Sequence record: MK327935.1
From: Escherichia phage vB_EcoM_G2494
Direction: 5' to 3' (one strand)
Length of the DNA stretch: 64,000 nucleotides
Shown here: positions 1 through 64,000 of the stretch, piece by piece
Layout of the letters: each line of letters starts with the position of its first letter
How positions within the stretch are numbered: the first letter of the stretch is position 1
Notes under the pieces: generated by a model
Database searches by the model: none
What the model saw: the letters and a program-made list of their open reading frames with translations, nothing else
What the model was told of the DNA's origin: nothing
Program-made: the position numbers and the translations under genes

Positions 1-438
1 TCTCTGAAAGATGTTTTCGTTACTCACAATGTTGTAGTACCGGAAGAATCTGTAGACGTTGTTTCTGAACTTGACGAAGCACTCAAAGAAGAAAAAGAAA
101 AAACCTCCGAACTCTTTGATGCCAAACTGCAACTTGAAAGCGAAATTCGTGGCATGAAGCGCGAACAAGCGATCAATGAAAGCACTCGTGATCTTTCCGA
201 TACTCAGAAAGAAAAAGTAACCGCGCTGATTGAAGGTCTGGAATATAGCGAAACTTTCGATAAGAAATTAACTGCAATTGTCGAAATGGTTGCTAAGAAA
301 GAAGACAAACCAGCGAAGATTGAAGAATCACTAAATACTGATGCCGACAAGCTGAATGTTATTGCAGAAGCTGTCGAAGAATCAGAGAAAAAGGCAACTG
401 TAGATTCCGGCGTATCCCGCTACCTGAATTTCATCTAA
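1..438 (+). CDS. 22: prohead core scaffold protein gp22, C-terminal part (5' end lies upstream of window)
   Basis: Frame 1 is open from base 1 to TAA 436-438; Lys/Glu-rich coiled sequence; sits directly upstream of gp23 as in T4-type genomes. Confidence 0.7.
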   Translation, partial: SLKDVFVTHNVVVPEESVDVVSELDEALKEEKEKTSELFDAKLQLESEIRGMKREQAINESTRDLSDTQKEKVTALIEGLEYSETFDKKLTAIVEMVAKKEDKPAKIEESLNTDADKLNVIAEAVEESEKKATVDSGVSRYLNFI

Positions 439-456
439 TGTAATTCAAATCTACTT

Positions 457-464
457 TATAAATA
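457..464 (+). promoter_or_regulatory. T4-type late promoter TATAAATA for gene 23
   Basis: tataaata about 30 nt upstream of gp23 ATG. Confidence 0.7.
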
Positions 465-497
465 CTTTAGGTTAACAACAAACAAGGTTTAAAGAAC

Positions 498-2081
498 ATG
501 AAAACTACCAAAGAACTGATGGAAAAATGGTCCCCGCTGCTGGAGAACGAAAAACTGCCGGAAATCGCAACTGCGTCTAAGCAGAAACTGGTTGCTAAAA
601 TTCTGGAATCTCAGGAAGCGGATTTTGCTGTAGACCCGATCTATAAGGATGAAAAAGTTGTTGAAGCATTTGGTGGCTTTATCACCGAAGCAGAAGTTGC
701 TGGCGACCACGGTTACGATGCATCCAAAATCGCCGCAGGTCAGACCACTGGTGCAATCACCAACGTAGGTCCGGCTGTTATCGGTATGGTTCGCCGTGCT
801 ATCCCTAACCTGATCGCATTTGATATTTGTGGCGTTCAGCCGATGAGCACTCCGACTAGCCAGATCTTTGCAATCCGTTCTGTATACGGTGGCGATCCGC
901 TGAAATCCGATGCTCGCGAAGCATTCCACCCGATGTTTGCGCCGGATGTATATCATAGCTCTCTTGCCGCTAAAGACGCAACCGCAAGCTCTCCGACTGG
1001 TACTGCATTCCAGAAACTGCAAAACAGCCAAGCAATCAACGAAGGTGATATTGTATATCACGTATTCGAACAGACTGGTATTGCATATCTGCAAAACGTT
1101 AAAGGTTCTACCGTAACACCTACTCAGGCGGGAGATACCCTTGATGAATGCGTAATGAAGCTGATCGAAAAAGGCGAACTGGCTGAAATTGCTGCTGGTA
1201 TGGCTACTTCCATCGCTGAATTGCAGCAAGGGTTTAATGGTTCTCAGAATAACCCGTGGAACGAAATGTCAATGCGTATTGACAAACAGGTTGTTGAAGC
1301 GAAATCTCGCCAACTGAAAGCCCGTTACTCTATCGAAGTTGCGCAGGATCTGCGTGCTGTACACGGTATGGATGCTGACGCTGAACTGAATGCTATCCTG
1401 GCTAACGAAGTTCTGCTGGAAATCAACCGTGAAATCGTTGACGTCATCAACTTTACCGCTCAGGTTGGTAAGACTGGTATGACTCAGACCGTTGGTTCTA
1501 AAGCTGGTGTATTTGACCTGCAAGACCCGATCGATACTCGCGGTGCTCGTTGGGCTGGTGAATCCTTCAAATCTCTGATCTATCAGATCGACAAAGAAGC
1601 TGCTGAAATCGCTCGTCAGACTGGTCGCGGTGCTGGTAACTTTATTATCGCTTCCCGTAACGTTGTAAACATTCTGGCTTCTGCTGATCAGGGTATCAGT
1701 CTTGCTATGCAGGGTGCTGCACAGGGTCTGAACACCGACACCACTAAAGCTGTTTTCGCTGGTGTTCTGGCTGGTAAGTATAAAGTATTCATCGACCAGT
1801 ATGCTCGTCAGGACTACTTCACCGTAGGTTACAAAGGCGACAACGAAATGGATGCTGGTATCTACTATGCTCCGTATGTTGCTCTGACTCCGCTGCGTGC
1901 AACTGATCCGCAGTCTTTCCACCCGGTTCTGGGCTTCAAGACTCGCTACGGCATCGGTATTAACCCGTTTGCAGACAGCAAATCCCAGGCACCGTCCGCT
2001 CGCATCACCTCCGGTATGTTGAGCAAAGACAGCGTAGGTAAAAACGCATACTTCCGTCGTGTATGGGTTAAAGGTTGCTAA
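498..2081 (+). CDS. 23: major capsid protein gp23
   Basis: 527 aa; long collinear identity to T4 gp23 recalled from memory (e.g. GPAVMGMVRRAIPNLIAFDICGVQPM, GKNAYFRRV C-terminus). Confidence 0.97.
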   Translation: MKTTKELMEKWSPLLENEKLPEIATASKQKLVAKILESQEADFAVDPIYKDEKVVEAFGGFITEAEVAGDHGYDASKIAAGQTTGAITNVGPAVIGMVRRAIPNLIAFDICGVQPMSTPTSQIFAIRSVYGGDPLKSDAREAFHPMFAPDVYHSSLAAKDATASSPTGTAFQKLQNSQAINEGDIVYHVFEQTGIAYLQNVKGSTVTPTQAGDTLDECVMKLIEKGELAEIAAGMATSIAELQQGFNGSQNNPWNEMSMRIDKQVVEAKSRQLKARYSIEVAQDLRAVHGMDADAELNAILANEVLLEINREIVDVINFTAQVGKTGMTQTVGSKAGVFDLQDPIDTRGARWAGESFKSLIYQIDKEAAEIARQTGRGAGNFIIASRNVVNILASADQGISLAMQGAAQGLNTDTTKAVFAGVLAGKYKVFIDQYARQDYFTVGYKGDNEMDAGIYYAPYVALTPLRATDPQSFHPVLGFKTRYGIGINPFADSKSQAPSARITSGMLSKDSVGKNAYFRRVWVKGC

Positions 2082-2166
2082 TATAAGCCAATTCCTGAAA
2101 ACTCCGGTCGGGTGCAATACCCGACTTATCATAAACCTTATGACAGTGTAAAGTGTTAATTCCAAA

Positions 2167-2196
2167 GGGAAGACTCGAAAGGGTCTTCCCTTTTTG
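2167..2196 (+). terminator. rho-independent terminator after gene 23
   Basis: gggaagac-tcgaaagg-gtcttccc hairpin followed by TTTTT. Confidence 0.75.
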
Positions 2197-2580
2197 CGTA
2201 TTATATCCCGTTATAAATAAGGTTGCAAGCCTATATTCTATTGGGAGCGAAAATAGATACACACAACAAAGACAGGAAGATGCAGAACATCGGTGGGTTG
2301 CTAGCCTAAATCCGGTGGCTATAATATGTGATTTCTTTTGATGCTGGATTTATTAAAACACAACAAACAATTCCACCAATTTTCGTAGTAACTGCATGGC
2401 AAAGGGACAAATGAATGAAATGAGCGTTCATGTTGATATTGGGTCGGATAGATTTTGTAGATATACAGATCTGGTGTATGCCGACCTTGTTATGACATTC
2501 CAGCGTGACGCTAGCGGTAATTTTTGGTTTTGGTACGCTGTTCCCTGAATTAACCCAAAATTCTCCATAAGGAGGAATGC

Positions 2581-2733
2581 ATGAGTAAGAAAGAAAACAG
2601 CTATGTTATGACTCGTAAGGAATACAACGAATTGATGTTAGCATTAGCTTATGCAATTATTCGTTCTGATCATGCAATTAATCTGGTAAACAAAGTTAAC
2701 CGTAGCGTTGATAATGTTTCTAGGAAGAAGTAA
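2581..2733 (+). CDS. small hypothetical protein (50 aa)
   Basis: ATG preceded by AAGGAGG; clean 51-codon frame; followed by hairpin terminator. Confidence 0.45.
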   Translation: MSKKENSYVMTRKEYNELMLALAYAIIRSDHAINLVNKVNRSVDNVSRKK

Positions 2734-2742
2734 GTTTATTTT

Positions 2743-2770
2743 GGAATCCTTCGGATTCCTTTTTCTTTTT
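2743..2770 (+). terminator. rho-independent terminator
   Basis: ggaatcc-ttc-ggattcc hairpin followed by T-run. Confidence 0.6.
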
Positions 2771-2772
2771 GT

Positions 2773-2780
2773 ATAAATAT
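2773..2780 (+). promoter_or_regulatory. T4-type late promoter TATAAATA for gene 24
   Basis: tataaata about 37 nt upstream of the gp24 ATG at 2817. Confidence 0.65.
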
Positions 2781-2816
2781 GATATATCCATTAAGGCAAA
2801 TACAGGATTCATAAAC

Positions 2817-4058
2817 ATGACTCATATTTTTACTGAACTGTTGCGGGAATCTACTTCCTCAGTAGCTAACCAGACAGCGCGACCGCAACTATTATCATTA
2901 ACTCGCGCGGTAAACAACCTGATTTTCTCTGATCTGGTAGCAATCCAGCCAACGGATCAACCAGTATCTGCATTGTACGGCCTACGTTATCTTAATCGTG
3001 ATGGTCAGATGACTTTCCGAACTGCTGCGACCTACGGTGGCGCGGCTGGTGATCGCACAGAGATTGAAGAGTTTTCAAAAGAAAAATCTTATGACGAAGG
3101 CGCACTGTTCAAATCAGGCGATGTTGTATACGAAGTTGTGACCGCTGGTACAGTCGGTGAAGATGCCGAAACTCCAGAATCTGCAATCTTTAAAGGCGTA
3201 ATGACAAACAAAATTCGTTTCTATAGCGATTGTGCATCGGTAGAATACTTTGAAGATAAAAACACCGAAATTGCGTCTACCTCTATGCAGTTTGACAAGT
3301 GGCAAGTTAATGTAGGTTCTCGTAAACTGAAAACCTCGTTCACCACTGAATTAATGCAGGATCTTGAGGCAAGCCAAATCAACTCTGAAAACTCTGTAAT
3401 TGATCTTCTGGCTACTGTTGCTTCCGAAGAGATCAACAAAGATATTATTCAGAAGTTGATCACTGTATCATCTCGCTATAAAATTAAAGGGATCACCCCT
3501 GATGGCGTACTTTCTCTCGTTAGCGTTCAGGATGCACCAACACAATCGCGTGAACTTTACCGCTATGCTTGCGAGATGAGCAATCAAATGTTGCGGACTT
3601 CCTCCTTTGCTGGTACATACGTTTTGGCGTCTTCTCGCGTGGTTGGCCTCCTGCAATCATCCGGTTGGATGGAAGAAACCGACAATGCTCTAAGCGAAGG
3701 TCGTCTACGTTGCGGTCTGGAAGTGTACGCAGACACGACAACACCTTTCGATTATATGCTCGTTGGTTGTAAGCACATGATCGGTGATATGGAGAGTGTC
3801 GGTTCTCTGTTCTACTCCCCATATACAGAAGCCGACGGCGCTGGCGCGTATAAGAGCGTAATTGACCCTAATAGCTTCCAGCATCATGTAGCTATTATGA
3901 ATCGTTATTCACTCTCTGTCAACCCATACACATCAAAAGTTGATCAGGAAGAACACCAGGTCATCAAGGGTGACGATTGGGGTAAAATGGCTGGACGTTC
4001 AGAAATGTCCTACATTTTAGGAATCGAACTGCCACCACTTGAGATTGACAACGCTTAA
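2817..4058 (+). CDS. 24: capsid vertex protein gp24
   Basis: Collinear similarity to T4 gp24 (ELLREST start, C-terminal MAGRS motif); true ATG at 2817, the ORF-track start at 2769 is a TTG. Confidence 0.93.
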   Translation: MTHIFTELLRESTSSVANQTARPQLLSLTRAVNNLIFSDLVAIQPTDQPVSALYGLRYLNRDGQMTFRTAATYGGAAGDRTEIEEFSKEKSYDEGALFKSGDVVYEVVTAGTVGEDAETPESAIFKGVMTNKIRFYSDCASVEYFEDKNTEIASTSMQFDKWQVNVGSRKLKTSFTTELMQDLEASQINSENSVIDLLATVASEEINKDIIQKLITVSSRYKIKGITPDGVLSLVSVQDAPTQSRELYRYACEMSNQMLRTSSFAGTYVLASSRVVGLLQSSGWMEETDNALSEGRLRCGLEVYADTTTPFDYMLVGCKHMIGDMESVGSLFYSPYTEADGAGAYKSVIDPNSFQHHVAIMNRYSLSVNPYTSKVDQEEHQVIKGDDWGKMAGRSEMSYILGIELPPLEIDNA

Positions 4059-4646
4059 CTAAATATCTAACCAAGACAAGTCAGATCCGCCAAAGATTTT
4101 TTCGACGGCGGATCTATTTTCTTGATGATATAAGTTAAAACATGGTATCCCATGTCTACGGGCAACATAAACAGCAATTCTAGTTCCTCCCGAAACGATT
4201 CCATTAACTTCTTTCGCCCAAAATATCACACAATCTACAGGGTCATCAAGTGTCTCACCTAAGACTTGAGCAACATTTCTAGAAAACAGATTTTGCATGT
4301 ATAACGGTATAGAACGAGGATTATCATAAACGTGTTCTAATTCATCCATCGCCAGATTTTTTTGTTCTAAGGTTTGCCATGCAATCACATCATGACCGTT
4401 ATGCTTGTGGTCATAAAACTTCCAATTTGGAATGAAAATTTTTCTATAATCTGGATCGTAATACTTCATGAAAGCATTGTCCATACCGTAAGCCCCTCCA
4501 GAATGCGCTACAACGCGATTTTCTGACAATACCCTCCCAATGGTACTAGCCATTATCAAAATGTCGCTAGGCGCTTTTCTAGAGCCTATTAAAGCACATC
4601 TACGAAGTGGTTTTACTCCAAATAGATCTTGTAACTGGTCAAACAT
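4059..4646 (-). CDS. SLOG/DprA-like Rossmann-fold protein (195 aa)
   Basis: GSR motif (res 21-23) and SGGAYGMD (res 49-56) typical of the DprA/Smf-LOG (SLOG) superfamily; ATG start. Confidence 0.5.
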   Translation of the reverse strand: MFDQLQDLFGVKPLRRCALIGSRKAPSDILIMASTIGRVLSENRVVAHSGGAYGMDNAFMKYYDPDYRKIFIPNWKFYDHKHNGHDVIAWQTLEQKNLAMDELEHVYDNPRSIPLYMQNLFSRNVAQVLGETLDDPVDCVIFWAKEVNGIVSGGTRIAVYVARRHGIPCFNLYHQENRSAVEKIFGGSDLSWLDI

Positions 4647-4771
4647 AATATTTCCTCCATAGAAAGCAATATCATACTACAAGTTAATAACAAATACAAG
4701 TATCCGCGTAGCGGAAGCGAGCACAGCGAGCAATAAAAACACTTCCAGTAATTGATTAATAAATGTTCGAA

Positions 4772-4825
4772 ACAAATTTTTATTATTCTATAAGATAAGT
4801 CTTCGTTTTGATCATAATTTAATCA
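4772..4825. repeat. intergenic dispersed repeat, copy 1
   Basis: acaaattttt-attattcta...cttcgttttgatcataatttaatca; related to 4925-4974 and to reverse complement of 57378-57420. Confidence 0.6.
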
Positions 4826-4924
4826 CACATGTAAAAACTACACAAAAGGATATCGCTTCGCGAACTCCTACGGAGTATAACATTTGTGTTACAATATGTA
4901 GTGATTAATAATTAACCAAAGATA

Positions 4925-4974
4925 CATTTTCTATGTTCTAAAGATCTTTCTTCGTTTTGATCATAATTTAATCA
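4925..4974. repeat. intergenic dispersed repeat, copy 2
   Basis: ttctaaagatctttcttcgttttgatcataatttaatca; about 90 percent identical to reverse complement of 57378-57420. Confidence 0.6.
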
Positions 4975-5027
4975 AACAGTATTAATATCGTGCACATGTA
5001 AACTAAAATTATGTTAATAACATATAC

Positions 5028-5054
5028 AAAAAAAGCCGCCCCGAAGGACGGCTA
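5028..5054 (-). terminator. rho-independent terminator (minus strand)
   Basis: A-run then agccgcc-ccgaagg-acggct hairpin on plus strand, i.e. hairpin plus U-run on minus strand after gene 5062-5499. Confidence 0.55.
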
Positions 5055-5061
5055 ATGTTAA

Positions 5062-5499
5062 TTATTTGTTGATAACGATCTGATTTCGGCGAATGGTAAC
5101 ATTACTCTTAGAGATGATCAGATCATCCGGCACTACGTTAGTTTTGTATGGTTGGAAGCGAACAAGCATCTGATTGCGTTTAGACCCTTCCTTAATCTTG
5201 ATTTCCATCTGGATATTGTTGCCTACGTGAGCAACCGCAATTTCACCTTTATTCTCATAGACCCACTTGCTGGTAACGTCTCCAGCAAAAGCCTTAATAA
5301 CTTGCAATGCTTCGTCGTATGCGGTAGAGCTGTGAACTTTCAGAAGGCCAGCCGTAGCAAGACGGGAGCAGGTGATCGCCGGAGATTGCCAAACATCAAC
5401 ATTAATTTGCTCAATCAGAGTAACACCGCCCTGATCAACTGCTTTGAATGCTTCGAACATTGCCTTTTTCATTGCTACGTGGGTTTTACGGAATTTCAT
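5062..5499 (-). CDS. hypothetical protein (145 aa)
   Basis: ATG with AGAGGTG SD; no recognisable motif. Confidence 0.6.
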   Translation of the reverse strand: MKFRKTHVAMKKAMFEAFKAVDQGGVTLIEQINVDVWQSPAITCSRLATAGLLKVHSSTAYDEALQVIKAFAGDVTSKWVYENKGEIAVAHVGNNIQMEIKIKEGSKRNQMLVRFQPYKTNVVPDDLIISKSNVTIRRNQIVINK

Positions 5500-5545
5500 A
5501 ATTAGTCACCTCTATTGATTAGTTATTCAGAATATTAATTACAAA

Positions 5546-5821
5546 TCAGGACATTGCCCGTTTGAATGCGTCCATTATAACAGTGTTATTTGGCTTGTCA
5601 ACACGTTTTTGAACTTTATTTTTAAATTTTTTGTTGATGTGGTGTTTACGATAAACAACCTTTTCACGGTTGGCGTAAGCCTCGCGTGCATCTTTTACCA
5701 TCAACCATGCCTTAGCCGCATCTTGTCCGCTGATCCCGCCAATCTTTTTAGCAATATCAACAAAATTAAGACCGTGGTCTTCTCGTAGCATGTAAACCAT
5801 TAACGCTGTTTTCTTGTCCAT
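5546..5821 (-). CDS. hypothetical protein, possible helix-turn-helix (91 aa from internal ATG)
   Basis: ATG at 5821 overlaps the TGA of upstream ORF (ATGA-type coupling); ORF-track start at 5929 lacks an SD; start uncertain. Confidence 0.4.
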   Translation of the reverse strand: MDKKTALMVYMLREDHGLNFVDIAKKIGGISGQDAAKAWLMVKDAREAYANREKVVYRKHHINKKFKNKVQKRVDKPNNTVIMDAFKRAMS

Positions 5822-6018
5822 CACTTCGCCCCATTGACGATTAACAGGATAGTGATCAGCACCGGAAACTGGATCATGATAGTGCCAATAAACCGGATAA
5901 ACGCATTTTCTGACTTCCACACATGACATGCGACTAGCTGATATACCATTGTTGCCACCAAAGCCAGAAAATACATCTCGATTGGTGTTTCTTTGATCAA
6001 TCGTACAATCTCATTCAT
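5821..6018 (-). CDS. small membrane protein (65 aa)
   Basis: GAGGTG SD 4 nt upstream of ATG; two hydrophobic segments. Confidence 0.45.
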   Translation of the reverse strand: MNEIVRLIKETPIEMYFLALVATMVYQLVACHVWKSENAFIRFIGTIMIQFPVLITILLIVNGAK

Positions 6019-6183
6019 ACTTCACCTCATACATTCATAAACACAACAACGAATAGGACAGTAACAGTTATCAACGCCATTTTCAACCCCACATTCATAA
6101 TATTTTCTTCGCCTCACTATGGACAGTAGCATGTCGATGTGTGCCATTATAGGCATCTAAATCGCTCTGTCAAGCACAAAAAC

Positions 6184-6208
6184 AAAAAAGCCACCCCGAA
6201 GGATGGCT
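6184..6208 (-). terminator. rho-independent terminator (minus strand) after hoc
   Basis: A-run plus agccacc-ccgaagg-atggct hairpin on plus strand. Confidence 0.5.
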
Positions 6209-6219
6209 GATATATTTCA

Positions 6220-7434
6220 TTAAGCAGGATGCATTTCACGAATGCGTAGAACTCGCTCTAACGTCTCTCGGTCCAGTTTATGTAACTCTTTGGAATGATA
6301 CATGAAACCATTGCGAGATTCCATGCAAGTGCAATCACTATATTTTTCTTCCGCTGCCGCGATTGTCTCCAGATCTTTGGCGTACTTGCTTGTTGAATAA
6401 ACTTCTCGATCACGCCACTCTAACCCAGCCTCATTGAATTTAACAATCTCGTCAAATACCCACCATCCAATGTAGATAAATGAAGTTTTGCGCCACGGGA
6501 TCGGGTGTACGTAACGAAACATTTTAACAACTTCCATCGAACATTTTCGGCTTGTACTTGCTGCAACTTCTACTGTTTCATCTTCGATCTGTTGATATAG
6601 TTTAGCAACACACCAGAATTTGGCTGTGTCATCGTAAGTAGCACTCTCTTTGAACAGATGACCGTCTGGAGTGATAGAAAATCCTTCCAGTGCTTCGCCG
6701 ACCTCACTACCGATCAGAGTCGGTGACATTTGCCCTTCGCGCTGCAAATACCAGTTATATTTGATCGTCAAATTAGGCATACCGCTAGAATCGCCTACAA
6801 TGTTCTCTGACACAACATAATTAAGTAAGATCTCATTACCTAGTGCCACGGTCTTTGATTCCACCACATCCTGATCTAAGTTCATTGTTGCCAGCATTAT
6901 TTTAGTCGATGCGCTAGCGGCTGAATCTTCCGACTCACCCCACACTTTTACAGTATACACGCCGTTTTTATCTGCTGTAAATTCTTGGATTGTAATATCT
7001 TTTTTTGTGTCTATAACGTCTTCGCCCTTACTCCAACTATAATGTAGTTCATAGTTGTCTGCTGGAGTCTTCCCACCAGAAAATTTTACTGTTGCATGTA
7101 ATTCTACGTCTGTTTGTGATGATACGTAGAAATGCTGCGGTTCGGTGATATTTACGATTAATTCAGCTTCTTCCATGAGAAAAACTTCAGATTCTACTGA
7201 TTCCATCGTATCGGTATCCTGTACCGTTACTTTATAGATACCCGCATTTTCACTTGTTGCGTCTGCTACAGATAGCGTAGCTGTGCTATTTTCATGTGGT
7301 TGGTCGTCTTTTGTCCATGTATATGTCAAATTGCTGGGTAATGGTTCGTCACCCGATACAGTCGCCGTTAAGGTGAAACCATCGCCAGCAAGAAAACATC
7401 TTTTGTCAGATTTAATTGATACTGTGAAAGCCAT
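6220..7434 (-). CDS. hoc: highly immunogenic outer capsid protein Hoc (Ig-like domains plus capsid-binding C-terminus)
   Basis: 404 aa; C-terminal YVHPIPWRKTSFIYIGWWVFDEIVK ... ESRNGF matches the T4 Hoc capsid-binding module. Confidence 0.8.
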   Translation of the reverse strand: MAFTVSIKSDKRCFLAGDGFTLTATVSGDEPLPSNLTYTWTKDDQPHENSTATLSVADATSENAGIYKVTVQDTDTMESVESEVFLMEEAELIVNITEPQHFYVSSQTDVELHATVKFSGGKTPADNYELHYSWSKGEDVIDTKKDITIQEFTADKNGVYTVKVWGESEDSAASASTKIMLATMNLDQDVVESKTVALGNEILLNYVVSENIVGDSSGMPNLTIKYNWYLQREGQMSPTLIGSEVGEALEGFSITPDGHLFKESATYDDTAKFWCVAKLYQQIEDETVEVAASTSRKCSMEVVKMFRYVHPIPWRKTSFIYIGWWVFDEIVKFNEAGLEWRDREVYSTSKYAKDLETIAAAEEKYSDCTCMESRNGFMYHSKELHKLDRETLERVLRIREMHPA

Positions 7435-7603
7435 ATAAAGCCACTCCCATAGAAAATCCGAATTTAATTAATTGAAATAGTTGATTGCCATCAACCAGAT
7501 AACCATTGCGAGATTCCAATACATGAGTATTAGAATAGTGATGCAACGAGGCCGAAATAGTATCGATCTCGTCTGGGTATTTGTTCTGTTTGATGTAATA
7601 CAT
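7412..7603 (-). CDS. small ORF with Hoc C-terminus-like motif (possible gene remnant)
   Basis: KYPDEID ... ESRNGY resembles T4 Hoc C-terminal DYPEVDVQESRNGY; overlaps hoc start by 23 nt. Confidence 0.3.
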   Translation of the reverse strand: MYYIKQNKYPDEIDTISASLHHYSNTHVLESRNGYLVDGNQLFQLIKFGFSMGVALYGFHSIN

Positions 7604-7699
7604 TTATTTTGTTAGACATGTAGTATCCTCTTTTTAATTGCATAACGGAACTACAATTAAAATTATAACAAATATTTCACAACTTTTATCACCCAAAAA

Positions 7700-8425
7700 T
7701 TACTTGAGTGTGTGGAATTGGCTGTGTTTAGTCTCTCGCACCTTGACAGACCCATCGCGTTTGATATAATAGATCAGTGACTTGAGTGTGTCGTGTACAT
7801 ACGCGTGCGGGAAACGCTCTGGATACTTCTTCCAATCTGGAGTATTAACGATCCAGTCGAAAATCCACCACGGGCAGGAGTAGTAACCACGACCGCCACC
7901 GATCAAGCAAATGGTCGGACGGAAACCAGTAAGATCGCAAAATGAATCAGTGTCATGTGCTGGGGAACGATGCTCTGCTTCGTTAGAGAAAATGTTGGCT
8001 ACCGGAGATTCCACTTTAACTTCCGGTGCTTCTTCAACATCTGACTTAACTTCTTCGACCACTGGTTCAACTGCCGGAGATTCTTCTTTTGTTTCTTCAA
8101 TGACGATCTCAGGTTCTTTCATTGCTTCAACCAGAGACGGATCAACTTCGTCGAATACCACTTTATCATCTGCGGTGTCTGTTGCCAGAATAAGATCGTT
8201 AATACTGGTTCCTTCTGCCGGAGTTTCTTCTTCCATTTCGGAAGCCAGTTTAGTTAATTCTGTTTCTACGAACTCGATCATGTTCTCTAGCGAGAGCGTC
8301 TTTTTGACCTTTATATCAAATTGTTTTGCGTAGTCCGCTAATTCTGTTTTAGCGGCTTTCTGTGATTCTTTGTCGTCGGACGCCGCAATAGCGCGGAGTT
8401 CTTCGAAATATTCTTTATCAAACAT
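7700..8425 (-). CDS. inh: Inh-like protein (acidic N-terminal region, Hoc-related C-terminal WWIFDWIV motif)
   Basis: Position between hoc and uvsW as for T4 inh; C-terminal similarity to Hoc capsid-binding region; identity to Inh from synteny only. Confidence 0.45.
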   Translation of the reverse strand: MFDKEYFEELRAIAASDDKESQKAAKTELADYAKQFDIKVKKTLSLENMIEFVETELTKLASEMEEETPAEGTSINDLILATDTADDKVVFDEVDPSLVEAMKEPEIVIEETKEESPAVEPVVEEVKSDVEEAPEVKVESPVANIFSNEAEHRSPAHDTDSFCDLTGFRPTICLIGGGRGYYSCPWWIFDWIVNTPDWKKYPERFPHAYVHDTLKSLIYYIKRDGSVKVRETKHSQFHTLK

Positions 8426-8452
8426 GTTATTCTCCTGATTGGTGGTGTTTGT

Positions 8453-8460
8453 ATAAATAT
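8453..8460 (+). promoter_or_regulatory. T4-type late promoter TATAAATA for uvsW
   Basis: tataaata about 36 nt upstream of uvsW ATG. Confidence 0.6.
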
Positions 8461-8495
8461 TTGTATACTGTATTTATTGAGTGAGGCTATTCGCT

Positions 8496-9998
8496 ATGCA
8501 AGATATTAAAATTCACTTTCTGAACTACTCCCATGTTCAAATTGAATGTAGCGATTCAATTTTATTAGAAATGCGAGATTATTTTAGTTTTGAAGTCGAG
8601 GGAGCGCGGTTTCAAAAAAGATTTAAGTATGGTGGATGGGATGGGCGTATTCGTCTTTTAGATTACAACGGAAAGCTGCCAATCGGCCTAACTAAAACCG
8701 TGGGAATCTTCGCTAAAAATATGGGCTATAGCGTATGGGTAGATCCTCGCTTATTCGAAAAAGAACAAGTTACAGAAGAAGAAATTACAAAATGGTGTAA
8801 TGACTTAGAATTATATTCCGGTGCTAACAGGATCACCCCGCATTGGTATCAATCAAAGGCTGTCTTTGAAGGTATTCATCATAAACGCCGTATGTTAGTT
8901 TTGCCTACGTCCGCTGGTAAATCTGCGATTGCTTGTATGTTGTCTCGCTGGTACTTAGAGAACTACGAAGGGAAAGTGCTGATCATCGTTCCTACCACGT
9001 CGCTAGTGCTGCAAATGCGTGATGACTTTGTTGATTATCGCCAGTTTCCTTATGAAGCAATTCATACTATCATGAGCGGTACTAGTAAACACGTAGGTGA
9101 TCGCCTGATCGTTGTTAGTACGTGGCAATCAGCATGTAAACAGCCTCGTGAGTGGTTCCAGCAATTTGGGATGGTTATTGTTGACGAATGTCACAAAGCC
9201 ACTGCTAAAAACCTGCTAAACATCGTTACTGATATGGATCATTGCCAATTTAAGATCGGCATGACTGGTTCCCCTCGTGACGGGAAAGCTAACATGATGC
9301 AGTATGTCGGGCTTTTCGGTGATATTTCTAAGATCGTGAGTATTGACCGCCTGATGGAAGAAGGGCAGGTGACAAAACTGAAAATTAACTGTCTTTTCCT
9401 TCGTTATACCGATGATGAATGTAGCGCGGTTAAGGGGCGAGAATATGCGGAAGAGATCAAGTATATTACGTCTAACCCACGACGAAATAAGTTTGCTTGT
9501 AATTTGGCGCTAAAACTCGCTAAGAAGGGCGAAAACGTATTCCTGATGTTCCGCAATACTAAGCACGGAAAACTTATGTATGATGCGTTACAGAAGGTAC
9601 ACGACAAGGTTTATTATATTGACGGTGGAGTTAAGACAGAAGAACGTGATGAATTTAAGAAATTAGCGGAAGGGGAAACCGGGATCATTTGCGTTGCATC
9701 CTATGGTGTGTTCTCTACTGGTGTTTCAATTAAGAATTTGCATCATGTTATTTTCGGTCATCCAGTGAAGGAATCAACTATCGTTCGTCAGAGTATCGGT
9801 CGTGCATTGCGTAAACATGGTTCTAAGGATATTGCAACGGTCTGGGATCTTATAGATCATCTGGCGGTGAAGACAAAGAGCAAGAATGCTAAGAAACAGT
9901 TTAGTCACCTTAATTATGCTCTTAAACATGCCATTGAAAGAATAAAAATTTACAACACCGACCGATTCGAATATGCCACGAAAACCATCGAGATTTAA
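8496..9998 (+). CDS. uvsW: UvsW ATP-dependent DNA/RNA helicase
   Basis: Collinear identity to T4 UvsW (LPTSAGKS Walker A, DECH box); ATG at 8496, ORF-track start 8481 is GTG. Confidence 0.93.
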   Translation: MQDIKIHFLNYSHVQIECSDSILLEMRDYFSFEVEGARFQKRFKYGGWDGRIRLLDYNGKLPIGLTKTVGIFAKNMGYSVWVDPRLFEKEQVTEEEITKWCNDLELYSGANRITPHWYQSKAVFEGIHHKRRMLVLPTSAGKSAIACMLSRWYLENYEGKVLIIVPTTSLVLQMRDDFVDYRQFPYEAIHTIMSGTSKHVGDRLIVVSTWQSACKQPREWFQQFGMVIVDECHKATAKNLLNIVTDMDHCQFKIGMTGSPRDGKANMMQYVGLFGDISKIVSIDRLMEEGQVTKLKINCLFLRYTDDECSAVKGREYAEEIKYITSNPRRNKFACNLALKLAKKGENVFLMFRNTKHGKLMYDALQKVHDKVYYIDGGVKTEERDEFKKLAEGETGIICVASYGVFSTGVSIKNLHHVIFGHPVKESTIVRQSIGRALRKHGSKDIATVWDLIDHLAVKTKSKNAKKQFSHLNYALKHAIERIKIYNTDRFEYATKTIEI

Positions 9999-10041
9999 TA
10001 AATAGGGGATTTAATGCCCCTTTATTCTACGGAGATTAAAA

Positions 10042-10278
10042 ATGATTAGCTTTAAACGTTTTTTGGTTGAGGCCGCTATTGACGGTTTCATGAGTAAGAT
10101 TTATTCTTGTAATACTATCGAGGGATTAAATGAACTTGAGGCATATTATGAGAAGCGCAAGAAAGAAACAGAATTGAAACCTGCTGATGATATTTCGATC
10201 CGTGATGCCATCGCTGGACGCCGTAAGCAATTGGAAGCGGACAACGAGCCAGAAGAGGAGCCGGAAGAGGATTTTTAA
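10042..10278 (+). CDS. uvsW.1: UvsW.1-like small acidic protein
   Basis: 78 aa directly downstream of uvsW with GGAG SD. Confidence 0.55.
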   Translation: MISFKRFLVEAAIDGFMSKIYSCNTIEGLNELEAYYEKRKKETELKPADDISIRDAIAGRRKQLEADNEPEEEPEEDF

Positions 10279-10341
10279 GATATAAAAAAGCCCCATCAAT
10301 GATGGGGCAAAATAAACCAATTAAAATCGGTTATCAACAAA

Positions 10342-10518
10342 TTACATTAACAGCATTGTTTGCTCTACGAGTTGTTCTTGTTCTTCGCCGTTCGCATCTT
10401 CACTAATCGAACGTTCTGTTACTAGCTGTAAGCAGTAGCCAGTGTGAACAACGCCGTTTTCTGTCTGGACGGCTAACGCATCCTCGACAGGTTGTTTACA
10501 ACAAATACAGATTTTCAT
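10342..10518 (-). CDS. small Cys-rich protein (58 aa), uvsY.-2 position
   Basis: ATG with GGAGG SD; CICCK ... C motif; translated by hand. Confidence 0.4.
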   Translation of the reverse strand: MKICICCKQPVEDALAVQTENGVVHTGYCLQLVTERSISEDANGEEQEQLVEQTMLLM

Positions 10519-10539
10519 AAAAATTCCTCCTGCATGTAT

Positions 10540-10947
10540 TTAGCGTCCAGATTCCAGCATACGCAATTCTATAGCATTCTTGATCGCAAATCCACGAGAT
10601 TTAACGATATCAAGTGCGCGACCAGCAAAATCCATTACCATCTGGTAATATGCAATTTTCGTATCAAGCGGTAAGATCTCGTCGTCTGCTGCCATGACAA
10701 CTTTCAATTCTGATTTCTCATATTCAGCGCGACACCAGTCATCACTACGGTTAGTGTAAAAGTCAAGACGATTTTTCATAGCCTTTTTCTTTTTAGCCTC
10801 AAGAGCAATCGTCTCTCTTTTCGCCTCGCTGTAAATCCTTAACCACTTTGAGTATACTACCGGATTATTCAGCGCCTCCCATTGCAACTTAGTCGCATCG
10901 ATCTTCATGTCAGCTTCTAATTGTTCTTTCAAATCGTTTAGGTCCAT
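10540..10947 (-). CDS. uvsY: UvsY recombination mediator protein
   Basis: 135 aa; similarity to T4 UvsY (KSRGFAIK C-terminal motif). Confidence 0.9.
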   Translation of the reverse strand: MDLNDLKEQLEADMKIDATKLQWEALNNPVVYSKWLRIYSEAKRETIALEAKKKKAMKNRLDFYTNRSDDWCRAEYEKSELKVVMAADDEILPLDTKIAYYQMVMDFAGRALDIVKSRGFAIKNAIELRMLESGR

Positions 10948-10994
10948 AATATCCCCTTATTCACACTAAGACCTATATCATATCACACACAAAA

Positions 10995-11381
10995 TCACTT
11001 TGCAAGTCTTATGCGTAGTTGTTCAAGATCATCTGGGTTATCTATTACTGAAAAGTAGATTGATACTATGATTGAGTTATCGTCGTACTGCGGAGTTACT
11101 TCTACTGTCAGGTTTCGGACCCGTGGTTCATAGTTTCGGATCGCCTCATTGATGTTTTTTGATAAGGTGTCCACTGTCAGTGGGTTCATGTTCTCAAACA
11201 GTGATTTATTGAGATCGCATCCAAACAGTGGATCAAATGGACGAGATCCCTTGCGAGTAGTCACGATCAGTAGAATAGAATCCTTAACCGCTTTAATCCC
11301 TATGTTCTTTTTAACGTCGTTATTCCACGATCTGGATATATTGAGATCCAAATCAGTATACATCTGATTAATAGTTGCCAT
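10995..11381 (-). CDS. 25: baseplate wedge subunit gp25
   Basis: TTRKGSRPFDP..FGCDL, FSVIDNPDD match T4 gp25; ATG at 11381 with GAGG SD (ORF-track start is TTG). Confidence 0.9.
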   Translation of the reverse strand: MATINQMYTDLDLNISRSWNNDVKKNIGIKAVKDSILLIVTTRKGSRPFDPLFGCDLNKSLFENMNPLTVDTLSKNINEAIRNYEPRVRNLTVEVTPQYDDNSIIVSIYFSVIDNPDDLEQLRIRLAK

Positions 11382-11389
11382 GTTATACC

Positions 11390-12019
11390 TCAAAGAATTT
11401 TAAGGAAACTGGATAGACCTGATAATGAATATACACCAGATTCCCCGCATTCGCACTTGATCGGTACTGCCAGCGTGATTTGATTTCTTGTTAGCTCGTC
11501 GATCACTTCTTCCACTTTATCCGTGGTAAGCATATCCAGCACGCGGTCAAAGTCCTGTGCGTTCAGGTCGTCTATATTGAATTGCTGATCGCCGATCACG
11601 ATATATTCGATACATGCAATTACCATCTGCATAATATCAACATCTTCTGTAAACTTAGGTTGACGAAATTTGATTTTTACTTGCCCTAAGTCCAGAATAT
11701 ACGGTTCAACTTCTGGTATCTGTGTGCGTGAAACATCAAGAGAATATACTTTCTCTTTATTGCATACACCACATACCCAAGTAGCATCAATTTTCATCTT
11801 ATTGAGGCTGTGACACCATAAGAGAAGAAAAATATATTCTGCTTCGCATTTCTCTAGCTCTAATGCATTGATCCCCGTACATTCATGTATGATCTCTATA
11901 ACAACCTCTGACAGCTTGCCAGTCTCTTTTGCTGCTACCAGTTTTTGAAATTCGCCGAAGGTGAAAGCACGGGCGTGTATCAACTTTTCGCCTAATTGGA
12001 TCTTGAAAAAGTATTGCAT
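11390..12019 (-). CDS. 26: baseplate hub subunit gp26
   Basis: Synteny (between 25 and 51) and size about 209 aa. Confidence 0.75.
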   Translation of the reverse strand: MQYFFKIQLGEKLIHARAFTFGEFQKLVAAKETGKLSEVVIEIIHECTGINALELEKCEAEYIFLLLWCHSLNKMKIDATWVCGVCNKEKVYSLDVSRTQIPEVEPYILDLGQVKIKFRQPKFTEDVDIMQMVIACIEYIVIGDQQFNIDDLNAQDFDRVLDMLTTDKVEEVIDELTRNQITLAVPIKCECGESGVYSLSGLSSFLKIL

Positions 12020-12061
12020 AATAAAACACCCTTTATAAACACATAGAATTATTTAGTATTT

Positions 12062-12069
12062 TATAAATA
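12062..12069 (+). promoter_or_regulatory. T4-type late promoter TATAAATA for gene 51
   Basis: tataaata 20 nt upstream of gp51 ATG. Confidence 0.6.
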
Positions 12070-12089
12070 CCCGAAAGGGGGATTATACC

Positions 12090-12860
12090 ATGAATATTAT
12101 CCGAATAAAACTACCGGAAGGTGTGCAGAGATTTAAACCATTCACGGTAAAAGATTATAGAGATTTCCTTCTGGTGTCAACTGAAATTAAGATGAATCCA
12201 GAAGAAGAACAAACGATTCTGGATGAGCTATTAGAAGAAATATATCCAGAAGTAGATCCGGCATTTCGTGAATATATTTTCCTGAATGTCTTTACTAGTT
12301 CAATTGGTAAAACAAAGATACCGCTTTGTTTTACTTGCCCGACTTGCAACAAAGAAAGAAAAATGTTGCTTAACTTACAGGTTGAAGCACTAAAACCAAT
12401 CGTTCTAGAGGCCGCAGGGCTTAAAATAACTTTCCGGTATGTTAAACCATCAACCGACTATGCAAAAACGTTTCTGGATGCGATAGAGCGTGTATCTGAT
12501 GGTGTTAATGATTATCTATGGACTGAATTACCGGAAGAAGTTAGAGAACAGGTTATAGATTCAATCTCATTTGCTGAATTTGAAGAAGTTGTTAAGCAGA
12601 TGCACACAATCAAGATCGAACAAAAGATATCTTGTTGTGAAAGTCATGACCTGAAATACATAGGTCTTCTTCCATTATTCAAATTGTTGTTGAATCCAGA
12701 TGAGTTATTCATCTTTTATCGAATAAACCATCTATTGGCAAAATCAAATTATTCTATCAGTGATCTTATGGATATGTTACCGATTGAGAGAAACATTGCA
12801 CTGACACTGGTCGAGAAAGACGTAAAAGAGGCAAATAATGCAAAGAACGGGGTTTCCTAA
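12090..12860 (+). CDS. 51: baseplate hub assembly protein gp51
   Basis: Synteny and size; divergent transcription from 25/26 as in T4. Confidence 0.75.
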   Translation: MNIIRIKLPEGVQRFKPFTVKDYRDFLLVSTEIKMNPEEEQTILDELLEEIYPEVDPAFREYIFLNVFTSSIGKTKIPLCFTCPTCNKERKMLLNLQVEALKPIVLEAAGLKITFRYVKPSTDYAKTFLDAIERVSDGVNDYLWTELPEEVREQVIDSISFAEFEEVVKQMHTIKIEQKISCCESHDLKYIGLLPLFKLLLNPDELFIFYRINHLLAKSNYSISDLMDMLPIERNIALTLVEKDVKEANNAKNGVS

Positions 12861-13947
12861 TGTCTCAATAAAACTTTATCAGGATTATGAGGCATTTCTA
12901 AATCATCGCTTTATAGAATTGGGTGCTACCTTTGTTACAATGACTCTGCGTGATTCGATTCGTGGGGTGAACGAAGGATTGTTGCAATTCTATGATAATA
13001 AGGCGATGCATACAAAATTAAATGGACGAGAGATCATTCAGATTTCGCTATCCACTGCTAATACAGATGAAGTGTTTAACCGAATCTATGGGATCTCTCA
13101 TAGTAATGTAACAATTGACCAAAAATCCGACAACATTTTAACATTCCAGTTAAAGAGCTATCACGAAACACTAAACCTTAAATTTTCTCGCTCATTGACA
13201 AATAACGCTGTTAATAACGTAACTAGCATGATTGATGCCATCTATAAGGAAGTTCCTTTATGGAAACCTACTATAAAGGGTGATAACGTTGTTATTCCTC
13301 GTTGTCCGTGGGTTAGTACCATAAATGACTATATGGATTTTGTGAGGGCATACGGGCAAAGCGTAGAAACAGAGTCTTTCGTGTATTGCTGGGAAGATTT
13401 TGATGGTATAACGATCGCTGGACACGATACAATATTAAAAAATGAGCCAATACCAGCTATAATCTGTGAGCCTAGACTCATGGGGCAATTTATTGATATG
13501 TCGCCTAATCTGATGGTTTTTAATTTCGAGTGGCAGACTAAGAGCAATGCTAAAGTTAAAAATTCATTTAGCAATGTGACATACACAACTATTGATTTTG
13601 TTACTAAGCAGTATAATAAAATTATTGTTGGTAATGGAGATAATATTGCACACTTTGCTCATGGTGGCGCTTATGGCGATTTAACTTATAAGAATGCGTT
13701 TTTGGAAGGTTCTAAACTTGCCACAATAGAACAATATGATTCATATGCTACCGCCGTGTGTCACGGTAATTTCTCGTTGCGCCCCGGTATGGTTATTCGA
13801 TTCTTTGATGAGAAGCAACAAGCACGCAATGATTTTATTGTTGACGAAGTGGTGCATGAAATTAGCCGAGAGCAATCATTAACTCACCTGTATATGATCG
13901 GTAACAGCGAAGAATTACAGGAAGTCAAATTTGAAGGTAAGATATAA
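12838..13947 (+). CDS. 27: baseplate hub subunit gp27
   Basis: N-terminal and central similarity to T4 gp27 (PNVSIKL, RNEGLLQFYD). Confidence 0.88.
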   Translation: MQRTGFPNVSIKLYQDYEAFLNHRFIELGATFVTMTLRDSIRGVNEGLLQFYDNKAMHTKLNGREIIQISLSTANTDEVFNRIYGISHSNVTIDQKSDNILTFQLKSYHETLNLKFSRSLTNNAVNNVTSMIDAIYKEVPLWKPTIKGDNVVIPRCPWVSTINDYMDFVRAYGQSVETESFVYCWEDFDGITIAGHDTILKNEPIPAIICEPRLMGQFIDMSPNLMVFNFEWQTKSNAKVKNSFSNVTYTTIDFVTKQYNKIIVGNGDNIAHFAHGGAYGDLTYKNAFLEGSKLATIEQYDSYATAVCHGNFSLRPGMVIRFFDEKQQARNDFIVDEVVHEISREQSLTHLYMIGNSEELQEVKFEGKI

Positions 13948-14465
13948 TGACAGAAACTAAACCTATGCTAAAATTTGTTGTTCCTGTAAAAAAATTAGAG
14001 ATAAACGGGAAACATATCAAGATCCCAAAAATGGGGATTAAGCAACATCGATTATTAAAAGATGTTCGTAGCTGTGATGAAACATTAAAGATTCTTCTTG
14101 ATTCAATCTGTCCTGGGTTAAACGCTGCCGAGTCTGAATTGGTTATGCTTAACCTTTGTGCGTTTAATGGCAAGTGTCTGGAAGAAAAAGATGGTCTTAA
14201 GCTGTCTGATGTGTATATTTGTACAGAGACTGAATTTACTTTAAATGGTAAAGTCTTTAAATTTAAAAATCCAGTGTATACTTCTGACCCCATTATCGAT
14301 GACGCTGATTTCTTGAGTCATCATTATCACGATCCTAGCGTAGACTTCCATGATTTCCCCGCTTTTATTATGGATTGGGCTACAGGATTAAGAAAAACTA
14401 TTGCACTGGATACACCGGAAGGTACTATCTATGGTGGAATTAACATATTGGATCGCCTATCATGA
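13947..14465 (+). CDS. 28: baseplate hub distal subunit gp28
   Basis: Synteny, size about 172 aa, overlapping stop/start with neighbours. Confidence 0.75.
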   Translation: MTETKPMLKFVVPVKKLEINGKHIKIPKMGIKQHRLLKDVRSCDETLKILLDSICPGLNAAESELVMLNLCAFNGKCLEEKDGLKLSDVYICTETEFTLNGKVFKFKNPVYTSDPIIDDADFLSHHYHDPSVDFHDFPAFIMDWATGLRKTIALDTPEGTIYGGINILDRLS

Positions 14466-16195
14466 ATAACGCATTAACATCATTTCGCGGGATGCGCAAG
14501 GAAGCGGAAGAAAACCCGATTGATAAACTTAACAAATTAGATAAACTTGATTCTATTGATAATTTGCAAGCTGCTACCGAATTGGTGGCAGAGACAGTAG
14601 AACAAAAATCTAATGAAGTTGTTGGTGCGGTCGAGGATAACACCGCAGCCAATGAATTGACGGCAGAAAATACACAATCTACCGCTGGCAATACCCAAAA
14701 AACTTATGAAGAATTGCAAAAACTCAATAATTTCTCTTCTCAGATGAATGAGAAATTACGTGGTTTTGGTGTTATGATGGAACGTAGATTTGGTGTTGTC
14801 AGTAAAATGGCTAGCGGTATTGGTGCGATTGAAGAAGCATTGAAAAAACCGGAACAACCGCAAACAATGCCATCACCTCAGCCAGTTTTGCCTACTGTAC
14901 CGGAACAGCCTAACAATGACAACTATCAAGGTCTTCCAAAGAAAAAACCAGATGCTGATGACCGAAAGAAAAAGAACGTCACAGATAAGCGTAATGCTGA
15001 TTCTATGGAAAATCTTCTTAAAGTTGTTCGTGGAGGATTTAAAGAAACCATAGGTATCTCTAATAAGGTCTTAGGGATGTTATTTAAGATCACCTTGACC
15101 GCTATGGCAGAAGCCGCAAAATGGGGTGCCATTTTGATGGGTATTGTTTTTGTCATTGATACCCTGATGGTTCATTTCAGATATTGGAGCGATTTATTCG
15201 AGACAAAATTCAGTGAATTTATGGATAAAGCCGGAGAATGGGCTGGACCAATTAGTGATATTCTAACAACTATTCGTCAAGTTCGAGATTATTGGTCTAA
15301 AGGCGAATATGGAGAGTTAATTAAATCTCTTGTTATGGGTATTGGTGATGCATTCTATAAAACCTTTATCCAACTTGATCGAATTATCACTACTGGTATT
15401 GCTAAAATTCTTCGCATGATCCCTGGTATGGGTGATTATGCCGATAAGTTAGAATATGGTGCTTTAAAATCTGCTGTCGCTCAAGGCTATACGCCAAATG
15501 AAAGAGAACTCGAATTAATGGATAAGGTCGAGTCTGAACACGAAGAGGACAAATACGGGGAGCGTACTGGTTGGGCCGGAAAAGCCCGTGATATTGGTGA
15601 GGCTATCGGTGACTCCATTAAAGATAAAGTTAATGAAGGACTTGTTAGTCTGGGATGGAGAGATCAAAAGGATGTTGACGCAGAGAAGCGACAAGAAGAA
15701 TTAAAGCGCGGGGAATATGAGTCTGTTTCTGCTGAACAACGATCTGCTAGTCGTAAACTTAGAATTAAAAGTGAGGGCGCGATCAATAATATTAATGAAG
15801 TTATGGAGAACTTGAGCGGTGACTATGACAAAGAAAGAATGGGAGAGTTGAAAAGGGATATTGATGTTTACCGTGAGAAAGTTCAAGATCCTACATTAGT
15901 TGAAAGTGATCGTTCTCAGTTAGAGCGTCTTATTGAAAAATTTGATGAGATGTATGCTGATAAGACTAAGGGTGTTGTGCAAACACAGCCGGTTCCTGCA
16001 ACTGAAACGGAAACAGCAAAACAAGCGGAGCGTACTGAACAAATGCAGAAACAAGCTGCAATCCAGCAACAAACGACAAATCAGACCTCAAACGTAAATA
16101 ATACACAAATTGTAACAAACAATAGAACTATTAAACAGGGTGCACCAACAACTAGAATTGATGCCCCCGGTACAATTAATATGGGGAACTTTTAA
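14462..16195 (+). CDS. 29: baseplate hub / tail-length determinator gp29
   Basis: 577 aa, synteny, coiled/extended composition. Confidence 0.78.
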   Translation: MNNALTSFRGMRKEAEENPIDKLNKLDKLDSIDNLQAATELVAETVEQKSNEVVGAVEDNTAANELTAENTQSTAGNTQKTYEELQKLNNFSSQMNEKLRGFGVMMERRFGVVSKMASGIGAIEEALKKPEQPQTMPSPQPVLPTVPEQPNNDNYQGLPKKKPDADDRKKKNVTDKRNADSMENLLKVVRGGFKETIGISNKVLGMLFKITLTAMAEAAKWGAILMGIVFVIDTLMVHFRYWSDLFETKFSEFMDKAGEWAGPISDILTTIRQVRDYWSKGEYGELIKSLVMGIGDAFYKTFIQLDRIITTGIAKILRMIPGMGDYADKLEYGALKSAVAQGYTPNERELELMDKVESEHEEDKYGERTGWAGKARDIGEAIGDSIKDKVNEGLVSLGWRDQKDVDAEKRQEELKRGEYESVSAEQRSASRKLRIKSEGAINNINEVMENLSGDYDKERMGELKRDIDVYREKVQDPTLVESDRSQLERLIEKFDEMYADKTKGVVQTQPVPATETETAKQAERTEQMQKQAAIQQQTTNQTSNVNNTQIVTNNRTIKQGAPTTRIDAPGTINMGNF

Positions 16196-17253
16196 TGAAA
16201 ATTAGTGTTATCAATGATGCCGTTGATAGCTTTAAAGCGGGGGTTAAAACCTCCGCTGGTTTTACCTCAAAAAATAAAGGGAAAACATTAACCGCTCAAT
16301 TCCCCGCTGAACGTGCTAGCGGTAATGATGCTAGCGGTTATTATATCAACGACTTATATAATAATGGTCTGTTATTCACTGCATACGATTACACATCTCG
16401 TACTACTGGATCGCTGCGTGATTTCAGGAAAAAGAAAAATGTTGCTAGCGGTTTTGGCGGTAGCGTTAATATCGCTGGTTTTGATTTAAATTTGGGTGGG
16501 AGAAATGCTGCATTTGACCGAGAGGCAATTGCTAATATTCTTCTTCCTCGTAGTCAATCTGACGTTGACGCTGCCAGCCATAAGTTTAATGATGTTGGTG
16601 AATCTGTTATTTCTCGCGGCGGTGGTACTTTAGGCGGTGCTCTTTCTAATATGGCATCTACTGCCGTTTTTGGTGGTATCGAAAGTATTACTGGTGGATA
16701 CCTTGCCGATCACGGTGAACAGATTTATAATACTGCGCGAAGCATGTATGCGGGTGCTGACGCACGAACGAAAAACTACGTATGGCATCTAACCCCACGT
16801 AGTATTGAAGACCTTCGCAATATTCTGATCATATACGAAACGTTTTTAGAATTGTCTTATGGTTCTAGTGGTATTTCCAGCACCGCAAAAGAATTAAAAG
16901 CGGAAGTTGATGCGTGGTATAAAAATACACTATTGAGAAAATCCACTCCAGAGGAAGCGAAGAGAAATGATACTCTGTTTGAAGGGATCACCGATTTTCT
17001 ATCAAACGTAATTACTGTATCTAACCCGACAATATGGATGATCTCTAACTTCGGCAAGCGTACATCGTTTGAAGGGCGTAGCGATGCATTTGGTCCCGCT
17101 CAGATCTCAAGTGTACGTCTGGACAAGTCGCCTGATGGTAAGTTTAATGGCCTTGCTATTTCTCCTAACTTGCCGAGTACCTTTGTTCTGGAAGTAACAT
17201 TTAGAGAGATCTTGACACTTTCCCGTGGTACTATATTTGGGAGTGCGGCATAA
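16195..17253 (+). CDS. 48: baseplate tail-tube cap gp48
   Basis: Synteny and size. Confidence 0.78.
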   Translation: MKISVINDAVDSFKAGVKTSAGFTSKNKGKTLTAQFPAERASGNDASGYYINDLYNNGLLFTAYDYTSRTTGSLRDFRKKKNVASGFGGSVNIAGFDLNLGGRNAAFDREAIANILLPRSQSDVDAASHKFNDVGESVISRGGGTLGGALSNMASTAVFGGIESITGGYLADHGEQIYNTARSMYAGADARTKNYVWHLTPRSIEDLRNILIIYETFLELSYGSSGISSTAKELKAEVDAWYKNTLLRKSTPEEAKRNDTLFEGITDFLSNVITVSNPTIWMISNFGKRTSFEGRSDAFGPAQISSVRLDKSPDGKFNGLAISPNLPSTFVLEVTFREILTLSRGTIFGSAA

Positions 17254-18185
17254 TGTTTGATTTAAATGACTTTAACGAACAAGCCGCTAACCTTGACTTT
17301 CAGCGATCTAACTTATTCAGCGTGGCATTTGCCACCACTCCAAGTAATAAGACACAAGCGATCCTAGAAAGTATGGGTGGTGCGGTATATGATATTATAC
17401 CAAATGCATTAAATGACTATTTCGGGATTACTCGTGGTGATTATACTGACGCATTAACAAATCTTGCTGTACAGGGTGTTAGGCGTGCTGTTGATTCATC
17501 TGGTGTCAAAAAGTATCTTTTAGGTGCAATGTCATCCCGCGTAGTTCAATCTCTTCTGGGGCAATTTGATGTTGGTACGTATGCTCTTGACTGGTTCAAT
17601 ATGGCATATAAGACAAGCGGTCTTCTGGTGTATGCTGTTAAGGTTCCAGAAAACAGATTGAATTATGAAATGGACCGCAACCACAATGCGCCAAACATTC
17701 GAATTACCGGACGTGATTTTGATCCGCTTGTATTGAGCTTTAGAATGGACTCTAGCGCATCAAACTATAGAGCAATGCAGGATTGGGTTAACTCAGTAGA
17801 AGACCCCGTTACAGGGCTTCGTGCGCTTCCTGTTGACGTTGAAGCAGATATTCAGGTTAACTTACATAACCGAATGGGAGTTCCTCACACGATCATGATG
17901 TTTAATGGTTGTGTTCCTGTTGGTGTGAGTGCACCGGAATTAACCTATGAAAATAACAACGAAATTACAACATTCGATGTTACTTTCGCATATCGTTCTA
18001 TGCAAACTGGTGCTGTAGGAGAGCAAGCCGCGCGAGAATGGATTGAGGATAAGGCAATAAACGCAATAACAAACACTTTCGGCAATAATTTACTTGATAG
18101 TGGGTTATCTGCTGCTGGTAATGCTTTATCGCGTCTAAATGGCGTTGGTGGGCGTGTGGTGAATACTGTCACTAACTGGTTCTGA
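17253..18185 (+). CDS. 54: baseplate tail-tube initiator gp54
   Basis: Synteny and size. Confidence 0.78.
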   Translation: MFDLNDFNEQAANLDFQRSNLFSVAFATTPSNKTQAILESMGGAVYDIIPNALNDYFGITRGDYTDALTNLAVQGVRRAVDSSGVKKYLLGAMSSRVVQSLLGQFDVGTYALDWFNMAYKTSGLLVYAVKVPENRLNYEMDRNHNAPNIRITGRDFDPLVLSFRMDSSASNYRAMQDWVNSVEDPVTGLRALPVDVEADIQVNLHNRMGVPHTIMMFNGCVPVGVSAPELTYENNNEITTFDVTFAYRSMQTGAVGEQAAREWIEDKAINAITNTFGNNLLDSGLSAAGNALSRLNGVGGRVVNTVTNWF

Positions 18186-18194
18186 TAAGCGAAA

Positions 18195-18220
18195 GGCGGG
18201 GATTATCCCCCGCCTTTTTA
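18195..18220. terminator. bidirectional rho-independent terminator
   Basis: ggcgggg-attatc-ccccgcc hairpin followed by TTTTT; convergent genes end on both sides. Confidence 0.7.
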
Positions 18221-18703
18221 TTTTGCTAAATCATTGCAATATTTTAGTGCCTTAGTTTGAAATTCTGCGCTGTTAAGTTCTTCATAACGGTCATAATCAC
18301 CGTTTAATGCTGCCTTTCTTGCTTCTTGCTCTATCTGCATGTCAGACATGATAATACAGCGATCCCGTGCTTTCATCTTCTCAAGTTGTATAGACTCTTC
18401 TTTCTGCTTGCGCAATTCTTCTTGACGCTTCTTTTCTTCTTGTGCTTTCTCTTCCCGCGCTTCTTTGATTGCATCCTTGAACATCTGCGTTTGTGGTGCT
18501 AAACCAACTTTAACGCGATCTACGTCTCGACGTTCCATTTTAGAAATAAAGCATGATTCGATCTTATCATCACTTGCATATGTTGCTTTACATTCACGAA
18601 GCAAGAAAACCGGATCTGATTTAGCATTCATCATAGCTTCCATGTTAGCACAACCAGTAAGCATGAATACAGCCGCAAGACCAATTAGTTTAATCATTTT
18701 CAT
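18218..18703 (-). CDS. predicted lipoprotein with coiled-coil region (161 aa)
   Basis: Signal peptide with lipobox LTGC (MKMIKLIGLAAVFMLTGC); GAGGTG SD. Confidence 0.6.
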   Translation of the reverse strand: MKMIKLIGLAAVFMLTGCANMEAMMNAKSDPVFLLRECKATYASDDKIESCFISKMERRDVDRVKVGLAPQTQMFKDAIKEAREEKAQEEKKRQEELRKQKEESIQLEKMKARDRCIIMSDMQIEQEARKAALNGDYDRYEELNSAEFQTKALKYCNDLAK

Positions 18704-19524
18704 TTAGTCACCTCACCGAAAATTGTAAATTGTCTACGATTCTCATCGCCGAAAGATTCTACTACGTCGTTTACCTTGACGCAAGTCCCGCGCGGTAAAA
18801 TTACTTCACATTCGCAAGGGTTCCATGCAATGGACCCAACAACAAAACCTTTATGATCTTTTACATCAATCACCCATGATACATTACAAGAATGTTGCAT
18901 CTTTCCGGTCATTGATTCATATCGATTCTCACAATAAAGGCTAGTGCTGTTTGAAAGCCATCCTCCAAAGATGATCGGTGTCATGCTAGTAGATACAAAG
19001 TTTTTAAAGGTAAATTCCTTATCTTCAATAATACGCTCTATTGTCTGAATGTCAAGATGTTGACCGCGATAAAGAGTACCGTTTAACTTTTCGGTTTTAT
19101 CCATGACACAATCCATCAAATCAACAATCTCTGATATCTCATCGGTCATGTCTTCTTCCCCTAAGAGAGCACCATTTACCCATTCGTATTGTTCAGACAC
19201 ATAATCACAGATTGCATTATATTCTGCTGGGGTTATGTTGTTATGTTTGTAATGTTTGAATACATTATCTCCAAAGTCTTCGGAGTGTACTTCATACATC
19301 ACATTAATGATTTTCTTTACAAATCCATAATCTTGTGTCTCGCGCTCAAGGAAGCGGATAACCTTCACATAATCATCAAAGTTAATCTGATCGCTGATCA
19401 TTTCAGTGATCATGTAACCATTAATACCATCAATGTCATATGTTTCGATGTAATTATCCATACGTTCCATCATTGATTCGCGTGATTCTTCCGAAAGACG
19501 AAAATCCTGTAATTTCTTGAACAT
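18700..19524 (-). CDS. ADP-ribosyltransferase-like protein (Alt/Mod family paralog, 274 aa)
   Basis: R (LYRGQ), STS (FVSTSMT) and ExE (CECEVILPRG) motifs in the order seen in the Alt C-terminal domain. Confidence 0.6.
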   Translation of the reverse strand: MFKKLQDFRLSEESRESMMERMDNYIETYDIDGINGYMITEMISDQINFDDYVKVIRFLERETQDYGFVKKIINVMYEVHSEDFGDNVFKHYKHNNITPAEYNAICDYVSEQYEWVNGALLGEEDMTDEISEIVDLMDCVMDKTEKLNGTLYRGQHLDIQTIERIIEDKEFTFKNFVSTSMTPIIFGGWLSNSTSLYCENRYESMTGKMQHSCNVSWVIDVKDHKGFVVGSIAWNPCECEVILPRGTCVKVNDVVESFGDENRRQFTIFGEVTK

Positions 19525-19556
19525 TTTAAACCTCCCATATAACAGAAAACGGGGCT

Positions 19557-19585
19557 AGTATAAAACTAGTCCCCGTTTGAGTCAA
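19557..19585 (-). promoter_or_regulatory. early promoter with stem-loop (TTGACT-17-TATACT)
   Basis: Minus strand GTTGACT ... TATACT; GGGGACTAGT/ACTAGCCCC inverted repeat spans the -10. Confidence 0.5.
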
Positions 19586-19602
19586 CCATTATTTCTTAAA
19601 AA

Positions 19603-21654
19603 TTACATTTTAAATTTATCTGGCATTGCGTCTACCGATACCAGATCAGCGATAAGCTGACGTAGAGTTGCCTTATCTGCTTTCTTACGTTCGGTTTTAG
19701 CTTCGGTAATAAATCTGGAGAAAGACAGGTCAGAAGCAGGTTTAACAACACCTTCACGGATGAATGCATCACCGTCCGCGATCATCTCACCAGATTCTTG
19801 TAATGCTGCCAGTTCATTTTTGTTCATAATATGTGCCTCAATGTAATAAGTTTCTTGTGAATCCGTCGATGCCGTAGCACGAGTTACCGTATCAAAGGAT
19901 AACACAACACCGCGAGGAAGTAAAATCTCGCATTCTTTGTAAGCAAATGCTTTGTTACCTACTGGCAACACAGGGATGTTTTCCGCGCCAGCAATGGAGA
20001 AAGCAACATTAGCGCCACCTTCACCGCGAGAGCCAGCCATAGAATCAACACCAGCAACGGCACTAGCCACGTTTGCATTCCAGCCGCCAAAAATGTTAGG
20101 TGCAAGGGAAGTGCTCACATAGTTTTTAAAGTAAAACGCTTTTTGCTTACGTGCAGTTTCCCACATTTGCGACCGGAAGTCCATACCACGATACAGAATA
20201 GTACCCGGATCAAGTTTAACGCCATAGTTGGAGAAGGCATTATCCAGTGCATCACACATCTTGACCAATTCTTCTGGATCTGCGATGCCTTCAAACTCTT
20301 CCAGCTTACGGTCGGTTAGGAAGTTGTTCATATTGATGTATGCTGCATCGGCATATTCGCTCAACACAAAACCTTCCGCGCCTGGCAGATCAAGATCAAT
20401 ATTTGCCATCATTTCACCCATGTTGCTAGCAATTGCTTCAAACATACCGGAAGCAACATTACGTAGGGCATCGGTTTTAATCTGGGTGATATGACTACGC
20501 AGCATTTCAGCTTTTACATCTGCTGGCATAGACTGGTCTACTCGATCCATTGCCAGGGCGGTGATCTTGTTTTCGAATACTTCCTCGCTCATGATTTCTT
20601 TTAAGCGTTTGATTGATGCTGCGATAACTTCCGCAGACAACGGATCATATTGATCCTGAACTTTTACCAGTTCGCTTACTGCGTATTTTGCATCGGCTTC
20701 GCTTTCAAAAATAGTACGCATGAAACCATAGCGAGTGATAATATCACTTGTCCATTCATTCAGAGAACGGGCGGTTGAACGTTCTAAGGCTTGACGATCA
20801 ATCAGAGTATTAAACTGTTTCTTAGGTTCGGCTTCGGTGATATCTTCTTCCGGTTTAAGATTAATTTTTTCTGGATGATTCACATAGTCGCTGTTATAGG
20901 TCGCTTGAGTTTTCAGCATTTCTTCTTTAGTCAAACGAGATTTAGCCGCTACGCGTTGTTCCGCTTCCGCGTTTCGTTCTTCTTCTGACACCAGACTAGC
21001 CGCATACGCCTCATCTTTAGTCAGAGATTCACCAGTAGCCTTAGATACCCAGCGATCACCTAAATCACTTTCTACTTTAGTGAACAAGGAATCATCAAGT
21101 TTAATCCCTTTAATCTTATCAATCGCCATACCGCGACGTTTGACAACAACTAAAGCGATCTTTTTGCTGGTCATTACTTCCTGCTGGAATACTTCAAACT
21201 TCGGTGTACGACGCACCAAACGCTCTATAACGCGCTTAACCAGTTCGGTCTTACCTTTCATGCGGGATACGTTAAAACGGAACATAACAGCGTCTAATTG
21301 CGCTTTACGGGCTGTTTCCATAACCACATCAAAAGCACTTGCCATAACTGCAATCGGGTTATCGCCTAGACCATTTTTAAGCTGTACAATACGACCGCTT
21401 TTGTTCATTTCGCACAGTACAACATGTGCGGTCTTGTCACCCATACGAATGATTTTAGGTGTTTTGTTGGTGAAGTTACAAAGACGGACAATCACATCTT
21501 TATCGCGTGTCTGTACTGCAAAAAGCTGTTTAGGATTCTGCTTAGGCTTTAAGCACTGTACCGGAGCAATACTGCCAAAGTTTTCTTCCTCTTCCGTCAA
21601 CAGCCATTTCTCGAAAGATTCAATCATTAGATCGTCGATTTCTAAGTTAAACAT
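19603..21654 (-). CDS. alt: Alt ADP-ribosyltransferase (packaged early-acting ART)
   Basis: 683 aa; C-terminal YRGMDFRS ... YVSTSLAP ... YKECEILLPRG R-S-ExE motifs; position between 54 and 30 as in T4. Confidence 0.8.
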   Translation of the reverse strand: MFNLEIDDLMIESFEKWLLTEEEENFGSIAPVQCLKPKQNPKQLFAVQTRDKDVIVRLCNFTNKTPKIIRMGDKTAHVVLCEMNKSGRIVQLKNGLGDNPIAVMASAFDVVMETARKAQLDAVMFRFNVSRMKGKTELVKRVIERLVRRTPKFEVFQQEVMTSKKIALVVVKRRGMAIDKIKGIKLDDSLFTKVESDLGDRWVSKATGESLTKDEAYAASLVSEEERNAEAEQRVAAKSRLTKEEMLKTQATYNSDYVNHPEKINLKPEEDITEAEPKKQFNTLIDRQALERSTARSLNEWTSDIITRYGFMRTIFESEADAKYAVSELVKVQDQYDPLSAEVIAASIKRLKEIMSEEVFENKITALAMDRVDQSMPADVKAEMLRSHITQIKTDALRNVASGMFEAIASNMGEMMANIDLDLPGAEGFVLSEYADAAYINMNNFLTDRKLEEFEGIADPEELVKMCDALDNAFSNYGVKLDPGTILYRGMDFRSQMWETARKQKAFYFKNYVSTSLAPNIFGGWNANVASAVAGVDSMAGSRGEGGANVAFSIAGAENIPVLPVGNKAFAYKECEILLPRGVVLSFDTVTRATASTDSQETYYIEAHIMNKNELAALQESGEMIADGDAFIREGVVKPASDLSFSRFITEAKTERKKADKATLRQLIADLVSVDAMPDKFKM

Positions 21655-21722
21655 TTTATATCCTCTAGTTGATAACCTATAAACCTATATTTATGAAAAC
21701 GGGGCTTAACGCCCCCTTTTTA

Positions 21723-21935
21723 TTATAATGCACCATCGAGCAATTGCTCTAAGGTGTATCCTGAATAGTCTTTTTCAATCAGGATATATTTTCCTACTCG
21801 TTTAATACAACCGCGCATTTCAACGTATTCTGCGTAGTTGATGGTACGAGTTGTTCCATCTTCCAGTAATGCAGTACCGATTTCGTTAATGCGGTCATAA
21901 GTTACGTCGGTAATGATGATTTCGATGTTAGCCAT
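21723..21935 (-). CDS. hypothetical protein (70 aa)
   Basis: ATG with AAGGAG SD downstream of promoter 21972-22000. Confidence 0.55.
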   Translation of the reverse strand: MANIEIIITDVTYDRINEIGTALLEDGTTRTINYAEYVEMRGCIKRVGKYILIEKDYSGYTLEQLLDGAL

Positions 21936-21971
21936 TTGATACTCCTTAGTAGTTCGTTTCTGTATGTGTGT

Positions 21972-22000
21972 ATTATGATATACACCCTCTGTTATGTCAA
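21972..22000 (-). promoter_or_regulatory. early sigma70-type promoter (TTGACA-17-CATAAT) with upstream A-tract
   Basis: Read on minus strand. Confidence 0.6.
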
Positions 22001-22006
22001 CAACTT

Positions 22007-22186
22007 TTAGAACATTTTTGAAATTAATTCTGCTTTGATTTCGCAGAGAACATCTAAAGATTTCTCGTCACCCGCTTTTGCTGCTTCTGCTTGCATTTTT
22101 GAAATGGCTTCAATCTCAGTGCAATTATAAGCCGCTTGAACTTTAGCGATTGCGAGGATTGCCGATTCGATGGTTAAGTGTTTTAT
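22007..22186 (-). CDS. hypothetical protein, ATA at expected start position (possible pseudogene or non-canonical start)
   Basis: 59-codon open frame placed exactly like neighbouring genes behind AGGAGAATCAAAC, but start codon is ATA. Confidence 0.3.
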   Translation of the reverse strand: MKHLTIESAILAIAKVQAAYNCTEIEAISKMQAEAAKAGDEKSLDVLCEIKAELISKMF

Positions 22187-22218
22187 GTTTGATTCTCCTT
22201 TCGTTTCGGTATGTGTGT

Positions 22219-22247
22219 ATTATAGGGGATCGATGATCCCCTGTCAA
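22219..22247 (-). promoter_or_regulatory. early promoter, consensus TTGACA-17-TATAAT with perfect palindromic spacer GGGGATCATCGATCCCC
   Basis: Read on minus strand; A-tract UP element upstream. Confidence 0.7.
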
Positions 22248-22255
22248 CAACTTTT

Positions 22256-22774
22256 TTAGTTATTTTTTAATTGCTCATCTTGCAATAGGGCAATCACATG
22301 CTGGCGATGTTCTTCCGATTGAGGCACACCGAAAAAGTTTGTTTTGTAGAAATACTCTAATCGGTCTTCTCGTGTGCTCTCTTCCATCATGATCGCGGGT
22401 AGTCCGAGATTTCGGAAACGTCGCTTTTCTGCTGGCGTAAAATCACTGTAATACATCATAGAATCATCATTACCAGCAATGCTAAACTCATCCTTCATGA
22501 AGGAGAATATTGCGTTTAAACGCTGTTTACCGTCCACGATTTCGATCTCATAGCGAGAGCCATCATCAATCTTAGCCATTGCGATAGCACCAACCGGAAA
22601 ATCATTAATCAGGTTTTCGATAAACATACGTTTGTTTTCGGTGTCCCATACTAAAGGACGCTGATAATCTGGGTTCATGTTGATATAGCCATCTTCTAAC
22701 CATGCATCATAAACAGAGATGACAAAGTTTTTAGTATTGGTATAGTAACGGCGTTTAGGCGTTAAACGGTTCAT
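22256..22774 (-). CDS. DUF262 / ParB-like domain protein (172 aa)
   Basis: DYQRPLVW and DGKQR motifs; ATG at 22774 with AGGAG SD, 1 nt after upstream stop (ORF-track start 22810 overlaps the upstream gene). Confidence 0.6.
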   Translation of the reverse strand: MNRLTPKRRYYTNTKNFVISVYDAWLEDGYINMNPDYQRPLVWDTENKRMFIENLINDFPVGAIAMAKIDDGSRYEIEIVDGKQRLNAIFSFMKDEFSIAGNDDSMMYYSDFTPAEKRRFRNLGLPAIMMEESTREDRLEYFYKTNFFGVPQSEEHRQHVIALLQDEQLKNN

Positions 22775-22775
22775 G

Positions 22776-23105
22776 TTATAGTCTCCTGAATGGATCATCA
22801 CGTAAATCAATATCTTTTAAGAACTCATCCCATGAATGGCGGATATTGTTCTTAATTCTCCAGATAAGAGCAGGGATTGAACGCTCTCCCATCTGGAAGT
22901 ATGGATCATATGATCCGTATGCCCAATATGCTACTACAATTCCACAATCAGCGCAATAGTATTCTATTTCACTTGCTGGCGACAAAAGTCCATCAATATG
23001 ATCGGTGATCTTGCTTTCGATGTTATGGCTATGACAATCAGGGCAACGGATGCAATGACCTTGTTTATCGTAATTTGATGTTAGTGAATACTTAAACAAT
23101 CTCAT
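22776..23105 (-). CDS. Cys-rich zinc-ribbon protein (109 aa)
   Basis: CIRCPDCHSH ... CADCG cysteine pairs. Confidence 0.55.
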   Translation of the reverse strand: MRLFKYSLTSNYDKQGHCIRCPDCHSHNIESKITDHIDGLLSPASEIEYYCADCGIVVAYWAYGSYDPYFQMGERSIPALIWRIKNNIRHSWDEFLKDIDLRDDPFRRL

Positions 23106-23821
23106 TATAGATCCTTATTTGCTTCAAATACTGCCTTTGCGAATCCTCGCGGGGTAAGTGACCTTATAGTCTTTGTTTTCGTTCCTTTCCCGCCTAGCTT
23201 AGAATGCTGTTTACTGTACCCTTTATTAATCTGCAACGGTTTCTTTTCTGGCATTATAAAGCCTTGTCCGGTCCATAAGCAAGTCTTTTTTGGGTACATA
23301 TCACGGGCGGCAATATACTCAGGAAACGTAGGATGCTTATCATCTTCCGGCAAATAACCGCCATATTCCCACGGATGGAACATATAATCAGGCTTACGCC
23401 ACATGCTAGAGATAACGCTTACAGGATTCTCTATCATGTAGGGAACTCCTAGCCATTCACCCAAATAAGCGGTTATTTTGGCTGCCCTTACATCATGAAC
23501 TTGAATCAATGGTCCTTGTTCTCGTTTCTTTCGTTCAAAGTGCGCAGCGCCACTAACAGCTAAATTGGTGCATGGTGGGAATGCAAAGATAATATCCGGT
23601 TTCCCCCATTCAAGGTCCATTGCTCTTTCTAGCCAGTTAAAATCAATCCATGTGTTTACATAGGTAATGTTTGGATGTTCAAATCTGGTATTATACTTTT
23701 TGTATGTTCCGTGGTCGCCATCGTCAGCATTAAAGCAGATCACCTTATGACCTGCTTTAGCCCATTCTAACCCCATTATCCCCGATCCGTCAAAGTTACA
23801 GAATATTAATTTTTGTTTCAT
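23105..23821 (-). CDS. compact cytosine-C5 methyltransferase-like protein (238 aa)
   Basis: FxGxG (res 10-14), acidic FNADD (res 30-34), PPC (res 82-84) and ENP (res 131-133) with spacing like C5-MTase motifs I, II, IV, VI; no obvious target-recognition domain. Confidence 0.5.
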   Translation of the reverse strand: MKQKLIFCNFDGSGIMGLEWAKAGHKVICFNADDGDHGTYKKYNTRFEHPNITYVNTWIDFNWLERAMDLEWGKPDIIFAFPPCTNLAVSGAAHFERKKREQGPLIQVHDVRAAKITAYLGEWLGVPYMIENPVSVISSMWRKPDYMFHPWEYGGYLPEDDKHPTFPEYIAARDMYPKKTCLWTGQGFIMPEKKPLQINKGYSKQHSKLGGKGTKTKTIRSLTPRGFAKAVFEANKDL

Positions 23822-24063
23822 ATACGCCCCTTTAATCCAACACAGATTTTAGAAGGTTCTTTGCCGTGCCACATTAAGTAAAGTCCGTTAATGCGGCCTT
23901 GTTTTGTATATGATTCTTTTCTGATCTTCTTATAGTGTCGTGCTTCCTCAGCCGATTGTTTAGAATACCAATCATAAAGGAAGAGGCACAAAGGCCACCC
24001 ATTAGCGGCCTTAATGCAGTTATTAAGAAATTCCTTATTGCGTTTAATTAATTTTCTTTTCAC
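23818..24063 (-). CDS. hypothetical basic protein (81 aa, GTG start)
   Basis: GTG start overlapping upstream stop; part of coupled operon. Confidence 0.4.
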   Translation of the reverse strand: MKRKLIKRNKEFLNNCIKAANGWPLCLFLYDWYSKQSAEEARHYKKIRKESYTKQGRINGLYLMWHGKEPSKICVGLKGRI

Positions 24064-24311
24064 GCTGCCCCCATTGGTTTGATAGTAACAGAATCTAAAA
24101 GACCTTTGTTAGCCAGTTCGCGGCAAGTTTTCAGATCCGCAACTTCCCAGCCAGCCGCAATCAGGTTATCAATGAGGCTGTTAGCAACTTCTTCGCTCAT
24201 GAAAGAGCACTGTTTGCCGATGGTGTAGCGTACACGCTGTAATTTCAGTTTACGGAAGCCTTTAACGTTCAGGTCTTTAGCGATTTTCTTTGCGGTTTCG
24301 ATGTTAGCCAT
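24060..24311 (-). CDS. hypothetical protein (83 aa)
   Basis: First gene behind promoter 24352-24380; AGGAG SD. Confidence 0.55.
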   Translation of the reverse strand: MANIETAKKIAKDLNVKGFRKLKLQRVRYTIGKQCSFMSEEVANSLIDNLIAAGWEVADLKTCRELANKGLLDSVTIKPMGAA

Positions 24312-24351
24312 TGTTTGATTCTCCTAAGTGGTATCTCGTCTTGATGGTTGT

Positions 24352-24380
24352 ATTGTAGGGGAGTTATCCTCCCCTGTCAA
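24352..24380 (-). promoter_or_regulatory. early promoter TTGACA-17-TACAAT with palindromic spacer GGGGAGTTATCCTCCCC
   Basis: Read on minus strand. Confidence 0.6.
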
Positions 24381-24394
24381 CACTTTTTATAAAA

Positions 24395-24562
24395 TTATTT
24401 GTTAATTTCCGGTGCGTTGCTTGGATAGTAACCTTCTTTAACACCCAGGTATTTCGCAACCATCCCTACAATCTTCTGTGCTACTACAATGTCAAATTTC
24501 AGATAATCTTCGCCGTGGGTTTCAATGATATATGCTTCACATGCTGCTTTAGTCTCGAACAT
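24395..24562 (-). CDS. small protein (55 aa), duplicate copy A
   Basis: MFETKAACEAY ...; about 89 percent identical to product of 28188-28355. Confidence 0.55.
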   Translation of the reverse strand: MFETKAACEAYIIETHGEDYLKFDIVVAQKIVGMVAKYLGVKEGYYPSNAPEINK

Positions 24563-24595
24563 TTTGATTCTCCTATTTCGTTTCGTTATGTGTGT

Positions 24596-24625
24596 ATTAT
24601 AGGGGATCTCCCGATCCCCGTCAAC
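24596..24625 (-). promoter_or_regulatory. early promoter (TTGACG-18-TATAAT) with palindromic spacer GGGGATCGGGAGATCCCC
   Basis: Read on minus strand. Confidence 0.55.
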
Positions 24626-24637
24626 AACTTTTTAAAA

Positions 24638-25111
24638 TTATTTGCACCAAATTCGAATGATTTCGTCTCGTTCAAATTTTTGCCAGATTACTCGGTCGCC
24701 CGCTGCCATAATCCTGACAAATCCAGTTATATTTCCGGTGTACTTGCTTTTAGTTTCTGCATCATATTCAAAGAATGGAGCTTTAAGATCGCTAAACTCA
24801 TCTTTTCCCACAAACTTCATAACATGACGGTGTGCGTAATATTCGCTTCTTAGTGTTGTTGTGATAGTTCCGTCATCATTTGATTTCAGATGCAATTCGG
24901 CATCTTCATAAAGACTTGCATCTCGTTGTTTACTTTCGATACCATCATTATATGTTGATTTGGTTGCACTCCAACATTGATATGTCTTATCTACATTTTC
25001 GATCTTTTCCTGTGTCATGTCAAAAAGCGGCGCAACCTTTTTCTTAGCCGCGTGCGCAACGTTGGTCATAGACAGTGCCGCAACAACCGCAATAGCAATA
25101 ATTTTCTTCAT
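24638..25111 (-). CDS. secreted/periplasmic protein with signal peptide (157 aa)
   Basis: MKKIIAIAVVAALSMTNVAHA signal peptide; AAAGGAG SD. Confidence 0.6.
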   Translation of the reverse strand: MKKIIAIAVVAALSMTNVAHAAKKKVAPLFDMTQEKIENVDKTYQCWSATKSTYNDGIESKQRDASLYEDAELHLKSNDDGTITTTLRSEYYAHRHVMKFVGKDEFSDLKAPFFEYDAETKSKYTGNITGFVRIMAAGDRVIWQKFERDEIIRIWCK

Positions 25112-25172
25112 AATATCATCTCCTTTGGTTTATATGGCGGGAGTATCTTAGCAATACTCCCTTAATACTATA

Positions 25173-25454
25173 TTATTCGTGATTAGTTTCGATGTTGTGC
25201 ATTTTGCACCAGTTCAGCCAATCGCCCAGATCTTGATAGTTGATGCTTTTATCTGCTGCCATCGTTTTTGTCTTGATACCCATATGTGCGTTATGAGTAA
25301 GCATTTTTACAGTGAACTCAATTTTATCACCTTTAGCTTTAACATCAACCAGTTTGGTCCACTGGCTACCAGCGCCGCGAATGTTCATACCAACGATGTT
25401 TCCGATGTATGCTTCTTTGTTTTTCAGGATTTCGGTTGCTTTGATGAATTTCAT
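25173..25454 (-). CDS. hypothetical protein (93 aa)
   Basis: ATG with GGAGAATCAAAA spacing typical of this region. Confidence 0.55.
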   Translation of the reverse strand: MKFIKATEILKNKEAYIGNIVGMNIRGAGSQWTKLVDVKAKGDKIEFTVKMLTHNAHMGIKTKTMAADKSINYQDLGDWLNWCKMHNIETNHE

Positions 25455-25487
25455 TTTTGATTCTCCAGTTCGTTTCGGTATGGGTGT

Positions 25488-25516
25488 ATTATGCTATGTT
25501 CTTACTTTGGTGTCAA
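25488..25516 (-). promoter_or_regulatory. early promoter TTGACA-17-CATAAT
   Basis: Read on minus strand. Confidence 0.55.
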
Positions 25517-25524
25517 CAACTTTT

Positions 25525-25794
25525 TTAGATATTTTCAGAAATAAATTTTAAAACTTGACGTAAATGTTTCTCGTCTTTGATAGTCGCCGGAAGTTCTTCT
25601 TTTACTTCCTGTGCAAGATAGATATTTCCGTTCCAAGTGAAAGATCCGTCTTCGTTTACGCGATAGCTGAACATCCACTCGCAATCATTTTCGATTTCAT
25701 ATACACACAGAAGGGTGTAATCTTCAAAGCTATTGATTTCAAGGTCGAAGCCGTGACGTTTTGCAAAGTTGGTAGTGGTTTTAGTCAGTGCCAT
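25525..25794 (-). CDS. hypothetical protein (89 aa)
   Basis: ATG start behind promoter 25835-25863. Confidence 0.55.
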   Translation of the reverse strand: MALTKTTTNFAKRHGFDLEINSFEDYTLLCVYEIENDCEWMFSYRVNEDGSFTWNGNIYLAQEVKEELPATIKDEKHLRQVLKFISENI

Positions 25795-25834
25795 TGTTTG
25801 ATTCTCCTAAGTGGTATCTCGTTTCGATGTGTGT

Positions 25835-25863
25835 ATTATGCTATAGGCGTGATCTGGTGTCAA
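25835..25863 (-). promoter_or_regulatory. early promoter TTGACA-17-CATAAT
   Basis: Read on minus strand. Confidence 0.55.
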
Positions 25864-25920
25864 TGCCTTTTTTAAAATTTTATGCAATAAAAAAGCCGAC
25901 ACTAAGGTCGGCTAATAAAA

Positions 25921-26229
25921 TCATTTAGACAAATAATCATTCTGTGCAATCCGGTCGGCGTATGCTGGTGTTATGTCAATCGCCAGCACTTTAACGCGTG
26001 CTTTCTTGCGACCTGGGTTTTCTCGTAACCAGTGCTCATGACCGTGAACATTTTTATACTGCGATGCTTCTTCGAAGGTACGGATCGGACCTGGGTAATC
26101 AGCGTAAAGGATCTCTAGATCTTCGGTGATGTAAAAATATACATCGTAATTGCTGTTCTCTAGCTTAAGCAGAGACTTTCGGAACATTGGGAGATTTTCG
26201 CGGGTAAATTCAAAGATATTATCTTTCAT
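25921..26229 (-). CDS. HxHxW-motif paralog family member A (102 aa)
   Basis: YFYITEDLEILY ... HGHEHW ... VLAIDI shared with six neighbours. Confidence 0.55.
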   Translation of the reverse strand: MKDNIFEFTRENLPMFRKSLLKLENSNYDVYFYITEDLEILYADYPGPIRTFEEASQYKNVHGHEHWLRENPGRKKARVKVLAIDITPAYADRIAQNDYLSK

Positions 26230-26279
26230 AGTATTATCCTCAATAGTTGGATGAAAAGGGGGGCTTAACGCCCCGTATA

Positions 26280-26567
26280 TTAAAACAGTCCTTCCTGTAC
26301 ACCGTAGTAGAGTTCATCGCTGATAATTTCATTAATGCGACGGTGTGCATATTCCTGATTTGCGAAGTTGTCAGCAAGTTCTACTTTAGTTTCGCCGTCA
26401 TGAGTCCATTTAGTGATAACTTTACCATCTGCAAATTTGAAGTTGAACTCTTTAGCTACCGCATCGCGTACCAGACGTGCAAACTTATTGTTGCGGATTG
26501 CATTGTCGGTTTCGTGTTCAGCGTGAGCGAATTTGTTAACTTTCAGAGTGATAGTAATGTATGCCAT
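26280..26567 (-). CDS. hypothetical protein, KEFN-motif paralog 1 (95 aa)
   Basis: RLVRDAVAKEFNFK; paralog of 29845-30156. Confidence 0.5.
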   Translation of the reverse strand: MAYITITLKVNKFAHAEHETDNAIRNNKFARLVRDAVAKEFNFKFADGKVITKWTHDGETKVELADNFANQEYAHRRINEIISDELYYGVQEGLF

Positions 26568-26613
26568 AATTTGATTCTCCTAGTTAGAAAGTGTATCTCG
26601 TTTCGATGGGTGT

Positions 26614-26642
26614 ATTATGCTATACACCCGATCTTATGTCAA
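26614..26642 (-). promoter_or_regulatory. early promoter TTGACA-17-CATAAT
   Basis: Read on minus strand. Confidence 0.55.
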
Positions 26643-26648
26643 CACTTT

Positions 26649-26927
26649 TTATAAAATAATTTTTTGATATTTTTCTATGATGTTTGTGTAGGTCACATCA
26701 ACCGCGAGCACCGTTGCTTCGAATCCACCGTTTAGCCAATGGCTATGATCGTGATCGTTAAAGAAACCGAGGCCAGTGCGAAGACCTTCTTTATATTCGG
26801 CGCGTACATTCAGTTTGTCGTCGATAAACAGATAAAACCATGAATTTTTACTAGGATTGATGATACAACCTTTCAGATTAGGGAGAATATCACGACTAAG
26901 AATAAACTTATCACCTACTTTGAACAT
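26649..26927 (-). CDS. HxHxW-motif paralog family member B
   Basis: HDHSHW ... VLAVDV; ATG at 26927 with GAGGA SD (ORF-track start 26942 is GTG). Confidence 0.5.
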   Translation of the reverse strand: MFKVGDKFILSRDILPNLKGCIINPSKNSWFYLFIDDKLNVRAEYKEGLRTGLGFFNDHDHSHWLNGGFEATVLAVDVTYTNIIEKYQKIIL

Positions 26928-26931
26928 AATA

Positions 26932-27252
26932 TTAGTCCTCACTTATAAGGTCAAACCAATTGTTTTTCGCATAATGCTTAATGCGTGCTTGATCTGCTTC
27001 CGCTGGTGATAGATTCCATGCGATCACTACAACTTCTGACGCATCGTCATCCGTTTCTGATATCCAATGATTGTGATTCATACAGTTATTTGCTATCGCG
27101 TGAGCAAATGATCTCATTACTGGAGACGTATAATCATAGTAACGGATTTTCAGATTTTCATCAACGTACAAATAGATCGTATAAGGTTTATATTCAGTAA
27201 CCAGTAACAGACAGTTACGCAATTCTGGGAAAATCTTTTTAGTTAATTTCAT
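26932..27252 (-). CDS. HxHxW-motif paralog family member C (106 aa)
   Basis: YLYVDENLKIRY ... NHNHW ... VVVIAW. Confidence 0.5.
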   Translation of the reverse strand: MKLTKKIFPELRNCLLLVTEYKPYTIYLYVDENLKIRYYDYTSPVMRSFAHAIANNCMNHNHWISETDDDASEVVVIAWNLSPAEADQARIKHYAKNNWFDLISED

Positions 27253-27454
27253 AGTCTATTTCTCCGTAATACACGGTAATCCATTTTTCTTCATACTTTG
27301 TATCTTTCCAACACACAATCCCGTTTACTGTGCAATCTTTGGAATTGACGAATGATTCATATTGTTCTGCGTCTTCCATCATTGCATGAGCGGTCTTTTC
27401 ATCGAATATATCGCAGATCGCTTTATATGCTCAATAATCTTTAAATTTGCTCAT
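27239..27454 (-). pseudogene. paralog of 27457-27666 with in-frame TGA at codon 8 (27431-27433)
   Basis: Identical first 7 codons (MSKFKDY), then TGA, then 63 further open codons; no alternative start with SD. Confidence 0.45.
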
Positions 27455-27456
27455 AA

Positions 27457-27666
27457 TTAAGACCACTCAAGAGTTTTTGAAAACACATCTATCCATTGTT
27501 GAGTATATGCGGTTTCTTTCCATGATACAATACCAGTAGAATAATGGTTTTTGTTTCCAGAAAAGGACGGGCATTTTGATGCGTCTTCCATCATCTTTTC
27601 GGCGAACTCTGGTTCGTATACTCGCAAGATCTGTTGATATGCTTTGTAGTCTTTAAATTTGCTCAT
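27457..27666 (-). CDS. hypothetical protein (69 aa)
   Basis: ATG start; intact paralog of 27239-27454. Confidence 0.5.
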   Translation of the reverse strand: MSKFKDYKAYQQILRVYEPEFAEKMMEDASKCPSFSGNKNHYSTGIVSWKETAYTQQWIDVFSKTLEWS

Positions 27667-27931
27667 AATCGTTAACTACCTTATCAGCTTCTTTTATTGT
27701 TTTTACATCAACTGCGATAACCCGTAAAGGTTCGTCATGGTTCCACCAATGATCGTGAATATCGGCTTGTGATTTATCACCAAAGGAATCACGAATATCA
27801 TTTTTACATTTATAGCTAATGTGACCTTCATAGTCAACATAAAGGTAATTATCGAAAATCGGCGTTTTTAAGATCATACCGAAAAATCTTTCTTTGTGTG
27901 TCTTATCCAGTGTTGCAGTAATTCGCATCAT
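27653..27931 (-). CDS. HxHxW-motif paralog family member D (92 aa)
   Basis: YLYVDYEGHISY ... HDHWW ... VIAVDV; AAGAGGAA SD. Confidence 0.5.
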   Translation of the reverse strand: MMRITATLDKTHKERFFGMILKTPIFDNYLYVDYEGHISYKCKNDIRDSFGDKSQADIHDHWWNHDEPLRVIAVDVKTIKEADKVVNDYEQI

Positions 27932-27943
27932 AATATATTCCTC

Positions 27944-28123
27944 TTAGAAAGGGATGGTCATTTCTTGAGCTTGTACATTCTCGTTAGGATTAAACTTCAT
28001 CCAACCGATATTGTCTACCAGCATATGCACATTTTTATCATATCCTACGTGAGTAGTCAACACTAAATGTGATTTACCTTCAACGATGATTTCCATGTAC
28101 TTCTGAACTTCGATAGCTTTCAT
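27944..28123 (-). CDS. small hypothetical protein (59 aa)
   Basis: Hand-translated; ATG behind GGAGAATCAAA; below ORF-track size cutoff. Confidence 0.4.
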   Translation of the reverse strand: MKAIEVQKYMEIIVEGKSHLVLTTHVGYDKNVHMLVDNIGWMKFNPNENVQAQEMTIPF

Positions 28124-28155
28124 TTTGATTCTCCGTTTGTTGTCTTGATGGGAGT

Positions 28156-28184
28156 ATCTTACTACTCCCTTTAATCATTGTCAA
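28156..28184 (-). promoter_or_regulatory. putative early promoter (TTGACA-17-TAAGAT) with stem-loop
   Basis: GGGAGTAGTAAGATACTCCC hairpin overlaps the -10. Confidence 0.4.
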
Positions 28185-28187
28185 CGA

Positions 28188-28355
28188 TTATTTGTTAATT
28201 TCCGGTGCGTTGCTTGGATAGTAGCCTTCTTTAACACCCAGATATTTTGCAACCATTCCGGTGATCTTCTGTGCTACTACGATATCGAATTTCAGGTAGT
28301 CTTCACCGTGGTTTGCTACAATGTATGCTTCGCATTCTGCTTTAGTCTGGAACAT
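28188..28355 (-). CDS. small protein (55 aa), duplicate copy B
   Basis: MFQTKAECEAY ...; ATG behind AGGAGAATCAAAA; ORF-track N-terminal extension is the promoter region. Confidence 0.55.
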   Translation of the reverse strand: MFQTKAECEAYIVANHGEDYLKFDIVVAQKITGMVAKYLGVKEGYYPSNAPEINK

Positions 28356-28389
28356 TTTTGATTCTCCTATATCTCGTTGGTATGTGTGT

Positions 28390-28418
28390 AGTATAGGGGA
28401 TCGGTGATCCCCTGTCAA
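28390..28418 (-). promoter_or_regulatory. early promoter TTGACA-17-TATACT with palindromic spacer GGGGATCACCGATCCCC
   Basis: Read on minus strand. Confidence 0.6.
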
Positions 28419-28428
28419 CAACTTTTTT

Positions 28429-28737
28429 TTATTCTTCATCTTCATCATTATCTTTATATGCGTACTTCATAAATTTGTCTGCTACTTCGTCCGCGTTTTC
28501 AGGTTCTACGTCTGACGCTAGGACAACAGCTAGTTCGGTTTTGTCGTTTCCATCATACCAATGATTATGAGTGTCGTTTTCTTCGATATAAAACGAATCA
28601 GTTGGAGTTGTGCGACAATATACGTCTAAATTCCCATCGATATAAAAGATCCAATCCGAATACAAAATGATTGTTTTAGCAAGATTTTTATTGTCTCTCA
28701 CAAAAGGTTCTGAGACAAATAGCTTAGTTTGTTCCAT
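28429..28737 (-). CDS. HxHxW-motif paralog family member E (acidic C-terminus)
   Basis: DWIFYIDGNLDVY ... THNHW ... LAVVLA; ATG at 28737 with GAGGA SD (ORF-track start is GTG). Confidence 0.5.
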   Translation of the reverse strand: MEQTKLFVSEPFVRDNKNLAKTIILYSDWIFYIDGNLDVYCRTTPTDSFYIEENDTHNHWYDGNDKTELAVVLASDVEPENADEVADKFMKYAYKDNDEDEE

Positions 28738-28753
28738 AACATTTTCCTCAAAA

Positions 28754-28945
28754 TTATACAGCTTCGTAAACTTCCCAATGTCCAGCGCCAACACGCTTAA
28801 CGAAAAGGTTTTCTTTGATGTTATTCATAAACGTCTGGATGGATTTAATGCGGTTTGAAGGTTTCCAGTCTTCGTTGGAATTGCGTCGATACATCATAAC
28901 ATTACCAGTTCGCTTATATTCAGCAACCATTTTAAGACCATACAT
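28754..28945 (-). CDS. hypothetical protein (63 aa)
   Basis: ATG start downstream of promoter 28994-29022. Confidence 0.45.
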   Translation of the reverse strand: MYGLKMVAEYKRTGNVMMYRRNSNEDWKPSNRIKSIQTFMNNIKENLFVKRVGAGHWEVYEAV

Positions 28946-28993
28946 AATATTATCATCAATTTGTGGGAGAGTATTACCCTCCCGATTATTGTT

Positions 28994-29022
28994 ATACTAC
29001 ATTACGCAAAATGGCGTGTCAA
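28994..29022 (-). promoter_or_regulatory. early promoter TTGACA-17-TAGTAT embedded in 3' end of upstream gene
   Basis: Read on minus strand; followed by GGGAG ... CTCCC hairpin. Confidence 0.45.
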
Positions 29023-29305
29023 TACTTCTTTTTGCTGTTCCGCTAAGATTCTCGATCTCTCCTGGCATAACATCAACCGCCAGAACTTCTACAACATCCT
29101 CTGATCCTAACCAGTGAGTATGACCTTTGTAGAACTTGATATCCCATTTATCGCTATCGCTAGCCCACCACACATCACCGTCTATAAAGTTGATGTAAAG
29201 CACACTACGACACATTGAATTAGTTACTTTCAATACTGCGCCTTTCATCTCTTCCACGGTATGGTCTTCCATTTTGAAGACCTCGCCTACCTTAACTTTT
29301 GCCAT
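28997..29305 (-). CDS. HxHxW-motif paralog family member F
   Basis: VLYINFIDGDVWW ... GHTHW ... VLAVDV; ATG at 29305 chosen by alignment with paralogs, weak SD. Confidence 0.45.
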   Translation of the reverse strand: MAKVKVGEVFKMEDHTVEEMKGAVLKVTNSMCRSVLYINFIDGDVWWASDSDKWDIKFYKGHTHWLGSEDVVEVLAVDVMPGEIENLSGTAKRSIDTPFCVM

Positions 29306-29306
29306 G

Positions 29307-29573
29307 TTACATGTTCCGAATATGTTTAGATGCATCTTCCAGTTCGTCGATAGTGACACTGTGAGCCAGTAAGTGTACTGGTTGTGGTTCTTCACCTTCC
29401 ATAGTATTGATCAGATGACCGTTTCCTGGGTGGAATGTATCGTTGCCGTTCCAAATAGCATACACATCATCTTCTGTTACGTAGATAATAAGTCCAATCG
29501 GTGATTCTGGTAATTGAAAAATTTTACCCACTGCATCTTTGCGATTGTCTACGATATCTTTGACTGTCTTCAT
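29307..29573 (-). CDS. divergent member G of HxHxW paralog family (88 aa)
   Basis: LIIYVTEDDVYAIW ... HPGNGH ... VHLLAHSV; AGAGAGG SD. Confidence 0.45.
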   Translation of the reverse strand: MKTVKDIVDNRKDAVGKIFQLPESPIGLIIYVTEDDVYAIWNGNDTFHPGNGHLINTMEGEEPQPVHLLAHSVTIDELEDASKHIRNM

Positions 29574-29592
29574 TTAGTTACCTCTCTTTAAA

Positions 29593-29772
29593 TTACATCA
29601 CAATCACGCCAGCCGTAGAAAGTTGATGTTTCAACTGAGCATTTTCTGCTACTGTCAAATCAATAATTTCTTGTGACGCTGCAATCATATAGCCATTGGT
29701 GATATTGTTTTGCATCAGTTCAATGGTTTCTTCGTTGTAGCGGATTTTAGCGATGATTTCGTTGAAGTTCAT
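29593..29772 (-). CDS. small hypothetical protein (59 aa)
   Basis: Hand-translated; ATG behind AGGAGAATCAATT. Confidence 0.4.
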   Translation of the reverse strand: MNFNEIIAKIRYNEETIELMQNNITNGYMIAASQEIIDLTVAENAQLKHQLSTAGVIVM

Positions 29773-29806
29773 AATTGATTCTCCTAGTTCGTTTCGGTAT
29801 GTGTGT

Positions 29807-29836
29807 ATTATAGGGGAGTTTAACCTCCCCTGTCAA
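29807..29836 (-). promoter_or_regulatory. early promoter (TTGACA-18-TATAAT) with palindromic spacer GGGGAGGTTAAACTCCCC
   Basis: Read on minus strand. Confidence 0.55.
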
Positions 29837-29844
29837 CAACTTTT

Positions 29845-30156
29845 TTAAAGTTTTTCCATGATAACGGTCATAATTACATCTTCTGCGCGAGCGGTCAGAT
29901 TATCAGCGTCAGCATGTGGGCGGTTGGTTGTTACAGAGATAACACCGTTGCGCACTGGTTTGATATTGATATCAAGATGATCCGCGAAACGTTCGCCAGT
30001 TACAGAATGAATTTTGGTGTTAAATTCTTTTGCCAGTGCCTTGCGAACTTCACGAATCAGGATAGCGTTTTTCAGTTGGTTCTCCGCGCTCATGGTCTTC
30101 TGGGTGTTCATGGTTCCGTCGAAGTCAATCATTGGCAGCGTTACGATGTATTTCAT
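29845..30156 (-). CDS. hypothetical protein, KEFN-motif paralog 2 (103 aa)
   Basis: REVRKALAKEFNTK; paralog of 26280-26567. Confidence 0.5.
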   Translation of the reverse strand: MKYIVTLPMIDFDGTMNTQKTMSAENQLKNAILIREVRKALAKEFNTKIHSVTGERFADHLDINIKPVRNGVISVTTNRPHADADNLTARAEDVIMTVIMEKL

Positions 30157-30201
30157 TTTTGATTCTCCGTTTAAGAAAGTGTGTTTCGTTTTGATGTGTG
30201 T

Positions 30202-30230
30202 AGTATAGGGGATACGTGATCCCCTGTCAA
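30202..30230 (-). promoter_or_regulatory. early promoter TTGACA-17-TATACT with palindromic spacer GGGGATCACGTATCCCC
   Basis: Read on minus strand. Confidence 0.6.
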
Positions 30231-30323
30231 CAACTTTTTTGAATTATTTTTTCATGAGCTTAATGGCTTCTTCCATAGCCAGCACATTTCGATAGTTAGG
30301 GTATCGTGTTAGATCGTCATACA

Positions 30324-30355
30324 TTCGCTTAAGGGTGGATTCGCTTAAGGGTGGA
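30324..30355. repeat. perfect 16-bp tandem duplication (ttcgcttaagggtgga x2)
   Basis: Direct reading; sits at the 3' end of CDS 30329-30589 and shifts its frame. Confidence 0.9.
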
Positions 30356-30589
30356 AACTTCCTCAAACTCTGGGTTTTCTAGATACAGTTGAACAAATTG
30401 TTTCTCTACCATCTCGGCTTTTAGCTTGTCTGCTTGTTCCTGTTCATATGATTTAGTTGGACCCAACACCAACAAAATGATAAAGGTGATCAACGATAGG
30501 AGAACATAACCGATAACGCTACGGTTTAAACGGCTTGCGTACATGCCTACCAGGAAAACAAAAAGGATATAGATAAACAGAAAGAACAT
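30329..30589 (-). CDS. small membrane protein, C-terminally truncated by 16-bp duplication
   Basis: Two hydrophobic helices; without the duplication the frame would run 25 codons further and stop at about 30244-30246, directly at the next promoter UP element. Confidence 0.5.
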   Translation of the reverse strand: MFFLFIYILFVFLVGMYASRLNRSVIGYVLLSLITFIILLVLGPTKSYEQEQADKLKAEMVEKQFVQLYLENPEFEEVSTLKRIHP

Positions 30590-30596
30590 ATAATGG

Positions 30597-31070
30597 TTAC
30601 TCCTTATTTTCGCGCTCGTACTTTTCGAAATAAAATTCTACTGGCTGGTCGTGGATTGACAGTAAGCCAAAGCGTTTAGCCGCTCGCAATCCCATATTGC
30701 GCTGAATGTACTTCTGGAAGTTCTCGCGTATACACTTACGCCAGTATTCTAAGCCCATACAGCTTTTGTAAAGATTGCATTGCACACAAGCCGGATTCAT
30801 ATTATCAAGTATATCGTGCTCCGGTTTATGCATTCCTACAACCTTATACTTCCACGATCCATCATCATTACGGGCAATTCGTCCATTTTCATCATAGACT
30901 ACCTTTGAGCGTCGCAATACTGGTTTGATGTGGTCTGCGTGCCATCGGTCCCCTAGTTCCTCGCCACAATAGGCACAACGCCCACCGTATTTCATTTTCA
31001 GGATCTGGCGTTGCTCTTTCTTTGACAATTTTTTAGGTTTAGGGGCTTTCGCCCCTTCATTATCACACAT
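30597..31070 (-). CDS. free-standing HNH endonuclease (157 aa)
   Basis: CAYCG ... HADHIKP ... CVQCN HNH/zinc motifs. Confidence 0.65.
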   Translation of the reverse strand: MCDNEGAKAPKPKKLSKKEQRQILKMKYGGRCAYCGEELGDRWHADHIKPVLRRSKVVYDENGRIARNDDGSWKYKVVGMHKPEHDILDNMNPACVQCNLYKSCMGLEYWRKCIRENFQKYIQRNMGLRAAKRFGLLSIHDQPVEFYFEKYERENKE

Positions 31071-32559
31071 CGAATACCTCTTTTACTGTATTTGCAGTGG
31101 TCTTGTCGTAGCGAATACGTTTGATGATCGGGAGAAATAAAGAGAACTCCGGTTCATCTTCTTTACGTGATTTGCTGCGGATATACCCGTTGCATGTCAT
31201 CTCAATGACTTTTCCAATCAGGTTATGACGGTCAGCCCATAACATTTCTCGGTCGAGTTCATTTCGACGATCGAACGGAATTACACGTTCAGTACCATCA
31301 TCACCTTTTTCGGTTGTAGTGTCGGTTAATCCCGATCCGGTGTTAGTCATCATTCGTCCGCACGCACTACGGACAGTAAAACCGCCTACCTTATTGGGGT
31401 CTTTACTATGCGGATATGCATCAACAATTTCCGCGTCGAAGTCAATCACTTCTTTAAATTTAACCTGATCTTTACTACGGCGATCTTCAAATACACCATG
31501 TAAATTTTTAAGGATAATACCTTCTAAGCCCATGTTTACATAGCGATGATATACTTCGCGAGCTTCATCGATATTGTTAACTACAGTGTTTTCGATTATC
31601 TGAACACGAGGATCGTTAAGTTCTTCAACAATCTGTTTTAGTTCTTCGAATCGATCTTTATATTGCTTCGTTGCTTTCTCGTTTCCGTAATACACATCAC
31701 GGTCGATAACATCCCAGACAGTGTAAACAATACATTGGGCTTCTTCTTTTGGAATAGTTCCTTTAAGTGATTTGTTGAGGATACCATTTCCGGTCTGACG
31801 ATCTGCAACAACGGATTCTTTCACTGCTTCCGCTACTGGCGTTAATGGCATTTCCTCTTCTTCAAATATCCATGACAGAGTACCATCATAAACGCTTTCA
31901 ACGAAGTTCTGCGCTGGTGTTTGCGAAAGGGTAGGCATATATACCAATTCGCCATCTAGAACAATTCCACGGCCTCGTAGACGCTCTAAAACCGCAAACA
32001 AATCATCAAGTCCTTGATAGGTATTACCTGAGCGGGTATAGATTGCTAATGTTTCCCCGTCAATATCAGCCATACCACGAGCGCCATCGCTTTTAAGTTG
32101 TGCATACGCCGGATACTTGATATTAGCAATAGTCTTATCAGAACATGACGATGCAAGGTGGCACGGCTGCTGGGGGATCAGTTTCTTCCATACCTTGTTT
32201 GCAGTGGTAGCGGAACAACCGCATTCCAGGTCACGATTCAGGACCATCATTGCAACTTTAGCATCATCTTCTGACAAGCAAGTCAGAGTATCGGTAACTA
32301 GCTGTAATGCTGCATTACCAGTTACTTGACGCGTGGCAAGTTTATTTTTAAAGACCTGCAATGCACCGGATAAAGACAATACAGACGAATAACGCGATGG
32401 TTTATCGTATTTCTTTACGCCAAACGTAACCTGTTTGCAATATGCCAGATAAAAGCATTCTTTCAGCGTTTCATTGCTCGCGGATTCTTTCAGAATCTTT
32501 TCTTTCAGCGATGTTTTGTCTGTTGTTGCAAGCTGATTAATGATATTAAGAATTGACAT
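31063..32559 (-). CDS. 30: ATP-dependent DNA ligase gp30
   Basis: KSDGAR adenylation motif (QLKSDGARG), collinear similarity to T4 ligase; ATG at 32559 with GAGGTG SD (track start GTG at 32565). Confidence 0.9.
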   Translation of the reverse strand: MSILNIINQLATTDKTSLKEKILKESASNETLKECFYLAYCKQVTFGVKKYDKPSRYSSVLSLSGALQVFKNKLATRQVTGNAALQLVTDTLTCLSEDDAKVAMMVLNRDLECGCSATTANKVWKKLIPQQPCHLASSCSDKTIANIKYPAYAQLKSDGARGMADIDGETLAIYTRSGNTYQGLDDLFAVLERLRGRGIVLDGELVYMPTLSQTPAQNFVESVYDGTLSWIFEEEEMPLTPVAEAVKESVVADRQTGNGILNKSLKGTIPKEEAQCIVYTVWDVIDRDVYYGNEKATKQYKDRFEELKQIVEELNDPRVQIIENTVVNNIDEAREVYHRYVNMGLEGIILKNLHGVFEDRRSKDQVKFKEVIDFDAEIVDAYPHSKDPNKVGGFTVRSACGRMMTNTGSGLTDTTTEKGDDGTERVIPFDRRNELDREMLWADRHNLIGKVIEMTCNGYIRSKSRKEDEPEFSLFLPIIKRIRYDKTTANTVKEVFDV

Positions 32560-33025
32560 TTTCACCTCGTTTTGTTAAACGTTCACGAATATCATTGAGG
32601 ATACTACAAAATTCCGATTCAGTCAATATAGTCTTTAACGGATCTGTTCCACCTATACTATGACGCAATTTCTTATTTCCTGTAGCGAGTAATGCTTTAC
32701 AAAATTCTGGGTTATTCCGTGCCATCGTAACAAATGCCAGATGTACCAGTCTGTAATAATGCTCACTCATTCGATGAATCGGGCGACCCTGAAAATATAA
32801 CATGTGATTCTCAGTCTTTTCAGTTCTTCCGGTTCTTTTTGCTTTGCCACCGTGCATCAAAAAGATTTCTCTTTGTCTCTGAGGGTTCTTAAATCTTAGC
32901 CCCTGTAAAAATCCTTCTGTGCTGTTAATATCGCAACCAAATAGACGGAATGGTCTTTTATTGAAGTTACTCAATTCACCAGATGGATAAGGTCCACCCG
33001 CATAGATATCAATTTCAGAAGTCAT
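32546..33025 (-). CDS. NADAR (YbiA/DUF1768)-like protein (159 aa)
   Basis: GELSNF ... INSTEGFLQGLRF ... CKALLATGNKKL resembles YbiA FSNF ... TSEHYFQAQKF ... LRALLLAT pattern. Confidence 0.5.
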   Translation of the reverse strand: MTSEIDIYAGGPYPSGELSNFNKRPFRLFGCDINSTEGFLQGLRFKNPQRQREIFLMHGGKAKRTGRTEKTENHMLYFQGRPIHRMSEHYYRLVHLAFVTMARNNPEFCKALLATGNKKLRHSIGGTDPLKTILTESEFCSILNDIRERLTKRGENVNS

Positions 33026-33179
33026 TGAAACTAATCTCGCTAATCAGAGAGAACGGATCATAATCGTCATTAGGAATATCGATAGTAATCGAATGAGGAT
33101 TTACCCATACACCAAAGTGGTCTTCTTCGGTGAATACTTCGGTATGGATTTCGTGGATGTTTACATTCATAGTTTTCAT
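33015..33179 (-). CDS. small hypothetical protein (54 aa)
   Basis: Hand-translated; AAGGAA SD. Confidence 0.35.
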   Translation of the reverse strand: MKTMNVNIHEIHTEVFTEEDHFGVWVNPHSITIDIPNDDYDPFSLISEISFNDF

Positions 33180-33261
33180 AATAAAATTCCTTAATAATCA
33201 ATAACTTACAAAATCATATAGCCAAAATATAGGCGGGATTATTTCCCGCCGTTTAAAATCA

Positions 33262-33585
33262 TTAACCGTAAACTACCACAATATTCTGTTTGTGCGTTAC
33301 AGTCCATTTCAGGTCGATCTCTTCTTCCTTCTTAACGCCGTTAATAACGTCTGGATGAGGAACTTTATTAAGTTTCCCATGAGGAAGCAATACAGTCTTG
33401 CCCAGCAATTCTTTATCAACGTTATCACCGATATCAATAATCTTACCGACTAAAGGAATCTCTCCCATAGTTCGTTTTTGCTCGATGATAATACCAAAAT
33501 CGCTCTTTACTTCGGTCCCTGCGCTTTCCGCTTTAGCTTCAATGATCACATAGTCACCAAGTGCTTTAGGAGTTTTAACGGTCAT
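33262..33585 (-). CDS. 31: co-chaperonin gp31 (GroES-like)
   Basis: 107 aa, GroES-like sequence, position after gene 30 as in T4. Confidence 0.8.
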   Translation of the reverse strand: MTVKTPKALGDYVIIEAKAESAGTEVKSDFGIIIEQKRTMGEIPLVGKIIDIGDNVDKELLGKTVLLPHGKLNKVPHPDVINGVKKEEEIDLKWTVTHKQNIVVVYG

Positions 33586-33621
33586 AATTTTCTTACCTCT
33601 TCAATTCATCTCAATAGTAAA

Positions 33622-34233
33622 TTATTTATATTTCGCGACCTTTGGATTTCGCCGCAGACCGGAATGTATTTGCGCTATACAACAATAAGAAACATTAAAC
33701 ATATCAGCTATAATTTGCTTCTTAACTTTTCCTTTAAGCCGCATTATTTCTTCGACTTGCGCATTTGTCAGTTTTGCCCGTGAGTGGTTTTCACCGACAT
33801 TGTTATTGAGTCCAGTTCTAAATGAATGTCTCATATTTTCTAGTAAGGTTACTATTTCTAGATTCCACACATAATTGCAGGTTTTTACACCATTGATGTG
33901 ATTAACCTCAAGTCCGGTAACGTCTCCTAGAAATGCATTTGCTACAAGTCGATGTATCTTTTCGGCTTTAACTGAGATTTTACCATTGTCGTTTTGTTTT
34001 GACAATGTTGAATAATAATATCCATATCGGTCTAAAATTGGTTTTATTATTTTACCAGCACGTTTTTGCTTTACGAGCTTAATATTACCGGGAGAAACTT
34101 CTCTATAAAATTCGATACTTCGGTCAATAGATCTCAATCTACCATAATTAGAGATTTCATACCACGGATAACCTACAGCTTGTCTCCATTCTTCCGGCGC
34201 TGGTAATATGATATTATCATCTTTTGTTTCCAT
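33622..34233 (-). CDS. HNH homing endonuclease with NUMOD4-like N-terminal motif
   Basis: EWRQAVGYPWYEISNYGRLRS and HRLVANAF ... VNHINGV ... NLE; ATG at 34233 (track start TTG). Confidence 0.7.
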   Translation of the reverse strand: METKDDNIILPAPEEWRQAVGYPWYEISNYGRLRSIDRSIEFYREVSPGNIKLVKQKRAGKIIKPILDRYGYYYSTLSKQNDNGKISVKAEKIHRLVANAFLGDVTGLEVNHINGVKTCNYVWNLEIVTLLENMRHSFRTGLNNNVGENHSRAKLTNAQVEEIMRLKGKVKKQIIADMFNVSYCCIAQIHSGLRRNPKVAKYK

Positions 34234-34235
34234 TG

Positions 34236-34556
34236 TCAACTGCCACCATGAATTTCGACGATCTGCGCTGGTGTTAAACCGTCTACATTAATCAGACTAT
34301 CAAGCCCAAAACTACAGAAACCTTCAACTGCAATTTCATATACTGGCAAAGATGTTTCTGATTCTTTACGCGGTTTTTCAACATTAGGAACTAACCACTT
34401 TTCGTATGTTTCGAAAGGCATCAGTGCCGGATCTCGCGTGGCGATCATCTCACGGACAGTACCATCTTTCTTAGTAAACTGCAAAGAGTGAGTACCGACC
34501 GAAAACATTTTCTTTAGTGCTTCACGAAGTGCGATATTATCAACTTGTTCAGTCAT
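34236..34556 (-). CDS. hypothetical protein (106 aa)
   Basis: ATG at 34556 (track start TTG). Confidence 0.5.
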   Translation of the reverse strand: MTEQVDNIALREALKKMFSVGTHSLQFTKKDGTVREMIATRDPALMPFETYEKWLVPNVEKPRKESETSLPVYEIAVEGFCSFGLDSLINVDGLTPAQIVEIHGGS

Positions 34557-35055
34557 TATCAATACCCTTCAAATCAGTCAATAATGCTTTTGGAATACGC
34601 GTGATCGTAATATCTGCATTATTCAGAATATCAGCCCAATCACGCCCACCATTTCGATCATATGTGTCGCAATAGTATAAATGTTTAATTCCACTGTTTG
34701 CAATTGCTTTAGCGCAATCTGGACACGGTGAAGCAGTACACCACATACTAGCGCCTTCAATCGATACACCGCTACGGGCAGCAAACAAAATAGCATTTAA
34801 TTCAGCGTGGATCTCGTTTTTCTGTGACCATGCACTATGCTCTGGTCGTTTTTCTGGGATCATTTTTCCTTCATCATCCAGCCAACCGCTTTTATGTGCA
34901 TGACAGCTACAGTTTTCTTGTCCTGCTGGAGTGCCGTTAAATCCAGTAGAAATGATTCGCCCGTCTTTTTCGATCAGTGCGCCTACCTTCCACGAAACGC
35001 ATTTAGAGTTCTTTGCGATTAGATAGGCGATCTGCATGTAAGTTTGTGACAACAT
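34549..35055 (-). CDS. cd: dCMP deaminase
   Basis: HAELNAI and PCPDCAKAI zinc-binding motifs. Confidence 0.88.
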   Translation of the reverse strand: MLSQTYMQIAYLIAKNSKCVSWKVGALIEKDGRIISTGFNGTPAGQENCSCHAHKSGWLDDEGKMIPEKRPEHSAWSQKNEIHAELNAILFAARSGVSIEGASMWCTASPCPDCAKAIANSGIKHLYYCDTYDRNGGRDWADILNNADITITRIPKALLTDLKGIDND

Positions 35056-35076
35056 AATATAATCCTCACATATTAA

Positions 35077-35280
35077 TTAACCGTATACGCGAAAGTATTC
35101 TACTGATCCGTCGCTATACTGTTTTACATTGAATGTATTCACACCATGATCATTGCTCATAATGACATACACACTGCGACGCTCATCACTAAACGGGTTA
35201 ACTGGTGCGGGTTCAATTTCAACATTAAAACCACGTTTAGCAAGTGCTTCGCCTAATTGCTTGAGTTTATCGGTAAACAT
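35077..35280 (-). CDS. hypothetical protein (67 aa)
   Basis: ATG start, ORF between cd and pseT. Confidence 0.5.
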   Translation of the reverse strand: MFTDKLKQLGEALAKRGFNVEIEPAPVNPFSDERRSVYVIMSNDHGVNTFNVKQYSDGSVEYFRVYG

Positions 35281-36158
35281 TAAAAGTCTCCGTAGTTAAC
35301 CTGAAAACATTCTACACCAATTGAGCGGTACATGTCAACCACTTGATCACGGTCATCTACTGCCAACACAACATGATAACGCGGTGCAATTTCAGAGAAG
35401 AAAATCTCTTTCTTCACTTCATGATCAGGACGACGATCATTAGTTTCACGTTGAAAGTGATCGCTAGGTTCAATACCCTGTTCACGCAACCATTGCAGAG
35501 TATCTTCTTCGCAAACATCCTCACGCCCTGAGCATGTAATGATACGATAACCATTATCACGATACAGTTTAAGCATTTCGATCACTTGCGGACGCGGTTT
35601 ATCTTCTTTGACCTTTGTCCAGTCAAACGGATGACGACCGCCCTTATCCGCTAATGTTCCATCAATATCAAAGATCACTGCCTTCGGCAGCATGGTATTC
35701 GGTTTGTATACTTCTTGACCCATATATTCCTGCATCAGATAAAATTGGTTACGCAAATGAGAAAGTGGAATTGCTTTCTCGCCTCGATAGAAATTACGTT
35801 TCTTTAGTGTCTCAAATGATTCATTGAACACTTGTTCAGTATACACCGCGTTAAATTCTTTTGCAAGTTCTTTGTAGAATACACGATGTTTTTCTTTCAG
35901 GTTAGTATCAGAGATAATGATACTTAATCCGCGTGATAGAGTCTCACGAGCAATCATTCTCTGAATAGACTCTACCAGCTTTTCTTTTTCCTTAGTATAC
36001 TTGTATTTCAAATGTGAGTCAACACCAAACAACATAAGACGAAGATCATCACGATTCACATTACGATAATTACTAAACCGGTTACATGTTTCCATAGCCC
36101 ATGTAGTTTTACCAGACCTAGAACAACCAACGGTTAAAATCACTTCACATTTCGGCAT
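35280..36158 (-). CDS. pseT: polynucleotide 5'-kinase / 3'-phosphatase
   Basis: GCSRSGKTT P-loop, DIDGTL HAD motif, C-terminal similarity to T4 Pnk; ATG at 36158 with GGAG SD. Confidence 0.9.
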   Translation of the reverse strand: MPKCEVILTVGCSRSGKTTWAMETCNRFSNYRNVNRDDLRLMLFGVDSHLKYKYTKEKEKLVESIQRMIARETLSRGLSIIISDTNLKEKHRVFYKELAKEFNAVYTEQVFNESFETLKKRNFYRGEKAIPLSHLRNQFYLMQEYMGQEVYKPNTMLPKAVIFDIDGTLADKGGRHPFDWTKVKEDKPRPQVIEMLKLYRDNGYRIITCSGREDVCEEDTLQWLREQGIEPSDHFQRETNDRRPDHEVKKEIFFSEIAPRYHVVLAVDDRDQVVDMYRSIGVECFQVNYGDF

Positions 36159-36613
36159 TATTTCTCCTTCGGTTTGCACCGTTCCTCATTAAGTTCTTTT
36201 CGATAATAACACATGATCAACTTACTTTCAAGTGTATATCTCTTAATATCCGCAAGCCAGACTCTGAATTTTTGGGAGTCCTCCCACGACATAGAAACTC
36301 TAGGTTTACCGTCTATTGTATCCACTTTCAGGTCAATGTCAACTTTTTCTATTGGTGCTGGTAGTTGAGGATGTAATTTCGGTTCCTGTGAATACTGGTC
36401 CATTGTACACGAAGAAAGAGCAAATACAATAGGCACAGCGAAGACATGGATTATGGCGGTCTGAAAATTCTTATGTGCTTTCTTAAACATCCGGTGTATC
36501 ACGAAAATTGAAAACACCATCAGGATAATAATAATGCTTGCCCCTATCCCCAGATAATCAACCAGATTAAAATTGCTTATCTGCTCTTGCGTAGGCAATA
36601 TTTCTATGCTCAT
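36158..36613 (-). CDS. membrane/lipoprotein-like protein, putative o-spanin (start ambiguous)
   Basis: Strong AAAGGAGG SD at 36613; internal signal-peptide-like segment with lipobox LSSC after Met42; downstream of i-spanin. Confidence 0.4.
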   Translation of the reverse strand: MSIEILPTQEQISNFNLVDYLGIGASIIIILMVFSIFVIHRMFKKAHKNFQTAIIHVFAVPIVFALSSCTMDQYSQEPKLHPQLPAPIEKVDIDLKVDTIDGKPRVSMSWEDSQKFRVWLADIKRYTLESKLIMCYYRKELNEERCKPKEK

Positions 36614-36933
36614 TTAGTAGCCTCCTTTAATTCTTCGGTAAACTCCTTAAATGAATCATTAAGCTGTTTCTCTACCAACTTGGGTTTTTGTGCTACTACA
36701 TAGCCTCGTGTAGCGTCTTTCATTGCTTTGTTTTGTTCTTCTGCAAACTTAGTTCTTATTCCGTACATCTCCTTTTGTAGTGAGTCTACGACCTTCATCT
36801 TTTCATCGGTCTTTTTCTTATACTCTGTAAATTCCCGATTCAGTCGATCTACCTCCTTTTTATTTTCCCACCACATATTGCCACCTACCCCTAGCAACAC
36901 AGAGATGATAACAATGTATATCAGCTTTGACAT
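36610..36933 (-). CDS. i-spanin (N-terminal TM, periplasmic coiled-coil)
   Basis: MSKLIYIVIISVLLGVGG TM then charged coiled-coil; position as T4 pseT.3. Confidence 0.6.
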   Translation of the reverse strand: MSKLIYIVIISVLLGVGGNMWWENKKEVDRLNREFTEYKKKTDEKMKVVDSLQKEMYGIRTKFAEEQNKAMKDATRGYVVAQKPKLVEKQLNDSFKEFTEELKEATK

Positions 36934-36977
36934 ATTACCCCCAACGACAAAAGGCGGGGAACTAGCCCCGCTTATTA

Positions 36978-38147
36978 TTACCAATCAATCTTATCAGCCG
37001 GAATCAGTTTCTTATAATTCCGTAGATAGTAAGTTTTCATTGAATCCAGAATACGGTCATAATCAAGACCATCAAATGCAATCATCAGACACATGAAAAT
37101 ATATGCTTGTGCATCACCATGTTTACGTGATTCGATAGTCGCATTTGATGCATATGTCTTTCTGTCTTCTCCCGCGTGTGCGTTATAAAATTCTGTTGCT
37201 GTAGTGAAGGCATTGCGAAGAATAGACCTGAATGCTTCCTCGAATAACTCGATTCGTTCCAGTGCTTCCGGTTCGCCTTCATATGCAGCACGCAAATCAT
37301 CGGTTTCGCTTTCTACGACATAGTAGATCAGGTTATTAGGAAACATCGATGTGTTTTTAATGTTATGCACACCAATATACCATTCACTCTTCACTTTGAA
37401 CATTTGACCGTCTTTAGTGCGTGCAACAATTCCTTCGATACCTTCTGCGGTCCGAACTTCATCAAGAATATTGCTAAAATGCGCTGAATCAACCTGTAAC
37501 GCATTTACCAGATGAGGACGTAGGATTGCGTCAGCAAATAGCATTTGATGCGGTACGTACTCTCCTGTGACGTTATGGCGTACATTCAGAAGTGTTAGCG
37601 ACGGTTCAGAATATTCTACAACAATTCGGTTGCTGGGTGCTGTATATTCAAAGTTGAAAGTATAATCAGACCCAATATCAGCAATCTTAGCGCGTAGATC
37701 CGCATACTTCTCTGAATACAGAAGACCGTTTGCTCTCTCTGCCTGGCTTGAGTACAAGGCCGCTTTAGACTTCAACTGAACATAGCCGTTATCAATGTAG
37801 GTGCTTACTAGACTACCGTCCATTTTGTCCATGACCATTTCCACATCTTCCGGCTTAAAGCGAGCGCGATCATTCTCACCCAAATTAAAAAACTTCTCCA
37901 TAGGACGAGATGCGATGCGGACCGGACGACCTTTATCGTCAATTTCAAACATGATCCCGCGACACTCTAACGCATCTGGTTTATTCCACATTTCCGGTTT
38001 GCTCAAGTACAGATAGCTAAAAATGCGCATACGGGTTTGCATCGCCGTAATTTCATCTTTGTAATAGAACGTATCAGATCCGTCACACAGTGCCATCAGA
38101 TTTTTGAACAATGCTAAAACTTTTTTGTTGTTTTCTTTTGTTGACAT
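36978..38147 (-). CDS. rnlA: RNA ligase 1
   Basis: DKMDGSLV KxDG motif, IFSYLY, ALECRGIMFE match T4 Rnl1. Confidence 0.9.
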   Translation of the reverse strand: MSTKENNKKVLALFKNLMALCDGSDTFYYKDEITAMQTRMRIFSYLYLSKPEMWNKPDALECRGIMFEIDDKGRPVRIASRPMEKFFNLGENDRARFKPEDVEMVMDKMDGSLVSTYIDNGYVQLKSKAALYSSQAERANGLLYSEKYADLRAKIADIGSDYTFNFEYTAPSNRIVVEYSEPSLTLLNVRHNVTGEYVPHQMLFADAILRPHLVNALQVDSAHFSNILDEVRTAEGIEGIVARTKDGQMFKVKSEWYIGVHNIKNTSMFPNNLIYYVVESETDDLRAAYEGEPEALERIELFEEAFRSILRNAFTTATEFYNAHAGEDRKTYASNATIESRKHGDAQAYIFMCLMIAFDGLDYDRILDSMKTYYLRNYKKLIPADKIDW

Positions 38148-38544
38148 AATTTGTGTTCCATTCTGGTTTAAATTTGGTGATCAAAACAGGTTCTTCGATA
38201 TCGGCAGTGCTTATAATATCCTTACCCGTTGGATTCTCGATGTACAACTCAAAACACTGGCGGTAATAGAATGTTACTGTCTTACCTTCCTCTAGCGCCT
38301 TATGAATATTCTTACTCTTGCGAGTATCCGCTGTTGGTGTTTGTCTGTTAATGCTGGTCCGGTAATAATTGATCCGCTTTCTGAGATTGACAGTCTGACC
38401 AATGTATACCAGTTCATCATCAACCACAATAGCATAAAGAACATTTAAACGGTTCTTCTGAGGAGGTAGAATCACATCACCATCTTTACACTCTAAACAT
38501 GAATATTTAACGAATCCATAGTTTTCTATTAGCTCATTAATCAT
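38083..38544 (-). CDS. denA: endonuclease II (GIY-YIG family)
   Basis: VLYAIVVDDELVYIGQTVNLRKRINYYRTSINR closely matches T4 DenA. Confidence 0.88.
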   Translation of the reverse strand: MINELIENYGFVKYSCLECKDGDVILPPQKNRLNVLYAIVVDDELVYIGQTVNLRKRINYYRTSINRQTPTADTRKSKNIHKALEEGKTVTFYYRQCFELYIENPTGKDIISTADIEEPVLITKFKPEWNTNYVNKRKQQKSFSIVQKSDGTV

Positions 38545-38561
38545 TATCCTTTCCTCACGTC

Positions 38562-38587
38562 ACAACAAAGGCGGGATTTCTCCCGCC
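38562..38587 (-). terminator. hairpin terminator-like element (minus strand)
   Basis: ggcgggatttctcccgcc hairpin with T-rich tail on minus strand. Confidence 0.45.
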
Positions 38588-38594
38588 CACCTTA

Positions 38595-38993
38595 TTAACT
38601 TTCCAGAATATCGCGAGCTTCGTTACGCTCCTTGATGATTTTCAGGACAAATTCCAGTTTTTCTTTGTTTAGTGTTCCGTTTTCCATTGCTTCTTTGACG
38701 GTAAACACTCCGCCACCTTGCCCGTATACAGTGACAGTGATTTCACCTAACATCGTGGTATGAAAACCTCCAATTTTCGGTGATTCGAAAGAAACAATTA
38801 CCTCGCGGACAGTATTACCGTCGTTGATTTCTGAGAGGGTAATGTCGTTTTTGTAGGCGGTTGCTTTAACCATACGGATCAGCATAGTCTGATCTGGGGA
38901 GATGGTCATTTTGTCCATTGCATGTTGCAATGCAGCGTAACCGAAAACTTTAACGAAGTCCAGAACATCTTTGCGAGTTTGAAATTTAATCAT
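38595..38993 (-). CDS. hypothetical protein (132 aa)
   Basis: ATG with AAGGAG SD behind promoter 39035-39063. Confidence 0.55.
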   Translation of the reverse strand: MIKFQTRKDVLDFVKVFGYAALQHAMDKMTISPDQTMLIRMVKATAYKNDITLSEINDGNTVREVIVSFESPKIGGFHTTMLGEITVTVYGQGGGVFTVKEAMENGTLNKEKLEFVLKIIKERNEARDILES

Positions 38994-39034
38994 CTTGATA
39001 CTCCTTAGTAAGTTAGTTTCGTTTCGATGGGGGT

Positions 39035-39063
39035 ATATTACTACCCCCGTTTCATGCTGTCAA
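39035..39063 (-). promoter_or_regulatory. early promoter TTGACA-17-TAATAT with stem-loop GGGGGTAGTAATATACCCCC over the -10
   Basis: Read on minus strand. Confidence 0.55.
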
Positions 39064-39282
39064 CTACTTTTTAATGACAAGTTCGAATTTTGCTACCTTG
39101 CGTCCTCGTTTATTGAAAGCAACCCACGGACGGTTTTCAATGTAGAACAATTCTTCGCCAATAATGAATACTGGCTGATTGTAAAGGCGACCCATCAGGT
39201 CACGCTGGCGAATGGTAGTAGATTCGTATACTTCGCCTACTACAAAGTGCTTGCTGATAGAGTCGGTGCAAGTAAATTTCAT
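39064..39282 (-). CDS. hypothetical protein (72 aa)
   Basis: ATG start behind promoter 39316-39344. Confidence 0.5.
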   Translation of the reverse strand: MKFTCTDSISKHFVVGEVYESTTIRQRDLMGRLYNQPVFIIGEELFYIENRPWVAFNKRGRKVAKFELVIKK

Positions 39283-39315
39283 TTTGATTCTCCTTTGTTT
39301 CGTTTCGATGGGGGT

Positions 39316-39344
39316 ATATTACTACCCCCGTTATTCAGTGTCAA
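39316..39344 (-). promoter_or_regulatory. early promoter TTGACA-17-TAATAT with stem-loop
   Basis: Near-duplicate of 39035-39063. Confidence 0.55.
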
Positions 39345-39351
39345 CTACTTT

Positions 39352-39570
39352 TTACTTGTTGTATTCATTCCACCATTGGGTTAGCTTATCAATTATTTTT
39401 GTGTTTCTATCCAACTTCTCCCACCGTTTTCTAGGGTTTATCAACCGGAATAGGTAAGGTGTACTTGTTAAGTGGACTCGGTCAATGCAGTGATTGATGT
39501 ACTGCTTTTCAATTCTAAGTTTCATCTTTTTACGATGAAAATATGCAATGACTTGTTCTTCTGTTTCCAT
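39352..39570 (-). CDS. hypothetical protein (72 aa)
   Basis: ATG with GGAGGAACAT SD. Confidence 0.5.
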   Translation of the reverse strand: METEEQVIAYFHRKKMKLRIEKQYINHCIDRVHLTSTPYLFRLINPRKRWEKLDRNTKIIDKLTQWWNEYNK

Positions 39571-39594
39571 ATGTTCCTCCGTTTAGATGTGCGT

Positions 39595-39623
39595 ATTATG
39601 CTATGGCAAGATCAGATTGTCAA
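39595..39623 (-). promoter_or_regulatory. early promoter TTGACA-17-CATAAT
   Basis: Read on minus strand. Confidence 0.55.
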
Positions 39624-39634
39624 CACCCAATAAC

Positions 39635-39659
39635 AAAAAAGTCGCCACTATGGGCGACT
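39635..39659 (-). terminator. rho-independent terminator (minus strand)
   Basis: gtcgcc-actatg-ggcgac hairpin followed by T-run on minus strand. Confidence 0.6.
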
Positions 39660-39670
39660 TTGAACAAACA

Positions 39671-40147
39671 TTAATCATGACCGTGATTTGCAATATCCGC
39701 TCGCGTCTTATCTTTGTGATTTCCTACGTCAAAGACACGATAACCATTTTCACGCAAAACTTTAATCACTTCTGGGTTATCCTCAAAGACTCCGACAACT
39801 TCATCCTTATCAAAGGATTTAATTACCTCTAATTTGATGTGATAGTCTTTACGGGAATCGGTACGGCCTCTCATAAAGATTTTATCAAAACACACCCCGT
39901 TAGAAATTAACCAATCAATTGTTTCCATGTAAGCATGTGAACTTCGTCCGGTGAGGATGTAAATCAAATGCCCGTTGTCGGAAAGAGCATTAATAACACG
40001 AATTACATCGTAAATGGGGGAATCTCCCCCACATGCCTTGTTATATTCGATCCATGACTCGACTTTATCAAGATTTTCGGTTGGCATCTTTGCTAGTCGA
40101 TGTGTTGGATCTGTAATCGTAAAATCTAAATCGACAAAATATATCAT
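39671..40147 (-). CDS. HAD-superfamily phosphatase-like protein (resembles Pnk phosphatase domain)
   Basis: VDLDFT (DxDxT), ILTGRS, FEDNPEVIKVLRENGYRVFDVG parallel the Pnk C-terminal domain motifs. Confidence 0.5.
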   Translation of the reverse strand: MIYFVDLDFTITDPTHRLAKMPTENLDKVESWIEYNKACGGDSPIYDVIRVINALSDNGHLIYILTGRSSHAYMETIDWLISNGVCFDKIFMRGRTDSRKDYHIKLEVIKSFDKDEVVGVFEDNPEVIKVLRENGYRVFDVGNHKDKTRADIANHGHD

Positions 40148-41331
40148 AGATATTTCCCGAATCGGTTGTAGTCATCGTCTGTTAAATCGGTATTAACCTG
40201 AGATACCAGATACATGATCTCTACTTCTTGCGCCGCGTTTTGAACTTCGTCAGAGTTTAACCACTTACGCATCCACGGTAAAGGATGACGACGAACACTA
40301 AACGGGCTTTTCAGTCCGGCAGCACGCATACGGGAATCTGCCAGGTATTCTACATAGGTTTTCAGAATTTCCGGTGACAGGTTAGGAATTGCCCCCATTG
40401 CGAATAGGTGGTCTACCCATTCTTTTTCTTGCTCGACAACATCCAGAAAGATTTTCGTTGCTTCGCCTTCAAGTTCTTCCGCAATCTGTTTCCACTCATC
40501 ACCATCAACCCCAGTTTGCCATTGACGAATAATGTATTGTGTGCCTTTTAAGTGAAGTTGTTCATCACGCGCAATAAATTTCATGATCTTCGCGTTACCT
40601 TCCAGTAAACCACGTTCGGCAAAGCTGAAAGTACATGCAAAGGACACATAAAAACGGATTGCTTCCAGTGCATTTACGCAGTGTGCACACAGATAAATCG
40701 AAGCCATCAGATCTCGTTTTGTGTCTTCAAAAAATCTTCTTGCATCATCTAATTCTGTCTGATCGTCTCGTTCTTCCCAATAGTGGTGGAGAACTTCTTC
40801 TTCCCAATAGCGGAGATCTTCTTTTGCATTCTCATACTTACGAATCCAATAGAGAACATCATCATAATATTTCCCGATAGATTCCGCTCGCTTCATGATA
40901 GAAGGGTTATCGATGATCTGGTCGAACTCACTAGCAGGATCAATAAAACAGTTACGCATAATGTGTGTATAGCTTCTGCTATGAATCGTTTCGCTGAATG
41001 TCCATGTTTGCAACCATGTATCGAGAGTTGGATCAGATACAATTGGACCAAATACACGGGCTGGCGCTCTGCCTTGAATCGAATCTAGCAAAGTTTGATA
41101 ACGTAAGTTCTCGGTGAAGAAACGCTTTTCAACATCGCTCATATTCAGATATTGAATGCGGTCAGTTGCAAGTGAAATCTCTTCTGGACGCCAGAAAAAT
41201 GACAACTGCTTCTCGATCAACTCTTCAAATACTTGATGACGCTGAATATCATAACGGGCAATCCCTAAATCACTACCAAAAAACATCGGTTCGGTCATAA
41301 TATCAACATGTTCACGATTAAATACGCTCAT
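40144..41331 (-). CDS. nrdB: ribonucleotide reductase small subunit NrdB
   Basis: RNR beta diiron motifs; ATG at 41331 (track start GTG). Confidence 0.92.
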   Translation of the reverse strand: MSVFNREHVDIMTEPMFFGSDLGIARYDIQRHQVFEELIEKQLSFFWRPEEISLATDRIQYLNMSDVEKRFFTENLRYQTLLDSIQGRAPARVFGPIVSDPTLDTWLQTWTFSETIHSRSYTHIMRNCFIDPASEFDQIIDNPSIMKRAESIGKYYDDVLYWIRKYENAKEDLRYWEEEVLHHYWEERDDQTELDDARRFFEDTKRDLMASIYLCAHCVNALEAIRFYVSFACTFSFAERGLLEGNAKIMKFIARDEQLHLKGTQYIIRQWQTGVDGDEWKQIAEELEGEATKIFLDVVEQEKEWVDHLFAMGAIPNLSPEILKTYVEYLADSRMRAAGLKSPFSVRRHPLPWMRKWLNSDEVQNAAQEVEIMYLVSQVNTDLTDDDYNRFGKYL

Positions 41332-41333
41332 CA

Positions 41334-41873
41334 CTATTCTCCATCAATTTTGTTTATATTGTAGCCCATGTTGCCTTTTTCTATTTCTCTCAACGCAACT
41401 GAATTAAACGCTCTTGCCGCATCTTGTTCGCTATCAAATCTCCCTATATGAACACTCTTTCCTTGTATATTAATATGAACTAGCCATCTATTTGTGTACT
41501 TACACCAACTTACCCCGTTATATTTTGATGATGCACCTTTAAATTTAGTTCTGTTTCTATTATTGACAGAATAATCAGTACCTCGTAAATTTTCTATATG
41601 ATTGTTCAGCTTGTTTCGGTCGATGTGATCTATAACTTTAGGCTTATGCCCGTGAAACATATGATAAATCACATGATGTATTAACTTCTTTCTATTGTCT
41701 ACTGTTAGTTGAAGATATCCCCCATTATGTGGACTTCCAACCTCATCACCAACTTTAACTTTATTGCTTGTTGAAACCTTTCTGAAAAGTTTACCATCTT
41801 CGTATTTAAATAGATAATGATACCTTTCGTAAAGTATTCGGTCCTCTTCCGTATAATGTATTACCTCATACAT
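41334..41873 (-). CDS. HNH-AP2 homing endonuclease (mobE-like position between nrdA and nrdB)
   Basis: IDHIDRNKLNNHIENLR HNH motif plus AP2-like YNGVSW ... GRFDSEQDAARAFN. Confidence 0.7.
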   Translation of the reverse strand: MYEVIHYTEEDRILYERYHYLFKYEDGKLFRKVSTSNKVKVGDEVGSPHNGGYLQLTVDNRKKLIHHVIYHMFHGHKPKVIDHIDRNKLNNHIENLRGTDYSVNNRNRTKFKGASSKYNGVSWCKYTNRWLVHINIQGKSVHIGRFDSEQDAARAFNSVALREIEKGNMGYNINKIDGE

Positions 41874-41883
41874 AATATTTTAC

Positions 41884-42051
41884 TCACTTTTTAACACAAA
41901 ATAACTTAGTATTTCTGTTTACTTCGCTATCCCGCTGCAATTCCTGCACAGCTTCAAAACAATTTTGATATGATGAAAACTCTACGCTGGTAACAGTTCC
42001 TTTATTATATACGCCTACGCTAACGGAAAGCAATAACCATAATGTAGCCAT
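41884..42051 (-). CDS. small hydrophobic-N-terminus protein (55 aa), tandem paralog 1
   Basis: Hand-translated MATLWLLLSVSV ...; paralog of 42051-42224. Confidence 0.4.
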   Translation of the reverse strand: MATLWLLLSVSVGVYNKGTVTSVEFSSYQNCFEAVQELQRDSEVNRNTKLFCVKK

Positions 42052-42224
42052 TAGTTCACCTTTTGTTTTTCAACGCAATATAGATTCATAAAGCGTTTAT
42101 TGTCTTCGCTGATAATCTCGCGAGCTTTAACGCAATCCTGCTTTGTTGCAAACTCAATGCTTGACATATTTCCGTAATTATACATTGAATTGCTTATTGC
42201 AATCAATAACCATACAGTAGCCAT
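42051..42224 (-). CDS. small hydrophobic-N-terminus protein (57 aa), tandem paralog 2
   Basis: Hand-translated MATVWLLIAISN ... Confidence 0.4.
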   Translation of the reverse strand: MATVWLLIAISNSMYNYGNMSSIEFATKQDCVKAREIISEDNKRFMNLYCVEKQKVN

Positions 42225-42391
42225 TATCCGACAACCTCAAAACATTTATCATCAGGAAGAATCGCCCATTCTACACCGTATTCATCCTCGACGTAGTAGC
42301 AAGTCCCATCATGTCGAGCATCATATTCATCACCAACAACAAAGCTATCAGCTAGTTCAAAATCTACAGCAACACATTTTAATTTGGTCAT
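42224..42391 (-). CDS. hypothetical protein (55 aa from ATG at 42391)
   Basis: GTGAGGA SD; ORF-track N-terminal extension covers the promoter. Confidence 0.45.
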   Translation of the reverse strand: MTKLKCVAVDFELADSFVVGDEYDARHDGTCYYVEDEYGVEWAILPDDKCFEVVG

Positions 42392-42422
42392 AATAAAATC
42401 CTCACTTGTTTTTGATGGTTGT

Positions 42423-42451
42423 ATTATAGCGGGGATTTCTCCCCGCGTCAA
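42423..42451 (-). promoter_or_regulatory. early promoter TTGACG-17-TATAAT with palindromic spacer GCGGGGAGAAATCCCCGC
   Basis: Read on minus strand. Confidence 0.55.
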
Positions 42452-42459
42452 CACTTATT

Positions 42460-44703
42460 TTACAGCTTGCAAGATGAGCACTCGCTAGCGTCTTCCGTAC
42501 CATCTGCACCGTCGCGAACGTTCGCATAATACAGGGTTTTCAGACCGTAATATTGAGCAAACAACATATCATCTAATACATCAGCAATATCGACTTTACC
42601 AGTCTTATAAGTGCTTGGATCGTAGGATGTGTTGGAACTAATCGCCTGATCTACAAACTTCTGCATGATCGCTGCCAGTGTCAGATAAGGCTTGTTACCT
42701 TTCTTGATCAGTGTCCAAAGCAGGTCAATAACATCAGCATTATTCTCTACGTTCGGAATAACCTGATTAAATTGCCCTTCTTTCGATCCTTTAACCGATA
42801 CAATACCGCGAGGCGGTTCAATACCGTTTGTGCTGTTAGATACCTGAGAAGACGACTCACAAGGCATCAGAGCCGAAAGCGTACTGTTACGAATGCCATA
42901 TTTTTTCAGGTCTTCGCGCAGTTCTTCCCAATCCATCTCATATACCGGATCAACCAGTTCATCTACTGTCTTTTTGTACCAGTCGATAGGCAGTTCACCG
43001 CGTCCATAACGTGTTTCGTGCATCAGTTCGCAAGCACCCTTCTCTTTAGCCAGTTGCACACTAGCCTTAATCAGAGCATATTGCAAGCGTTCAAACGTTT
43101 TATGCGTAAACTCGTTAGCGTCTTCATATGTGAAGAAATTATCCGCGAGATACGATGCAAAGTTAGTCACCCCAACACCCAGAGAGCGACGTTTTTTGGC
43201 TGTCAGAGCTTGCTCTACAGGATAATCCTGGTAATCTAACAGGTTGTCAAGTGCACGCACCATAACCATAGCAATGCGTTCTACTTCTTCCATATTTTCG
43301 ATATCAAAGTTTCCTAAAACATATGCTGCCAAAGTACATAGGCTGATCTCTGAATCATCACGACCCATCGGTTTTGTAGGCAGAGCAATTTCACAACACA
43401 GGTTGGATTGTTTAATCGGTGCTACATTACGAATAAACGCCCCGTGATTGTTCATGTTGTCTGTGAACGTTGGGTAGATTCGACCAGTGTTAAAACGTTC
43501 AATTGCCACCGCTAAAAACAGGTCTTCGGCTTTAACACGAGTTTTACGAACACTCGGATCTTTTTCCAGTTTTTCGTAAAGCTGGCGGAAACCTTCCTCA
43601 TCTCGGAAGTATAGATCCCACAACAAGCCACCTGCAACATCTGGACTAAACAGAGTAATGTAATCCCGTTTAAGGAATCGCTCTACCATCAGGTTATTAA
43701 TCTGTACGCCGTAATCAAGATGACGAATGCGGTTATCTTCCACCCCCTTATTGTTCTTTAACACAATCAGACTTTCAAACTCTAAATGCCACATTGGGTA
43801 ATAGAGAGTCGCCGCCCCGCCACGAATACCGCCTTGTGAGCATGACTTAACGGCAGTCTGAAAATGTTTCCAGAATGGGATAACGCCAGTATGACGAACT
43901 TCACCATGCCCGATCTTAGATCCTTCCGCGCGAATCATGCCAGCGTTGATACCGATACCAGCACGCTTGCTAATATACTTGATGATTGCATTTGCTGTTT
44001 CGTTGATGCCCTGCAATGAGTCATCACTTTCAATCACCACACACGAACTAAATTGGCGTGTTGGGGTACGCACACCTGCCATAATCGGAGTAGGCAGAGA
44101 GATTTGCTTATTCGCAACAGCATTATAAAAATCAATCACATGTTCAAGTCGATTTTCGGTCTCTTCTTGATGCAAGCACATACCGATCAGCATATACGCA
44201 AATTGCGGTGTTTCGATGATTTTCTTAGTGCTGCGATCCTGAACAAGATATTTCTCTTTTAACTGCATCGCACCAGCATAGGTCATTTTAAAATCAAGTT
44301 TATGGTCGATGAATTTCTCCAGATATTCCACTTCTTCACGGGAATACTTTTGCAGAATTTCGCGATCATATTTTCCGATTGCAATATTACGCTCAATATG
44401 GCTATAAAAATCAATAGGTTGGAATTGACCGTATACTGATTTACGAAGCGCGAACATTGCAAGGTTACTTGCTACATATTGATAATCGGGTGTTTCTACC
44501 GTGATGTTATCTGCGGCGACCTTAATCAATACTTTCTGGATATCATTGGTAGACATACCTTCTGTCAGAAGTGGTTCAACCATATCAAACAATTCATATG
44601 GATCAACGTTATGACCTTCGGCTGCCGCTTCCAGAATTTTCATTACTTTTTCTTTTTCAAACGGAACAGTCAGACCGGAAGACTTAACAACATTTTTAAT
44701 CAT
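42460..44703 (-). CDS. nrdA: ribonucleotide reductase large subunit NrdA
   Basis: 747 aa; ATP-cone N-terminus, catalytic NLCCE / LCTL and C-terminal CSSC motifs. Confidence 0.93.
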   Translation of the reverse strand: MIKNVVKSSGLTVPFEKEKVMKILEAAAEGHNVDPYELFDMVEPLLTEGMSTNDIQKVLIKVAADNITVETPDYQYVASNLAMFALRKSVYGQFQPIDFYSHIERNIAIGKYDREILQKYSREEVEYLEKFIDHKLDFKMTYAGAMQLKEKYLVQDRSTKKIIETPQFAYMLIGMCLHQEETENRLEHVIDFYNAVANKQISLPTPIMAGVRTPTRQFSSCVVIESDDSLQGINETANAIIKYISKRAGIGINAGMIRAEGSKIGHGEVRHTGVIPFWKHFQTAVKSCSQGGIRGGAATLYYPMWHLEFESLIVLKNNKGVEDNRIRHLDYGVQINNLMVERFLKRDYITLFSPDVAGGLLWDLYFRDEEGFRQLYEKLEKDPSVRKTRVKAEDLFLAVAIERFNTGRIYPTFTDNMNNHGAFIRNVAPIKQSNLCCEIALPTKPMGRDDSEISLCTLAAYVLGNFDIENMEEVERIAMVMVRALDNLLDYQDYPVEQALTAKKRRSLGVGVTNFASYLADNFFTYEDANEFTHKTFERLQYALIKASVQLAKEKGACELMHETRYGRGELPIDWYKKTVDELVDPVYEMDWEELREDLKKYGIRNSTLSALMPCESSSQVSNSTNGIEPPRGIVSVKGSKEGQFNQVIPNVENNADVIDLLWTLIKKGNKPYLTLAAIMQKFVDQAISSNTSYDPSTYKTGKVDIADVLDDMLFAQYYGLKTLYYANVRDGADGTEDASECSSCKL

Positions 44704-44771
44704 ATTACCTCACTTCATATTTTAGCAGGAACAAGTTTATCCTCCATATTGGGGGCTTTCGCCCCCTTTGT

Positions 44772-45992
44772 TTATACTGCCATTTGAGCGGTGATCGCTG
44801 GATGGCTTTGATAGTTGTGAATTTTAAAGTCTTTCGGAGTCTTTGTCAATACCTCATCTAAAGATTTAAATTCCGGCAACTCAATTGTTGGTTTATCAAA
44901 CGGAACACGGCTTAACTGTTCCATAACTTGATCAAAGTGGTTTTTGTAAATGTGAGTATCTCCACCAGAGAAAATCAGTTCTCCTACCTCAAGATCACAC
45001 ATTTTCGCTATGATGTGAGTTAACAGCGCATAGCTGGCAACATTAAAGGGCAAGCCCAAAAAGCTGTCTACGCTTCGCTGAAACCACATACAAGACAGTT
45101 TACCTTCATTGACGTAGAATTGCACGAAAGGATGACATACACCTAATACAGCATTATGTGTTCCTTGTACGTTCCATGAGTCAATAATGATCCGGCGATC
45201 CGTTGGATTATTTTTAATTTGTTCAATCACGTTTTGTAACTGGTCTTCCCAAATCTTCGGGCGATAGACATATTCTTCATCGTCTTTAGGGCTTGATGTG
45301 TCTACATCCATACTAACAAAGATCGTGGTATCAGGTGCTAAAATGTCACCGCCCAGATATTCATTATCAAACAGATAACCGAAATAACCATCATCTACCC
45401 ATTCCTGGAATCCCCACAAGCAATATGCATCATTAACAAAATTAGATTGAGTCTTCCAGTGATCTGCTACCAGAATATAATCAAACTCTTCATAACGCAT
45501 ACCACGCCAGATAGCACATAAACGGTCTTCTGTTTCATTGGTTGGCGTAAAGTCTTCTACCCACGGGTGTTTAAATGTATGTGTATATTTGCTCTTAACG
45601 CGCTTAATTTTGATTTCACCGTGTGGATGAATCGGTTTGCGTCGCCATGCCATACCATACATATTGCCGACATTATAACCATTGAATCGCAAAGGATTCT
45701 TTTCTTTCATATCAAGACAGTTGCCGCGCCAAATGTCGAAGGCTTCTTCGTCAAACTTACCGCGTGTAATTTCCTGTAAGCGACGGCGGTCAAGTGATCC
45801 CTCCATAAACCATAGCAATTCACCAATTACAGAGGCTGTAGCCATCTTTTTAGTGGTCAGTAAGGGGAAACCCTTGCTTAAGTCAATTCGCATTTCTGCA
45901 CCGAATTTAGAGAGCGTACCTATCCCCGTTCGGTCTTCACGAGGCCAGCCATTATCAAGAACATCACGCAACAGTTTCAAATATTCTTTCAT
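44772..45992 (-). CDS. td: thymidylate synthase with about 115-residue internal insertion
   Basis: ThyA motifs (DRTGIGT, LGVCHPFVQFY, DRRIIIDSWNV, C-terminal AITAQMAV) but 406 aa versus 264-286 aa typical; insert between WRR and DQLQNVIEQIK. Confidence 0.85.
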   Translation of the reverse strand: MKEYLKLLRDVLDNGWPREDRTGIGTLSKFGAEMRIDLSKGFPLLTTKKMATASVIGELLWFMEGSLDRRRLQEITRGKFDEEAFDIWRGNCLDMKEKNPLRFNGYNVGNMYGMAWRRKPIHPHGEIKIKRVKSKYTHTFKHPWVEDFTPTNETEDRLCAIWRGMRYEEFDYILVADHWKTQSNFVNDAYCLWGFQEWVDDGYFGYLFDNEYLGGDILAPDTTIFVSMDVDTSSPKDDEEYVYRPKIWEDQLQNVIEQIKNNPTDRRIIIDSWNVQGTHNAVLGVCHPFVQFYVNEGKLSCMWFQRSVDSFLGLPFNVASYALLTHIIAKMCDLEVGELIFSGGDTHIYKNHFDQVMEQLSRVPFDKPTIELPEFKSLDEVLTKTPKDFKIHNYQSHPAITAQMAV

Positions 45993-46232
45993 CCCACATC
46001 ACCTTTTTCTTATTGATTGCTTTCTTACGCAGTTTTGCTACTGTCTCGTCAATATCGATAAAGACAACGCCACGGTCGAATACAGTAGCAGGTCTTGAGA
46101 TATCGCTATTTTCTTGCACAGGAAGCCATGATGCGCTCGCTTCATCATAGAGATATTATAAACCGTAATAATCTACGGCTACTGCGTAGTTTTCACTGGT
46201 AGCCGTCCATAATTGAATAATACCGACTTTCA

Positions 46233-46325
46233 TTATTGTTCCCGTCCGCAATGTAAGCACCGACTACCAGCAAACATTAAAGATTCACCACAATGTTTGC
46301 ACTCATAATCTGTCAGAATTTTCAT
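46233..46325 (-). CDS. tiny zinc-ribbon-like ORF (30 aa)
   Basis: CKHCG ... CLHCG; ATG 1 nt after frd stop; hand-called. Confidence 0.3.
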   Translation of the reverse strand: MKILTDYECKHCGESLMFAGSRCLHCGREQ

Positions 46326-46326
46326 G

Positions 46327-46908
46327 TTACGCCTTCTTACGTTCTAAAATTTGTTCGCTGATCAGGTAATTATCAAGGAAGTAATTATGTTCTTCTTTGG
46401 TTACAAAGTCAAAATACAATTCCTGAATCATTTCCTTAGATATACCAACATCATATTCAAATGGATCGTTGATCCCTGAACGTTGAACATACGTTAACAC
46501 AATACGGTCCGCAAAGTCAACTGCTTTTTCAATCAGGGAAGGTCCGCCAATAACGCTTACCAAACCTTGCAATTTCTCTATGACTTCTAATAATTCCTTC
46601 AATCCACCATCATTAGTAATCGCGGTATACACATCTGGTTGGTCGCCGTTTTTTGCTTTCGGTGCTGGCTTACTGGTATCGGTGCTAACAACCACATTCA
46701 CACGGCCTTCCAGTGCTTTAGGTAGACTTTCAAAGGTATTACGTCCCATTACAACCGCCGCAAGATCAACATCTCCCATAGTGCGCATTTTAAAGTTTTC
46801 CATGTCTTTTTTGATTGGACGTCCCCACGGTAAACCGCCTTTAAAACCAAAAGCCCAATTTTCATCTGACATTTTAGTATCACCAATCGCAAATACACAT
46901 TGAATCAT
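46327..46908 (-). CDS. frd: dihydrofolate reductase
   Basis: 193 aa; GLPW, VMGRNTFES DHFR motifs; adjacent to td. Confidence 0.88.
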   Translation of the reverse strand: MIQCVFAIGDTKMSDENWAFGFKGGLPWGRPIKKDMENFKMRTMGDVDLAAVVMGRNTFESLPKALEGRVNVVVSTDTSKPAPKAKNGDQPDVYTAITNDGGLKELLEVIEKLQGLVSVIGGPSLIEKAVDFADRIVLTYVQRSGINDPFEYDVGISKEMIQELYFDFVTKEEHNYFLDNYLISEQILERKKA

Positions 46909-46923
46909 AATATAAATCTCCCA

Positions 46924-47253
46924 TCAAATCAGTTTGAAATAGTTTTCATTTACATTTTCTTCTGTGATTGCTGTCTTAAATTCTTGACCGTTATCCGGTG
47001 TGATGAAATAACGGTCTGAATAATCACGAAAACGTTTTAAGTGAGATACCCCAACATTAACACCATGTTCCCAAAAACGAAAGGTAATCATTTTTGGTTC
47101 ATATCGATAGTCGCTGGTCAACACAGTACCATCACCGCGACGGGCTTCATAAACCGTAATACATTCACGATTGGCGGCTTTTAGGCATTCTTCAATAGTG
47201 CCGCACGAGATAATACTTACTTTTTCATCTACGATTTGTTCTACAGTCCACAT
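46924..47253 (-). CDS. hypothetical protein (109 aa)
   Basis: ATG start behind promoter 47285-47312. Confidence 0.55.
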   Translation of the reverse strand: MWTVEQIVDEKVSIISCGTIEECLKAANRECITVYEARRGDGTVLTSDYRYEPKMITFRFWEHGVNVGVSHLKRFRDYSDRYFITPDNGQEFKTAITEENVNENYFKLI

Positions 47254-47284
47254 AATATAATCCTCTCTTTGTTTCGATGTTTGT

Positions 47285-47312
47285 ATTATACATCATCTGT
47301 GTTCGGCGTCAA
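47285..47312 (-). promoter_or_regulatory. early promoter TTGACG-16-TATAAT
   Basis: Read on minus strand. Confidence 0.5.
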
Positions 47313-47638
47313 CCTTTTTGTTCCATGAAAAGCGGTGCTGTTTCTTCTTTCAGTTTAATAACTAGCGCGGAAACTTCATCAAGAAAATCTTTTTCCATAT
47401 GAGCAAGCATTGATTTAGAATCTTTGATGACTTTCAAAGAATATTCACTTAGATTTCCTTTTCCTAACAATAATGCAGGATACACACTATGTGGGATCTC
47501 GATTTCATGATATTCACTCATAGTATAATATTTGTGAATTTTTAAATCTATATTTCTTCGTTGTACGTCTACATCAGCAATGACATACAGACGTTCGATT
47601 TTATCACTTTTTTGAGAAAGGGTAGCATTCAAAAACAT
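47309..47638 (-). CDS. hypothetical protein (109 aa)
   Basis: ATG start behind promoter 47668-47695. Confidence 0.55.
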   Translation of the reverse strand: MFLNATLSQKSDKIERLYVIADVDVQRRNIDLKIHKYYTMSEYHEIEIPHSVYPALLLGKGNLSEYSLKVIKDSKSMLAHMEKDFLDEVSALVIKLKEETAPLFMEQKG

Positions 47639-47667
47639 TGTTAATCCTCCGTTGTTTCGATGTGTGT

Positions 47668-47695
47668 ATTATACATTACCGCGCCAGCATGTCAA
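47668..47695 (-). promoter_or_regulatory. early promoter TTGACA-16-TATAAT
   Basis: Read on minus strand. Confidence 0.5.
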
Positions 47696-47721
47696 TATAT
47701 TTTTCATAAAAATTTAGGTAA

Positions 47722-47750
47722 TAAAAAAGCCCCCCGAAGGAAGGCTTTAA
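47722..47750 (-). terminator. hairpin terminator-like element after gene 32 (minus strand)
   Basis: A-run plus aagcc ... ggctt hairpin on plus strand. Confidence 0.4.
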
Positions 47751-47756
47751 AATTCA

Positions 47757-48731
47757 TTACATCCCTAACAGAGCGTCAAGATCATCCAGATCAGAAGCGG
47801 AGGAAGTACCGCCACCCAGATCCAGCGATGCCATCAGGTCATCAGCGGAAGAATCTAACGCCGTGCTAGCTGCGTTAATACCAACTACAGTGCTAGCTGC
47901 GTTAATACCAGCATCGAATGCATTCATCTGTGCGTCAAAATCGTCAAGCTGGCTGTTAATCGCTGCCGCAGCACTGAAAGCCACAGCACCAGCTACCATA
48001 GAAACGCCCATAGTTTTCTTAAATTTGGTTTCCAGTTCATCGAACGGTTTAAACTGGCTAGGTGCTACAATCTCACTCAGATCAACCATGTTTTCCATCA
48101 GATATTTCTGATATGCTTCGTCTTCAATTTTCGGAAGCTGTGATTGCTGCATGAAACGAGAATCATCATAGTTCTGGTGTTTATCAACCTTCTTAGCTTT
48201 CAGGAGGAAGTTAGCACCGGAGAACACACAAGTTACATCTACCGGAACTTCGCCCATGTCGGTATTCACGTTCACCATTGCAACGATCTTATCATAAATT
48301 TTCTGACCGAAGCGGAATTTGAATACCTTACCTTCATTTTCTGGTGCTTGAGGATCTTTCAGTACCAGAATATTTGCGTAGTAAGACGCTTTACGCTTAA
48401 TCAGTTGCCATTCGGTTTTATCGGTATTGTACAGGTCTTTTTCGTTAATATATTTGCACACAGGGCAAGAATCAAAATCACCGTGGGTGCTGGAGCAGTT
48501 TTCCCAATACCATTTGCCATTAACTTTGAAGGAATGGTTTACCAGTTTCACAATCGGCAGACCGTCTTCTGTCTTAGGCGGCAGGAAGCGAATCAGGGCT
48601 TCACCGTTACCTGCTGCATCAGTCTTAATCTTCCACTCTTTCGGATCTTCTTTGGAGAAACCGTTGCCACCTTTCAGTGCGGCCAGTTGAGCTTGCAGTT
48701 TGGAGCTATCTTGACGACGAAACATGTTCAT
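47757..48731 (-). CDS. 32: single-stranded DNA-binding protein gp32
   Basis: Collinear identity to T4 gp32 (HGDYDSCPVC zinc site, KDPAAPENEGKVFK); acidic C-terminal tail. Confidence 0.93.
   Translation of the reverse strand: MNMFRRQDSSKLQAQLAALKGGNGFSKEDPKEWKIKTDAAGNGEALIRFLPPKTEDGLPIVKLVNHSFKVNGKWYWENCSSTHGDFDSCPVCKYINEKDLYNTDKTEWQLIKRKASYYANILVLKDPQAPENEGKVFKFRFGQKIYDKIVAMVNVNTDMGEVPVDVTCVFSGANFLLKAKKVDKHQNYDDSRFMQQSQLPKIEDEAYQKYLMENMVDLSEIVAPSQFKPFDELETKFKKTMGVSMVAGAVAFSAAAAINSQLDDFDAQMNAFDAGINAASTVVGINAASTALDSSADDLMASLDLGGGTSSASDLDDLDALLGM
47863..47909. repeat. 27-bp-period in-frame tandem repeat in gp32 acidic tail coding region
   Basis: gtgctagctgcgttaatacc occurs twice 27 bp apart. 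Confidence 0.7.
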
Positions 48732-48791
48732 AATTATACCTCTTTATACATTAACTATTGATTAATTTACGTTTTATACTATATCAGATAC

Positions 48792-49388
48792 TTAATTGCT
48801 TGTCAATACTTTATCAATTATATCTAACAGTTTTGGCTTTCTATTTTCAAATTCTAACATCTCTTCGGGAGAAATGTCAACTACTTCTGTTTTGTTGAAA
48901 AAGTTTGGGTCTATAGCATCAGCAACAAAGTTTCTCGCAAGTGCTGCCGCTTTCTCATGAACATATATTCCCAAATATATCAACTTCTTTCTTTCGACCT
49001 GAATATTGGCAACATATTTACCATCTCGTTTATAAAGACTAACACCGATATATTCAGACGATCGACCTTTCTGTTTACCCATATTTCTTGAGTTTTGTTG
49101 CTCGTTCGCATCTCTCAAGTTTTCAATCCGATTATCTGTTATAATTCGGTTAACATGGTCAACGTATTTTGGCATGTATCCATGATGCATAAAGAAAATT
49201 ATTCTATGCTCTTTATGATGTTTACCATCGATACACACCAATCTGTATCCATGACTAGGATTAACTCCACCCGCTCTAGATCCGACTTTATGCTTTCTGT
49301 TTGTCGATATCTTGCGAATCAGCTTACCGTTATCATATTTAAAGAGTTCATGACAACGAGCATACAATTCAGGATCATATGTTTTCAC
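48792..49388 (-). CDS. HNH-AP2 homing endonuclease (GTG start), between genes 32 and 59
   Basis: VDHVNRIITDNRIENLR HNH motif and AP2-like YIGVSL ... paralog of 41334-41873. Confidence 0.65.
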   Translation of the reverse strand: MKTYDPELYARCHELFKYDNGKLIRKISTNRKHKVGSRAGGVNPSHGYRLVCIDGKHHKEHRIIFFMHHGYMPKYVDHVNRIITDNRIENLRDANEQQNSRNMGKQKGRSSEYIGVSLYKRDGKYVANIQVERKKLIYLGIYVHEKAAALARNFVADAIDPNFFNKTEVVDISPEEMLEFENRKPKLLDIIDKVLTSN

Positions 49389-50052
49389 CTTTTAACCTCG
49401 ATATTTCTTTACACTCTTTAACTACTTTAACAAATAATGCTCTTGCTTTTGCGGCGTCAATAACAAGTAGTTTCTTGTACGCCTTCATTTTAACACTATA
49501 AGTTTGCCAAATCAAGTCTTTGGCTACCTTGTCGTGTTCGTCGATTATATTTAGAAAGCTATCTAACAACATAAACGACTCAAACGATATAATCCGATTT
49601 TGCAGTAGTTTAAAGATACCGCTAGTTTCGGTTGCGGGATTGTATGTAATTAGCTCTTTAAGAGTAACCCCGCGTTTCTCGGAGAAGTATACCAGACTTT
49701 TAATGTCATCGTCAAATCGTGTTGCTGCATCGGTTATCTTTCCTATGTATTCCATATAAAAGCCGTATGCGTCAACATCAGTGATTTCACCTACCCATGC
49801 ATCGGTATTAGCTACCAGATTGCTTAGGAATAGGAAGTATAATTCTCTTAGATTGTACTTTTCCGCTAATTTTGCGAAATAATACTTATCTCTGCGTTTA
49901 TTGAATGCGGCATCAGACAACCGCATCCTCCAATTGTATTTTACGCAATCATAACGCCCGTTCATATGAGCTTTCATCATGCAATATAACATATACACAG
50001 ATTTAGCATTAATTCGCATATCTGGTTCTGGAGGAAGACGGTTTCTGATCAT
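49375..50052 (-). CDS. 59: helicase loader gp59
   Basis: KSVYMLYCMMKAHMNGRYD ... ISFESFMLLDSFLNIID matches T4 gp59. Confidence 0.9.
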   Translation of the reverse strand: MIRNRLPPEPDMRINAKSVYMLYCMMKAHMNGRYDCVKYNWRMRLSDAAFNKRRDKYYFAKLAEKYNLRELYFLFLSNLVANTDAWVGEITDVDAYGFYMEYIGKITDAATRFDDDIKSLVYFSEKRGVTLKELITYNPATETSGIFKLLQNRIISFESFMLLDSFLNIIDEHDKVAKDLIWQTYSVKMKAYKKLLVIDAAKARALFVKVVKECKEISRLKGENI

Positions 50053-50061
50053 ACATACCCC

Positions 50062-50331
50062 TTAAATATCGAGAGTGTTGGTCGGTTCGTCGATCACTCC
50101 CTTCCTGAGTGTTCTATTTACTATACATTCTTGTGTGATCTTGTCAATAATGGACACCGGAATATACTTCTGATAGTGACCATATTCTATAGAGTTTTCC
50201 TCTACAAACTGAGTGGTCGCTTCAAGATAAGTCAATCCCTCTTCAACAACCAGTTTTTCGATTGCAAGACCGTTTGCTGTTTTGTTCGCGGCTTTTACCG
50301 CATGTTCATTAAGCATTGAACACCCGATCAT
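50062..50331 (-). CDS. 33: late transcription co-activator gp33
   Basis: YLEATTQFVEENSI matches T4 gp33; start may be the internal ATG at 50316. Confidence 0.75.
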   Translation of the reverse strand: MIGCSMLNEHAVKAANKTANGLAIEKLVVEEGLTYLEATTQFVEENSIEYGHYQKYIPVSIIDKITQECIVNRTLRKGVIDEPTNTLDI

Positions 50332-50584
50332 AGAGTTCTACCGCTTCGTCGCGTTCTGCTTCGAAGGTTTCGCGCTGTTGCTGGTGATACAGTTTAAACA
50401 GAATGCCCCACATTTTACCATCTACGCCTAATTCTTCTTTAGCACGCTGTTTGATCTCTTTGATCTTATCGCCGTATGCTTCTTGAATGGTTTTCTGATC
50501 GCTGGCTTCTTTAATCAGTTGTGCCAGGGTATTTCCGTGTACATTTTCATCGAATACTACTTTTTCTTTTTTCTGTTCAGTCAT
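50309..50584 (-). CDS. dsbA: dsDNA-binding protein DsbA
   Basis: RAKEELGVDGKM ... FEAE ... VELYD matches T4 DsbA. Confidence 0.8.
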   Translation of the reverse strand: MTEQKKEKVVFDENVHGNTLAQLIKEASDQKTIQEAYGDKIKEIKQRAKEELGVDGKMWGILFKLYHQQQRETFEAERDEAVELYDRVFNA

Positions 50585-50589
50585 AATAT

Positions 50590-50982
50590 TTAACCCTCTT
50601 TCGTCATTAATTGAAAACCACGTTCAGCTTTTGAGATTTCGCTAGGACTTAAATCGTCACCCACATATTCTAGCATCATTTCTCGGATAATGTCAAGTGC
50701 TTTTTCATCACCTGATTTTAACTCGAACTCAAGTTCATAGTGAGCATCTCCCATGACTTCGCCGACTTTGCAATAATAGAAAGTGTCTTTGCACATTTCC
50801 ACTATAGCACCCTCAAGGTCAAGTGTCAATGACTTGCGGTATGTCCTTACTTGCAATAAAGGAACGATAAGGTCGGAGTTTACGCCTAGACTATCAACAT
50901 AATGATAGAAATCATCCATTGTTGAAAAAGTGATTTCTTCTCGGTTGAATAGTCCAGATTCACGATCACCTATTTTGAGCAT
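50590..50982 (-). CDS. hypothetical protein (130 aa)
   Basis: ATG at 50982 (track start TTG); accessory gene between dsbA and rnh. Confidence 0.5.
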   Translation of the reverse strand: MLKIGDRESGLFNREEITFSTMDDFYHYVDSLGVNSDLIVPLLQVRTYRKSLTLDLEGAIVEMCKDTFYYCKVGEVMGDAHYELEFELKSGDEKALDIIREMMLEYVGDDLSPSEISKAERGFQLMTKEG

Positions 50983-50984
50983 GA

Positions 50985-51185
50985 TCAATGATCTATTAAC
51001 GTCAAGTCTAGATAAATTCCTTTTCGACGCAGTGCATGATCTTCGTTATCATAATAAAATTCGTGTTTTAGTGTGTTAGCATGATCTACGATATTGTACC
51101 CGTCATACATTGCTACCCACAAATCACAGATTGTTTCGACGCCAATTTGTGAGTGTGCATAGTATTTTAATTCAAGTTCTTTCAT
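50985..51185 (-). CDS. hypothetical protein (66 aa)
   Basis: ATG start; accessory gene. Confidence 0.45.
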   Translation of the reverse strand: MKELELKYYAHSQIGVETICDLWVAMYDGYNIVDHANTLKHEFYYDNEDHALRRKGIYLDLTLIDH

Positions 51186-51195
51186 ATGTCAACCC

Positions 51196-52143
51196 TTAGA
51201 ACTCACCAATTTTCTGCAACATTTTAACTAACGCATTTGTTACAAAATAGTTATAAATTTTACCGCGTGGTGCTGGTTTAGATTTTTCCCATGCTAACAA
51301 AATTTCATATTCGATGTTATCAGGAATAAATTCAAAATCAATAAGTTCGCGGTTTTCGTCAAAGCGTCGTGCTTCTTCCTCTGTCATCAAAGACTTTGGA
51401 TCTTCGGCATCGAAAATTTGCTCTAACCATTTGGTTGCAATTGGTTTAGCTCGTTCCCCTTCCAGTCGTGAGATAATGAAATCACTACGGCACTTGATCG
51501 AAGCTACACCGTCTTTTGCGTCACCCTTAACACATTTTACCATCAGGTCTTTGTAAGGGCTACCATATTTGCATTTCTTCCATGCTTTCTGTACTGGCGC
51601 CCACTGTTTCACGTTTTTGTATTTGTGCAACTGTGTGTAGTCACCATCACCTGAGTTGATCAGCACCTGGCGACCTTCGACAGAAAACTTTTTAGTTAAT
51701 ACAGCGATTATATCATCTGCTTCAACTTTGTCAACCTTAATAACGTGATAAGGCATGTTCTCTTTAAACTCTTCGGTGATCTTATTGATCGCAGCAAAGA
51801 TCATCTCCCAATCACGCGGATCTGCGTCTCGTTTTTCCTTACGGTTGCGTTTATAGTAAGGGGCGATATCACGTCGCCAGTAACCTTTACTTGAATCAAA
51901 GGCAAGTACCGTAATTGGGTATTGCTCTTTGAATTTTGTCATATTATAACGCATGGTGTCAAGGATAAGATGACGGATCATGCCTTCATTAATAGGGTCT
52001 TCCGGTTTAAAGGTATGCGAGATAGTAGCAATCATAAGCTGCGACATATCAATCAAATGCACACCTTCCGGTAGTTTATCTTCTGGATCATCAAAGAAAT
52101 CATTAAGTGTAGCGATAGTTTTTGTAAACGGGTTATACGTCAT
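51196..52143 (-). CDS. rnh: RNase H (FEN-family 5'-3' exonuclease)
   Basis: GYWRRD, YHVIKVDKVEADDIIAVL, HKYKNVKQW match T4 RNase H. Confidence 0.9.
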   Translation of the reverse strand: MTYNPFTKTIATLNDFFDDPEDKLPEGVHLIDMSQLMIATISHTFKPEDPINEGMIRHLILDTMRYNMTKFKEQYPITVLAFDSSKGYWRRDIAPYYKRNRKEKRDADPRDWEMIFAAINKITEEFKENMPYHVIKVDKVEADDIIAVLTKKFSVEGRQVLINSGDGDYTQLHKYKNVKQWAPVQKAWKKCKYGSPYKDLMVKCVKGDAKDGVASIKCRSDFIISRLEGERAKPIATKWLEQIFDAEDPKSLMTEEEARRFDENRELIDFEFIPDNIEYEILLAWEKSKPAPRGKIYNYFVTNALVKMLQKIGEF

Positions 52144-52145
52144 AA

Positions 52146-52331
52146 TTAAGTTCTCTCCACTCTCACAACAACAGACTCATCAAACGAGCTAGATACTTCA
52201 CGATCATACCCGTATTTCTCCATAACTCGCAGAATTGCATTGTTTAATTCGGCACGGAAATAATTGTAATCCTTATCTGGGATTCTGTCAACTACCCATT
52301 TTGCACCATCTGACAAATCAACTTTAACCAT
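52146..52331 (-). CDS. hypothetical protein (61 aa)
   Basis: ATG start; small ORF upstream of rnh. Confidence 0.4.
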   Translation of the reverse strand: MVKVDLSDGAKWVVDRIPDKDYNYFRAELNNAILRVMEKYGYDREVSSSFDESVVVRVERT

Positions 52332-52369
52332 AATATATCATCCTCTTTTGTTTCTATCAAGCCTTATTT

Positions 52370-52377
52370 TATAAATA
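52370..52377 (+). promoter_or_regulatory. T4-type late promoter TATAAATA for gene 34
   Basis: tataaata about 30 nt upstream of gp34 ATG. Confidence 0.65.
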
Positions 52378-52405
52378 TGAACATACTATAAAAGGAGACC
52401 CAATA

Positions 52406-55400
52406 ATGGCAGATTTTTCTCAACATTTCAAGGCCACATTTGGCTTTGACGCTGGTAATGAAAAGGTCGTCAATGTAGCATTGGCTGATAAGAATGTCAA
52501 CACCGATGCGGTCAACGTTGAATTTTTCAATTACCATAATGGTATTACTCAGTATGACACAACTCGCGGTTATGATCAATACGGAACTACAATCTATCAA
52601 AACCGCCCGTATTATGCAAAAGAAGATATCGCAAAACCAGCAGGTGACTTTGACCCGACTAAATGGCAAGCACTGCGCACGGACCCACGTTGGGATTATG
52701 TTGCAGCAACTTCCGGCGATACTCCTTTAAAGTCCGGTGATTATATCGCAGCGGACTGTCAGTTTGCAAACTTGACATTCTCAATGCCTACTAATCCGGC
52801 AGAGGGCGACACTATAACAGTAAAAGATATCGGTGGCAAGTGTGGTGTTAATGAGTTATCGTTCCTTGCGGCTGGTCATGAGTTCTATCATAACGGTAAT
52901 GTGTATAACCGCAAATGGTATTGCACTACCCCGTATGCAATGAACTATTTCATCTTTGTTCGTAATCGTTGGCATGTTTATCAGACAGGAACAGAGCCAC
53001 GCGGTGTGTACGCACAGCCAGCGATTGATGCTATTCAAATGCAGAATGGTGATCAGGTATTCCGCCGTAGTTCTTTGGGTAACATTGTTTTGATGCTTCC
53101 TAAGTTTGCTAATAACGGTGATATGATCCAGACTACCGATCTTGACGGATTGACTGCAACCAACCATGTTACGGTAAAAGTGCATGAAGGTGCGCAAGAA
53201 CAATCGATCGGTACTTTCGGGGTAAAAGAAATTGTTGGTAAGCGTAGCGGTCATGGTGTATTCATATTTGACAAACCGGAAAACTTATGGCGTTTGTGGG
53301 ATGGTGATCAGTCTGTTCGCTTGAATCCTATCATTAGTGATACTCGCTTATCCCCTAATAGCTATGTTGCAGTATTTGGTGATCGTGATGTTACCTTGAC
53401 TTTACCGACCAATGTCGAGCCGGGTGATCGCATTCAAGTTTCTATGCAGTATATGCACGGAAACCAGACTTGCCGAATCATTACCTCAGAAGAGGATACA
53501 AAAATCCTTATGCAGAAAAACATGGTTCAGTTTCCTAAGCGTAGCGAGTACCCATTCAATGGGACCGATACATGGAGTGGAGTGTCTGAATTGTCTTTCA
53601 ACGCTGCAAATGATTATGTACCTTATCTGGAGTTCTCTTATTCAGAAGGTGATGATGGTAAGAAATACTGGTTGGTGGCACATGCTCACCCGATTGTAGA
53701 ACGAGTAGATCCGACTCGTAAAGATCGTGTTGGTGTAATTGCACTGGCTACCCAGGATGAAACAAACAAAAACCATGAAGATAATCCTAGCGACGAAGTT
53801 GCGGTGACTCCAAAGGTTCTGGCTAATAAAACAGCCAACGAAACTCGACGCGGTATTGCTCGCATTGCAACTCAAGCGGAAACGCATCAAGATACTGGTT
53901 CCAGCTTCCTGGATGATGTTATCGTTACGCCTAAAAAGTTAAATGATTGTGTTGCTACCGAAGCCCGTCGTGGTGTAATGGAAATTGCAACTCAACATGA
54001 AACCAACGAAGGTTTAGACGATACTCGCGCAATAACTCCTAAGAAGTTAGAAGAACGTCGCGCTTCCGAAGATCTCGCTGGTATTGCTGAAATTGTTCAG
54101 GTTGGCGGTAGTGCTTCCGCTCGACGTGGCGAAGCTGGTACAGGGATCTATAACATCAACGACCATGCTAAAATTGTTACGCCACAAAACATCAACGAAG
54201 TCAAGGCGACCGAAACTTCCCGTGGTGTTGGCTATCTGGCAACTGACGCGGAAGTGCAAGGGGCTACAGAATCAACCCCGCAAGATGCTTTACTAATCAC
54301 GACTCGCACGCTAACGAAGCGTACTGCTACAGAATCGCGTACTGGTATCGCTGAAATTGCAACTCAGGAAGAAACAAACTTAGGTCAAAGTGATAACCAT
54401 ATCATCACGCCTAAAAAGCTGCATAATCGCCGCGCAACGGAAACTTTACACGGTTTAGCAGAAATTGCAACTCAGTCGGAATTTGACGCAGGTCGTGACG
54501 ATGCTCGCATTTCTACCCCATTGAAGATTAAAACCTTCTTTGAGAATGCACAGCGTTTGAAAGTAGATCCGACTCAGGGGCTTAACCTTACGGGTGACTT
54601 GTGGCAAGGTATCATGATCAGCGGTCTTGATGCAACCGAAGACACAAAAGGTGTCGCTAAAGTTGCTACTACTCAGCTTACGGATGTTGGTCAAGATGAT
54701 ACTACAATCATCACTCCTAAAAAGCTGCAAGGCAAAAAGGCCACCGAAGGTAAAGAAGGTATTATCCGAGTTGGTACTCAAGCCGAAACCGTGGCTGGTA
54801 CACTGGCTAATGTAGCAATTTCTCCGAAGAACTTCAAATATGTTGTTCAGACAGAGGATACATGGAAAGCAACCGAAGCGCGTCGTGGATTCTTGAAAGT
54901 TGCTACTCAGGAAAACTGTTTTGTTGGTGATAATCTGCAAGGTTCTACTCAAGAACTAGGAAACTACCAGCATGACGGAATTGCTGTTACTCCGAAAGGA
55001 TTAAACTACGCACTTGCTAATTTCTTACCTAAGATGGCAACCGCTCAGAATAGTTTGAAATTGGGTAACGTAGAGGCCGCTAAATGGGCGCGTAGAGACA
55101 TTGACCAGATCATAGAGAGCAATTACACGTTTAATAAAAACGTTAACGTGAAGGGCGATTTAGAGTGCTTAAAATCTGGTTCCTTTGAAACTCTGTCTGT
55201 GACTAAGAACTCTACTGATGATCTGAGTAATGGTCATCTGGTGTTGGGTGAGCGTGGAGTTGACGGTCACACCGGAATTACTCTGCATGGCACAACCGCA
55301 TCGGAAGGTATGGAAAACTCATGGTCTATTATCGTTGGTGGTACTGGAACAGCGCAAGTCGTTGATAGTGATGCTATCGCTTTCGGTAAAATCAGTGATG

Positions 55401-56146
55401 GTGGAGTCGTCGAGCATTACTCCTTTGCTATGGAACATGACGGCGATGCGTTAGCCTATAGAGACTTTATTGCAGGTCGTAACCTGTATGCGAAACAAGG
55501 CGGTTTATACATTGTTGACCAGTCTAATCCGGCAATGACTCGTTCCCCAGATGGTATGCTGAATATCGGTCACGGTGGAAGTGTTAACATCAAGGCAGGT
55601 CATCAAACGTTAACTACAGAGATCGCCGGACAGAAATATCAGATCGTCCACGCAGGAAACGCAGACGAAGTTCTTAACCGTCAGTTTGTTAAGAATGCTG
55701 GCGATACAATGGTCGGTAAGCTGACTATGGATAATGCGCCTATTGTTTCTGTTAAGCATGAAGCTAGCGCGGCAACCGCTCCGGCAATCGGTAACATCGG
55801 TTTCTGGAACATGCGAGTAACTACCCAAAACATCAAAGAAACCTATCCAGAGAAGAAAAACGGCACATTGATGCAATGGGGTACTGATGAAAACGGCCTT
55901 ACCCAAATCTGGTCACCTGATGGTACTCATAAACATTATATCCGTTCCGGTACTGGTGGTCAATGGACCGCATGGGGTGAAATTTACACCAAACAGAATA
56001 AGCCTACCGCTCAGGAAATCGGGGCAGTAGTTGCAGAAGGTGGTTTAATGAACTCTATGACGGTTCGTGATTGGATCAAAGTTGGTAATGTTAAAATCAT
56101 CGCCAATAATCTGACTCGTACCGTAGACTTTATCTGGGAAGACTAA
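52406..56146 (+). CDS. 34: long tail fibre proximal subunit gp34
   Basis: 1246 aa; repeated motifs GIAEIATQ ... ITPKKL as in T4 gp34; C-terminal GNVKIIANN. Confidence 0.93.
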   Translation: MADFSQHFKATFGFDAGNEKVVNVALADKNVNTDAVNVEFFNYHNGITQYDTTRGYDQYGTTIYQNRPYYAKEDIAKPAGDFDPTKWQALRTDPRWDYVAATSGDTPLKSGDYIAADCQFANLTFSMPTNPAEGDTITVKDIGGKCGVNELSFLAAGHEFYHNGNVYNRKWYCTTPYAMNYFIFVRNRWHVYQTGTEPRGVYAQPAIDAIQMQNGDQVFRRSSLGNIVLMLPKFANNGDMIQTTDLDGLTATNHVTVKVHEGAQEQSIGTFGVKEIVGKRSGHGVFIFDKPENLWRLWDGDQSVRLNPIISDTRLSPNSYVAVFGDRDVTLTLPTNVEPGDRIQVSMQYMHGNQTCRIITSEEDTKILMQKNMVQFPKRSEYPFNGTDTWSGVSELSFNAANDYVPYLEFSYSEGDDGKKYWLVAHAHPIVERVDPTRKDRVGVIALATQDETNKNHEDNPSDEVAVTPKVLANKTANETRRGIARIATQAETHQDTGSSFLDDVIVTPKKLNDCVATEARRGVMEIATQHETNEGLDDTRAITPKKLEERRASEDLAGIAEIVQVGGSASARRGEAGTGIYNINDHAKIVTPQNINEVKATETSRGVGYLATDAEVQGATESTPQDALLITTRTLTKRTATESRTGIAEIATQEETNLGQSDNHIITPKKLHNRRATETLHGLAEIATQSEFDAGRDDARISTPLKIKTFFENAQRLKVDPTQGLNLTGDLWQGIMISGLDATEDTKGVAKVATTQLTDVGQDDTTIITPKKLQGKKATEGKEGIIRVGTQAETVAGTLANVAISPKNFKYVVQTEDTWKATEARRGFLKVATQENCFVGDNLQGSTQELGNYQHDGIAVTPKGLNYALANFLPKMATAQNSLKLGNVEAAKWARRDIDQIIESNYTFNKNVNVKGDLECLKSGSFETLSVTKNSTDDLSNGHLVLGERGVDGHTGITLHGTTASEGMENSWSIIVGGTGTAQVVDSDAIAFGKISDGGVVEHYSFAMEHDGDALAYRDFIAGRNLYAKQGGLYIVDQSNPAMTRSPDGMLNIGHGGSVNIKAGHQTLTTEIAGQKYQIVHAGNADEVLNRQFVKNAGDTMVGKLTMDNAPIVSVKHEASAATAPAIGNIGFWNMRVTTQNIKETYPEKKNGTLMQWGTDENGLTQIWSPDGTHKHYIRSGTGGQWTAWGEIYTKQNKPTAQEIGAVVAEGGLMNSMTVRDWIKVGNVKIIANNLTRTVDFIWED

Positions 56147-56179
56147 TTAAAGGGGGCGAAAGCCCCCTATGGGGTTATT

Positions 56180-57319
56180 ATGACACAAGAGATAGAATTA
56201 CGCAACACTGGAATTAAGTTTGCGCATTTCGACGAAGACTCCGCGACATTTACAAGCATTTCAGAAAACAACTCTGTGATGTATAAGCTGGAAGTGCGCG
56301 GATCTAATGCGGATTCTACCAAACCAGCAAGAATTAGATTTAATGGAGTGGAGATCGTTGGCGCTGGCTATGAAAATGGCCTAAATTTTAAAGTTCTTAC
56401 TCCAACTGGACAACTACACGAAGAAAAGGTATTCTATGGTCGCGGTGCTGTTTTGGCGATGCGTGATTATCTTTCTTTGCTGAAAGGTGATTATATCATT
56501 GCGATGGCAACGCATGGAGAATTGTTTGCAGATCCGATAAGTGATGTTGTATTTTCTAAGATGGGATCTGTATCATTCCCGAATCACATTTTGCTACAGC
56601 AAATGCCTCGTGTATCCTATGCAGCAATTTATTCTACTAAAATGGGTAAAATTGTGTGCGAAGGGATGCAAGCAACGCACGGAGAAGGTCAAGATTCGTC
56701 TATACAAATTGAGAAAGTTTATGATACTATAGACGATCTTGCAATAACAGGAACACCACAACGATTTTTAGATTATCCGGTTGAGTATGTTAGCGAAGAT
56801 GCCGAACATTTCGAGCTAATACAATGGCCTCATGATGAGATCAGCGCACCACTTGAATATTTTAACATAAAGGCAGGTGACAAACTATCAATATCCTTTG
56901 AATTGTTCCGTGATAGTGCCGCAGCCGCAGCCAACGTAACAGCGCGTTTCTATCACAACTACTTCACCGATGGACAATATCAAACTGGTGTTCGATACAA
57001 TGCCAGCAAAAAAGACCAATGGGAAAAGTTTGAAGCCGTCTATACCGTACCGGAAGGAGTTGATAGTGTAGTAACTGGTTGTATCAGATATCCAACCAAC
57101 TCCAATGAAGGTATTGTTAAAATTAGAAACATACTAATAACGCCGATCAGTGGAGTCGTCAAAACTACTGGTCCTACTTCATTTGGTGTTAATGGTGTTA
57201 GAACAACTCATATTCAGGATAACGGTGATTTTACTAACCCTGTAATGAGTCTTCTTAAACTGCCTAGAGATAATAAACACATCACATCCAACAACTTTAA
57301 AGAGTTCGATGTTGATTAA
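56180..57319 (+). CDS. 35: long tail fibre hinge protein gp35
   Basis: Synteny and size (379 aa). Confidence 0.8.
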   Translation: MTQEIELRNTGIKFAHFDEDSATFTSISENNSVMYKLEVRGSNADSTKPARIRFNGVEIVGAGYENGLNFKVLTPTGQLHEEKVFYGRGAVLAMRDYLSLLKGDYIIAMATHGELFADPISDVVFSKMGSVSFPNHILLQQMPRVSYAAIYSTKMGKIVCEGMQATHGEGQDSSIQIEKVYDTIDDLAITGTPQRFLDYPVEYVSEDAEHFELIQWPHDEISAPLEYFNIKAGDKLSISFELFRDSAAAAANVTARFYHNYFTDGQYQTGVRYNASKKDQWEKFEAVYTVPEGVDSVVTGCIRYPTNSNEGIVKIRNILITPISGVVKTTGPTSFGVNGVRTTHIQDNGDFTNPVMSLLKLPRDNKHITSNNFKEFDVD

Positions 57320-57330
57320 CATTTTTAACA

Positions 57331-57360
57331 AGCCGATCCATGTGGTCGGCTTTATTTTTA
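57331..57360 (+). terminator. rho-independent terminator after gene 35
   Basis: agccga ... tcggct hairpin followed by TTTATTTTT. Confidence 0.6.
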
Positions 57361-57377
57361 TACAGTTGGTTAAATTG

Positions 57378-57470
57378 TAACCAAAACGAAGAAAGATCTT
57401 TAGAATAATAGAAAATTTGTTTCGGTTAAAAATTAGTCAGTGCCTACGGCACGTCGCGAAGCGATATTTT
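57378..57470. repeat. intergenic dispersed repeat, inverted copy of elements at 4772-4974
   Basis: Reverse complement closely matches 4772-4825 and 4925-4974, and less closely 4846-4890. Confidence 0.6.
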
Positions 57471-57480
57471 GTTAACATTC

Positions 57481-57488
57481 TATAAATA
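57481..57488 (+). promoter_or_regulatory. T4-type late promoter TATAAATA for gene 36
   Basis: tataaata 36 nt upstream of gp36 ATG. Confidence 0.65.
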
Positions 57489-57523
57489 CTCGGAACTATA
57501 ACTAATTTTTTTGAGGTTACTTT

Positions 57524-59014
57524 ATGGCAGATTTGAAATATGGATCTACTGTAGGCGGATCTCCCATTTGGACGCAAGGAAACTTGACGATCCAGCCAGC
57601 GGGGGATCAGCTTTTCTACAAAGGTCATAAAATCTATACCGCTTTTGATAGACCTTCGGCTACCGATTTTGATGCTGTTAGTGCATCCGAAGGTGGCACA
57701 TTTCAAAAGCAAGTTCATTTCGAGGAAGGTTTAAGCGTAGGTAGCGCATCGGCTGGAGAAACCAAAAAGAACGGGATCTTTAAAGGAAAGAGCGATGCTG
57801 CTAACTTTGATGGTGTAAGTTGGGGTCTGCATTCGTGGAAATCCATTGGTTTTGTTAATGCTCGTGATGATGTTATCATGGCTTATATTGACACTACCAC
57901 AGGTGATTTTAAAACTAAAGGGACCATCGAAGGGACAACCATTAAAGACACTGGTCAACGCGTCTATAGTCCTGTTAATAAGCCGACAAACAATGATTTG
58001 GATTTGGTGTCTCGTCGCGGTGATACTCTCACGGGAACGTATAATTTAAACACGGCTACATTTAAACTTGATGTTAATTCGAAAATACTTGCGCGGGATC
58101 GTGGTTTCATTGCTTTCGATTCTAATGCCATTTATTTTGGAAATAGTCTTGATACTTTGGCATTCAGTAGCAAAAACGAGCCGACAATTTCTGTTAATGG
58201 CAAGGCAGGTAGATTCTACCACACCAACAATAAACCGACTAAAGCCGATGTTGGACTAGGTAATGTCACCAATGATGCACAGGTTAAACGTGCTGGTGAT
58301 ATTATGGAAGGCAACTTGCAAGCGCCTAGAATGTTGGCGACAAACGATCCTGCTGGTCCTAATGAATTGGTTCGTTTGAGCTACTTTGAGAGAAAATCAA
58401 TGGTAGCAAATCCAACAATCATTGGAAACGTTGATTGGAACACTCTTATTAATCGCGGTATCTATCGTGTGGAAAATGCTGGATCAGGTACTAATAAACC
58501 GTCTGATAGCTATTATAACGGCGTTTTGATGGTATATCGCCCAGAAGATGCGGTCGGTACTCGTCGAATTGTTCAGGTATACTATCCTGAATCTATTGAT
58601 CATCCGATGTGCTGGCGTTCTTGTTCTAATGAATCATGGACTGCATGGAACTATGTAGATCACCGTAAATTGGCTGATATTCGCTATGTTAACGTCACTG
58701 GCGATACCATGACAGGACCGTTAACTGTTCCGGCGGCAAATGGCGTTCATACCGCAGAAGCTAACTATAATGGTGATAATTGCTACGCTGGACTTAATAG
58801 CTTAAATGGCACAGCAATGATTCATCGTGTTAGTGATATTAAAGCGCACGAGAAACTAGGCATCACACATGATTCTAAAATTATTTTCGTTAAATCACGC
58901 AACAATACTCAGGACACCGATACATTTGAATTATACCACGAAGGACACAAACCAACTCCTGATGATGTTGGCGCTGTTCCGCTTAATGCGGTAATTGATT
59001 TTGGTACTTTCTAA
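57524..59014 (+). CDS. 36: long tail fibre distal subunit gp36 (extended, 496 aa)
   Basis: N-terminus MADLKYGSTVGGSPIW matches T4 gp36 MADLKVGSTTGGSVIW; much longer than T4 gp36. Confidence 0.8.
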   Translation: MADLKYGSTVGGSPIWTQGNLTIQPAGDQLFYKGHKIYTAFDRPSATDFDAVSASEGGTFQKQVHFEEGLSVGSASAGETKKNGIFKGKSDAANFDGVSWGLHSWKSIGFVNARDDVIMAYIDTTTGDFKTKGTIEGTTIKDTGQRVYSPVNKPTNNDLDLVSRRGDTLTGTYNLNTATFKLDVNSKILARDRGFIAFDSNAIYFGNSLDTLAFSSKNEPTISVNGKAGRFYHTNNKPTKADVGLGNVTNDAQVKRAGDIMEGNLQAPRMLATNDPAGPNELVRLSYFERKSMVANPTIIGNVDWNTLINRGIYRVENAGSGTNKPSDSYYNGVLMVYRPEDAVGTRRIVQVYYPESIDHPMCWRSCSNESWTAWNYVDHRKLADIRYVNVTGDTMTGPLTVPAANGVHTAEANYNGDNCYAGLNSLNGTAMIHRVSDIKAHEKLGITHDSKIIFVKSRNNTQDTDTFELYHEGHKPTPDDVGAVPLNAVIDFGTF

Positions 59015-59016
59015 TT

Positions 59017-59040
59017 CTAGCGGGGATTATCCCCGCTTTT
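59017..59040 (+). terminator. hairpin terminator-like element after gene 36
   Basis: agcgggg-attat-ccccgct followed by TTTT. Confidence 0.5.
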
Positions 59041-59081
59041 CTAAATAATATTATTCTAACAACCGTTAAGGATTTTATAAA

Positions 59082-61862
59082 ATGGCAGATTTACAGAGAA
59101 TCCAATTTAAAAGAACAAGTACGGCAGGTCGCAAGCCGGATGCGAATATTCTAACTCCGGGTGAACTTGCTATTAACCTAGCGGATCGAGAACTATATAC
59201 AAAAGATGACAGCAATAATGTAATTACTTTGGGACACTTTCGCGGTGAGTTGCCATCTGATGCAAATTTAGATAATTATGGACCTACTGGTAAATTTACT
59301 GGCGTTTGGTCTAAATCAACTTCAACAAATGCGCAGCCAGCAAATAAATTCCCAGAAGAGAATGCTGTAGGTGTATTAGAAGTATTTGTGGCTGGTCAAT
59401 TTGCTGGCACTCAGCGTTATACTGTTCGGTCTGGTAACGTTTATATCCGTTCTTTGTCTGCGAAATGGAATGGCGTAGATGGTCCATGGGGTCCGTGGCG
59501 CAATATTCAAACTGGCACACGTCCACTATCAACTACACTAGACTTGAATACTTTAGGTGATGCTTCTCATTTTGGGTTATGGCGAAATAGTTCAAGTTCC
59601 ATTGCATCATTTTCTCGAAATTACCCAGAAGAAGGTGGTCTCGCGCAAGGTCTTTTAGAAATTTATGAAGGTGGTAACTATTCTCGCACGCAACGTTATA
59701 CTACCCGAATGGGTGTTGTATATGTTCGTTGTCTTGCTGGTGCATGGGATCCAGAAGCTCCGAATTGGGGACCGTGGCAACAAGTAGGTATGGTTACTCC
59801 CAACACATTCTATGACGGGGATCTTAATAATTTTCGTTCTCCTGGCTTATATAATATTTTAGGCACTGATGCCGTTATTAACCGTCCAGTTGCAGAAGGT
59901 GTTCCGGTTGAGATGACCGGATTGCTTGAGGTTAAACAGCGTGCTTCCGGTGGCGCTATTTTCCAACGTTTCACTACCGCAGGAACGGGATCTACTACCC
60001 GTGGTCGTGTTTTTGAACGTGCAATGACAAATAATATCTGGGGAAATTGGCATGAAGTATATACATCTTATTCTCTGCCAATTACTTTGGGTATGGGTGG
60101 TATTAAAACTCAATTAGCGGAGCTAGATTGGCAAACATTTGATTTTGTTCCTGGTAGTATGTTTAGCGTTCCTTTGAACAAAATAAAGAACATGCCAGCA
60201 AATATGGATTGGGGTGCGATTGACGGAAACTTGGTTATGTTTTCTGTCGGTCCTAGCGAACACACTAGCACAGGGCGTACTGTTCAGGTTTGGCGTGGTA
60301 CTGTATCCCAGACAAACTACCGTTATTTTGTCGTTCGTGTGTTCGGTAATTCTGGAAATAGAACTTGTACAGTTCGCCGTGTTGTTCTTGAAGACGGATC
60401 ACATACTTGGACTGCTAAACAAGATTTTAATGGTGCTGTCAACTTTGGTGGTTCGACAACTTTTAAGTCCACTACAACTTTTAACACAGAAGTTAAATTC
60501 CGTTCATCCAATGCATTTAAAATGTATGGCGGTAATTTTGGCACAATTTTCCGTAATGATGGTGAAAGTCTTTATATTCTTTCCACCGACGAAAATGATC
60601 AAGATGGAAACTTTAATACAAATAGACCTTTCCGCTATCAATTAAAAACTGGCGATGTTACTTTGGGTGGCACTAGCGGTGCTAACGCTTTAGTATTAAA
60701 AGGCGGTTCTCTTGCTGCTACCTTTAGCGGTGATGTTAATTTAAGTAAAGGTACGCTGACGTTTGAAGCGGGTGGTAAGCAATCACGCGATTATTTCCGG
60801 TTTAATCATTGGGGTGATAGCAATAACGCTCGTGATAACATTATTCAGTTAGAAGATAGTAAAGGCGCTCATTTTTCCACTGAACGTACTTTAGCGACTG
60901 GTGCAATTAAAACTAAATTCTTTGGTGAAGTTGAATCAACTGGTCGATTGACTATTAAACGTCCGGGTGGTGCTATTGTATTATCGACTACAGCCAGCAA
61001 CGCTTTGCATATTCGCGGTGACGTAGACGGGAATGGTAACTGGTATATTGGTAAAGGTGGTGCTGATAATTCGCTAGCATTTTATAGCTATGCTACTCAG
61101 GCGGCAGTACATATAACAAACAATGGTGAGATTGCGTTAAACCCGCAAAATACCTTAATGGTTAACGTTAACCGCGATCGTATGTATATCAATGGTGCAA
61201 GTTGGGTTGCCAGACAACCAGGTGATTGGGGCAACCAATGGCGAGTAGAAGCTCCATTATTCGTTGATCATGGTTATGTTGGTCAAGATAGTTATTATCC
61301 TATTCTTAAAGCAAGAAGCGTTATAACCAATCAAGGATATAGCACCGCTGTTGACTTTGGTATGCGTCGTATTCCATCACAGTGGGGGCAAGCAATCATT
61401 CGTGTCGGATCCACGGAGGCTTCTCCTGATGCTGGACACCCACAAGCTGTGTTTGAATTCCATCATGATGGGTTCTTTTATACACCAGGAAATGGTAGCT
61501 TTAGCGATGTGTATATTCGTTCTGACTCCCGTCTTAAGATTAATAAAGAAGAGTTAGAAAACGGAGCACTTGAAAAAGTATGCCGTCTGAAAGTTTATAC
61601 TTACGATAAAGTTAAGTCTATTAAAGATCGTAGTGTGATTAAACGTGAAGCTGGTATTATTGCTCAGGATCTTGAAAAAGAATTGCCGGAAGCTGTATCT
61701 AAAGTTGAAGTTGATGGATCTGATGTTCTGACAATTTCTAACTCGGCAGTGAATGCTCTTTTAATTAAGGCTATTCAGGAAATGAGTGAAGAAATTAAAG
61801 AATTGAAAACTCCTTTCTTTACTAAAATTGCTCGCAAAATTAGTAAATATTTTAAATTCTAA
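59082..61862 (+). CDS. 37: long tail fibre distal subunit gp37 with C-terminal intramolecular-chaperone-like domain
   Basis: N-terminus IQFKR ... PGELAINLADR ... TKDDSNN matches T4 gp37; C-terminus GIIAQDLEKELPEAV ... NALLIKAIQEMSEEIKELK resembles autoproteolytic chaperone domains of other fibre/spike proteins. Confidence 0.85.
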   Translation: MADLQRIQFKRTSTAGRKPDANILTPGELAINLADRELYTKDDSNNVITLGHFRGELPSDANLDNYGPTGKFTGVWSKSTSTNAQPANKFPEENAVGVLEVFVAGQFAGTQRYTVRSGNVYIRSLSAKWNGVDGPWGPWRNIQTGTRPLSTTLDLNTLGDASHFGLWRNSSSSIASFSRNYPEEGGLAQGLLEIYEGGNYSRTQRYTTRMGVVYVRCLAGAWDPEAPNWGPWQQVGMVTPNTFYDGDLNNFRSPGLYNILGTDAVINRPVAEGVPVEMTGLLEVKQRASGGAIFQRFTTAGTGSTTRGRVFERAMTNNIWGNWHEVYTSYSLPITLGMGGIKTQLAELDWQTFDFVPGSMFSVPLNKIKNMPANMDWGAIDGNLVMFSVGPSEHTSTGRTVQVWRGTVSQTNYRYFVVRVFGNSGNRTCTVRRVVLEDGSHTWTAKQDFNGAVNFGGSTTFKSTTTFNTEVKFRSSNAFKMYGGNFGTIFRNDGESLYILSTDENDQDGNFNTNRPFRYQLKTGDVTLGGTSGANALVLKGGSLAATFSGDVNLSKGTLTFEAGGKQSRDYFRFNHWGDSNNARDNIIQLEDSKGAHFSTERTLATGAIKTKFFGEVESTGRLTIKRPGGAIVLSTTASNALHIRGDVDGNGNWYIGKGGADNSLAFYSYATQAAVHITNNGEIALNPQNTLMVNVNRDRMYINGASWVARQPGDWGNQWRVEAPLFVDHGYVGQDSYYPILKARSVITNQGYSTAVDFGMRRIPSQWGQAIIRVGSTEASPDAGHPQAVFEFHHDGFFYTPGNGSFSDVYIRSDSRLKINKEELENGALEKVCRLKVYTYDKVKSIKDRSVIKREAGIIAQDLEKELPEAVSKVEVDGSDVLTISNSAVNALLIKAIQEMSEEIKELKTPFFTKIARKISKYFKF

Positions 61863-61898
61863 CAACAAGGGGGCGTTGCCCCCTTTGGAGTATAAATT

Positions 61899-62699
61899 AT
61901 GGCAGTAGTTGGTGTTCCTGGTTGGATTGGAAGTTCAGCCGCAAATGAAACAGGACAACGATGGATGAGTCAAGCGGCTGGTCAATTAAGATTGGGTGTT
62001 CCTTGCTGGATGAGTCAATTTGCAGGTCGCTCGCGAGAAATTATTCATACTGTAGGAGCAAACCACAATTTTAATGGTCAGTGGTTCCGTGATAGATGCT
62101 TTGAAGCTGGCGGTGCACCTATTGTATTCAATATTGTTGGTGATATCGTTTCTTATTCTAAAGATGTACCGCTTTTCTTTATGTATGGTGACACTCCTAA
62201 CGAATACGTTGTCCTTAATATTCATGGTGGTGTCCATATGTGGGGTCGAGGTGGTAATGGTGGATACACTCACTCAGGTGGAGATGGTAACGGTACACAA
62301 GGCGGTCATGTTATTCAAAATGATATCGGTGGACGGCTTCGTATTTGGAACTACGGTGTTATAGCTGCTGGCGGTGGTGGCGGTGGTGGTATTGCATATC
62401 GTCCACACTCAGGGGCAAACTGGCAAGATATCGGTGGCGGTGGCGGTCGACCTTTCGGTGGTGCTGGCGGTGGCGGTTATTCCGGTGGTGCTGCTTCTTA
62501 TGAAGGTCCGGGTGGTGGTTACAACTATGGTAACGCACACTCCGGCGCGGGTGGTAATGCTGGCGCTGCTGGTCAGAATGCATGGTCTGATGGCGGTAAA
62601 GTTCTTAAAGTTGGTGTTGGTGGTGCTTCTGGTCATGCCGTGTTTGGATCTTCTCCAACTTGGGGCGCTGTAGGGACAATTTATGGACCTTACATTTAA
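61899..62699 (+). CDS. 38: gp38 receptor-recognising adhesin (T2-type, glycine-rich motifs)
   Basis: N-terminal [14 protein letters not shown] ... and poly-Gly segments as recalled for T2-type gp38. Confidence 0.8.
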
Positions 62700-62758
62700 C
62701 CGTTAAAAAAGAATTAAGGAAAAATCCCAGGGAAGGGAACTACTAAGGAGAAACGGCT

Positions 62759-62998
62759 ATGGTCTATAATATCGTCATTGGTGCTTTGTCTAATTTCGGA
62801 ATGAAATTATTGTCAAAGTTAATTAGTGAAAAGATGCTCACTAAAATTTTCTTCTATTGCGCTCGTCGTCTTGCGGCTTATACCAATACGCCAATTGATG
62901 ATCGTTTTGTGGAAGAACTTTATAAGGAGTTTAATAAAGATCAGTCAGAAGATAGTAACGAGCAAGATAAACCTAGTGATAGTCAACTACCTAAATAA
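62759..62998 (+). CDS. hypothetical protein with hydrophobic N-terminus (79 aa)
   Basis: AAGGAG SD; between gene 38 and holin. Confidence 0.5.
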   Translation: MVYNIVIGALSNFGMKLLSKLISEKMLTKIFFYCARRLAAYTNTPIDDRFVEELYKEFNKDQSEDSNEQDKPSDSQLPK

Positions 62999-63031
62999 GA
63001 GTACACTGTCATAGTTATCTTAGGGCATTAT

Positions 63032-63688
63032 ATGCAAGTTTCTGAAAAAGGGAAAGACTTTGCTATCTCAAATGTCCTGCGCGCTATTTTCACAACTAAA
63101 AGCACGGAGTTGCTCGTACTTCGTGTTTTTGCTGCCGTCGTGTTGTCCATATTAGCATTTGTCGTTTATAGTAAAAACGAGTTATTTGCGCTTTATAAAG
63201 AGACTCGTTATGAGACTTATGCTCACATTCTCCAGGTAGAGAAAGACCGCAATTTTGATAATGCAGCACAGGAGCAGTTACAGATAGTTCATGTGTCGGC
63301 TGATGCCGATTTTTCTGCTGTTTTTAGTTTTCGTCCGAAAAACCTAAACTATTTTGTTGATTTGGTGGCATATGAAGGAAAGCTACCTCACACAATCGAT
63401 GAAAAAAATTTAGGCGGATTCCCTATCAATAAAACGAGTGAAGAATATCGTAGGCATCTTTTAGGTAAATCATATTTTACCGATAAAGATTTCCAGTATA
63501 TTCCATCAAGAGAAAAGAAATTAGAGAATATCGATATAGGGTTTATGTATTCTTGCCCTATATTCAATCTCGATAATGTCTATTCTGGTAGTATCGCCAT
63601 TGCATGGAAGAATAAACCGGATATTGACATTGAGAATTTAGATACTCTTTGCAATCAATCTGCCAGAATCCTCGGAAGGATTAGATAA
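63032..63688 (+). CDS. t: holin T
   Basis: 218 aa; QLQIVHVSADADFSAVFSFRPKNLNYFVDLVAYEGKLP ... ARILGR matches T4 holin. Confidence 0.92.
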   Translation: MQVSEKGKDFAISNVLRAIFTTKSTELLVLRVFAAVVLSILAFVVYSKNELFALYKETRYETYAHILQVEKDRNFDNAAQEQLQIVHVSADADFSAVFSFRPKNLNYFVDLVAYEGKLPHTIDEKNLGGFPINKTSEEYRRHLLGKSYFTDKDFQYIPSREKKLENIDIGFMYSCPIFNLDNVYSGSIAIAWKNKPDIDIENLDTLCNQSARILGRIR

Positions 63689-63693
63689 CTTAA

Positions 63694-63726
63694 AGGGGAA
63701 GCCTTTCGGCCTCCCCTTCTTTTTAT
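63694..63726. terminator. bidirectional rho-independent terminator
   Basis: aggggaagcc-tttc-ggcctcccct hairpin followed by T-run. Confidence 0.65.
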
Positions 63727-63971
63727 TGGCGCATAGAAGCCCCTGAATCACATTTTGACGCTGTATGATGAAAACAGGTAGCGTACCAGTCATCGGCTTG
63801 TTTGTCTTCGTCAGAAAACGCGTAATTGCGTTGTATGCCGTTTTCTACTTTGACCAGTGCAATAGCTGTTTCTGGAAGATCAATCAATCGGACAAAATCA
63901 CCATCTTCCCACTCTACACGAGCAATATCATAGCCCATCTCAAAGTATACAATCGCTTGTTCTAATTTCAT
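63723..63971 (-). CDS. hypothetical protein (82 aa)
   Basis: ATG start near window end; no recognised family. Confidence 0.45.
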   Translation of the reverse strand: MKLEQAIVYFEMGYDIARVEWEDGDFVRLIDLPETAIALVKVENGIQRNYAFSDEDKQADDWYATCFHHTASKCDSGASMRQ

Positions 63972-64000
63972 TCTGGAAACTTCCCGTAAACATTCTCTGC

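Follow-up and report, generated by a model that had tools for sequence, protein, structure and literature searches.

The question raised by the 64,000-nt window analyzed here (Escherichia phage vB_EcoM_G2494, record MK327935.1) is what the promoter-like cassettes repeated between the small, mostly orphan genes at positions 21972-30230 are, and what they do. They are very likely the PeSL (promoter-early stem-loop) cassettes of RB49/phi1-type coliphages, published as composite regulatory cassettes of phi1 and RB49 (Arbiol et al. 2010, PMC2839356). Because PeSLs were first described in this same genome region, the repeats are a correct rediscovery of a known element and not a new one.

Identity of the Repeated Cassettes

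The phage belongs to Krischvirus, the RB49/phi1-like T4-type coliphages, and the window shares 94-98% identity with genomes of this group, including Phi1 and RB49. Positions 21972-30230 form the hyperplastic region between alt and the DNA ligase gene, which is colinear with phi1 ORF185-ORF212, where PeSLs were defined and tested, and also with GEC-3S, in which promoters are annotated at the same sites. One-to-one alignment with the cassettes of eight relatives and of reference RB49 revealed that those of the window are position-for-position orthologues of the Phi1 and RB49 cassettes. The sequence-only reading had matched them to RB49-type PeSLs and had proposed comparing the RB49 and phi1 genomes; group membership, region and cassette-by-cassette orthology bear this match out.

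Number, Distribution and Anatomy

The motif TTGAC-N15-19-TAYAATACA was matched seven times, always on the minus strand, and never in 100 shuffles. A search profile built from the obvious copies returned 16 hits with E values of 3e-10 to 3e-17 and one at 2e-4, every one on the minus strand, that of the genes; 11 of these profile-positive cassettes lie within 21972-30230 and six elsewhere (Table 1). An independent sigma-70 scanner applied to 19000-31000 placed ten cassettes among its eleven matches of 11-12/12. Beyond the 11, the region holds one divergent and one decayed copy. At least ten minus-strand copies had been noted here by sequence inspection; they are present at the coordinates given, and all the extra copies listed elsewhere at that stage (19585, 39063, 39344, 39623, 42451, 47312 and 47695) are real. 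The claim that nearly every small early gene is flanked was, however, overstated: from alt to the HNH gene, a cassette stands at only 11 of 28 gene junctions (13 of 28 counting the divergent and decayed copies), and genes at cassette-free junctions form tightly packed multi-gene runs.

Table 1. Cassettes and related units in the window; a single -35 position is its first base.
Feature	Coordinates	Strand	-35 and spacer	Hairpin or terminator	-10	SD and start	Remarks
ORF210-homologue cassette	30154..30246	-	30230-30225	palindrome AGGGGATCACGTATCCCCT 30225-30207	TATACT 30207-30202	GGAGAATCAAA; ATG 30156	orthologue of PeSL211/210
ORF209 cassette	29770..29847	-	29836; 18-nt spacer	palindrome 29831-29812	TATAAT 29812-29807	ATG 29772	hairpin type unlike that of Phi1/GEC-3S at same site
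ORF207 divergent cassette	28943..29040	-	TTGACA 29022; 17-nt spacer	GGGAGGGTAATACTCTCCC 28983-28965, downstream of -10	TAGTAT 28999-28994		no conserved leader or SD block; missed by profile
ORF205 cassette	28353..28431	-	28418	spacer palindrome 28413-28395	TATACT	ATG 28355	orthologue of PeSL206/205
ORF204 cassette	28121..28190	-	28184	GGGAGTAGTAAGATACTCCC across -10, 28169-28150		ATG 28123	
ORF198 cassette	26565..26651	-	26642	8-bp stem GGGTGTAT/ATACACCC across -10	CATAAT	ATG 26567	compensatory variant GGGGATAT/ATATCCCC in relatives
ORF194 terminator + cassette	25792..25923	-	25863	canonical terminator 25913-25894, then T-run, just upstream; promoter hairpin-free	CATAAT 25840-25835	ATG 25794	sole remaining copy of ~97-nt repeat flanking ORF195/196 in RB49
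ORF193 cassette	25452..25527	-	25516	no stable hairpin	CATAAT 25493-25488	ATG 25454	spacer unchanged, likewise hairpin-free, in 8/8 relatives compared there
ORF192-allele decayed cassette	25109..25175	-	none recognisable	GGGAGTATTGCTAAGATACTCCC 25161-25139, includes -10	TAAGAT	ATG 25111	TTGAAA at this place in reference RB49
ORF191 cassette	24560..24640	-	TTGACG 24624	palindrome GGGGATCGGGAGATCCCC 24619-24602	TATAAT	ATG 24562	
ORF190 cassette	24309..24397	-	24380	spacer palindrome 24375-24357	TACAAT	ATG 24311	
ORF186-homologue cassette	22184..22258	-	22247	spacer palindrome 22242-22224	TATAAT	ATA 22186-22184	start is ATG in relatives
ORF185 cassette	21933..22009	-	22000	weakened, across -10	CATAAT 21977-21972	GGAGTATCAA; ATG 21935	one G·A mismatch in hairpin vs relatives
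Overlapping terminator-promoter after alt	19522..19605	-	TTGACT 19585	28-nt hairpin 19576-19549 across -10, then TTTT	TATACT	ATG 19524	no conserved leader
Three cassettes, small ORF225-228 variable patch	38991..39673	-	39623, 39344, 39063	39623: terminator hairpin 39661-39638 upstream; 39344 and 39063: GGGGGTA/TACCCCC stems across -10			
Spacer-palindrome cassette	42389..42462	-	TTGACG 42451	GCGGGGAGAAATCCCCGC 42446-42429	TATAAT	GAGG; ATG 42391	
Two promoter-plus-leader copies	47251..47715	-	47695, 47312	no stable hairpin		GGAGG or GAGG	

The cassettes run in the order A-tract with the upstream stop codon, TTGACA, spacer, TATAAT-like -10, A-rich leader, GGAGAATCAAA as the Shine-Dalgarno (SD) block, and ATG. 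Among the 11 copies in the region, the stop codon of the upstream gene lies 3-14 nt 5′ of the -35 in ten, the spacer measures 17 nt in ten and 18 nt in one, GGAGAATCAA is exact in ten, and the -10 stands 32-46 nt from the start codon, with a nearly unstructured leader of 26-40 nt and about 50% A between the -10 and the SD block. Six copies carry G4…C4 spacer palindromes (dG -9.3 to -13.1), three have a hairpin spanning the -10 (28184, 26642 and, weakly, 22000), and no hairpin was found within the promoters at 25516 and 25863. The sequence-only reading had described this layout accurately, with the upstream stop inside the UP element, a 16-18 bp spacer, and a palindrome in the spacer or a stem-loop across the -10. 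Since the promoters at 25516, 25863, 47312 and 47695 lack a hairpin, the stem-loop is not obligatory.

The Stem-Loop

The hairpin is under selection. Pairing holds in 97-100% of stem cells, but in 29-76% after the partner is shifted along; three pair positions show compensatory double changes (TA<->GC, GC<->AT and AT<->GC), and the loops vary freely. Six distinct variants create G·U wobbles that are valid on the sense strand only, and no variant creates A·C. Together, the compensatory changes and the sense-only wobbles point to a role of the stems at the RNA level. The hairpin always ends at or before -1 of its cassette; therefore, it is missing from the cassette's own mRNA and is present only in read-through RNA from upstream.

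The cassettes resemble intrinsic (Rho-independent) terminators in that a GC-rich stem of 7-8 bp, closed by a short loop, follows a stop codon, but no U-tract was found after the cassette hairpins, whose tails are UAUAAUACAC or AUCGAAACGA, and a terminator scan picked up none of the spacer hairpins. Canonical T-run terminators lie nearby at 21715-21701, 25913-25894 and 26274-26260. In 2010, a lacZ fusion demonstrated promoter activity of PeSL206/205, and the PeSL211/210 stem-loop, placed after a promoter, lowered downstream lacZ, cutting reporter expression as much as rrnB T1 (Arbiol et al., PMC2839356). As the U-tract is missing and true T-run terminators are separate, the label "terminator" rests on one reporter construct from the literature.

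That published reduction by an isolated stem-loop also bears on the proposal that the GC-rich palindrome acts as DNA and not as an RNA hairpin, being either an operator at which a dimeric regulator, of phage or host origin, would shut early promoters, or a cruciform or spacer-rigidity element that tunes promoter strength. Nearly invariant G4…C4 arms in the spacer class, located exactly between -35 and -10, so that a protein bound there would block RNA polymerase, would suit such a role, as would the absence of the hairpins from the cassette's own transcript; moreover, RB49-type phages have neither MotA nor middle promoters and thus need some other early shut-off. Yet the centre is free to vary, both in sequence and in length (3-6 nt), the stem past G4 shows covariation and not conservation, the hairpin register relative to -35 and -10 differs by class, and hairpins are absent from some otherwise identical promoters. 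The sense-strand G·U bias, which covers all single-substitution variants, has consequences only in RNA or in a single DNA strand that is extruded. A DNA-level function is accordingly unlikely, and of the two options named in the sequence-only reading, a protein-binding site or an RNA hairpin, the data favour the latter and disfavour a protein operator.

Recombination at the Cassettes

Comparison with ten relatives yielded eight indels with 16 endpoints. Five of the eight have both ends in cassettes and leave a functional hybrid cassette, while three show non-cassette microhomology (3-16 nt) at one or both ends. Where RB49, Sf20 and JK32 lack the ORF186 module, they carry a hybrid cassette whose crossover falls in the shared leader, and JK32 also has hybrids in place of the missing ORF191 and ORF210. 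At the ORF192 indel, the boundaries are the AATAAT stop/A-tract edges of two cassettes, and in RB49 two terminator-plus-cassette repeats of about 97 nt flank ORF195/196. Crossovers fall in at least four places: at the AATAAT edge, where hairpin and -10 meet, in the CAT that follows the -10, and in the leader. The duplicate genes ORF191 and ORF205 (24395-24562 and 28188-28355) agree at 145 of 168 nt, with 14 synonymous against 6 non-synonymous codon differences. Their homology begins in the A-tract of the upstream cassette, spans cassette and coding sequence and ends exactly at the stop codon, so the duplicated unit is "cassette + ORF", in line with the cassette junctions predicted for this pair. 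For cassettes of this region, inverse PCR has also revealed mini-circles consisting of a circular ORF with one chimeric cassette.

The modular gene shuffling suggested earlier gains from the hybrid cassettes but has weak statistics once intergenic location is controlled. The 11 of 16 endpoints located in cassettes represent strong enrichment against an any-base null (p=1.7e-6) and marginal enrichment against a fairer gene-junction null, in which surviving breakpoints must fall at junctions (13/28 expected, p=0.06). Presence/absence variation affects 4 of 7 PeSL-flanked genes and 3 of 20 others (p=0.05). The recombination role of the cassettes is thus weaker than their name suggests.

These margins, the three events at non-cassette sites and the scatter of crossovers over A-tract, hairpin, -10 and leader, which general recombination would be expected to produce, leave some room, though less than an even chance, for the cassettes being nothing more than strong early promoters that share a leader and an SD, with incidental recombination and no special "mobile cassette" biology. 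On this view, indels would be seen there because selection spares only breakpoints between genes, and a 100-nt repeat of any kind would have the same effect. This cassette flavour is, in addition, confined in IMG/VR to Krischvirus-size contigs, so that nothing suggests movement between phage groups. Such an account must nevertheless face the five events that regenerated a functional hybrid, duplicated units that are exactly cassette + ORF, and the circular products; it differs in emphasis and not in identity, the elements being PeSLs either way. At the other extreme, the cassettes could be sites of an integron-like, site-specific system, with hairpins equivalent to attC and mini-circles to excised cassettes. 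Imperfect palindromes do bound single promoter-proximal ORFs, circular molecules of the corresponding composition are reported, and the choice between "homologous or site-specific" is left open by Comeau et al. 2014 (PMC4122927). However, crossovers at no fewer than four different cassette positions, recombination of hairpin-less cassettes (e.g., the 25863 repeat), a region in which no gene resembling an integrase was noticed and the very active general recombination system of T4-type phages make this highly improbable.

Proposed Mechanism

As PeSLs, the cassettes would each constitute a self-contained early-expression unit. The upstream stop codon is embedded in an A-rich, UP-like tract, followed by a near-consensus sigma-70 promoter (TTGACA, 17 nt, TATAAT-like) that unmodified E. 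coli RNA polymerase could use right after infection. The hairpin formed in read-through RNA would most likely attenuate or terminate transcription, or otherwise mark the 3′ end of the upstream message, and thereby insulate each unit, which the leader, the GGAGAATCAAA block and ATG complete. Near-identical sequence of about 100 nt returns in direct orientation at intervals of a few hundred bases, which would also make the cassettes substrates for homologous or homeologous recombination that deletes, inserts or duplicates "cassette + ORF" modules and leaves a functional hybrid cassette. For this phage, we infer the transcription start position, the action of the hairpin on read-through RNA and the early timing; the literature searched yielded no transcript data for any Krischvirus. 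The RB49 early-promoter consensus is reported, with reference to Desplats 2002, to agree with 5′-end mapping.

The targets of the T4 RegB/S1 endoribonuclease lie in early translation-initiation regions (Durand et al. 2006, PMC1702504). Located in the SD of early genes and predicted to be single-stranded, GGAGAATCAAA is a candidate site of this kind that matches GGAGRAYARAA, the T4 consensus, at 10 of 11 positions. RB49 encodes a RegB, which is diverged. The mismatch in GGAGAATCAAA is a C at position 8, where T4 strongly prefers A. Conservation of the block may follow simply from its being a good SD within a repeated unit. A link between RegB/S1 and the SD block is absent from the PeSL papers.

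Comparison with Known Systems

Short repeated intergenic motifs bound single small genes in integron attC gene cassettes and in the start-associated sequences and stoperators of mycobacteriophages, and circular single-gene intermediates are known for integrons. The present cassettes differ in having neither a dedicated recombinase nor a fixed crossover point, and in that their repeat amounts to a full promoter plus translation-initiation region rather than a site for a recombinase or repressor.

The cassettes show every defining feature of the phi1/RB49 PeSLs (PMC2839356): an AT-rich tract that contains the upstream stop, a near-perfect sigma-70 promoter, a Gn-loop-Cn stem-loop that lies in the spacer or spans the -10, a 3′ end formed by SD and ATG, a position ahead of ORFans in hyperplastic regions, and indels marked by hybrid cassettes; window copies are orthologous to PeSLs 193/192, 206/205 and 211/210. 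The differences are strain-level only: the -35 of the 193/192 cassette is gone, the hairpin at 22000 is mismatched, ORF186 starts with ATA, ORF192 is a 58%-identical allele, and hairpin types differ from Phi1 at the orthologous sites 29836, 30230 and 26642. Stem covariation with G·U pairs, the missing U-tract and the RegB/S1-like SD block are small additions to the known PeSLs.

The PeSLs of T4/PST and KVP40/nt-1 (Comeau et al. 2014, PMC4122927) likewise combine an early promoter with a stem-loop and cluster in hyperplastic regions with differential ORFs. They differ in their promoters (TTTACW...TAYWAT, or TTGYVH...TAWWAT) and stems (AGnA-loop-TCnT, or A3-4G3-loop-C3T3-4), and nt-1 also has Mot-box versions. 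The near-perfect TTGACA/TATAAT promoters with Gn-loop-Cn stems found here are of the RB49-type flavour.

Identity and Genomic Setting of the Element

The 8.4 kb around the cassettes are 94-98% identical to more than 60 Krischvirus genomes (RB49, Phi1, GEC-3S, G2248, Sf20 and others) and colinear with ORF185-ORF212 of Phi1. Small hypothetical genes, every one of them on the minus strand, extend here from alt, the RNA polymerase ADP-ribosyltransferase gene that forms one border of the block, to the HNH endonuclease/DNA ligase genes. An element of exactly this make-up was reported in phi1 and RB49 by Arbiol et al. in 2010 and named PeSL (PMC2839356). In it, an AT-rich region that holds the stop codon of the preceding gene is combined with a consensus sigma-70 promoter, a stem-loop of the form Gn-loop-Cn in any of five positions, and the Shine-Dalgarno (SD) sequence and start codon of the following gene; the roughly 52 copies per genome lie mostly in hyperplastic regions 5' of ORFans. 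Because all of these sequence-level features are present in the window, the sequence-only reading, which had matched the repeats to the PeSL cassettes of RB49-type phages, was correct. Judged by sequence, the cassettes are PeSLs, an element that is not new and was characterised in this very locus.

The cassettes, designated here by the first base of the -35 hexamer, pair one-to-one with cassettes at matching gene junctions in Phi1, RB49 and six further Krischviruses. Cassette 28418 is the orthologue of PeSL206/205, which was tested as a promoter together with PeSL193/192, and 30230 is the orthologue of PeSL211/210, the stem-loop of which was tested as a terminator, all in the same region as the window cassettes (PMC2839356). 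Promoter activity, terminator/attenuator activity and mini-circles have been reported in the literature for these orthologous cassettes (PMC2839356). "ORFan192" (RB49p192), the basis of the published recombination model and mini-circle PCRs (PMC2839356), is represented in the window by a 58%-identical allele, a 157-aa signal-peptide gene (24638-25111) that is missing from most relatives. A literature search returned no usable Krischvirus transcriptome or map of transcription start sites (TSS); 5'-end mapping in a 2002 RB49 paper is known through a citing paper. An Rfam search at E<=1 gave just one chance sub-threshold snoRNA match, and an IMG/VR scan for the spacer palindrome, returning two Krischvirus-size contigs only, gave no evidence of spread outside the genus.

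Detection and Anatomy of the Cassettes

The repeated cassettes are visible in the sequence itself and were borne out by a strict pattern, a profile and a sigma-70 scanner, which agree. TTGAC-N15-19-TAYAATACA has seven matches, all on the minus strand, compared with none in 100 shuffles. A profile derived from the evident copies gave 16 matches with E values of 3e-10 to 3e-17 and one at 2e-4, again on the minus strand only, and between 19000 and 31000 ten cassettes are within the scanner's eleven matches at 11-12 of 12 positions. Promoter-like sites in the region show a modest excess (47 versus 34.4±6.7 in shuffles); since this hexamer count barely exceeds the shuffles, the signal resides in the near-perfect sites and their extended conservation.

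Eleven of the 17 window copies, all profile-positive, lie in the 9-kb alt-ligase region (21972-30230), and the remainder occupy small variable patches. The additional copies proposed outside this region (19585, 39063, 39344, 39623, 42451, 47312 and 47695) are real, except that the last two carry no stable hairpin; 39623 is the true -35 start of its cassette in the ORF225-228 patch. The statement that cassettes flank nearly every small early gene was too strong: they occupy 11-13 of the 28 junctions from alt to the HNH gene, and many genes there lie in tightly packed runs without a cassette. Seven of ten downstream proteins scanned had no Pfam match, GmrSD_N alone passing the curated cut-off.

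In all 11 copies the hexamers lie on the gene strand and match sigma-70 at 10-12 of 12 positions. They are 17 nt apart except in one copy, where the spacer measures 18 nt. The stop codon of the preceding gene, which the sequence-only reading usually placed inside the UP element, was indeed located 3-14 nt 5' of the -35 in ten of the 11, the exception being 25863, where it is 57 nt away with a terminator in between. The -10 is followed after 32-46 nt by the start codon, and GGAGAATCAA or GGAGTATCAA sits 4-8 nt 5' of the latter in every copy. The GGAGAATCAA block occurs 11 times in 64 kb, on the minus strand only and each time as a cassette SD. Leaders counted from the inferred TSS are 26-40 nt long, about 50% A and almost unstructured (MFE -1.5 to -6.5 kcal/mol).

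Near the hoc/24.3 region, aside from these copies, the minus strand carries two perfect TTGACA-16-TATAAT promoters, at 5574-5601 and at 6146-6222; the 6173 promoter has a canonical terminator (6208-6189) on its 5' side and a partial leader match, ACACATCGA, on its 3' side. These are possibly degenerate cassettes missed by the profile. In G2248 (~10500-10604), the orthologue of cassette 30230 has 40 bp duplicated internally in tandem (hairpin, -10 and leader start), and thus has two hairpins and two -10 elements but a single -35.

Coordinates of cassettes and paralogous genes, and structural events between the window and its relatives
Feature	Position	Strand	Basis or remark
Profile-positive cassettes (-35 starts)	30230, 29836, 28418, 28184, 26642, 25863	minus	profile
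Profile-positive cassettes (-35 starts)	25516, 24624, 24380, 22247, 22000	minus	profile
Divergent cassette (-35 start)	29022	minus	hairpin downstream of -10
Decayed cassette 5' of 157-aa gene	hairpin 25161-25139	minus	TAAGAT present, without -35
Seven tandem paralogues	25921-26229, 26649-26927, 26932-27252, 27653-27931, 28429-28737, 28997-29296, 29307-29573	minus	
Event 1: ORF186 module missing in RB49, Sf20, JK32			single hybrid cassette
Event 2: ORF189.1 missing in G2248, JK32	23818-24063	minus	16-nt overlap, non-cassette junction
Event 3: ORF192 presence/absence			bounded by AATAAT stop/A-tract edges of two cassettes
Event 4: 88-aa paralogue in window and G2248 only	29307-29573		non-cassette junction
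Event 5: ORF211 presence/absence			cassette edge at one end
Event 6: ORF210 missing in JK32, SFHK24			hybrid cassette joined in shared CCCCTATACTACACACAT
Event 7: ORF191 missing in JK32			hybrid cassette left behind
Event 8: ORF195/196 block			RB49: two flanking ~97-nt terminator+cassette repeats; window: one mosaic copy

Position, Selection and Possible Function of the Hairpin

Six copies carry a G4...C4 palindromic spacer (dG -9.3 to -13.1), and in three the stem runs across the -10. A hairpin lies 5' of the -35 at 39623 and at 25863, the latter having no promoter hairpin and a canonical terminator directly upstream. Overall, dG values of the cassette hairpins range from -9 to -13 and z scores from -2.7 to -5.5; no stable stem-loop was found at 25516, 47312 or 47695. 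The hairpin-free ORF193 cassette (25488-25516) has a spacer, CCAAAGTAAGAACATAG, that is identical in all 8 relatives examined, a conservation left without explanation if the element depends on its hairpin.

The sequence-only reading had proposed that the palindrome might be either a regulatory-protein binding site or an RNA hairpin. The stems were compared over sets of distinct cassette cores, first 77 and later 102, gathered from the window and from ten relatives. In the two classes spanning the -10, stems are 97-100% paired versus 29-76% when the 3' partner is slid. Compensatory double changes occur at three pair positions (TA/GC, GC/AT and AT/GC), and one and the same cassette reads GGGTGTAT/ATACACCC in the window and JK32 versus GGGGATAT/ATATCCCC in six other phages. 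In the spacer class the arms are kept and the loops are free in both sequence and length (ACA, ACC, ATC, GCC, GGC, GGT, GGGA, CACGT, GATAA, GTTAAA and GAAA). Variants with one internal non-Watson-Crick pair comprise six sense-strand G·U, zero A·C and one other, and the five G·U variants folded are 2.4-5 kcal/mol more stable as sense than as antisense. This wobble bias (p=0.016 for six independent events, about 0.06 for only four) is suggestive only, because not all six events are independent. Taken together, compensatory changes, free loops and G·U bias favour a structure in the sense RNA over a sequence-specific DNA operator, so that of the two proposals the RNA hairpin is preferred to the protein site.

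Every cassette hairpin ends at or before -1 relative to the inferred TSS and is therefore outside the cassette's own transcript, which implies action on read-through RNA alone. An intrinsic terminator has a U-rich tract directly after a GC-rich hairpin, whereas no U-tract was found after the cassette stems, the tails of which are TATAATACAC or ATCGAAACGA. A terminator scanner requiring at least 5 T in 8 called no spacer hairpin and found three canonical terminators in the same region. Consequently, the "terminator" label depends on one published reporter experiment, and attenuator, pause site and 3'-end barrier are alternative readings. As to the canonical terminators, the hairpin GGGGCGTTAAGCCCC (15 nt) followed by a T-run occurs twice, at 21701-21715 after ORF185 and at 26260-26274 after ORF198, and the third is at 25913-25894.

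A Possible Link to RegB/S1

Of the 11 positions of the T4 RegB/S1 consensus GGAGRAYARAA, the invariant SD block GGAGAATCAAA agrees with 10 and departs from one, having C at position 8; the consensus bars C only from positions 5, 6 and 9 (PMC1702504). The GGAG block has a mean unpaired probability of 0.63 in the predicted leaders versus 0.44 at control GGAG sites (p=1.7e-4). RB49 has an annotated regB, RB49p094, which lies outside the window, and its RegB has been reported in the literature to be active. Neither PeSL paper (PMC2839356, PMC4122927) mentions RegB or covariation. This resemblance suggests a putative link of GGAGAATCAAA to RegB/S1; the block could also be kept only because it binds ribosomes well and is part of a unit that is repeated.

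One tentative and rather doubtful reading is that the cassette may serve as an RNA-level "pulse" module, combining a promoter, a hairpin in read-through RNA and GGAGAATCAAA as a Krischvirus RegB/S1 site. The hairpin, on the evidence of the compensatory changes and the sense-strand G·U wobbles, would be selected in sense read-through RNA; having no U-tract, it may work as an attenuator or a 3'-end barrier instead of terminating transcription in the classical way. Each orphan gene would bring its own fast-on switch, the consensus sigma-70 promoter, and a fast-off switch, a RegB cut in the SD predicted between GG and AG of GGAGAAUCAAA. RegB cleavage at the following cassette and the hairpin upstream might then jointly delimit discrete monocistronic mRNAs.

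Neighbouring Genes

Several genes beside the cassettes show changes of their own. The ORF186 homologue starts with ATA (22184-22186, minus strand) behind an intact cassette, where all five relatives that keep the gene have ATG; probably the gene was inactivated recently, or the sequence contains an error. The ORF211 homologue contains a 16-bp tandem duplication (30323-30354, minus strand; CCACCCTTAAGCGAAT twice) relative to G2248 and Sf20, and because this shifts the frame, an 86-aa ORF (30329-30589) and a 40-aa remnant (30244-30366) stand in place of some 114 aa. An apparent pseudogene is the ORF201 homologue (27239-27454, minus strand), which starts ATGAGCAAATTTAAAGATTATTGA, codon 8 being an in-frame TGA. 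The paralogue upstream of it (27457-27666) shares the first five codons and reads through, and relatives vary at this place by 9-nt indels.

The seven tandem paralogues, of about 90-105 aa and 20-34% identical, share H-x-H-W and V-L-A-x-D-V motifs and are mostly joined without cassettes. Pfam gave no match above the curated cut-off for them, and one weak match below it. A cassette drives the four-gene run at 22256-23821 (minus strand), which encodes a GmrSD_N/DUF262 protein (E=5e-20), a small protein whose weak zinc-ribbon match stays below threshold and, by relatives' annotation, a DNA methyltransferase; the small ORF189.1 lies upstream of it.

Gene Duplication and Recombination

The suggested comparison of duplicate genes gave a clear outcome. 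Homology between ORF191 (24395-24562) and ORF205 (28188-28355) extends from the A-tract of the upstream cassette to the stop codon, with 145 of 168 nt and 50 of 55 aa identical and 14 synonymous and 6 non-synonymous codon differences. Beyond that codon the homology breaks off at once, and the cassettes that follow the two genes differ in hairpin class. These limits indicate that a "cassette + ORF" unit was duplicated, in agreement with the prediction of the mini-circle model. A distinctive leader variant is common to ORF210 and ORF198, and the two genes are, from their sequences, probably distant paralogues (Smith-Waterman shuffle z=6.2; relation not detected by BLASTP). ORF194/ORF190 was rejected as a duplication, the leaders being identical and the genes without detectable relation. 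A common leader on unrelated genes points to leader exchange, in which cassette parts swap independently of genes.

The region was aligned to eight relatives, hidden indels were sought and every junction was settled at base level, yielding eight structural events. Five have both ends in cassettes and hybrid products; the hybrid of event 1 joins the left half of cassette 22247 to the right half of 22000 within their shared leader. Eleven of the 16 indel endpoints fall in cassettes, which is highly significant against an any-base null (p=1.7e-6) but marginal (p=0.06) against a gene-junction null in which 13 of 28 junctions carry a cassette. The latter is the fairer baseline, since surviving breakpoints must sit at gene junctions. 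Presence varies in four of seven genes with cassettes on both sides versus three of 20 others (p=0.05). Thus the idea of cassette-driven gene shuffling gains from the hybrid cassettes and keeps only marginal enrichment on the fairer baseline; the cassettes do have a part in recombination, though a less exclusive one than their published name suggests.

An apparent 1.1-kb replacement at 24642..25816 relative to RB49-like genomes was rejected, as at base level it resolves into the separate ORF192 and ORF195/196 events. OZ035808 ("Krischvirus RB49", 5477-5835) is without ORF192 and has a phi1-type single cassette; ORF192 is present in the reference RB49 genome, NC_005066 (1435-2053). OZ035808 is either another isolate under the species name or a stock with the published cassette-to-cassette ORF192 deletion.

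Implications and Comparison with Known Systems

PeSLs equip every accessory gene of a T4-type phage with expression signals and, as dispersed homology, allow "cassette + gene" modules to be lost, gained or duplicated with neighbours undisturbed, which is one explanation of hyperplastic regions. For the engineering of therapeutic Krischviruses they offer strong early promoters in ready-made form, together with safe sites for insertion. The small additions made here, namely structure-preserving covariation, a sense-strand wobble bias, absent U-tracts and a RegB-like SD block, suggest that the cassette has received too little study at the RNA level. The recombination role merits a re-test against the gene-junction null, and the RNA role of hairpin and SD deserves experiments.

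An integron-like cassette relies on a dedicated recombinase and a fixed crossover point, and PeSL cassettes differ on both counts. No integrase is annotated in the region, and crossover intervals differ from event to event and are scattered over the cassette, so that general homologous or homeologous recombination fits and a site-specific mechanism does not.

Follow-up and report, generated by a model that had tools for sequence, protein, structure and literature searches.

In the genome of Escherichia phage vB_EcoM_G2494 (MK327935.1), a consensus early promoter on the minus strand is followed by a 59-codon gene, the orthologue of ORF186 of phages RB49 and Phi1, which carries ATA (22186-22184) in the slot of the start codon. 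Coordinates are those of the window, meaning the whole stretch of 64,000 nucleotides analysed here. The ATA is probably the result of a recent and real G-to-A transition, which left a hypomorphic or near-null ORF186 allele in a dispensable gene. A preliminary description made from the window alone had proposed three readings of this codon (a point-mutated pseudogene, a non-canonical initiation codon or a sequencing error), and these are considered below against the relatives of the phage and against the published behaviour of AUA as an initiation codon.

The PeSL cassette of ORF186

A 501-nt query shared 99.4% identity with JSE and 96-98% with approximately 50 other records. A 24-kb query was 95-97% identical to Sf20, TB34 and others, and matched no record in full. 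By these comparisons, the window belongs to Krischvirus, the RB49/Phi1/JSE group of T4-type coliphages. The local gene order (DNA methyltransferase, ORF188, ORF187 with a DUF262/GmrSD_N domain, ORF186, ORF185 and alt) is common to 13 relatives. The upstream gene ORF187 (22256-22774, minus strand) encodes a 172-aa early protein in which GmrSD_N/DUF262, the N-terminal domain of type IV restriction enzymes, stands alone. Directly downstream of the PeSL array, also on the minus strand, two ADP-ribosyltransferase genes follow in tandem, a short Alt-like one (18700-19524) and a full-length alt (19603-21654).

The PeSL (promoter-early stem-loop), as described by Arbiol et al. 2010 (PMC2839356), combines the stop codon of the upstream gene, embedded in A/T-rich sequence, with a sigma-70 promoter of consensus type, a stem-loop of poly-G and poly-C located most often between -35 and -10 and, at the 3' end, the Shine-Dalgarno sequence and start codon of an ORFan. 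There are about 50 copies per genome, concentrated in the hyperplastic regions, and promoter and terminator activity was shown for some of them with lacZ fusions. Recombination between PeSLs excises or inserts the flanked gene, and the native promoters are so strong that cloning is hard (PMC2839356).

Every one of these elements was recognised in the window, with ATA in the slot of the start codon here and ATG in all of the relatives. The promoter, hairpin, leader and ORFan together therefore match the published cassette, and on sequence grounds we regard them as a PeSL. The likeness to the PeSLs of RB49 and Phi1 (PMC2839356; Comeau et al. 2014, PMC4122927) extends from the upstream stop in an A/T-rich stretch, the consensus sigma-70 promoter and the G/C stem-loop between -35 and -10 (the commonest subclass) to the common leader with its Shine-Dalgarno sequence, the small ORFan, the position in a hyperplastic region and the presence/absence polymorphism, in which excision leaves behind a chimeric PeSL. 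The difference is that the cassette is closed by ATA, and not by ATG, in this single genome. The preliminary description had recognised neither the mobile PeSL cassette as such nor the hairpin inside the promoter spacer.

On the minus strand, the 5' edge of the PeSL is an A/T-rich, UP-like stretch, TAACTAAAAAAGTTG (22248..22262), which contains the TAA of ORF187. It is followed by the sigma-70 early promoter (22219..22247), a 12/12 match to TTGACA-17 bp-TATAAT with its -35 at 22247-22242 and its -10 at 22224-22219. The 17-bp spacer (22241-22225) has the optimal length for a promoter spacer and is almost wholly occupied by the stem-loop GGGGATC-ATC-GATCCCC (22225..22241), identified by folding and by comparison with the relatives. 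This promoter had been called the best consensus in the window. The 12/12 match stands, but the whole-window scan found seven 12/12 promoters, and this one is unique only in its 17-bp spacer (16 or 18 bp in the rest). The perfect consensus is not universal, since the -10 of this promoter reads CATAAT in TB34 and Phi1. The loop of the hairpin also varies among the relatives (ATC, GGT, ACC), while the stem is kept, with one stem position that allows G-T.

For the 44-nt promoter segment (22219-22262), comprising the hairpin and a small upstream helix, the folding energy was -13.9 kcal/mol (z = -3.5). Around the Shine-Dalgarno sequence and the start, the leader was unstructured (-0.3 kcal/mol, z = 0.4), and mRNA structure was consequently rejected as something that might explain or offset the ATA. 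This common 5' leader, ACACACATACCGAAACGAAAGGAGAATCAAAC (22187..22218), contains the Shine-Dalgarno sequence AAGGAG (22200-22195) and, after it, the 8-nt spacer AATCAAAC. The leader had been described as the usual one, and motif counts agree: AGGAGAATCAAAC was found in 12 copies with up to two mismatches, all of them on the minus strand of the window, against 1.97 copies expected from shuffles (12 copies were reached in 0/100 shuffles). A scan of the window detected approximately 17 cassettes of this kind on its minus strand. ATG follows the Shine-Dalgarno sequence in every other such cassette in the window, so the ATA, which does occupy the expected start slot as had been reported, is a true exception.

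The ORF186 orthologue extends over 22007..22186 (59 codons and TAA). Behind the ATA, the frame runs through 58 sense codons to a TAA (22009-22007) that abuts AAAGTTGTTGACA of the next promoter, and its translation is IKHLTIESAILAIAKVQAAYNCTEIEAISKMQAEAAKAGDEKSLDVLCEIKAELISKMF followed by the stop; the 59-codon open frame ending at the next UP element, as first described, is thus borne out. The next PeSL promoter (TTGACA-17 bp-CATAAT, 21972..22000, -35 at 22000-21995) independently drives ORF185 (21935-21723).

ORF186 as a gene and its repeated loss

The ORF186 translation matched phrog_20811 over its full length in a profile search (E = 1.1e-41, residues 1-59 of 59). Thirteen homologues were found, with identities down to about 60%; in their alignment the N-terminus is in register, 22 columns are invariant and the most conserved block is VQAAY. 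Against the distant homologues dS was saturated and dN was 0.12-0.31, while dN/dS among the close relatives was uninformative, with only 0-4 differences per pair. AlphaFold2 modelled ORF186 as a three-helix bundle with a pLDDT of 91.8 (helices 5-19, 23-37 and 40-57). The conservation and the predicted fold show ORF186 to be a real protein-coding gene. ORF186 had no Pfam hit and no significant PDB sequence match, and a Foldseek search of the model against PDB and BFVD returned nothing at E <= 0.001, the best match being an uncharacterised Cellulophaga phage protein (E = 0.04).

Like RB49 ORF186, Phi1 ORF186 and JSE EpJSE_00193 (phrog_20811), the gene lies between ORF187 (DUF262/GmrSD_N) and ORF185, upstream of alt, and its protein is at least 97% identical to theirs after codon 1. 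It differs from them in the change of ATG to ATA and in I11L (ATC to CTC, 22154..22156), both private to this genome. I11L is conservative and falls at a site that is variable among the homologues; the frame is otherwise intact, with no second disabling lesion.

Four distant homologues (60-78% identity) are located in other phage contexts, without the PeSL leader. Some of these contexts are not T4-like; one homologue is beside Terminase_3/GP3_package and another is near a P22 Y8K6-like gene. Since the contexts differ in this way, the small gene moves between phages of unrelated types.

ORF186 is absent or damaged in several other genomes. In ECD7, Sf20 and pEJ01 the whole cassette is missing and ORF187 is joined to ORF185 by a single chimeric PeSL. 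Its promoter and hairpin derive from PeSL187/186, its leader and Shine-Dalgarno sequence from PeSL186/185. By its structure, this junction is exactly the excision product proposed by Arbiol et al., a textbook case of PeSL-mediated excision. In ELT4, an additional A (+1) in an A5 run of ORF186 creates a fusion with ORF185, which was annotated as a 465-nt CDS. In ERZ11466806, an ENA contig of 167,851 bp, codon 41 is changed from GAG to TAG (E41 to stop). In ERZ27298264, an in-frame deletion of 81 nt has occurred between two 12-nt direct repeats, ATTTCAAAAATG; the same repeat is present twice in the ORF186 of the window, at 22094-22105 and 22013-22024 (minus strand), 81 nt apart. The lesions in ELT4, ERZ11466806 and ERZ27298264 are independent. 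Because the cassette has been excised in three genomes and independently damaged in three others, ORF186 is dispensable. Moreover, the loss of ORF186 translation has no polar cost, because ORF185 has its own PeSL promoter (22000-21972).

Origin and translation of the ATA codon

The 14-sequence alignment showed ATG at the position of the ATA in 13/13 relatives (JSE, RB49, GEC-3S, ELT4, Delraymugoa, kaaroe, 011D4, G2248, W115, TB34, Brandy, Phi1 and E26). A 62-nt query across the start matched 37 phage records, none of them with 100% identity, and for 25 of the 37 the 60 aligned positions contained exactly one difference from the window. The exact 31-mer with the ATA allele had 0 matches in IMG/VR; with NNN at the start codon, the 31-mer matched one IMG/VR contig, with ATG, and had 0 matches in metagenome contigs. 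ATG was also present at the aligned position in two ENA environmental contigs and in the four distant homologues. Since ATG is found in all of the relatives, environmental contigs and distant homologues, and ATA in no other record, the ATA appears to be a derived G-to-A transition (minus strand, 22184) private to this genome. The comparison with orthologues thus bears out the point mutation suggested at the outset.

A shorter, 20-mer query with the ATA matched 16 metagenome contigs and one Fusicatenibacter MAG. These were rejected as chance matches (20-22 nt in common, no ORF186 homology by blastn or tblastn). The shared string of 20-22 nt, AAGGAGAATCAAACATAAAACA, is identical in the 16 gut-metagenome contigs and the Fusicatenibacter MAG, with no further similarity to the phage, and probably belongs to an unrelated bacterial gene, as its conserved ribosome-binding region.

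Because the ATA is confined to this genome, the comparisons do not support a conserved or programmed non-canonical start, and this part of the earlier proposal was not upheld. The infC gene has a conserved AUU start with a regulatory role, autoregulated by IF3. In both cases a near-cognate AUN start follows a ribosome-binding site of normal type, but the infC codon is conserved across species with a known feedback, whereas the ATA occurs in one genome only.

No ATG, GTG or TTG was found within reach of the Shine-Dalgarno sequence in any frame, and none in frame between the Shine-Dalgarno sequence and codon 31. A 35-aa ORF starting with TTG (22143-22250) was rejected, as its first codon lies in the -35 hexamer, before the transcript starts. 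With no canonical start in reach, and the ATG of codon 31 being unsuited, any product would have to start at the AUA. In vivo in E. coli, initiation at AUA amounted to 1-2% of AUG in a first sfGFP screen and to 0.02-3% of AUG in NanoLuc constructs (Hecht et al., bioRxiv 10.1101/063800), and to 7.5% in the phage HB-3 hydrolase (PMC5499595). When tested in vitro, an mRNA with AUA in an optimised initiation region performed like the AUG mRNA at 20-40 °C in extracts from rich medium, but AUA was at a strong disadvantage when nutrients were limiting and ppGpp was present (PMC5499595). The closest precedent is the T4 rIIB AUG-to-AUA mutant, which has the same third-base start codon transition in a gene of a T4-type phage read by E. 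coli ribosomes. According to the citation of Belin et al. 1979 (PNAS 76:700) in PMC5499595, its translation is about 15% at 25 °C (a drop of about 85%) and the mutant is leaky and temperature-sensitive. The rIIB mutant, in contrast to the present allele, which is natural and known from its sequence, came from laboratory selection and has been characterised biochemically. Some ORF186 protein may still be made, because the promoter is very strong, the Shine-Dalgarno sequence is AAGGAG with an 8-nt spacing and the leader is unstructured; by analogy with the published cases, residual expression from the ATA could be substantial.

If the phage truly has ATG, the A at 22184 (minus strand) would be an assembly or polishing artefact. 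Several features fit such an error: among at least 37 records the change is found in this genome only, it lengthens an A run (CATGAAAC to CATAAAAC), a lost start in an otherwise intact and conserved ORF is what an error is expected to look like, and ELT4 has, in this gene too, a +1 A in a homopolymer, which is a typical kind of error. The ATA, however, is a substitution and not a homopolymer indel, and the other private differences of the window resemble natural variation. Compared with six relatives over 17.5 kb, the window has 73 specific differences (41 synonymous, 28 non-synonymous, 3 intergenic and 1 indel). The synonymous share of the coding differences is 41/69 (59%), against 21% expected for random changes (binomial p = 4e-12), and the transition:transversion count is 46:26. 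There were no private stop codons or frameshifts in this comparison, and the sole private indel falls in an intergenic A run of a UP element. The assembly looks clean, because the window-specific substitutions are mostly synonymous, as natural variation is once selection has acted on it. Private differences in the 3.5-kb neighbourhood number 9 in the window and 1-12 in 11/13 relatives (kaaroe and Brandy have more, and differ more in the region), so they are as dense here as in most of the other deposited genomes. Two of the nine are in the 180-nt ORF186 (Poisson P = 0.08), which is compatible with relaxed or altered selection. Systematic methylation-linked miscalling at CATG was rejected as well: 55 other CATG sites are intact, just one other private change touches CATG, and there is no motif-linked pattern. 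A sequencing error, as first suggested, is thus rather unlikely, and the base is probably real.

A real ATA might also be a start codon under selection, retained to tune a potentially toxic early protein to a low, useful level behind an extremely strong promoter. The AUA would then supply a low dose of the small three-helix protein, possibly dependent on temperature or growth state and selected on the host of the phage. The intact remainder of the frame, the optimal initiation region (AAGGAG, 8-nt spacing, unstructured), the documented use of AUA as a near-cognate start and the difficulty of cloning the native PeSL promoters are all in keeping with this, and the repeated loss or damage of ORF186 in relatives could reflect a host-dependent cost. 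Against it, no other genome has the ATA, whether a close relative or a distant homologue, one occurrence cannot show selection, and full deletion of the cassette is common, so that simple loss explains the pattern without tuning. We consider selection for the ATA improbable. Re-initiation at the internal ATG of codon 31 (22096-22094; ORF 22007..22096), which would yield a functional C-terminal peptide of 29 residues, is very improbable. This ATG is in frame and was reported by a mechanical ORF caller, but it has no Shine-Dalgarno sequence upstream, and of the predicted bundle the fragment would lack helix 1 and the greater part of helix 2, VQAAY included.

Significance of the allele

A recent and real mutation of the start codon accordingly remains the probable explanation. 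A single G-to-A transition, in this genome alone, would have changed the ancestral ATG to ATA. Transcription of the cassette would be unaffected, translation would proceed only by near-cognate pairing of the initiator tRNA with AUA, and the output of ORF186 protein would drop to a small fraction of that of the wild type. The result would be a leaky hypomorph or, in effect, a null allele, which might be temperature-sensitive like the T4 rIIB AUG-to-AUA mutant. The ATA would not be under selection; most simply, the mutation would be a loss of recent date, neutral or mildly deleterious, with which the decay into a pseudogene begins. It would be tolerated because the phage can do without ORF186 and ORF185 is transcribed from a promoter of its own. 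Hypomorph or incipient pseudogene is the best name for the allele, as the gene is not demonstrably dead. The term pseudogene used in the preliminary description was right in that the canonical start is lost and no other is in reach, but it is too strong, since the frame is intact, low-level initiation at AUA is known and the T4 rIIB mutant is leaky.

The PeSL cassette and its ORFan gene are already known, and a start codon transition is an ordinary mutation with a direct precedent in T4. The finding matters little beyond annotation: gene callers would be expected to drop ORF186 in this genome or to call a spurious 29-aa fragment, and a fitting annotation would be an ORF186 orthologue with a mutated start (ATA) and possibly low-level expression. 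If the ATA were both used and selected, it would exemplify in nature how an accessory gene of a phage is tuned through its start codon. Provided that the allele is real, this phage offers a natural, ready-made hypomorph with which to probe the role of ORF186. Across genomes, this one 180-nt gene shows five outcomes (start codon loss, nonsense mutation, frameshift, repeat-mediated deletion and excision of the whole cassette), and it provides a small, clean illustration of the decay of PeSL-flanked accessory genes in RB49-like phages.

Follow-up and report, generated by a model that had tools for sequence, protein, structure and literature searches.

Do the five tightly packed early genes between positions 22256 and 24311 form a single DNA/nucleotide modification or anti-restriction module, as the original prediction suggested, or are they independent genes that share a transcript? 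Their layout is as predicted: inspection of the sequence confirmed five ORFs, all on the minus strand, at 24311-22256 of the window (the entire 64,000-nucleotide stretch of phage DNA analysed here), behind one sigma70-type promoter. In the direction of transcription, the features are as follows.

24352..24380, minus strand: PeSL early promoter of the cassette; TTGACA, a 17-nt spacer with the stem-loop GGGGAG-GATAA-CTCCCC, and TACAAT; 11/12 consensus positions
24060..24311, minus strand: orf1, 83 aa, ATG start; homologue of RB49p190
23818..24063, minus strand: orf2, 81 aa, GTG start within a GTGA overlap with the orf1 stop; homologue of RB49p189.1
23105..23821, minus strand: putative Dcm-like C5-cytosine DNA methyltransferase, 238 aa, ATGA overlap with orf2; homologue of RB49p189
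22776..23105, minus strand: Cys-rich zinc-ribbon-like protein, 109 aa, TAATG overlap with the methyltransferase gene; homologue of RB49p188
22256..22774, minus strand: stand-alone DUF262/ParB-like NTPase-domain protein, 172 aa; homologue of RB49p187
22219..22247, minus strand: downstream PeSL; TTGACA, 17 nt with the stem-loop GGGGATC-ATC-GATCCCC, and TATAAT; 12/12 consensus positions

The predicted early-type promoter and translational coupling also hold, neighbouring genes overlapping in GTGA, ATGA or TAATG or, in one case, being separated by 1 nt. Each of the five starts has a Shine-Dalgarno-like GGAG, AGGGG or AAGGA ahead of it, and the motifs originally quoted (DYQRPLVW, DGKQR and FPPC) are all found in the translations. 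The single-nucleotide gap lies between the zinc-ribbon stop and the ATG at 22774, which is the real start of the DUF262 gene; a TTG-started ORF of 184 aa in a mechanical ORF list was rejected, as the annotated starts in RB49 and TB34 differ from it.

RB49, TB34, kaaroe and other Krischvirus genomes match the region at 97-98% identity and have the same annotated gene order; on this similarity, the window is that of an RB49-like Krischvirus. The five genes correspond to RB49p190 to p187 and are found in about 56 GenBank genomes. Thus, what had been presented as a module without a match to any described function is a conserved, annotated Krischvirus block, whose labels include 'DNA methyltransferase', 'Dcm' and 'DUF262 domain protein'; the five-gene early cassette of RB49-like coliphages is already known. 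Its gene content varies. In L086, a PeSL-bearing relative represented by one 2.5-kb metagenomic contig, the order is orf1-orf2-Zn-ribbon-47-aa ORF-DUF262, with the same ATGA junction and with the methylase absent, and a homologue of this 47-aa ORF is found in kaaroe as an additional gene of 59 aa. All four ORFs common to the cassette and the approximately 70%-identical L086 are under purifying selection, dN/dS being 0.12-0.25 for three of them and dS being saturated for orf2. In contrast, the five genes of TB34 and SAP are identical (0 mismatches), and a 79-bp tandem duplication of the PeSL and one extra T are the sole differences between the two phages in this region. Since the five genes are the same in both, we rejected the block as the reason why SAP is hmC-modified and TB34 is not.

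The borders of the block belong to a described class of elements. PeSLs were defined, and their promoter and terminator activity and role in shuffling shown, in a study in which the stem-loops terminated or attenuated transcription and the elements emerged as the shuffling units of RB49 and phi1 (PMC2839356). The present cassette conforms to that definition: at each end stands a sigma70-like promoter with a G/C stem-loop inside it, and a Shine-Dalgarno sequence and a start codon come next. The composite promoter/stem-loop motif occurs six times in the window, against none expected, and the estimated folding energies are -19.4 kcal/mol (z = -5.0) for the hairpin at 24380-24352 and -13.3 kcal/mol (z = -2.9) for that at 22247-22219. 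Immediately behind the DUF262 stop codon, the latter element ends the cassette and serves as promoter for the next gene. The resemblance to the PeSL ORFan cassettes of RB49 and phi1 (Arbiol et al. 2010; Comeau et al. 2014) extends from the near-consensus sigma70-type promoter, with a polyG/polyC stem-loop between -35 and -10 on both flanks, to the location of the block in a hyperplastic region, adjoining alt. Most of the described PeSL cassettes contain a single ORFan; here there are five coupled genes, in kaaroe six, and in L086 five without the methylase. From the PeSL work we infer that host sigma70 RNA polymerase would produce an early transcript from the PeSL at 24380-24352, that the stem-loop of the next PeSL, at 22247-22219, would attenuate it, and that the five ORFs would be translated through coupling. 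An internal promoter-like site at 23793-23764 (10/12) was dismissed, because the scan gave seven such sites in the region and 9.2 would be found by chance.

As a whole, the locus is probably best explained as one PeSL-bounded accessory-gene cassette, in the hyperplastic region of an RB49-like Krischvirus genome, which combines a stand-alone Dcm-like methylase with an effector-less DUF262 protein and has a mosaic origin. The five genes would have been gained and lost separately, and the methylase, working alone, would have been inserted into, or deleted from, an orf1-orf2-Zn-ribbon-(small ORF)-DUF262 array. The outcome is mainly an annotation clean-up: a named Dcm-like methylase and a block recognized as a PeSL cassette with variable gene content.

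We next consider the methylase. The proposal that the 238-aa protein is a compact enzyme of the C5-cytosine-methyltransferase type with a Pro-Cys nucleophile is borne out, as motifs I, IV and VI are kept and the structural matches are C5-methyltransferases (C5-MTases). Motif I (F10-D-G12-S13-G14), motif IV (P82-P83-C84) and motif VI (E131-N132-P133) are invariant in 30 homologues; motif I aligns to FSGAGG of M.HaeIII, and the PPC of the family profile aligns to the M.HaeIII PPCQ, which contains the catalytic C71. Other key residues are W141-R142, K178-K179 and the C-terminal IRSLTPRGFAKAV. The Pfam search suggested as a check bore this out in part: PF00145 was matched over residues 10-100 (E = 0.03), but at 14.2 bits against a gathering score of 22. 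NCBIfam returned nothing for four of the five cassette proteins, the methylase included. A direct sequence search against solved structures found none for the methylase at E <= 10, and the family profile reached M.HaeIII in PDB at E = 0.8. A fold search was needed to place the protein; the best matches of the predicted model were DNMT3B and bacterial C5-MTases, in agreement with a C5-MTase fold.

Compared with the catalytic domain of DNMT3A/DNMT3B and with M.HhaI and M.HaeIII (PF00145), the phage protein is just 12-16% identical and about 50-90 residues shorter than the smallest of them. Its motif VIII is reduced to W-R, and motifs IX and X appear to be merged in the C-terminal IRSLTPRGFA. Between W141-R142 and I219-R-S-L-T-P-R lie about 75 highly conserved residues (143-218), predicted to be mostly loops with one strand and short helices. 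This segment between motifs VIII and IX is plausibly a minimal target-recognition domain (TRD), standing in for a large one in a DNMT3-like manner.

The family to which the methylase belongs, phrog_757, is found in 1518 of 50,697 phage records. It includes bas06_0055 of Hanrivervirus KarlJaspers, which is 55% identical over the full length. The K42 strain is near-identical to KarlJaspers, and its Dcm, expressed alone, raised 5mC in msDNA and triggered retron Ec86, whereas a catalytic mutant did neither; the 5mC was shown by LC-MS (10.1101/2023.08.16.553469). By alignment, the published K42 Dcm residues C82, E128 and K175/K176 correspond to C84, E131 and K178/K179. The two proteins have similar lengths (236 and 238 aa) and the same motif I, PPC, ENP and KK residues, but KarlJaspers is a 51-kb siphovirus and the phage studied here a 165-kb myovirus, where the gene, unlike that of KarlJaspers, is one of five translationally coupled genes in a PeSL cassette. 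By analogy with the homologue that provides the experimental backing, the name Dcm-like phage C5-cytosine methyltransferase (phrog_757) can be given to the 238-aa protein. Gene 3 would thus encode a compact, stand-alone, SAM-dependent C5-cytosine DNA methyltransferase, an activity demonstrated for the homologue.

What might this enzyme methylate? The CCWGG specificity of K42 Dcm was deduced from msDNA motif mutants and the analogy with E. coli Dcm rather than mapped (10.1101/2023.08.16.553469). For the Krischvirus enzyme, a rare short site is the most likely target, CCWGG being the one proposed for the family; methylation would then shield replicating phage DNA from EcoRII-type restriction, at the cost of making the methylase a potential trigger of retron Ec86. 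The literature largely goes against a C5 modification in virion DNA, whose absence the original prediction would have taken as counter-evidence: no modified nucleoside was detected in virion DNA of TB34, and HpaII and NheI, both 5mC-sensitive, cut RB49 DNA (PMC13390438, PMC4041780). Therefore, any methylation must be rare. In the 64 kb of the window CCWGG is depleted (29 sites, with 57-71 expected), and its full methylation would amount to about 0.2% of dC. Methylation at that level may be compatible with the TB34 and RB49 data, as bulk HPLC could miss it or attribute it to host Dcm.

The same data could mean that virion DNA is unmarked because the main substrate is something other than the phage genome (host DNA, single-stranded or hairpin DNA such as msDNA, or another nucleic acid), or because the enzyme is silent in the laboratory. 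Besides the TB34 and RB49 results, this reading has in its favor that the retron msDNA hairpin is the only demonstrated substrate of the phrog_757 family and that, in BASEL, the methyltransferases of Drexlerviridae phages showed no connection with resistance to restriction. We nevertheless consider it unlikely. The depletion of CCWGG puts even complete methylation within the range that bulk HPLC could overlook, and thousands of phage homologues have the same catalytic residues without exception, a pattern that points to an enzymatic role maintained by selection in phages. Rare-site methylation of the phage genome is the reading we retain. Krischviruses carry a candidate Ec86 trigger, yet they are routinely grown on E. 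coli B, of which the BL21 derivative has native Ec86. Krischvirus on E. coli B is therefore a convenient system for asking whether the methylase triggers Ec86 and, if so, how the phage escapes.

The last protein of the cassette was predicted to be a DUF262 protein, and Pfam confirms the domain as genuine (PF03235; 72.8 bits, the cut-off being 33.2). Y37-Q38-R39, D81-G-K-Q-R85 and N146-x2-G-V-P-Q-S-E-E-H156 are invariant in homologues of 35-98% identity, and dN/dS is 0.18. The 172 residues have the N-terminal DUF262 NTPase domain in common with GmrSD, BrxU, SspE and DndI. However, Pfam, PADLOC and NCBIfam revealed no DUF1524/HNH nuclease in the protein; residue 172 is its last, and the PeSL promoter occupies the 30 nt that follow. 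It thus differs from these enzymes, and also from nuclease-less GmrS1 of E. coli ECOR17, in having neither a DUF1524/HNH domain nor an adjacent nuclease gene. In contrast to GmrSD-type host enzymes, it is encoded by a phage, is expressed early and falls into a separate clade, whose members are 160-190 aa long, or about 280 aa with an N-terminal extension. The 150 best representatives among 1.8 billion proteins are all 90-344 aa long, the domain being C-terminal in the longer ones, and none of these 150 nearest cluster representatives has a C-terminal nuclease; a Pfam scan of the extensions in the approximately 280-aa relatives found no domain. Because the nuclease is missing from both the protein and its nearest relatives, it is not a GmrSD enzyme. 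Judged by sequence, its clade consists of short proteins, most of them from phages, and comprises 71 clusters at E <= 1e-30, besides which there are thousands of remoter relatives. Gene 5 would then encode a complete DUF262/ParB-like NTPase domain without an effector domain, which may bind or hydrolyse NTP and act via DNA or a partner protein rather than by cleavage.

Could such a protein be a weapon against host enzymes that contain the same domain? The DUF262 protein, possibly together with the zinc-ribbon protein and orf1/orf2, might be a counter-defence decoy that mimics the NTPase/dimerisation domain of GmrSD/BrxU/SspE-type enzymes, or a GmrS1-type subunit, and poisons them; it would then protect phage DNA, including any 5mC added by the methylase. 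A complete DUF262 fold with intact YQR and DGKQR but no nuclease, expression from an early promoter and a largely phage-borne clade are all in line with this idea, as are host systems in which nuclease-less GmrS1 must pair with GmrSD2 (PMC12373910). On the other hand, SAP, whose block is identical to that of TB34, is still restricted by BrxU, and there are phages in which the DUF262 gene does not adjoin this methylase. On balance, a decoy seems quite improbable. Its extended form, in which the conserved orf1-orf2-Zn-ribbon-DUF262 array, which persists whether the methylase is there or not, would be a novel counter-defence system of phages whose DUF262 mimic poisons host GmrSD, GmrS1/GmrSD2, SspE or DndI, is improbable as well. 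If it were true, it would let Krischviruses bear the cost of a Dcm-like methylase and multiply in hosts such as E. coli B.

We return to the single modification or anti-restriction module. In its most explicit form, the five products would be one DNA/nucleotide modification machine, in which the zinc-ribbon protein and the DUF262 NTPase supply target recognition or loading for a TRD-less methylase. There is an analogy in the transglycosylase DpdA, which works with the ParB-like ATPase DpdB. Translational coupling behind one promoter, the joint retention of the genes in about 56 Krischvirus genomes and the short TRD-equivalent segment of the methylase all fit such a machine. Nonetheless, the five genes are distributed independently, and coupling is for that reason no mark of one functional module. 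Homologues of the methylase are found in 1518 phage records, of DUF262 in 327 and of the zinc-ribbon protein in 357, with 56 records each at >=90% identity that presumably come from one and the same set of Krischvirus genomes; in about 1,460-1,500 other phage records, members of the methylase family have neither partner. Among 80 IMG/VR methylase loci, zinc-ribbon or DUF262 genes accompany the methylase in just two, both from Krischvirus (absent from 78/80), co-occurrence being judged on gene neighbourhoods rather than whole genomes. Consistent with this, tblastn searches of the 80 loci with the four partner proteins produced matches in Krischvirus only, and clustering of neighbouring ORFs showed that methylase loci outside Krischvirus have lineage-specific neighbours such as helicases, DNA polymerase and Dam. 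Conversely, no methylase was seen in the gene contexts of the DUF262 homologues P0122-P0124 and P0127, of the DUF262 homologues in RB43 and Matisse or of the zinc-ribbon homologue in JenP2; in RB43, Matisse and JenP2, the neighbours are unrelated, and DUF262 and zinc-ribbon homologues do not adjoin each other either. Moreover, the K42 homologue is sufficient alone from a plasmid, and L086 keeps the other four genes without the methylase. A five-component machine is, therefore, highly unlikely. Some functional link among orf1, orf2, Zn-ribbon and DUF262 would fit the tight coupling in about 56 genomes and the joint retention of these four genes in L086.

The idea that the 172-aa ORF is a decaying remnant of a full-length GmrSD-type gene, cut off by recombination at the downstream PeSL, draws on the stop immediately before that PeSL and on the best PHROG profile (phrog_1583, 417 positions), matched over positions 9-183 only, but can be dismissed as extremely improbable: the 150 nearest relatives are short or have N-terminal extensions only, all three motifs are invariant across homologues of 35-98% identity, dN/dS is 0.18, and RB43 and Slopekvirus homologues are of equal length.

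The remaining products, orf1, orf2 and the zinc-ribbon protein, are conserved small proteins. The claim of a zinc ribbon stands as far as the Cys-rich, zinc-ribbon-like character of the 109-aa protein goes (C18-x2-C21-x2-C24 ... C51-x2-C54), whereas the Pfam match to Zn_Ribbon_TF (E = 1e-4) is sub-threshold. A word-indexed search with this protein found its own cluster only; it belongs to phrog_2993 (E = 3e-34), has a dN/dS of 0.12 relative to L086, and has homologues in Nonagvirus JenP1/JenP2 and Felixounavirus, where the neighbours are unrelated. The orf2 product belongs to phrog_7065 (E = 7.5e-38) and has a 70% identical homologue in L086. The orf1 product falls into phrog_14908 (E = 5e-59), a family of unknown function, and its L086 homologue is 72.5% identical, with a dN/dS of 0.25. 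Orf1 also has a weak PADLOC match to RT_UG35 (E = 2.6e-5).

On the minus strand of the window, five consecutive ORFs occupy positions 24311-22256, each start preceded by a Shine-Dalgarno-like sequence, and the block lies between two promoters of the promoter-early stem-loop (PeSL) type, in which a sigma70-type promoter carries a hairpin in its spacer.

Cassette genes and PeSL elements in the window
24380-24352, minus strand: upstream PeSL promoter, near-consensus sigma70 (TTGACA-17-TACAAT)
24311-24060, minus strand: orf1, 83 aa, ATG start
24063-23818, minus strand: orf2, 81 aa, GTG start within a GTGA overlap with the orf1 stop
23821-23105, minus strand: methyltransferase-like gene, 238 aa, ATGA overlap with orf2
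23105-22776, minus strand: Cys-rich protein gene, 109 aa, TAATG overlap
22774-22256, minus strand: DUF262 gene, 172 aa, annotated-type ATG start 1 nt past the preceding stop
22247-22219, minus strand: downstream PeSL promoter, perfect TTGACA-17-TATAAT, immediately past the DUF262 stop
22219-22247, 24352-24380, 24596-24624, 28390-28418, 30202-30230 and 42423-42451, all minus strand: six PeSL copies from a motif search of the window

The spacer hairpins of both flanking promoters are G/C-rich, with folding energies of -19.4 (24380-24352) and -13.3 kcal/mol (22247-22219), and the DUF262 ORF stops 8 nt short of the next PeSL hexamer. The window has six copies of the composite of promoter and hairpin where none would be expected by chance, and these copies mark hyperplastic-region cassettes of the vB_EcoM_G2494 Krischvirus genome. 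Layout, junctions, promoters and motif count therefore confirm the original prediction of five packed ORFs behind one promoter. In RB49 and phi1, PeSLs are strong sigma70-like promoters whose stem-loops serve as terminators or attenuators, and in hyperplastic regions the ORFans between them are shuffled by PeSL-PeSL recombination (PMC2839356; PMC4122927). Since the flanking elements are those described for RB49 and phi1, the block is a multi-gene PeSL cassette. The best-supported reading is that this early cassette carries a stand-alone Dcm-like C5-methyltransferase and a nuclease-less DUF262 protein. By analogy with the PeSL work, the genes would be expressed early, with transcription driven by the PeSL and with coupled translation.

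Earlier work had already described or annotated the block, the PeSL promoters and the methylase family. Over 2.4 kb, the region matches RB49, Phi1, TB34, kaaroe and about 50 further Krischvirus ('pseudo-T-even') genomes at 97-98% identity. In RB49 the genes are, in order, RB49p190, p189.1, p189, p188 and p187; a series of small hypothetical genes lies upstream and the alt ADP-ribosyltransferase gene downstream. Krischvirus records label the 238-aa gene 'DNA methyltransferase', 'Dcm' or 'putative C-5 cytosine DNA methylase', and one labels the last gene 'DUF262 domain protein'. In the window, the counterpart of RB49p184, a 683-aa ORF for an Alt-like RNA polymerase ADP-ribosyltransferase (19603-21654, minus strand), follows the cassette after two small genes. 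Just past the cassette, the RB49p186 homologue (22007-22187, minus strand; 59 codons) has ATA at 22187-22185 where RB49 and TB34 have ATG; its frame is otherwise intact, so that the start codon has either been lost recently or is non-canonical.

The C5-methyltransferase likeness proposed for the 238-aa protein stands on motifs and relatives and falls short on the Pfam model. The match to PF00145 was weak (14.2 bits, E = 0.03, N-terminal 90 residues) and below the 22-bit cut-off, and neither NCBIfam nor a direct PDB sequence search gave a match. On the other hand, the protein matches phrog_757 ('DNA methyltransferase') with E = 4e-90, and among its 7310 homologues the best 120 are 219-259 aa long. 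An alignment of 30 family members revealed invariant motif I (F10-x-G12-S13-G14), motif IV (P82-P83-C84), ENV-like motif VI (E131-N132-P133) and W141-R142, together with a conserved, motif IX-like C-terminus, KTKxIRSLTPRGFAxAV. In a family-profile alignment, the PPC falls on the catalytic C71 region of M.HaeIII. By tblastn, the gene is present in 1518 of 50,697 phage records, including Drexlerviridae, Guernseyvirinae-like phages, Vequintavirinae and Klebsiella Webervirus-size phages.

A homologue has been tested experimentally. In the K42 strain of the Hanrivervirus KarlJaspers, mutations that allow escape from retron Ec86 map to a 711-bp 'dcm' gene, whose product, expressed alone, is toxic only in the presence of Ec86 and raises 5mC in msDNA by LC-MS; the C82A/E128A/K175A/K176A mutant has no activity. 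The authors also built a model of the enzyme based on DNMT3A; its CCWGG specificity was not mapped but deduced from mutated msDNA motifs and from the parallel with E. coli Dcm (10.1101/2023.08.16.553469). Our comparison used the 711-bp bas06_0055 of KarlJaspers Bas06 ('Dcm-like C5 cytosine methyltransferase'). The window methylase shares 55% identity with it from end to end, its C84, E131, K178 and K179 align with the published mutant positions, and both proteins are in phrog_757. These similarities place it in an established family of compact phage C5-cytosine DNA methyltransferases that has experimental support, and they link the Krischvirus methylase explicitly to the tested K42 enzyme. BL21(DE3), an E. 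coli B derivative, has a native Ec86 operon (10.1101/2023.08.16.553469), and E. coli B is used to propagate Krischviruses (PMC4041780; PMC2839356). Krischviruses encode a candidate Ec86 trigger yet grow on E. coli B, a lead worth testing.

The assignment of the last gene to DUF262 is borne out: the 172-aa protein matches PF03235 (GmrSD_N/DUF262) with E = 5e-20, well over threshold. The three DUF262 motifs, YQR..VW, DGKQR and N..GVPQSEEH, are all present and invariant among homologues that share 35-98% identity, which makes the domain complete. A DUF1524/HNH nuclease is absent from the protein, which matches PADLOC models of DUF262-containing defence proteins in their N-terminal parts only; a profile search of PDB sequences matched DndI and BrxU. 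From its fold and motifs, this NTPase-fold protein may act through nucleotide binding together with DNA or partner binding. It might instead be a decoy for host DUF262 defence enzymes, and a host system requiring the nuclease-less GmrS1 together with GmrSD2 (PMC12373910) offers a precedent for such subunit interplay. However, BrxU still restricts phage SAP, which has the five cassette genes of TB34, and we consider a decoy unlikely.

Still less probable, and poorly supported, is the proposal that the five products form a single modification module; comparative data indicate that they do not, at least as regards the methylase. Among 80 methylase loci in IMG/VR, only the two from Krischvirus encode any of orf1, orf2, Zn-ribbon or DUF262 as well, the neighbours outside Krischvirus being lineage-specific replication genes. 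In vivo, the K42 methylase suffices alone (10.1101/2023.08.16.553469). At >=90% identity, the methylase, Zn-ribbon and DUF262 genes each occur in 56 records, presumably one shared set of Krischvirus genomes; below 90% they differ in host sets and genome types. The DUF262 homologue of RB43 and Klebsiella phage Matisse comes after an unrelated membrane-anchored protein gene, and the Zn-ribbon homologue of JenP2 lies among unrelated small genes. A 2.5-kb metagenomic contig (L086) from a PeSL-bearing relative with ~70% nucleotide identity has the order orf1-orf2-Zn-47aa-DUF262, then a PeSL, and lacks the methylase. There, the ATGA overlap that links orf2 to the methylase gene in the window links orf2 to Zn instead; the methylase has thus been inserted or deleted as exactly one gene and is separable from the remaining genes. 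The other four may be functionally linked, but the sign that they travel together is this single short contig, and since it comes from a related phage, common ancestry would account for it just as well. Kaaroe has a sixth gene between Zn and DUF262 (59 aa, 974-1153 of its locus), homologous to the 47-aa gene (841-981 of the contig) with 67% identity; the window lacks this gene, for which PHROG gave no match.

A distinct clade of nuclease-less DUF262 proteins, to which the 172-aa protein is assigned by sequence, emerged from an exhaustive profile search against 1.8 billion representatives. The search returned 71 clusters at E <= 1e-30, with members in phage contigs, RB43, Slopekvirus and Erwinia phages. 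A truncated GmrSD is a poorly supported, very improbable reading in view of the 150 best representatives, all 90-344 aa and either stand-alone (~165-190 aa) or ~250-300 aa with an uncharacterised N-terminal extension. In Slopekvirus, translational coupling joins the DUF262 homologue to a 304-aa protein encoded just after it (3004-3918 of the Matisse locus), with no similarity found to any cassette protein; RB43 has only a 41-aa ORF there.

In the 109-aa protein, the cysteines follow a C-x2-C-x2-C ... C-x2-C pattern; it has sub-threshold zinc-ribbon matches and belongs to phrog_2993 (unknown function), with homologues in Nonagvirus JenP1/JenP2 and Felixounavirus. PHROGs containing orf1 and orf2 are likewise labelled unknown function. 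Against the ~70%-identical relative, orf1, orf2, Zn-ribbon and DUF262 genes are under purifying selection (dN/dS 0.25 for orf1, 0.12 for Zn-ribbon, 0.18 for DUF262; dS saturated for orf2). Residues 12-75 of orf1 (24060-24311, minus strand) weakly match the C-terminal region (722-785 of 938; E = 2.6e-5) of RT_UG35, a PADLOC defence reverse transcriptase model.

Published data argue against bulk modification of Krischvirus DNA: HpaII and NheI, both 5mC-sensitive, cut RB49 DNA (PMC4041780). Rare-site methylation is compatible with them. Acting alone, the methylase would probably modify a rare short motif in DNA; the activity itself was demonstrated with a homologue, and we infer the site and the in-phage role. 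CCWGG occurs only 29 times in the window (57-71 expected); methylation of every site would therefore reach no more than about 0.2% of dC and, in phage grown on K-12 hosts, would look identical to host Dcm marks. CCSGG (10 versus 32-46 expected) and GGCC (26 versus 73) are also scarce, and GATC is not depleted (359 versus about 337). Such strong depletion of short GC-rich palindromes is consistent with restriction-site avoidance by a phage whose DNA is unmodified. SAP and TB34 are reported, with no explanation given, to differ in cytosine hypermodification (PMC13390438). Across their 2.9-kb region, the five cassette genes are identical; a 79-bp tandem duplication of the PeSL that separates the DUF262 gene from the p186 homologue (289-367 of the SAP locus) and one extra T at 2809 in an upstream intergenic region account for all differences.
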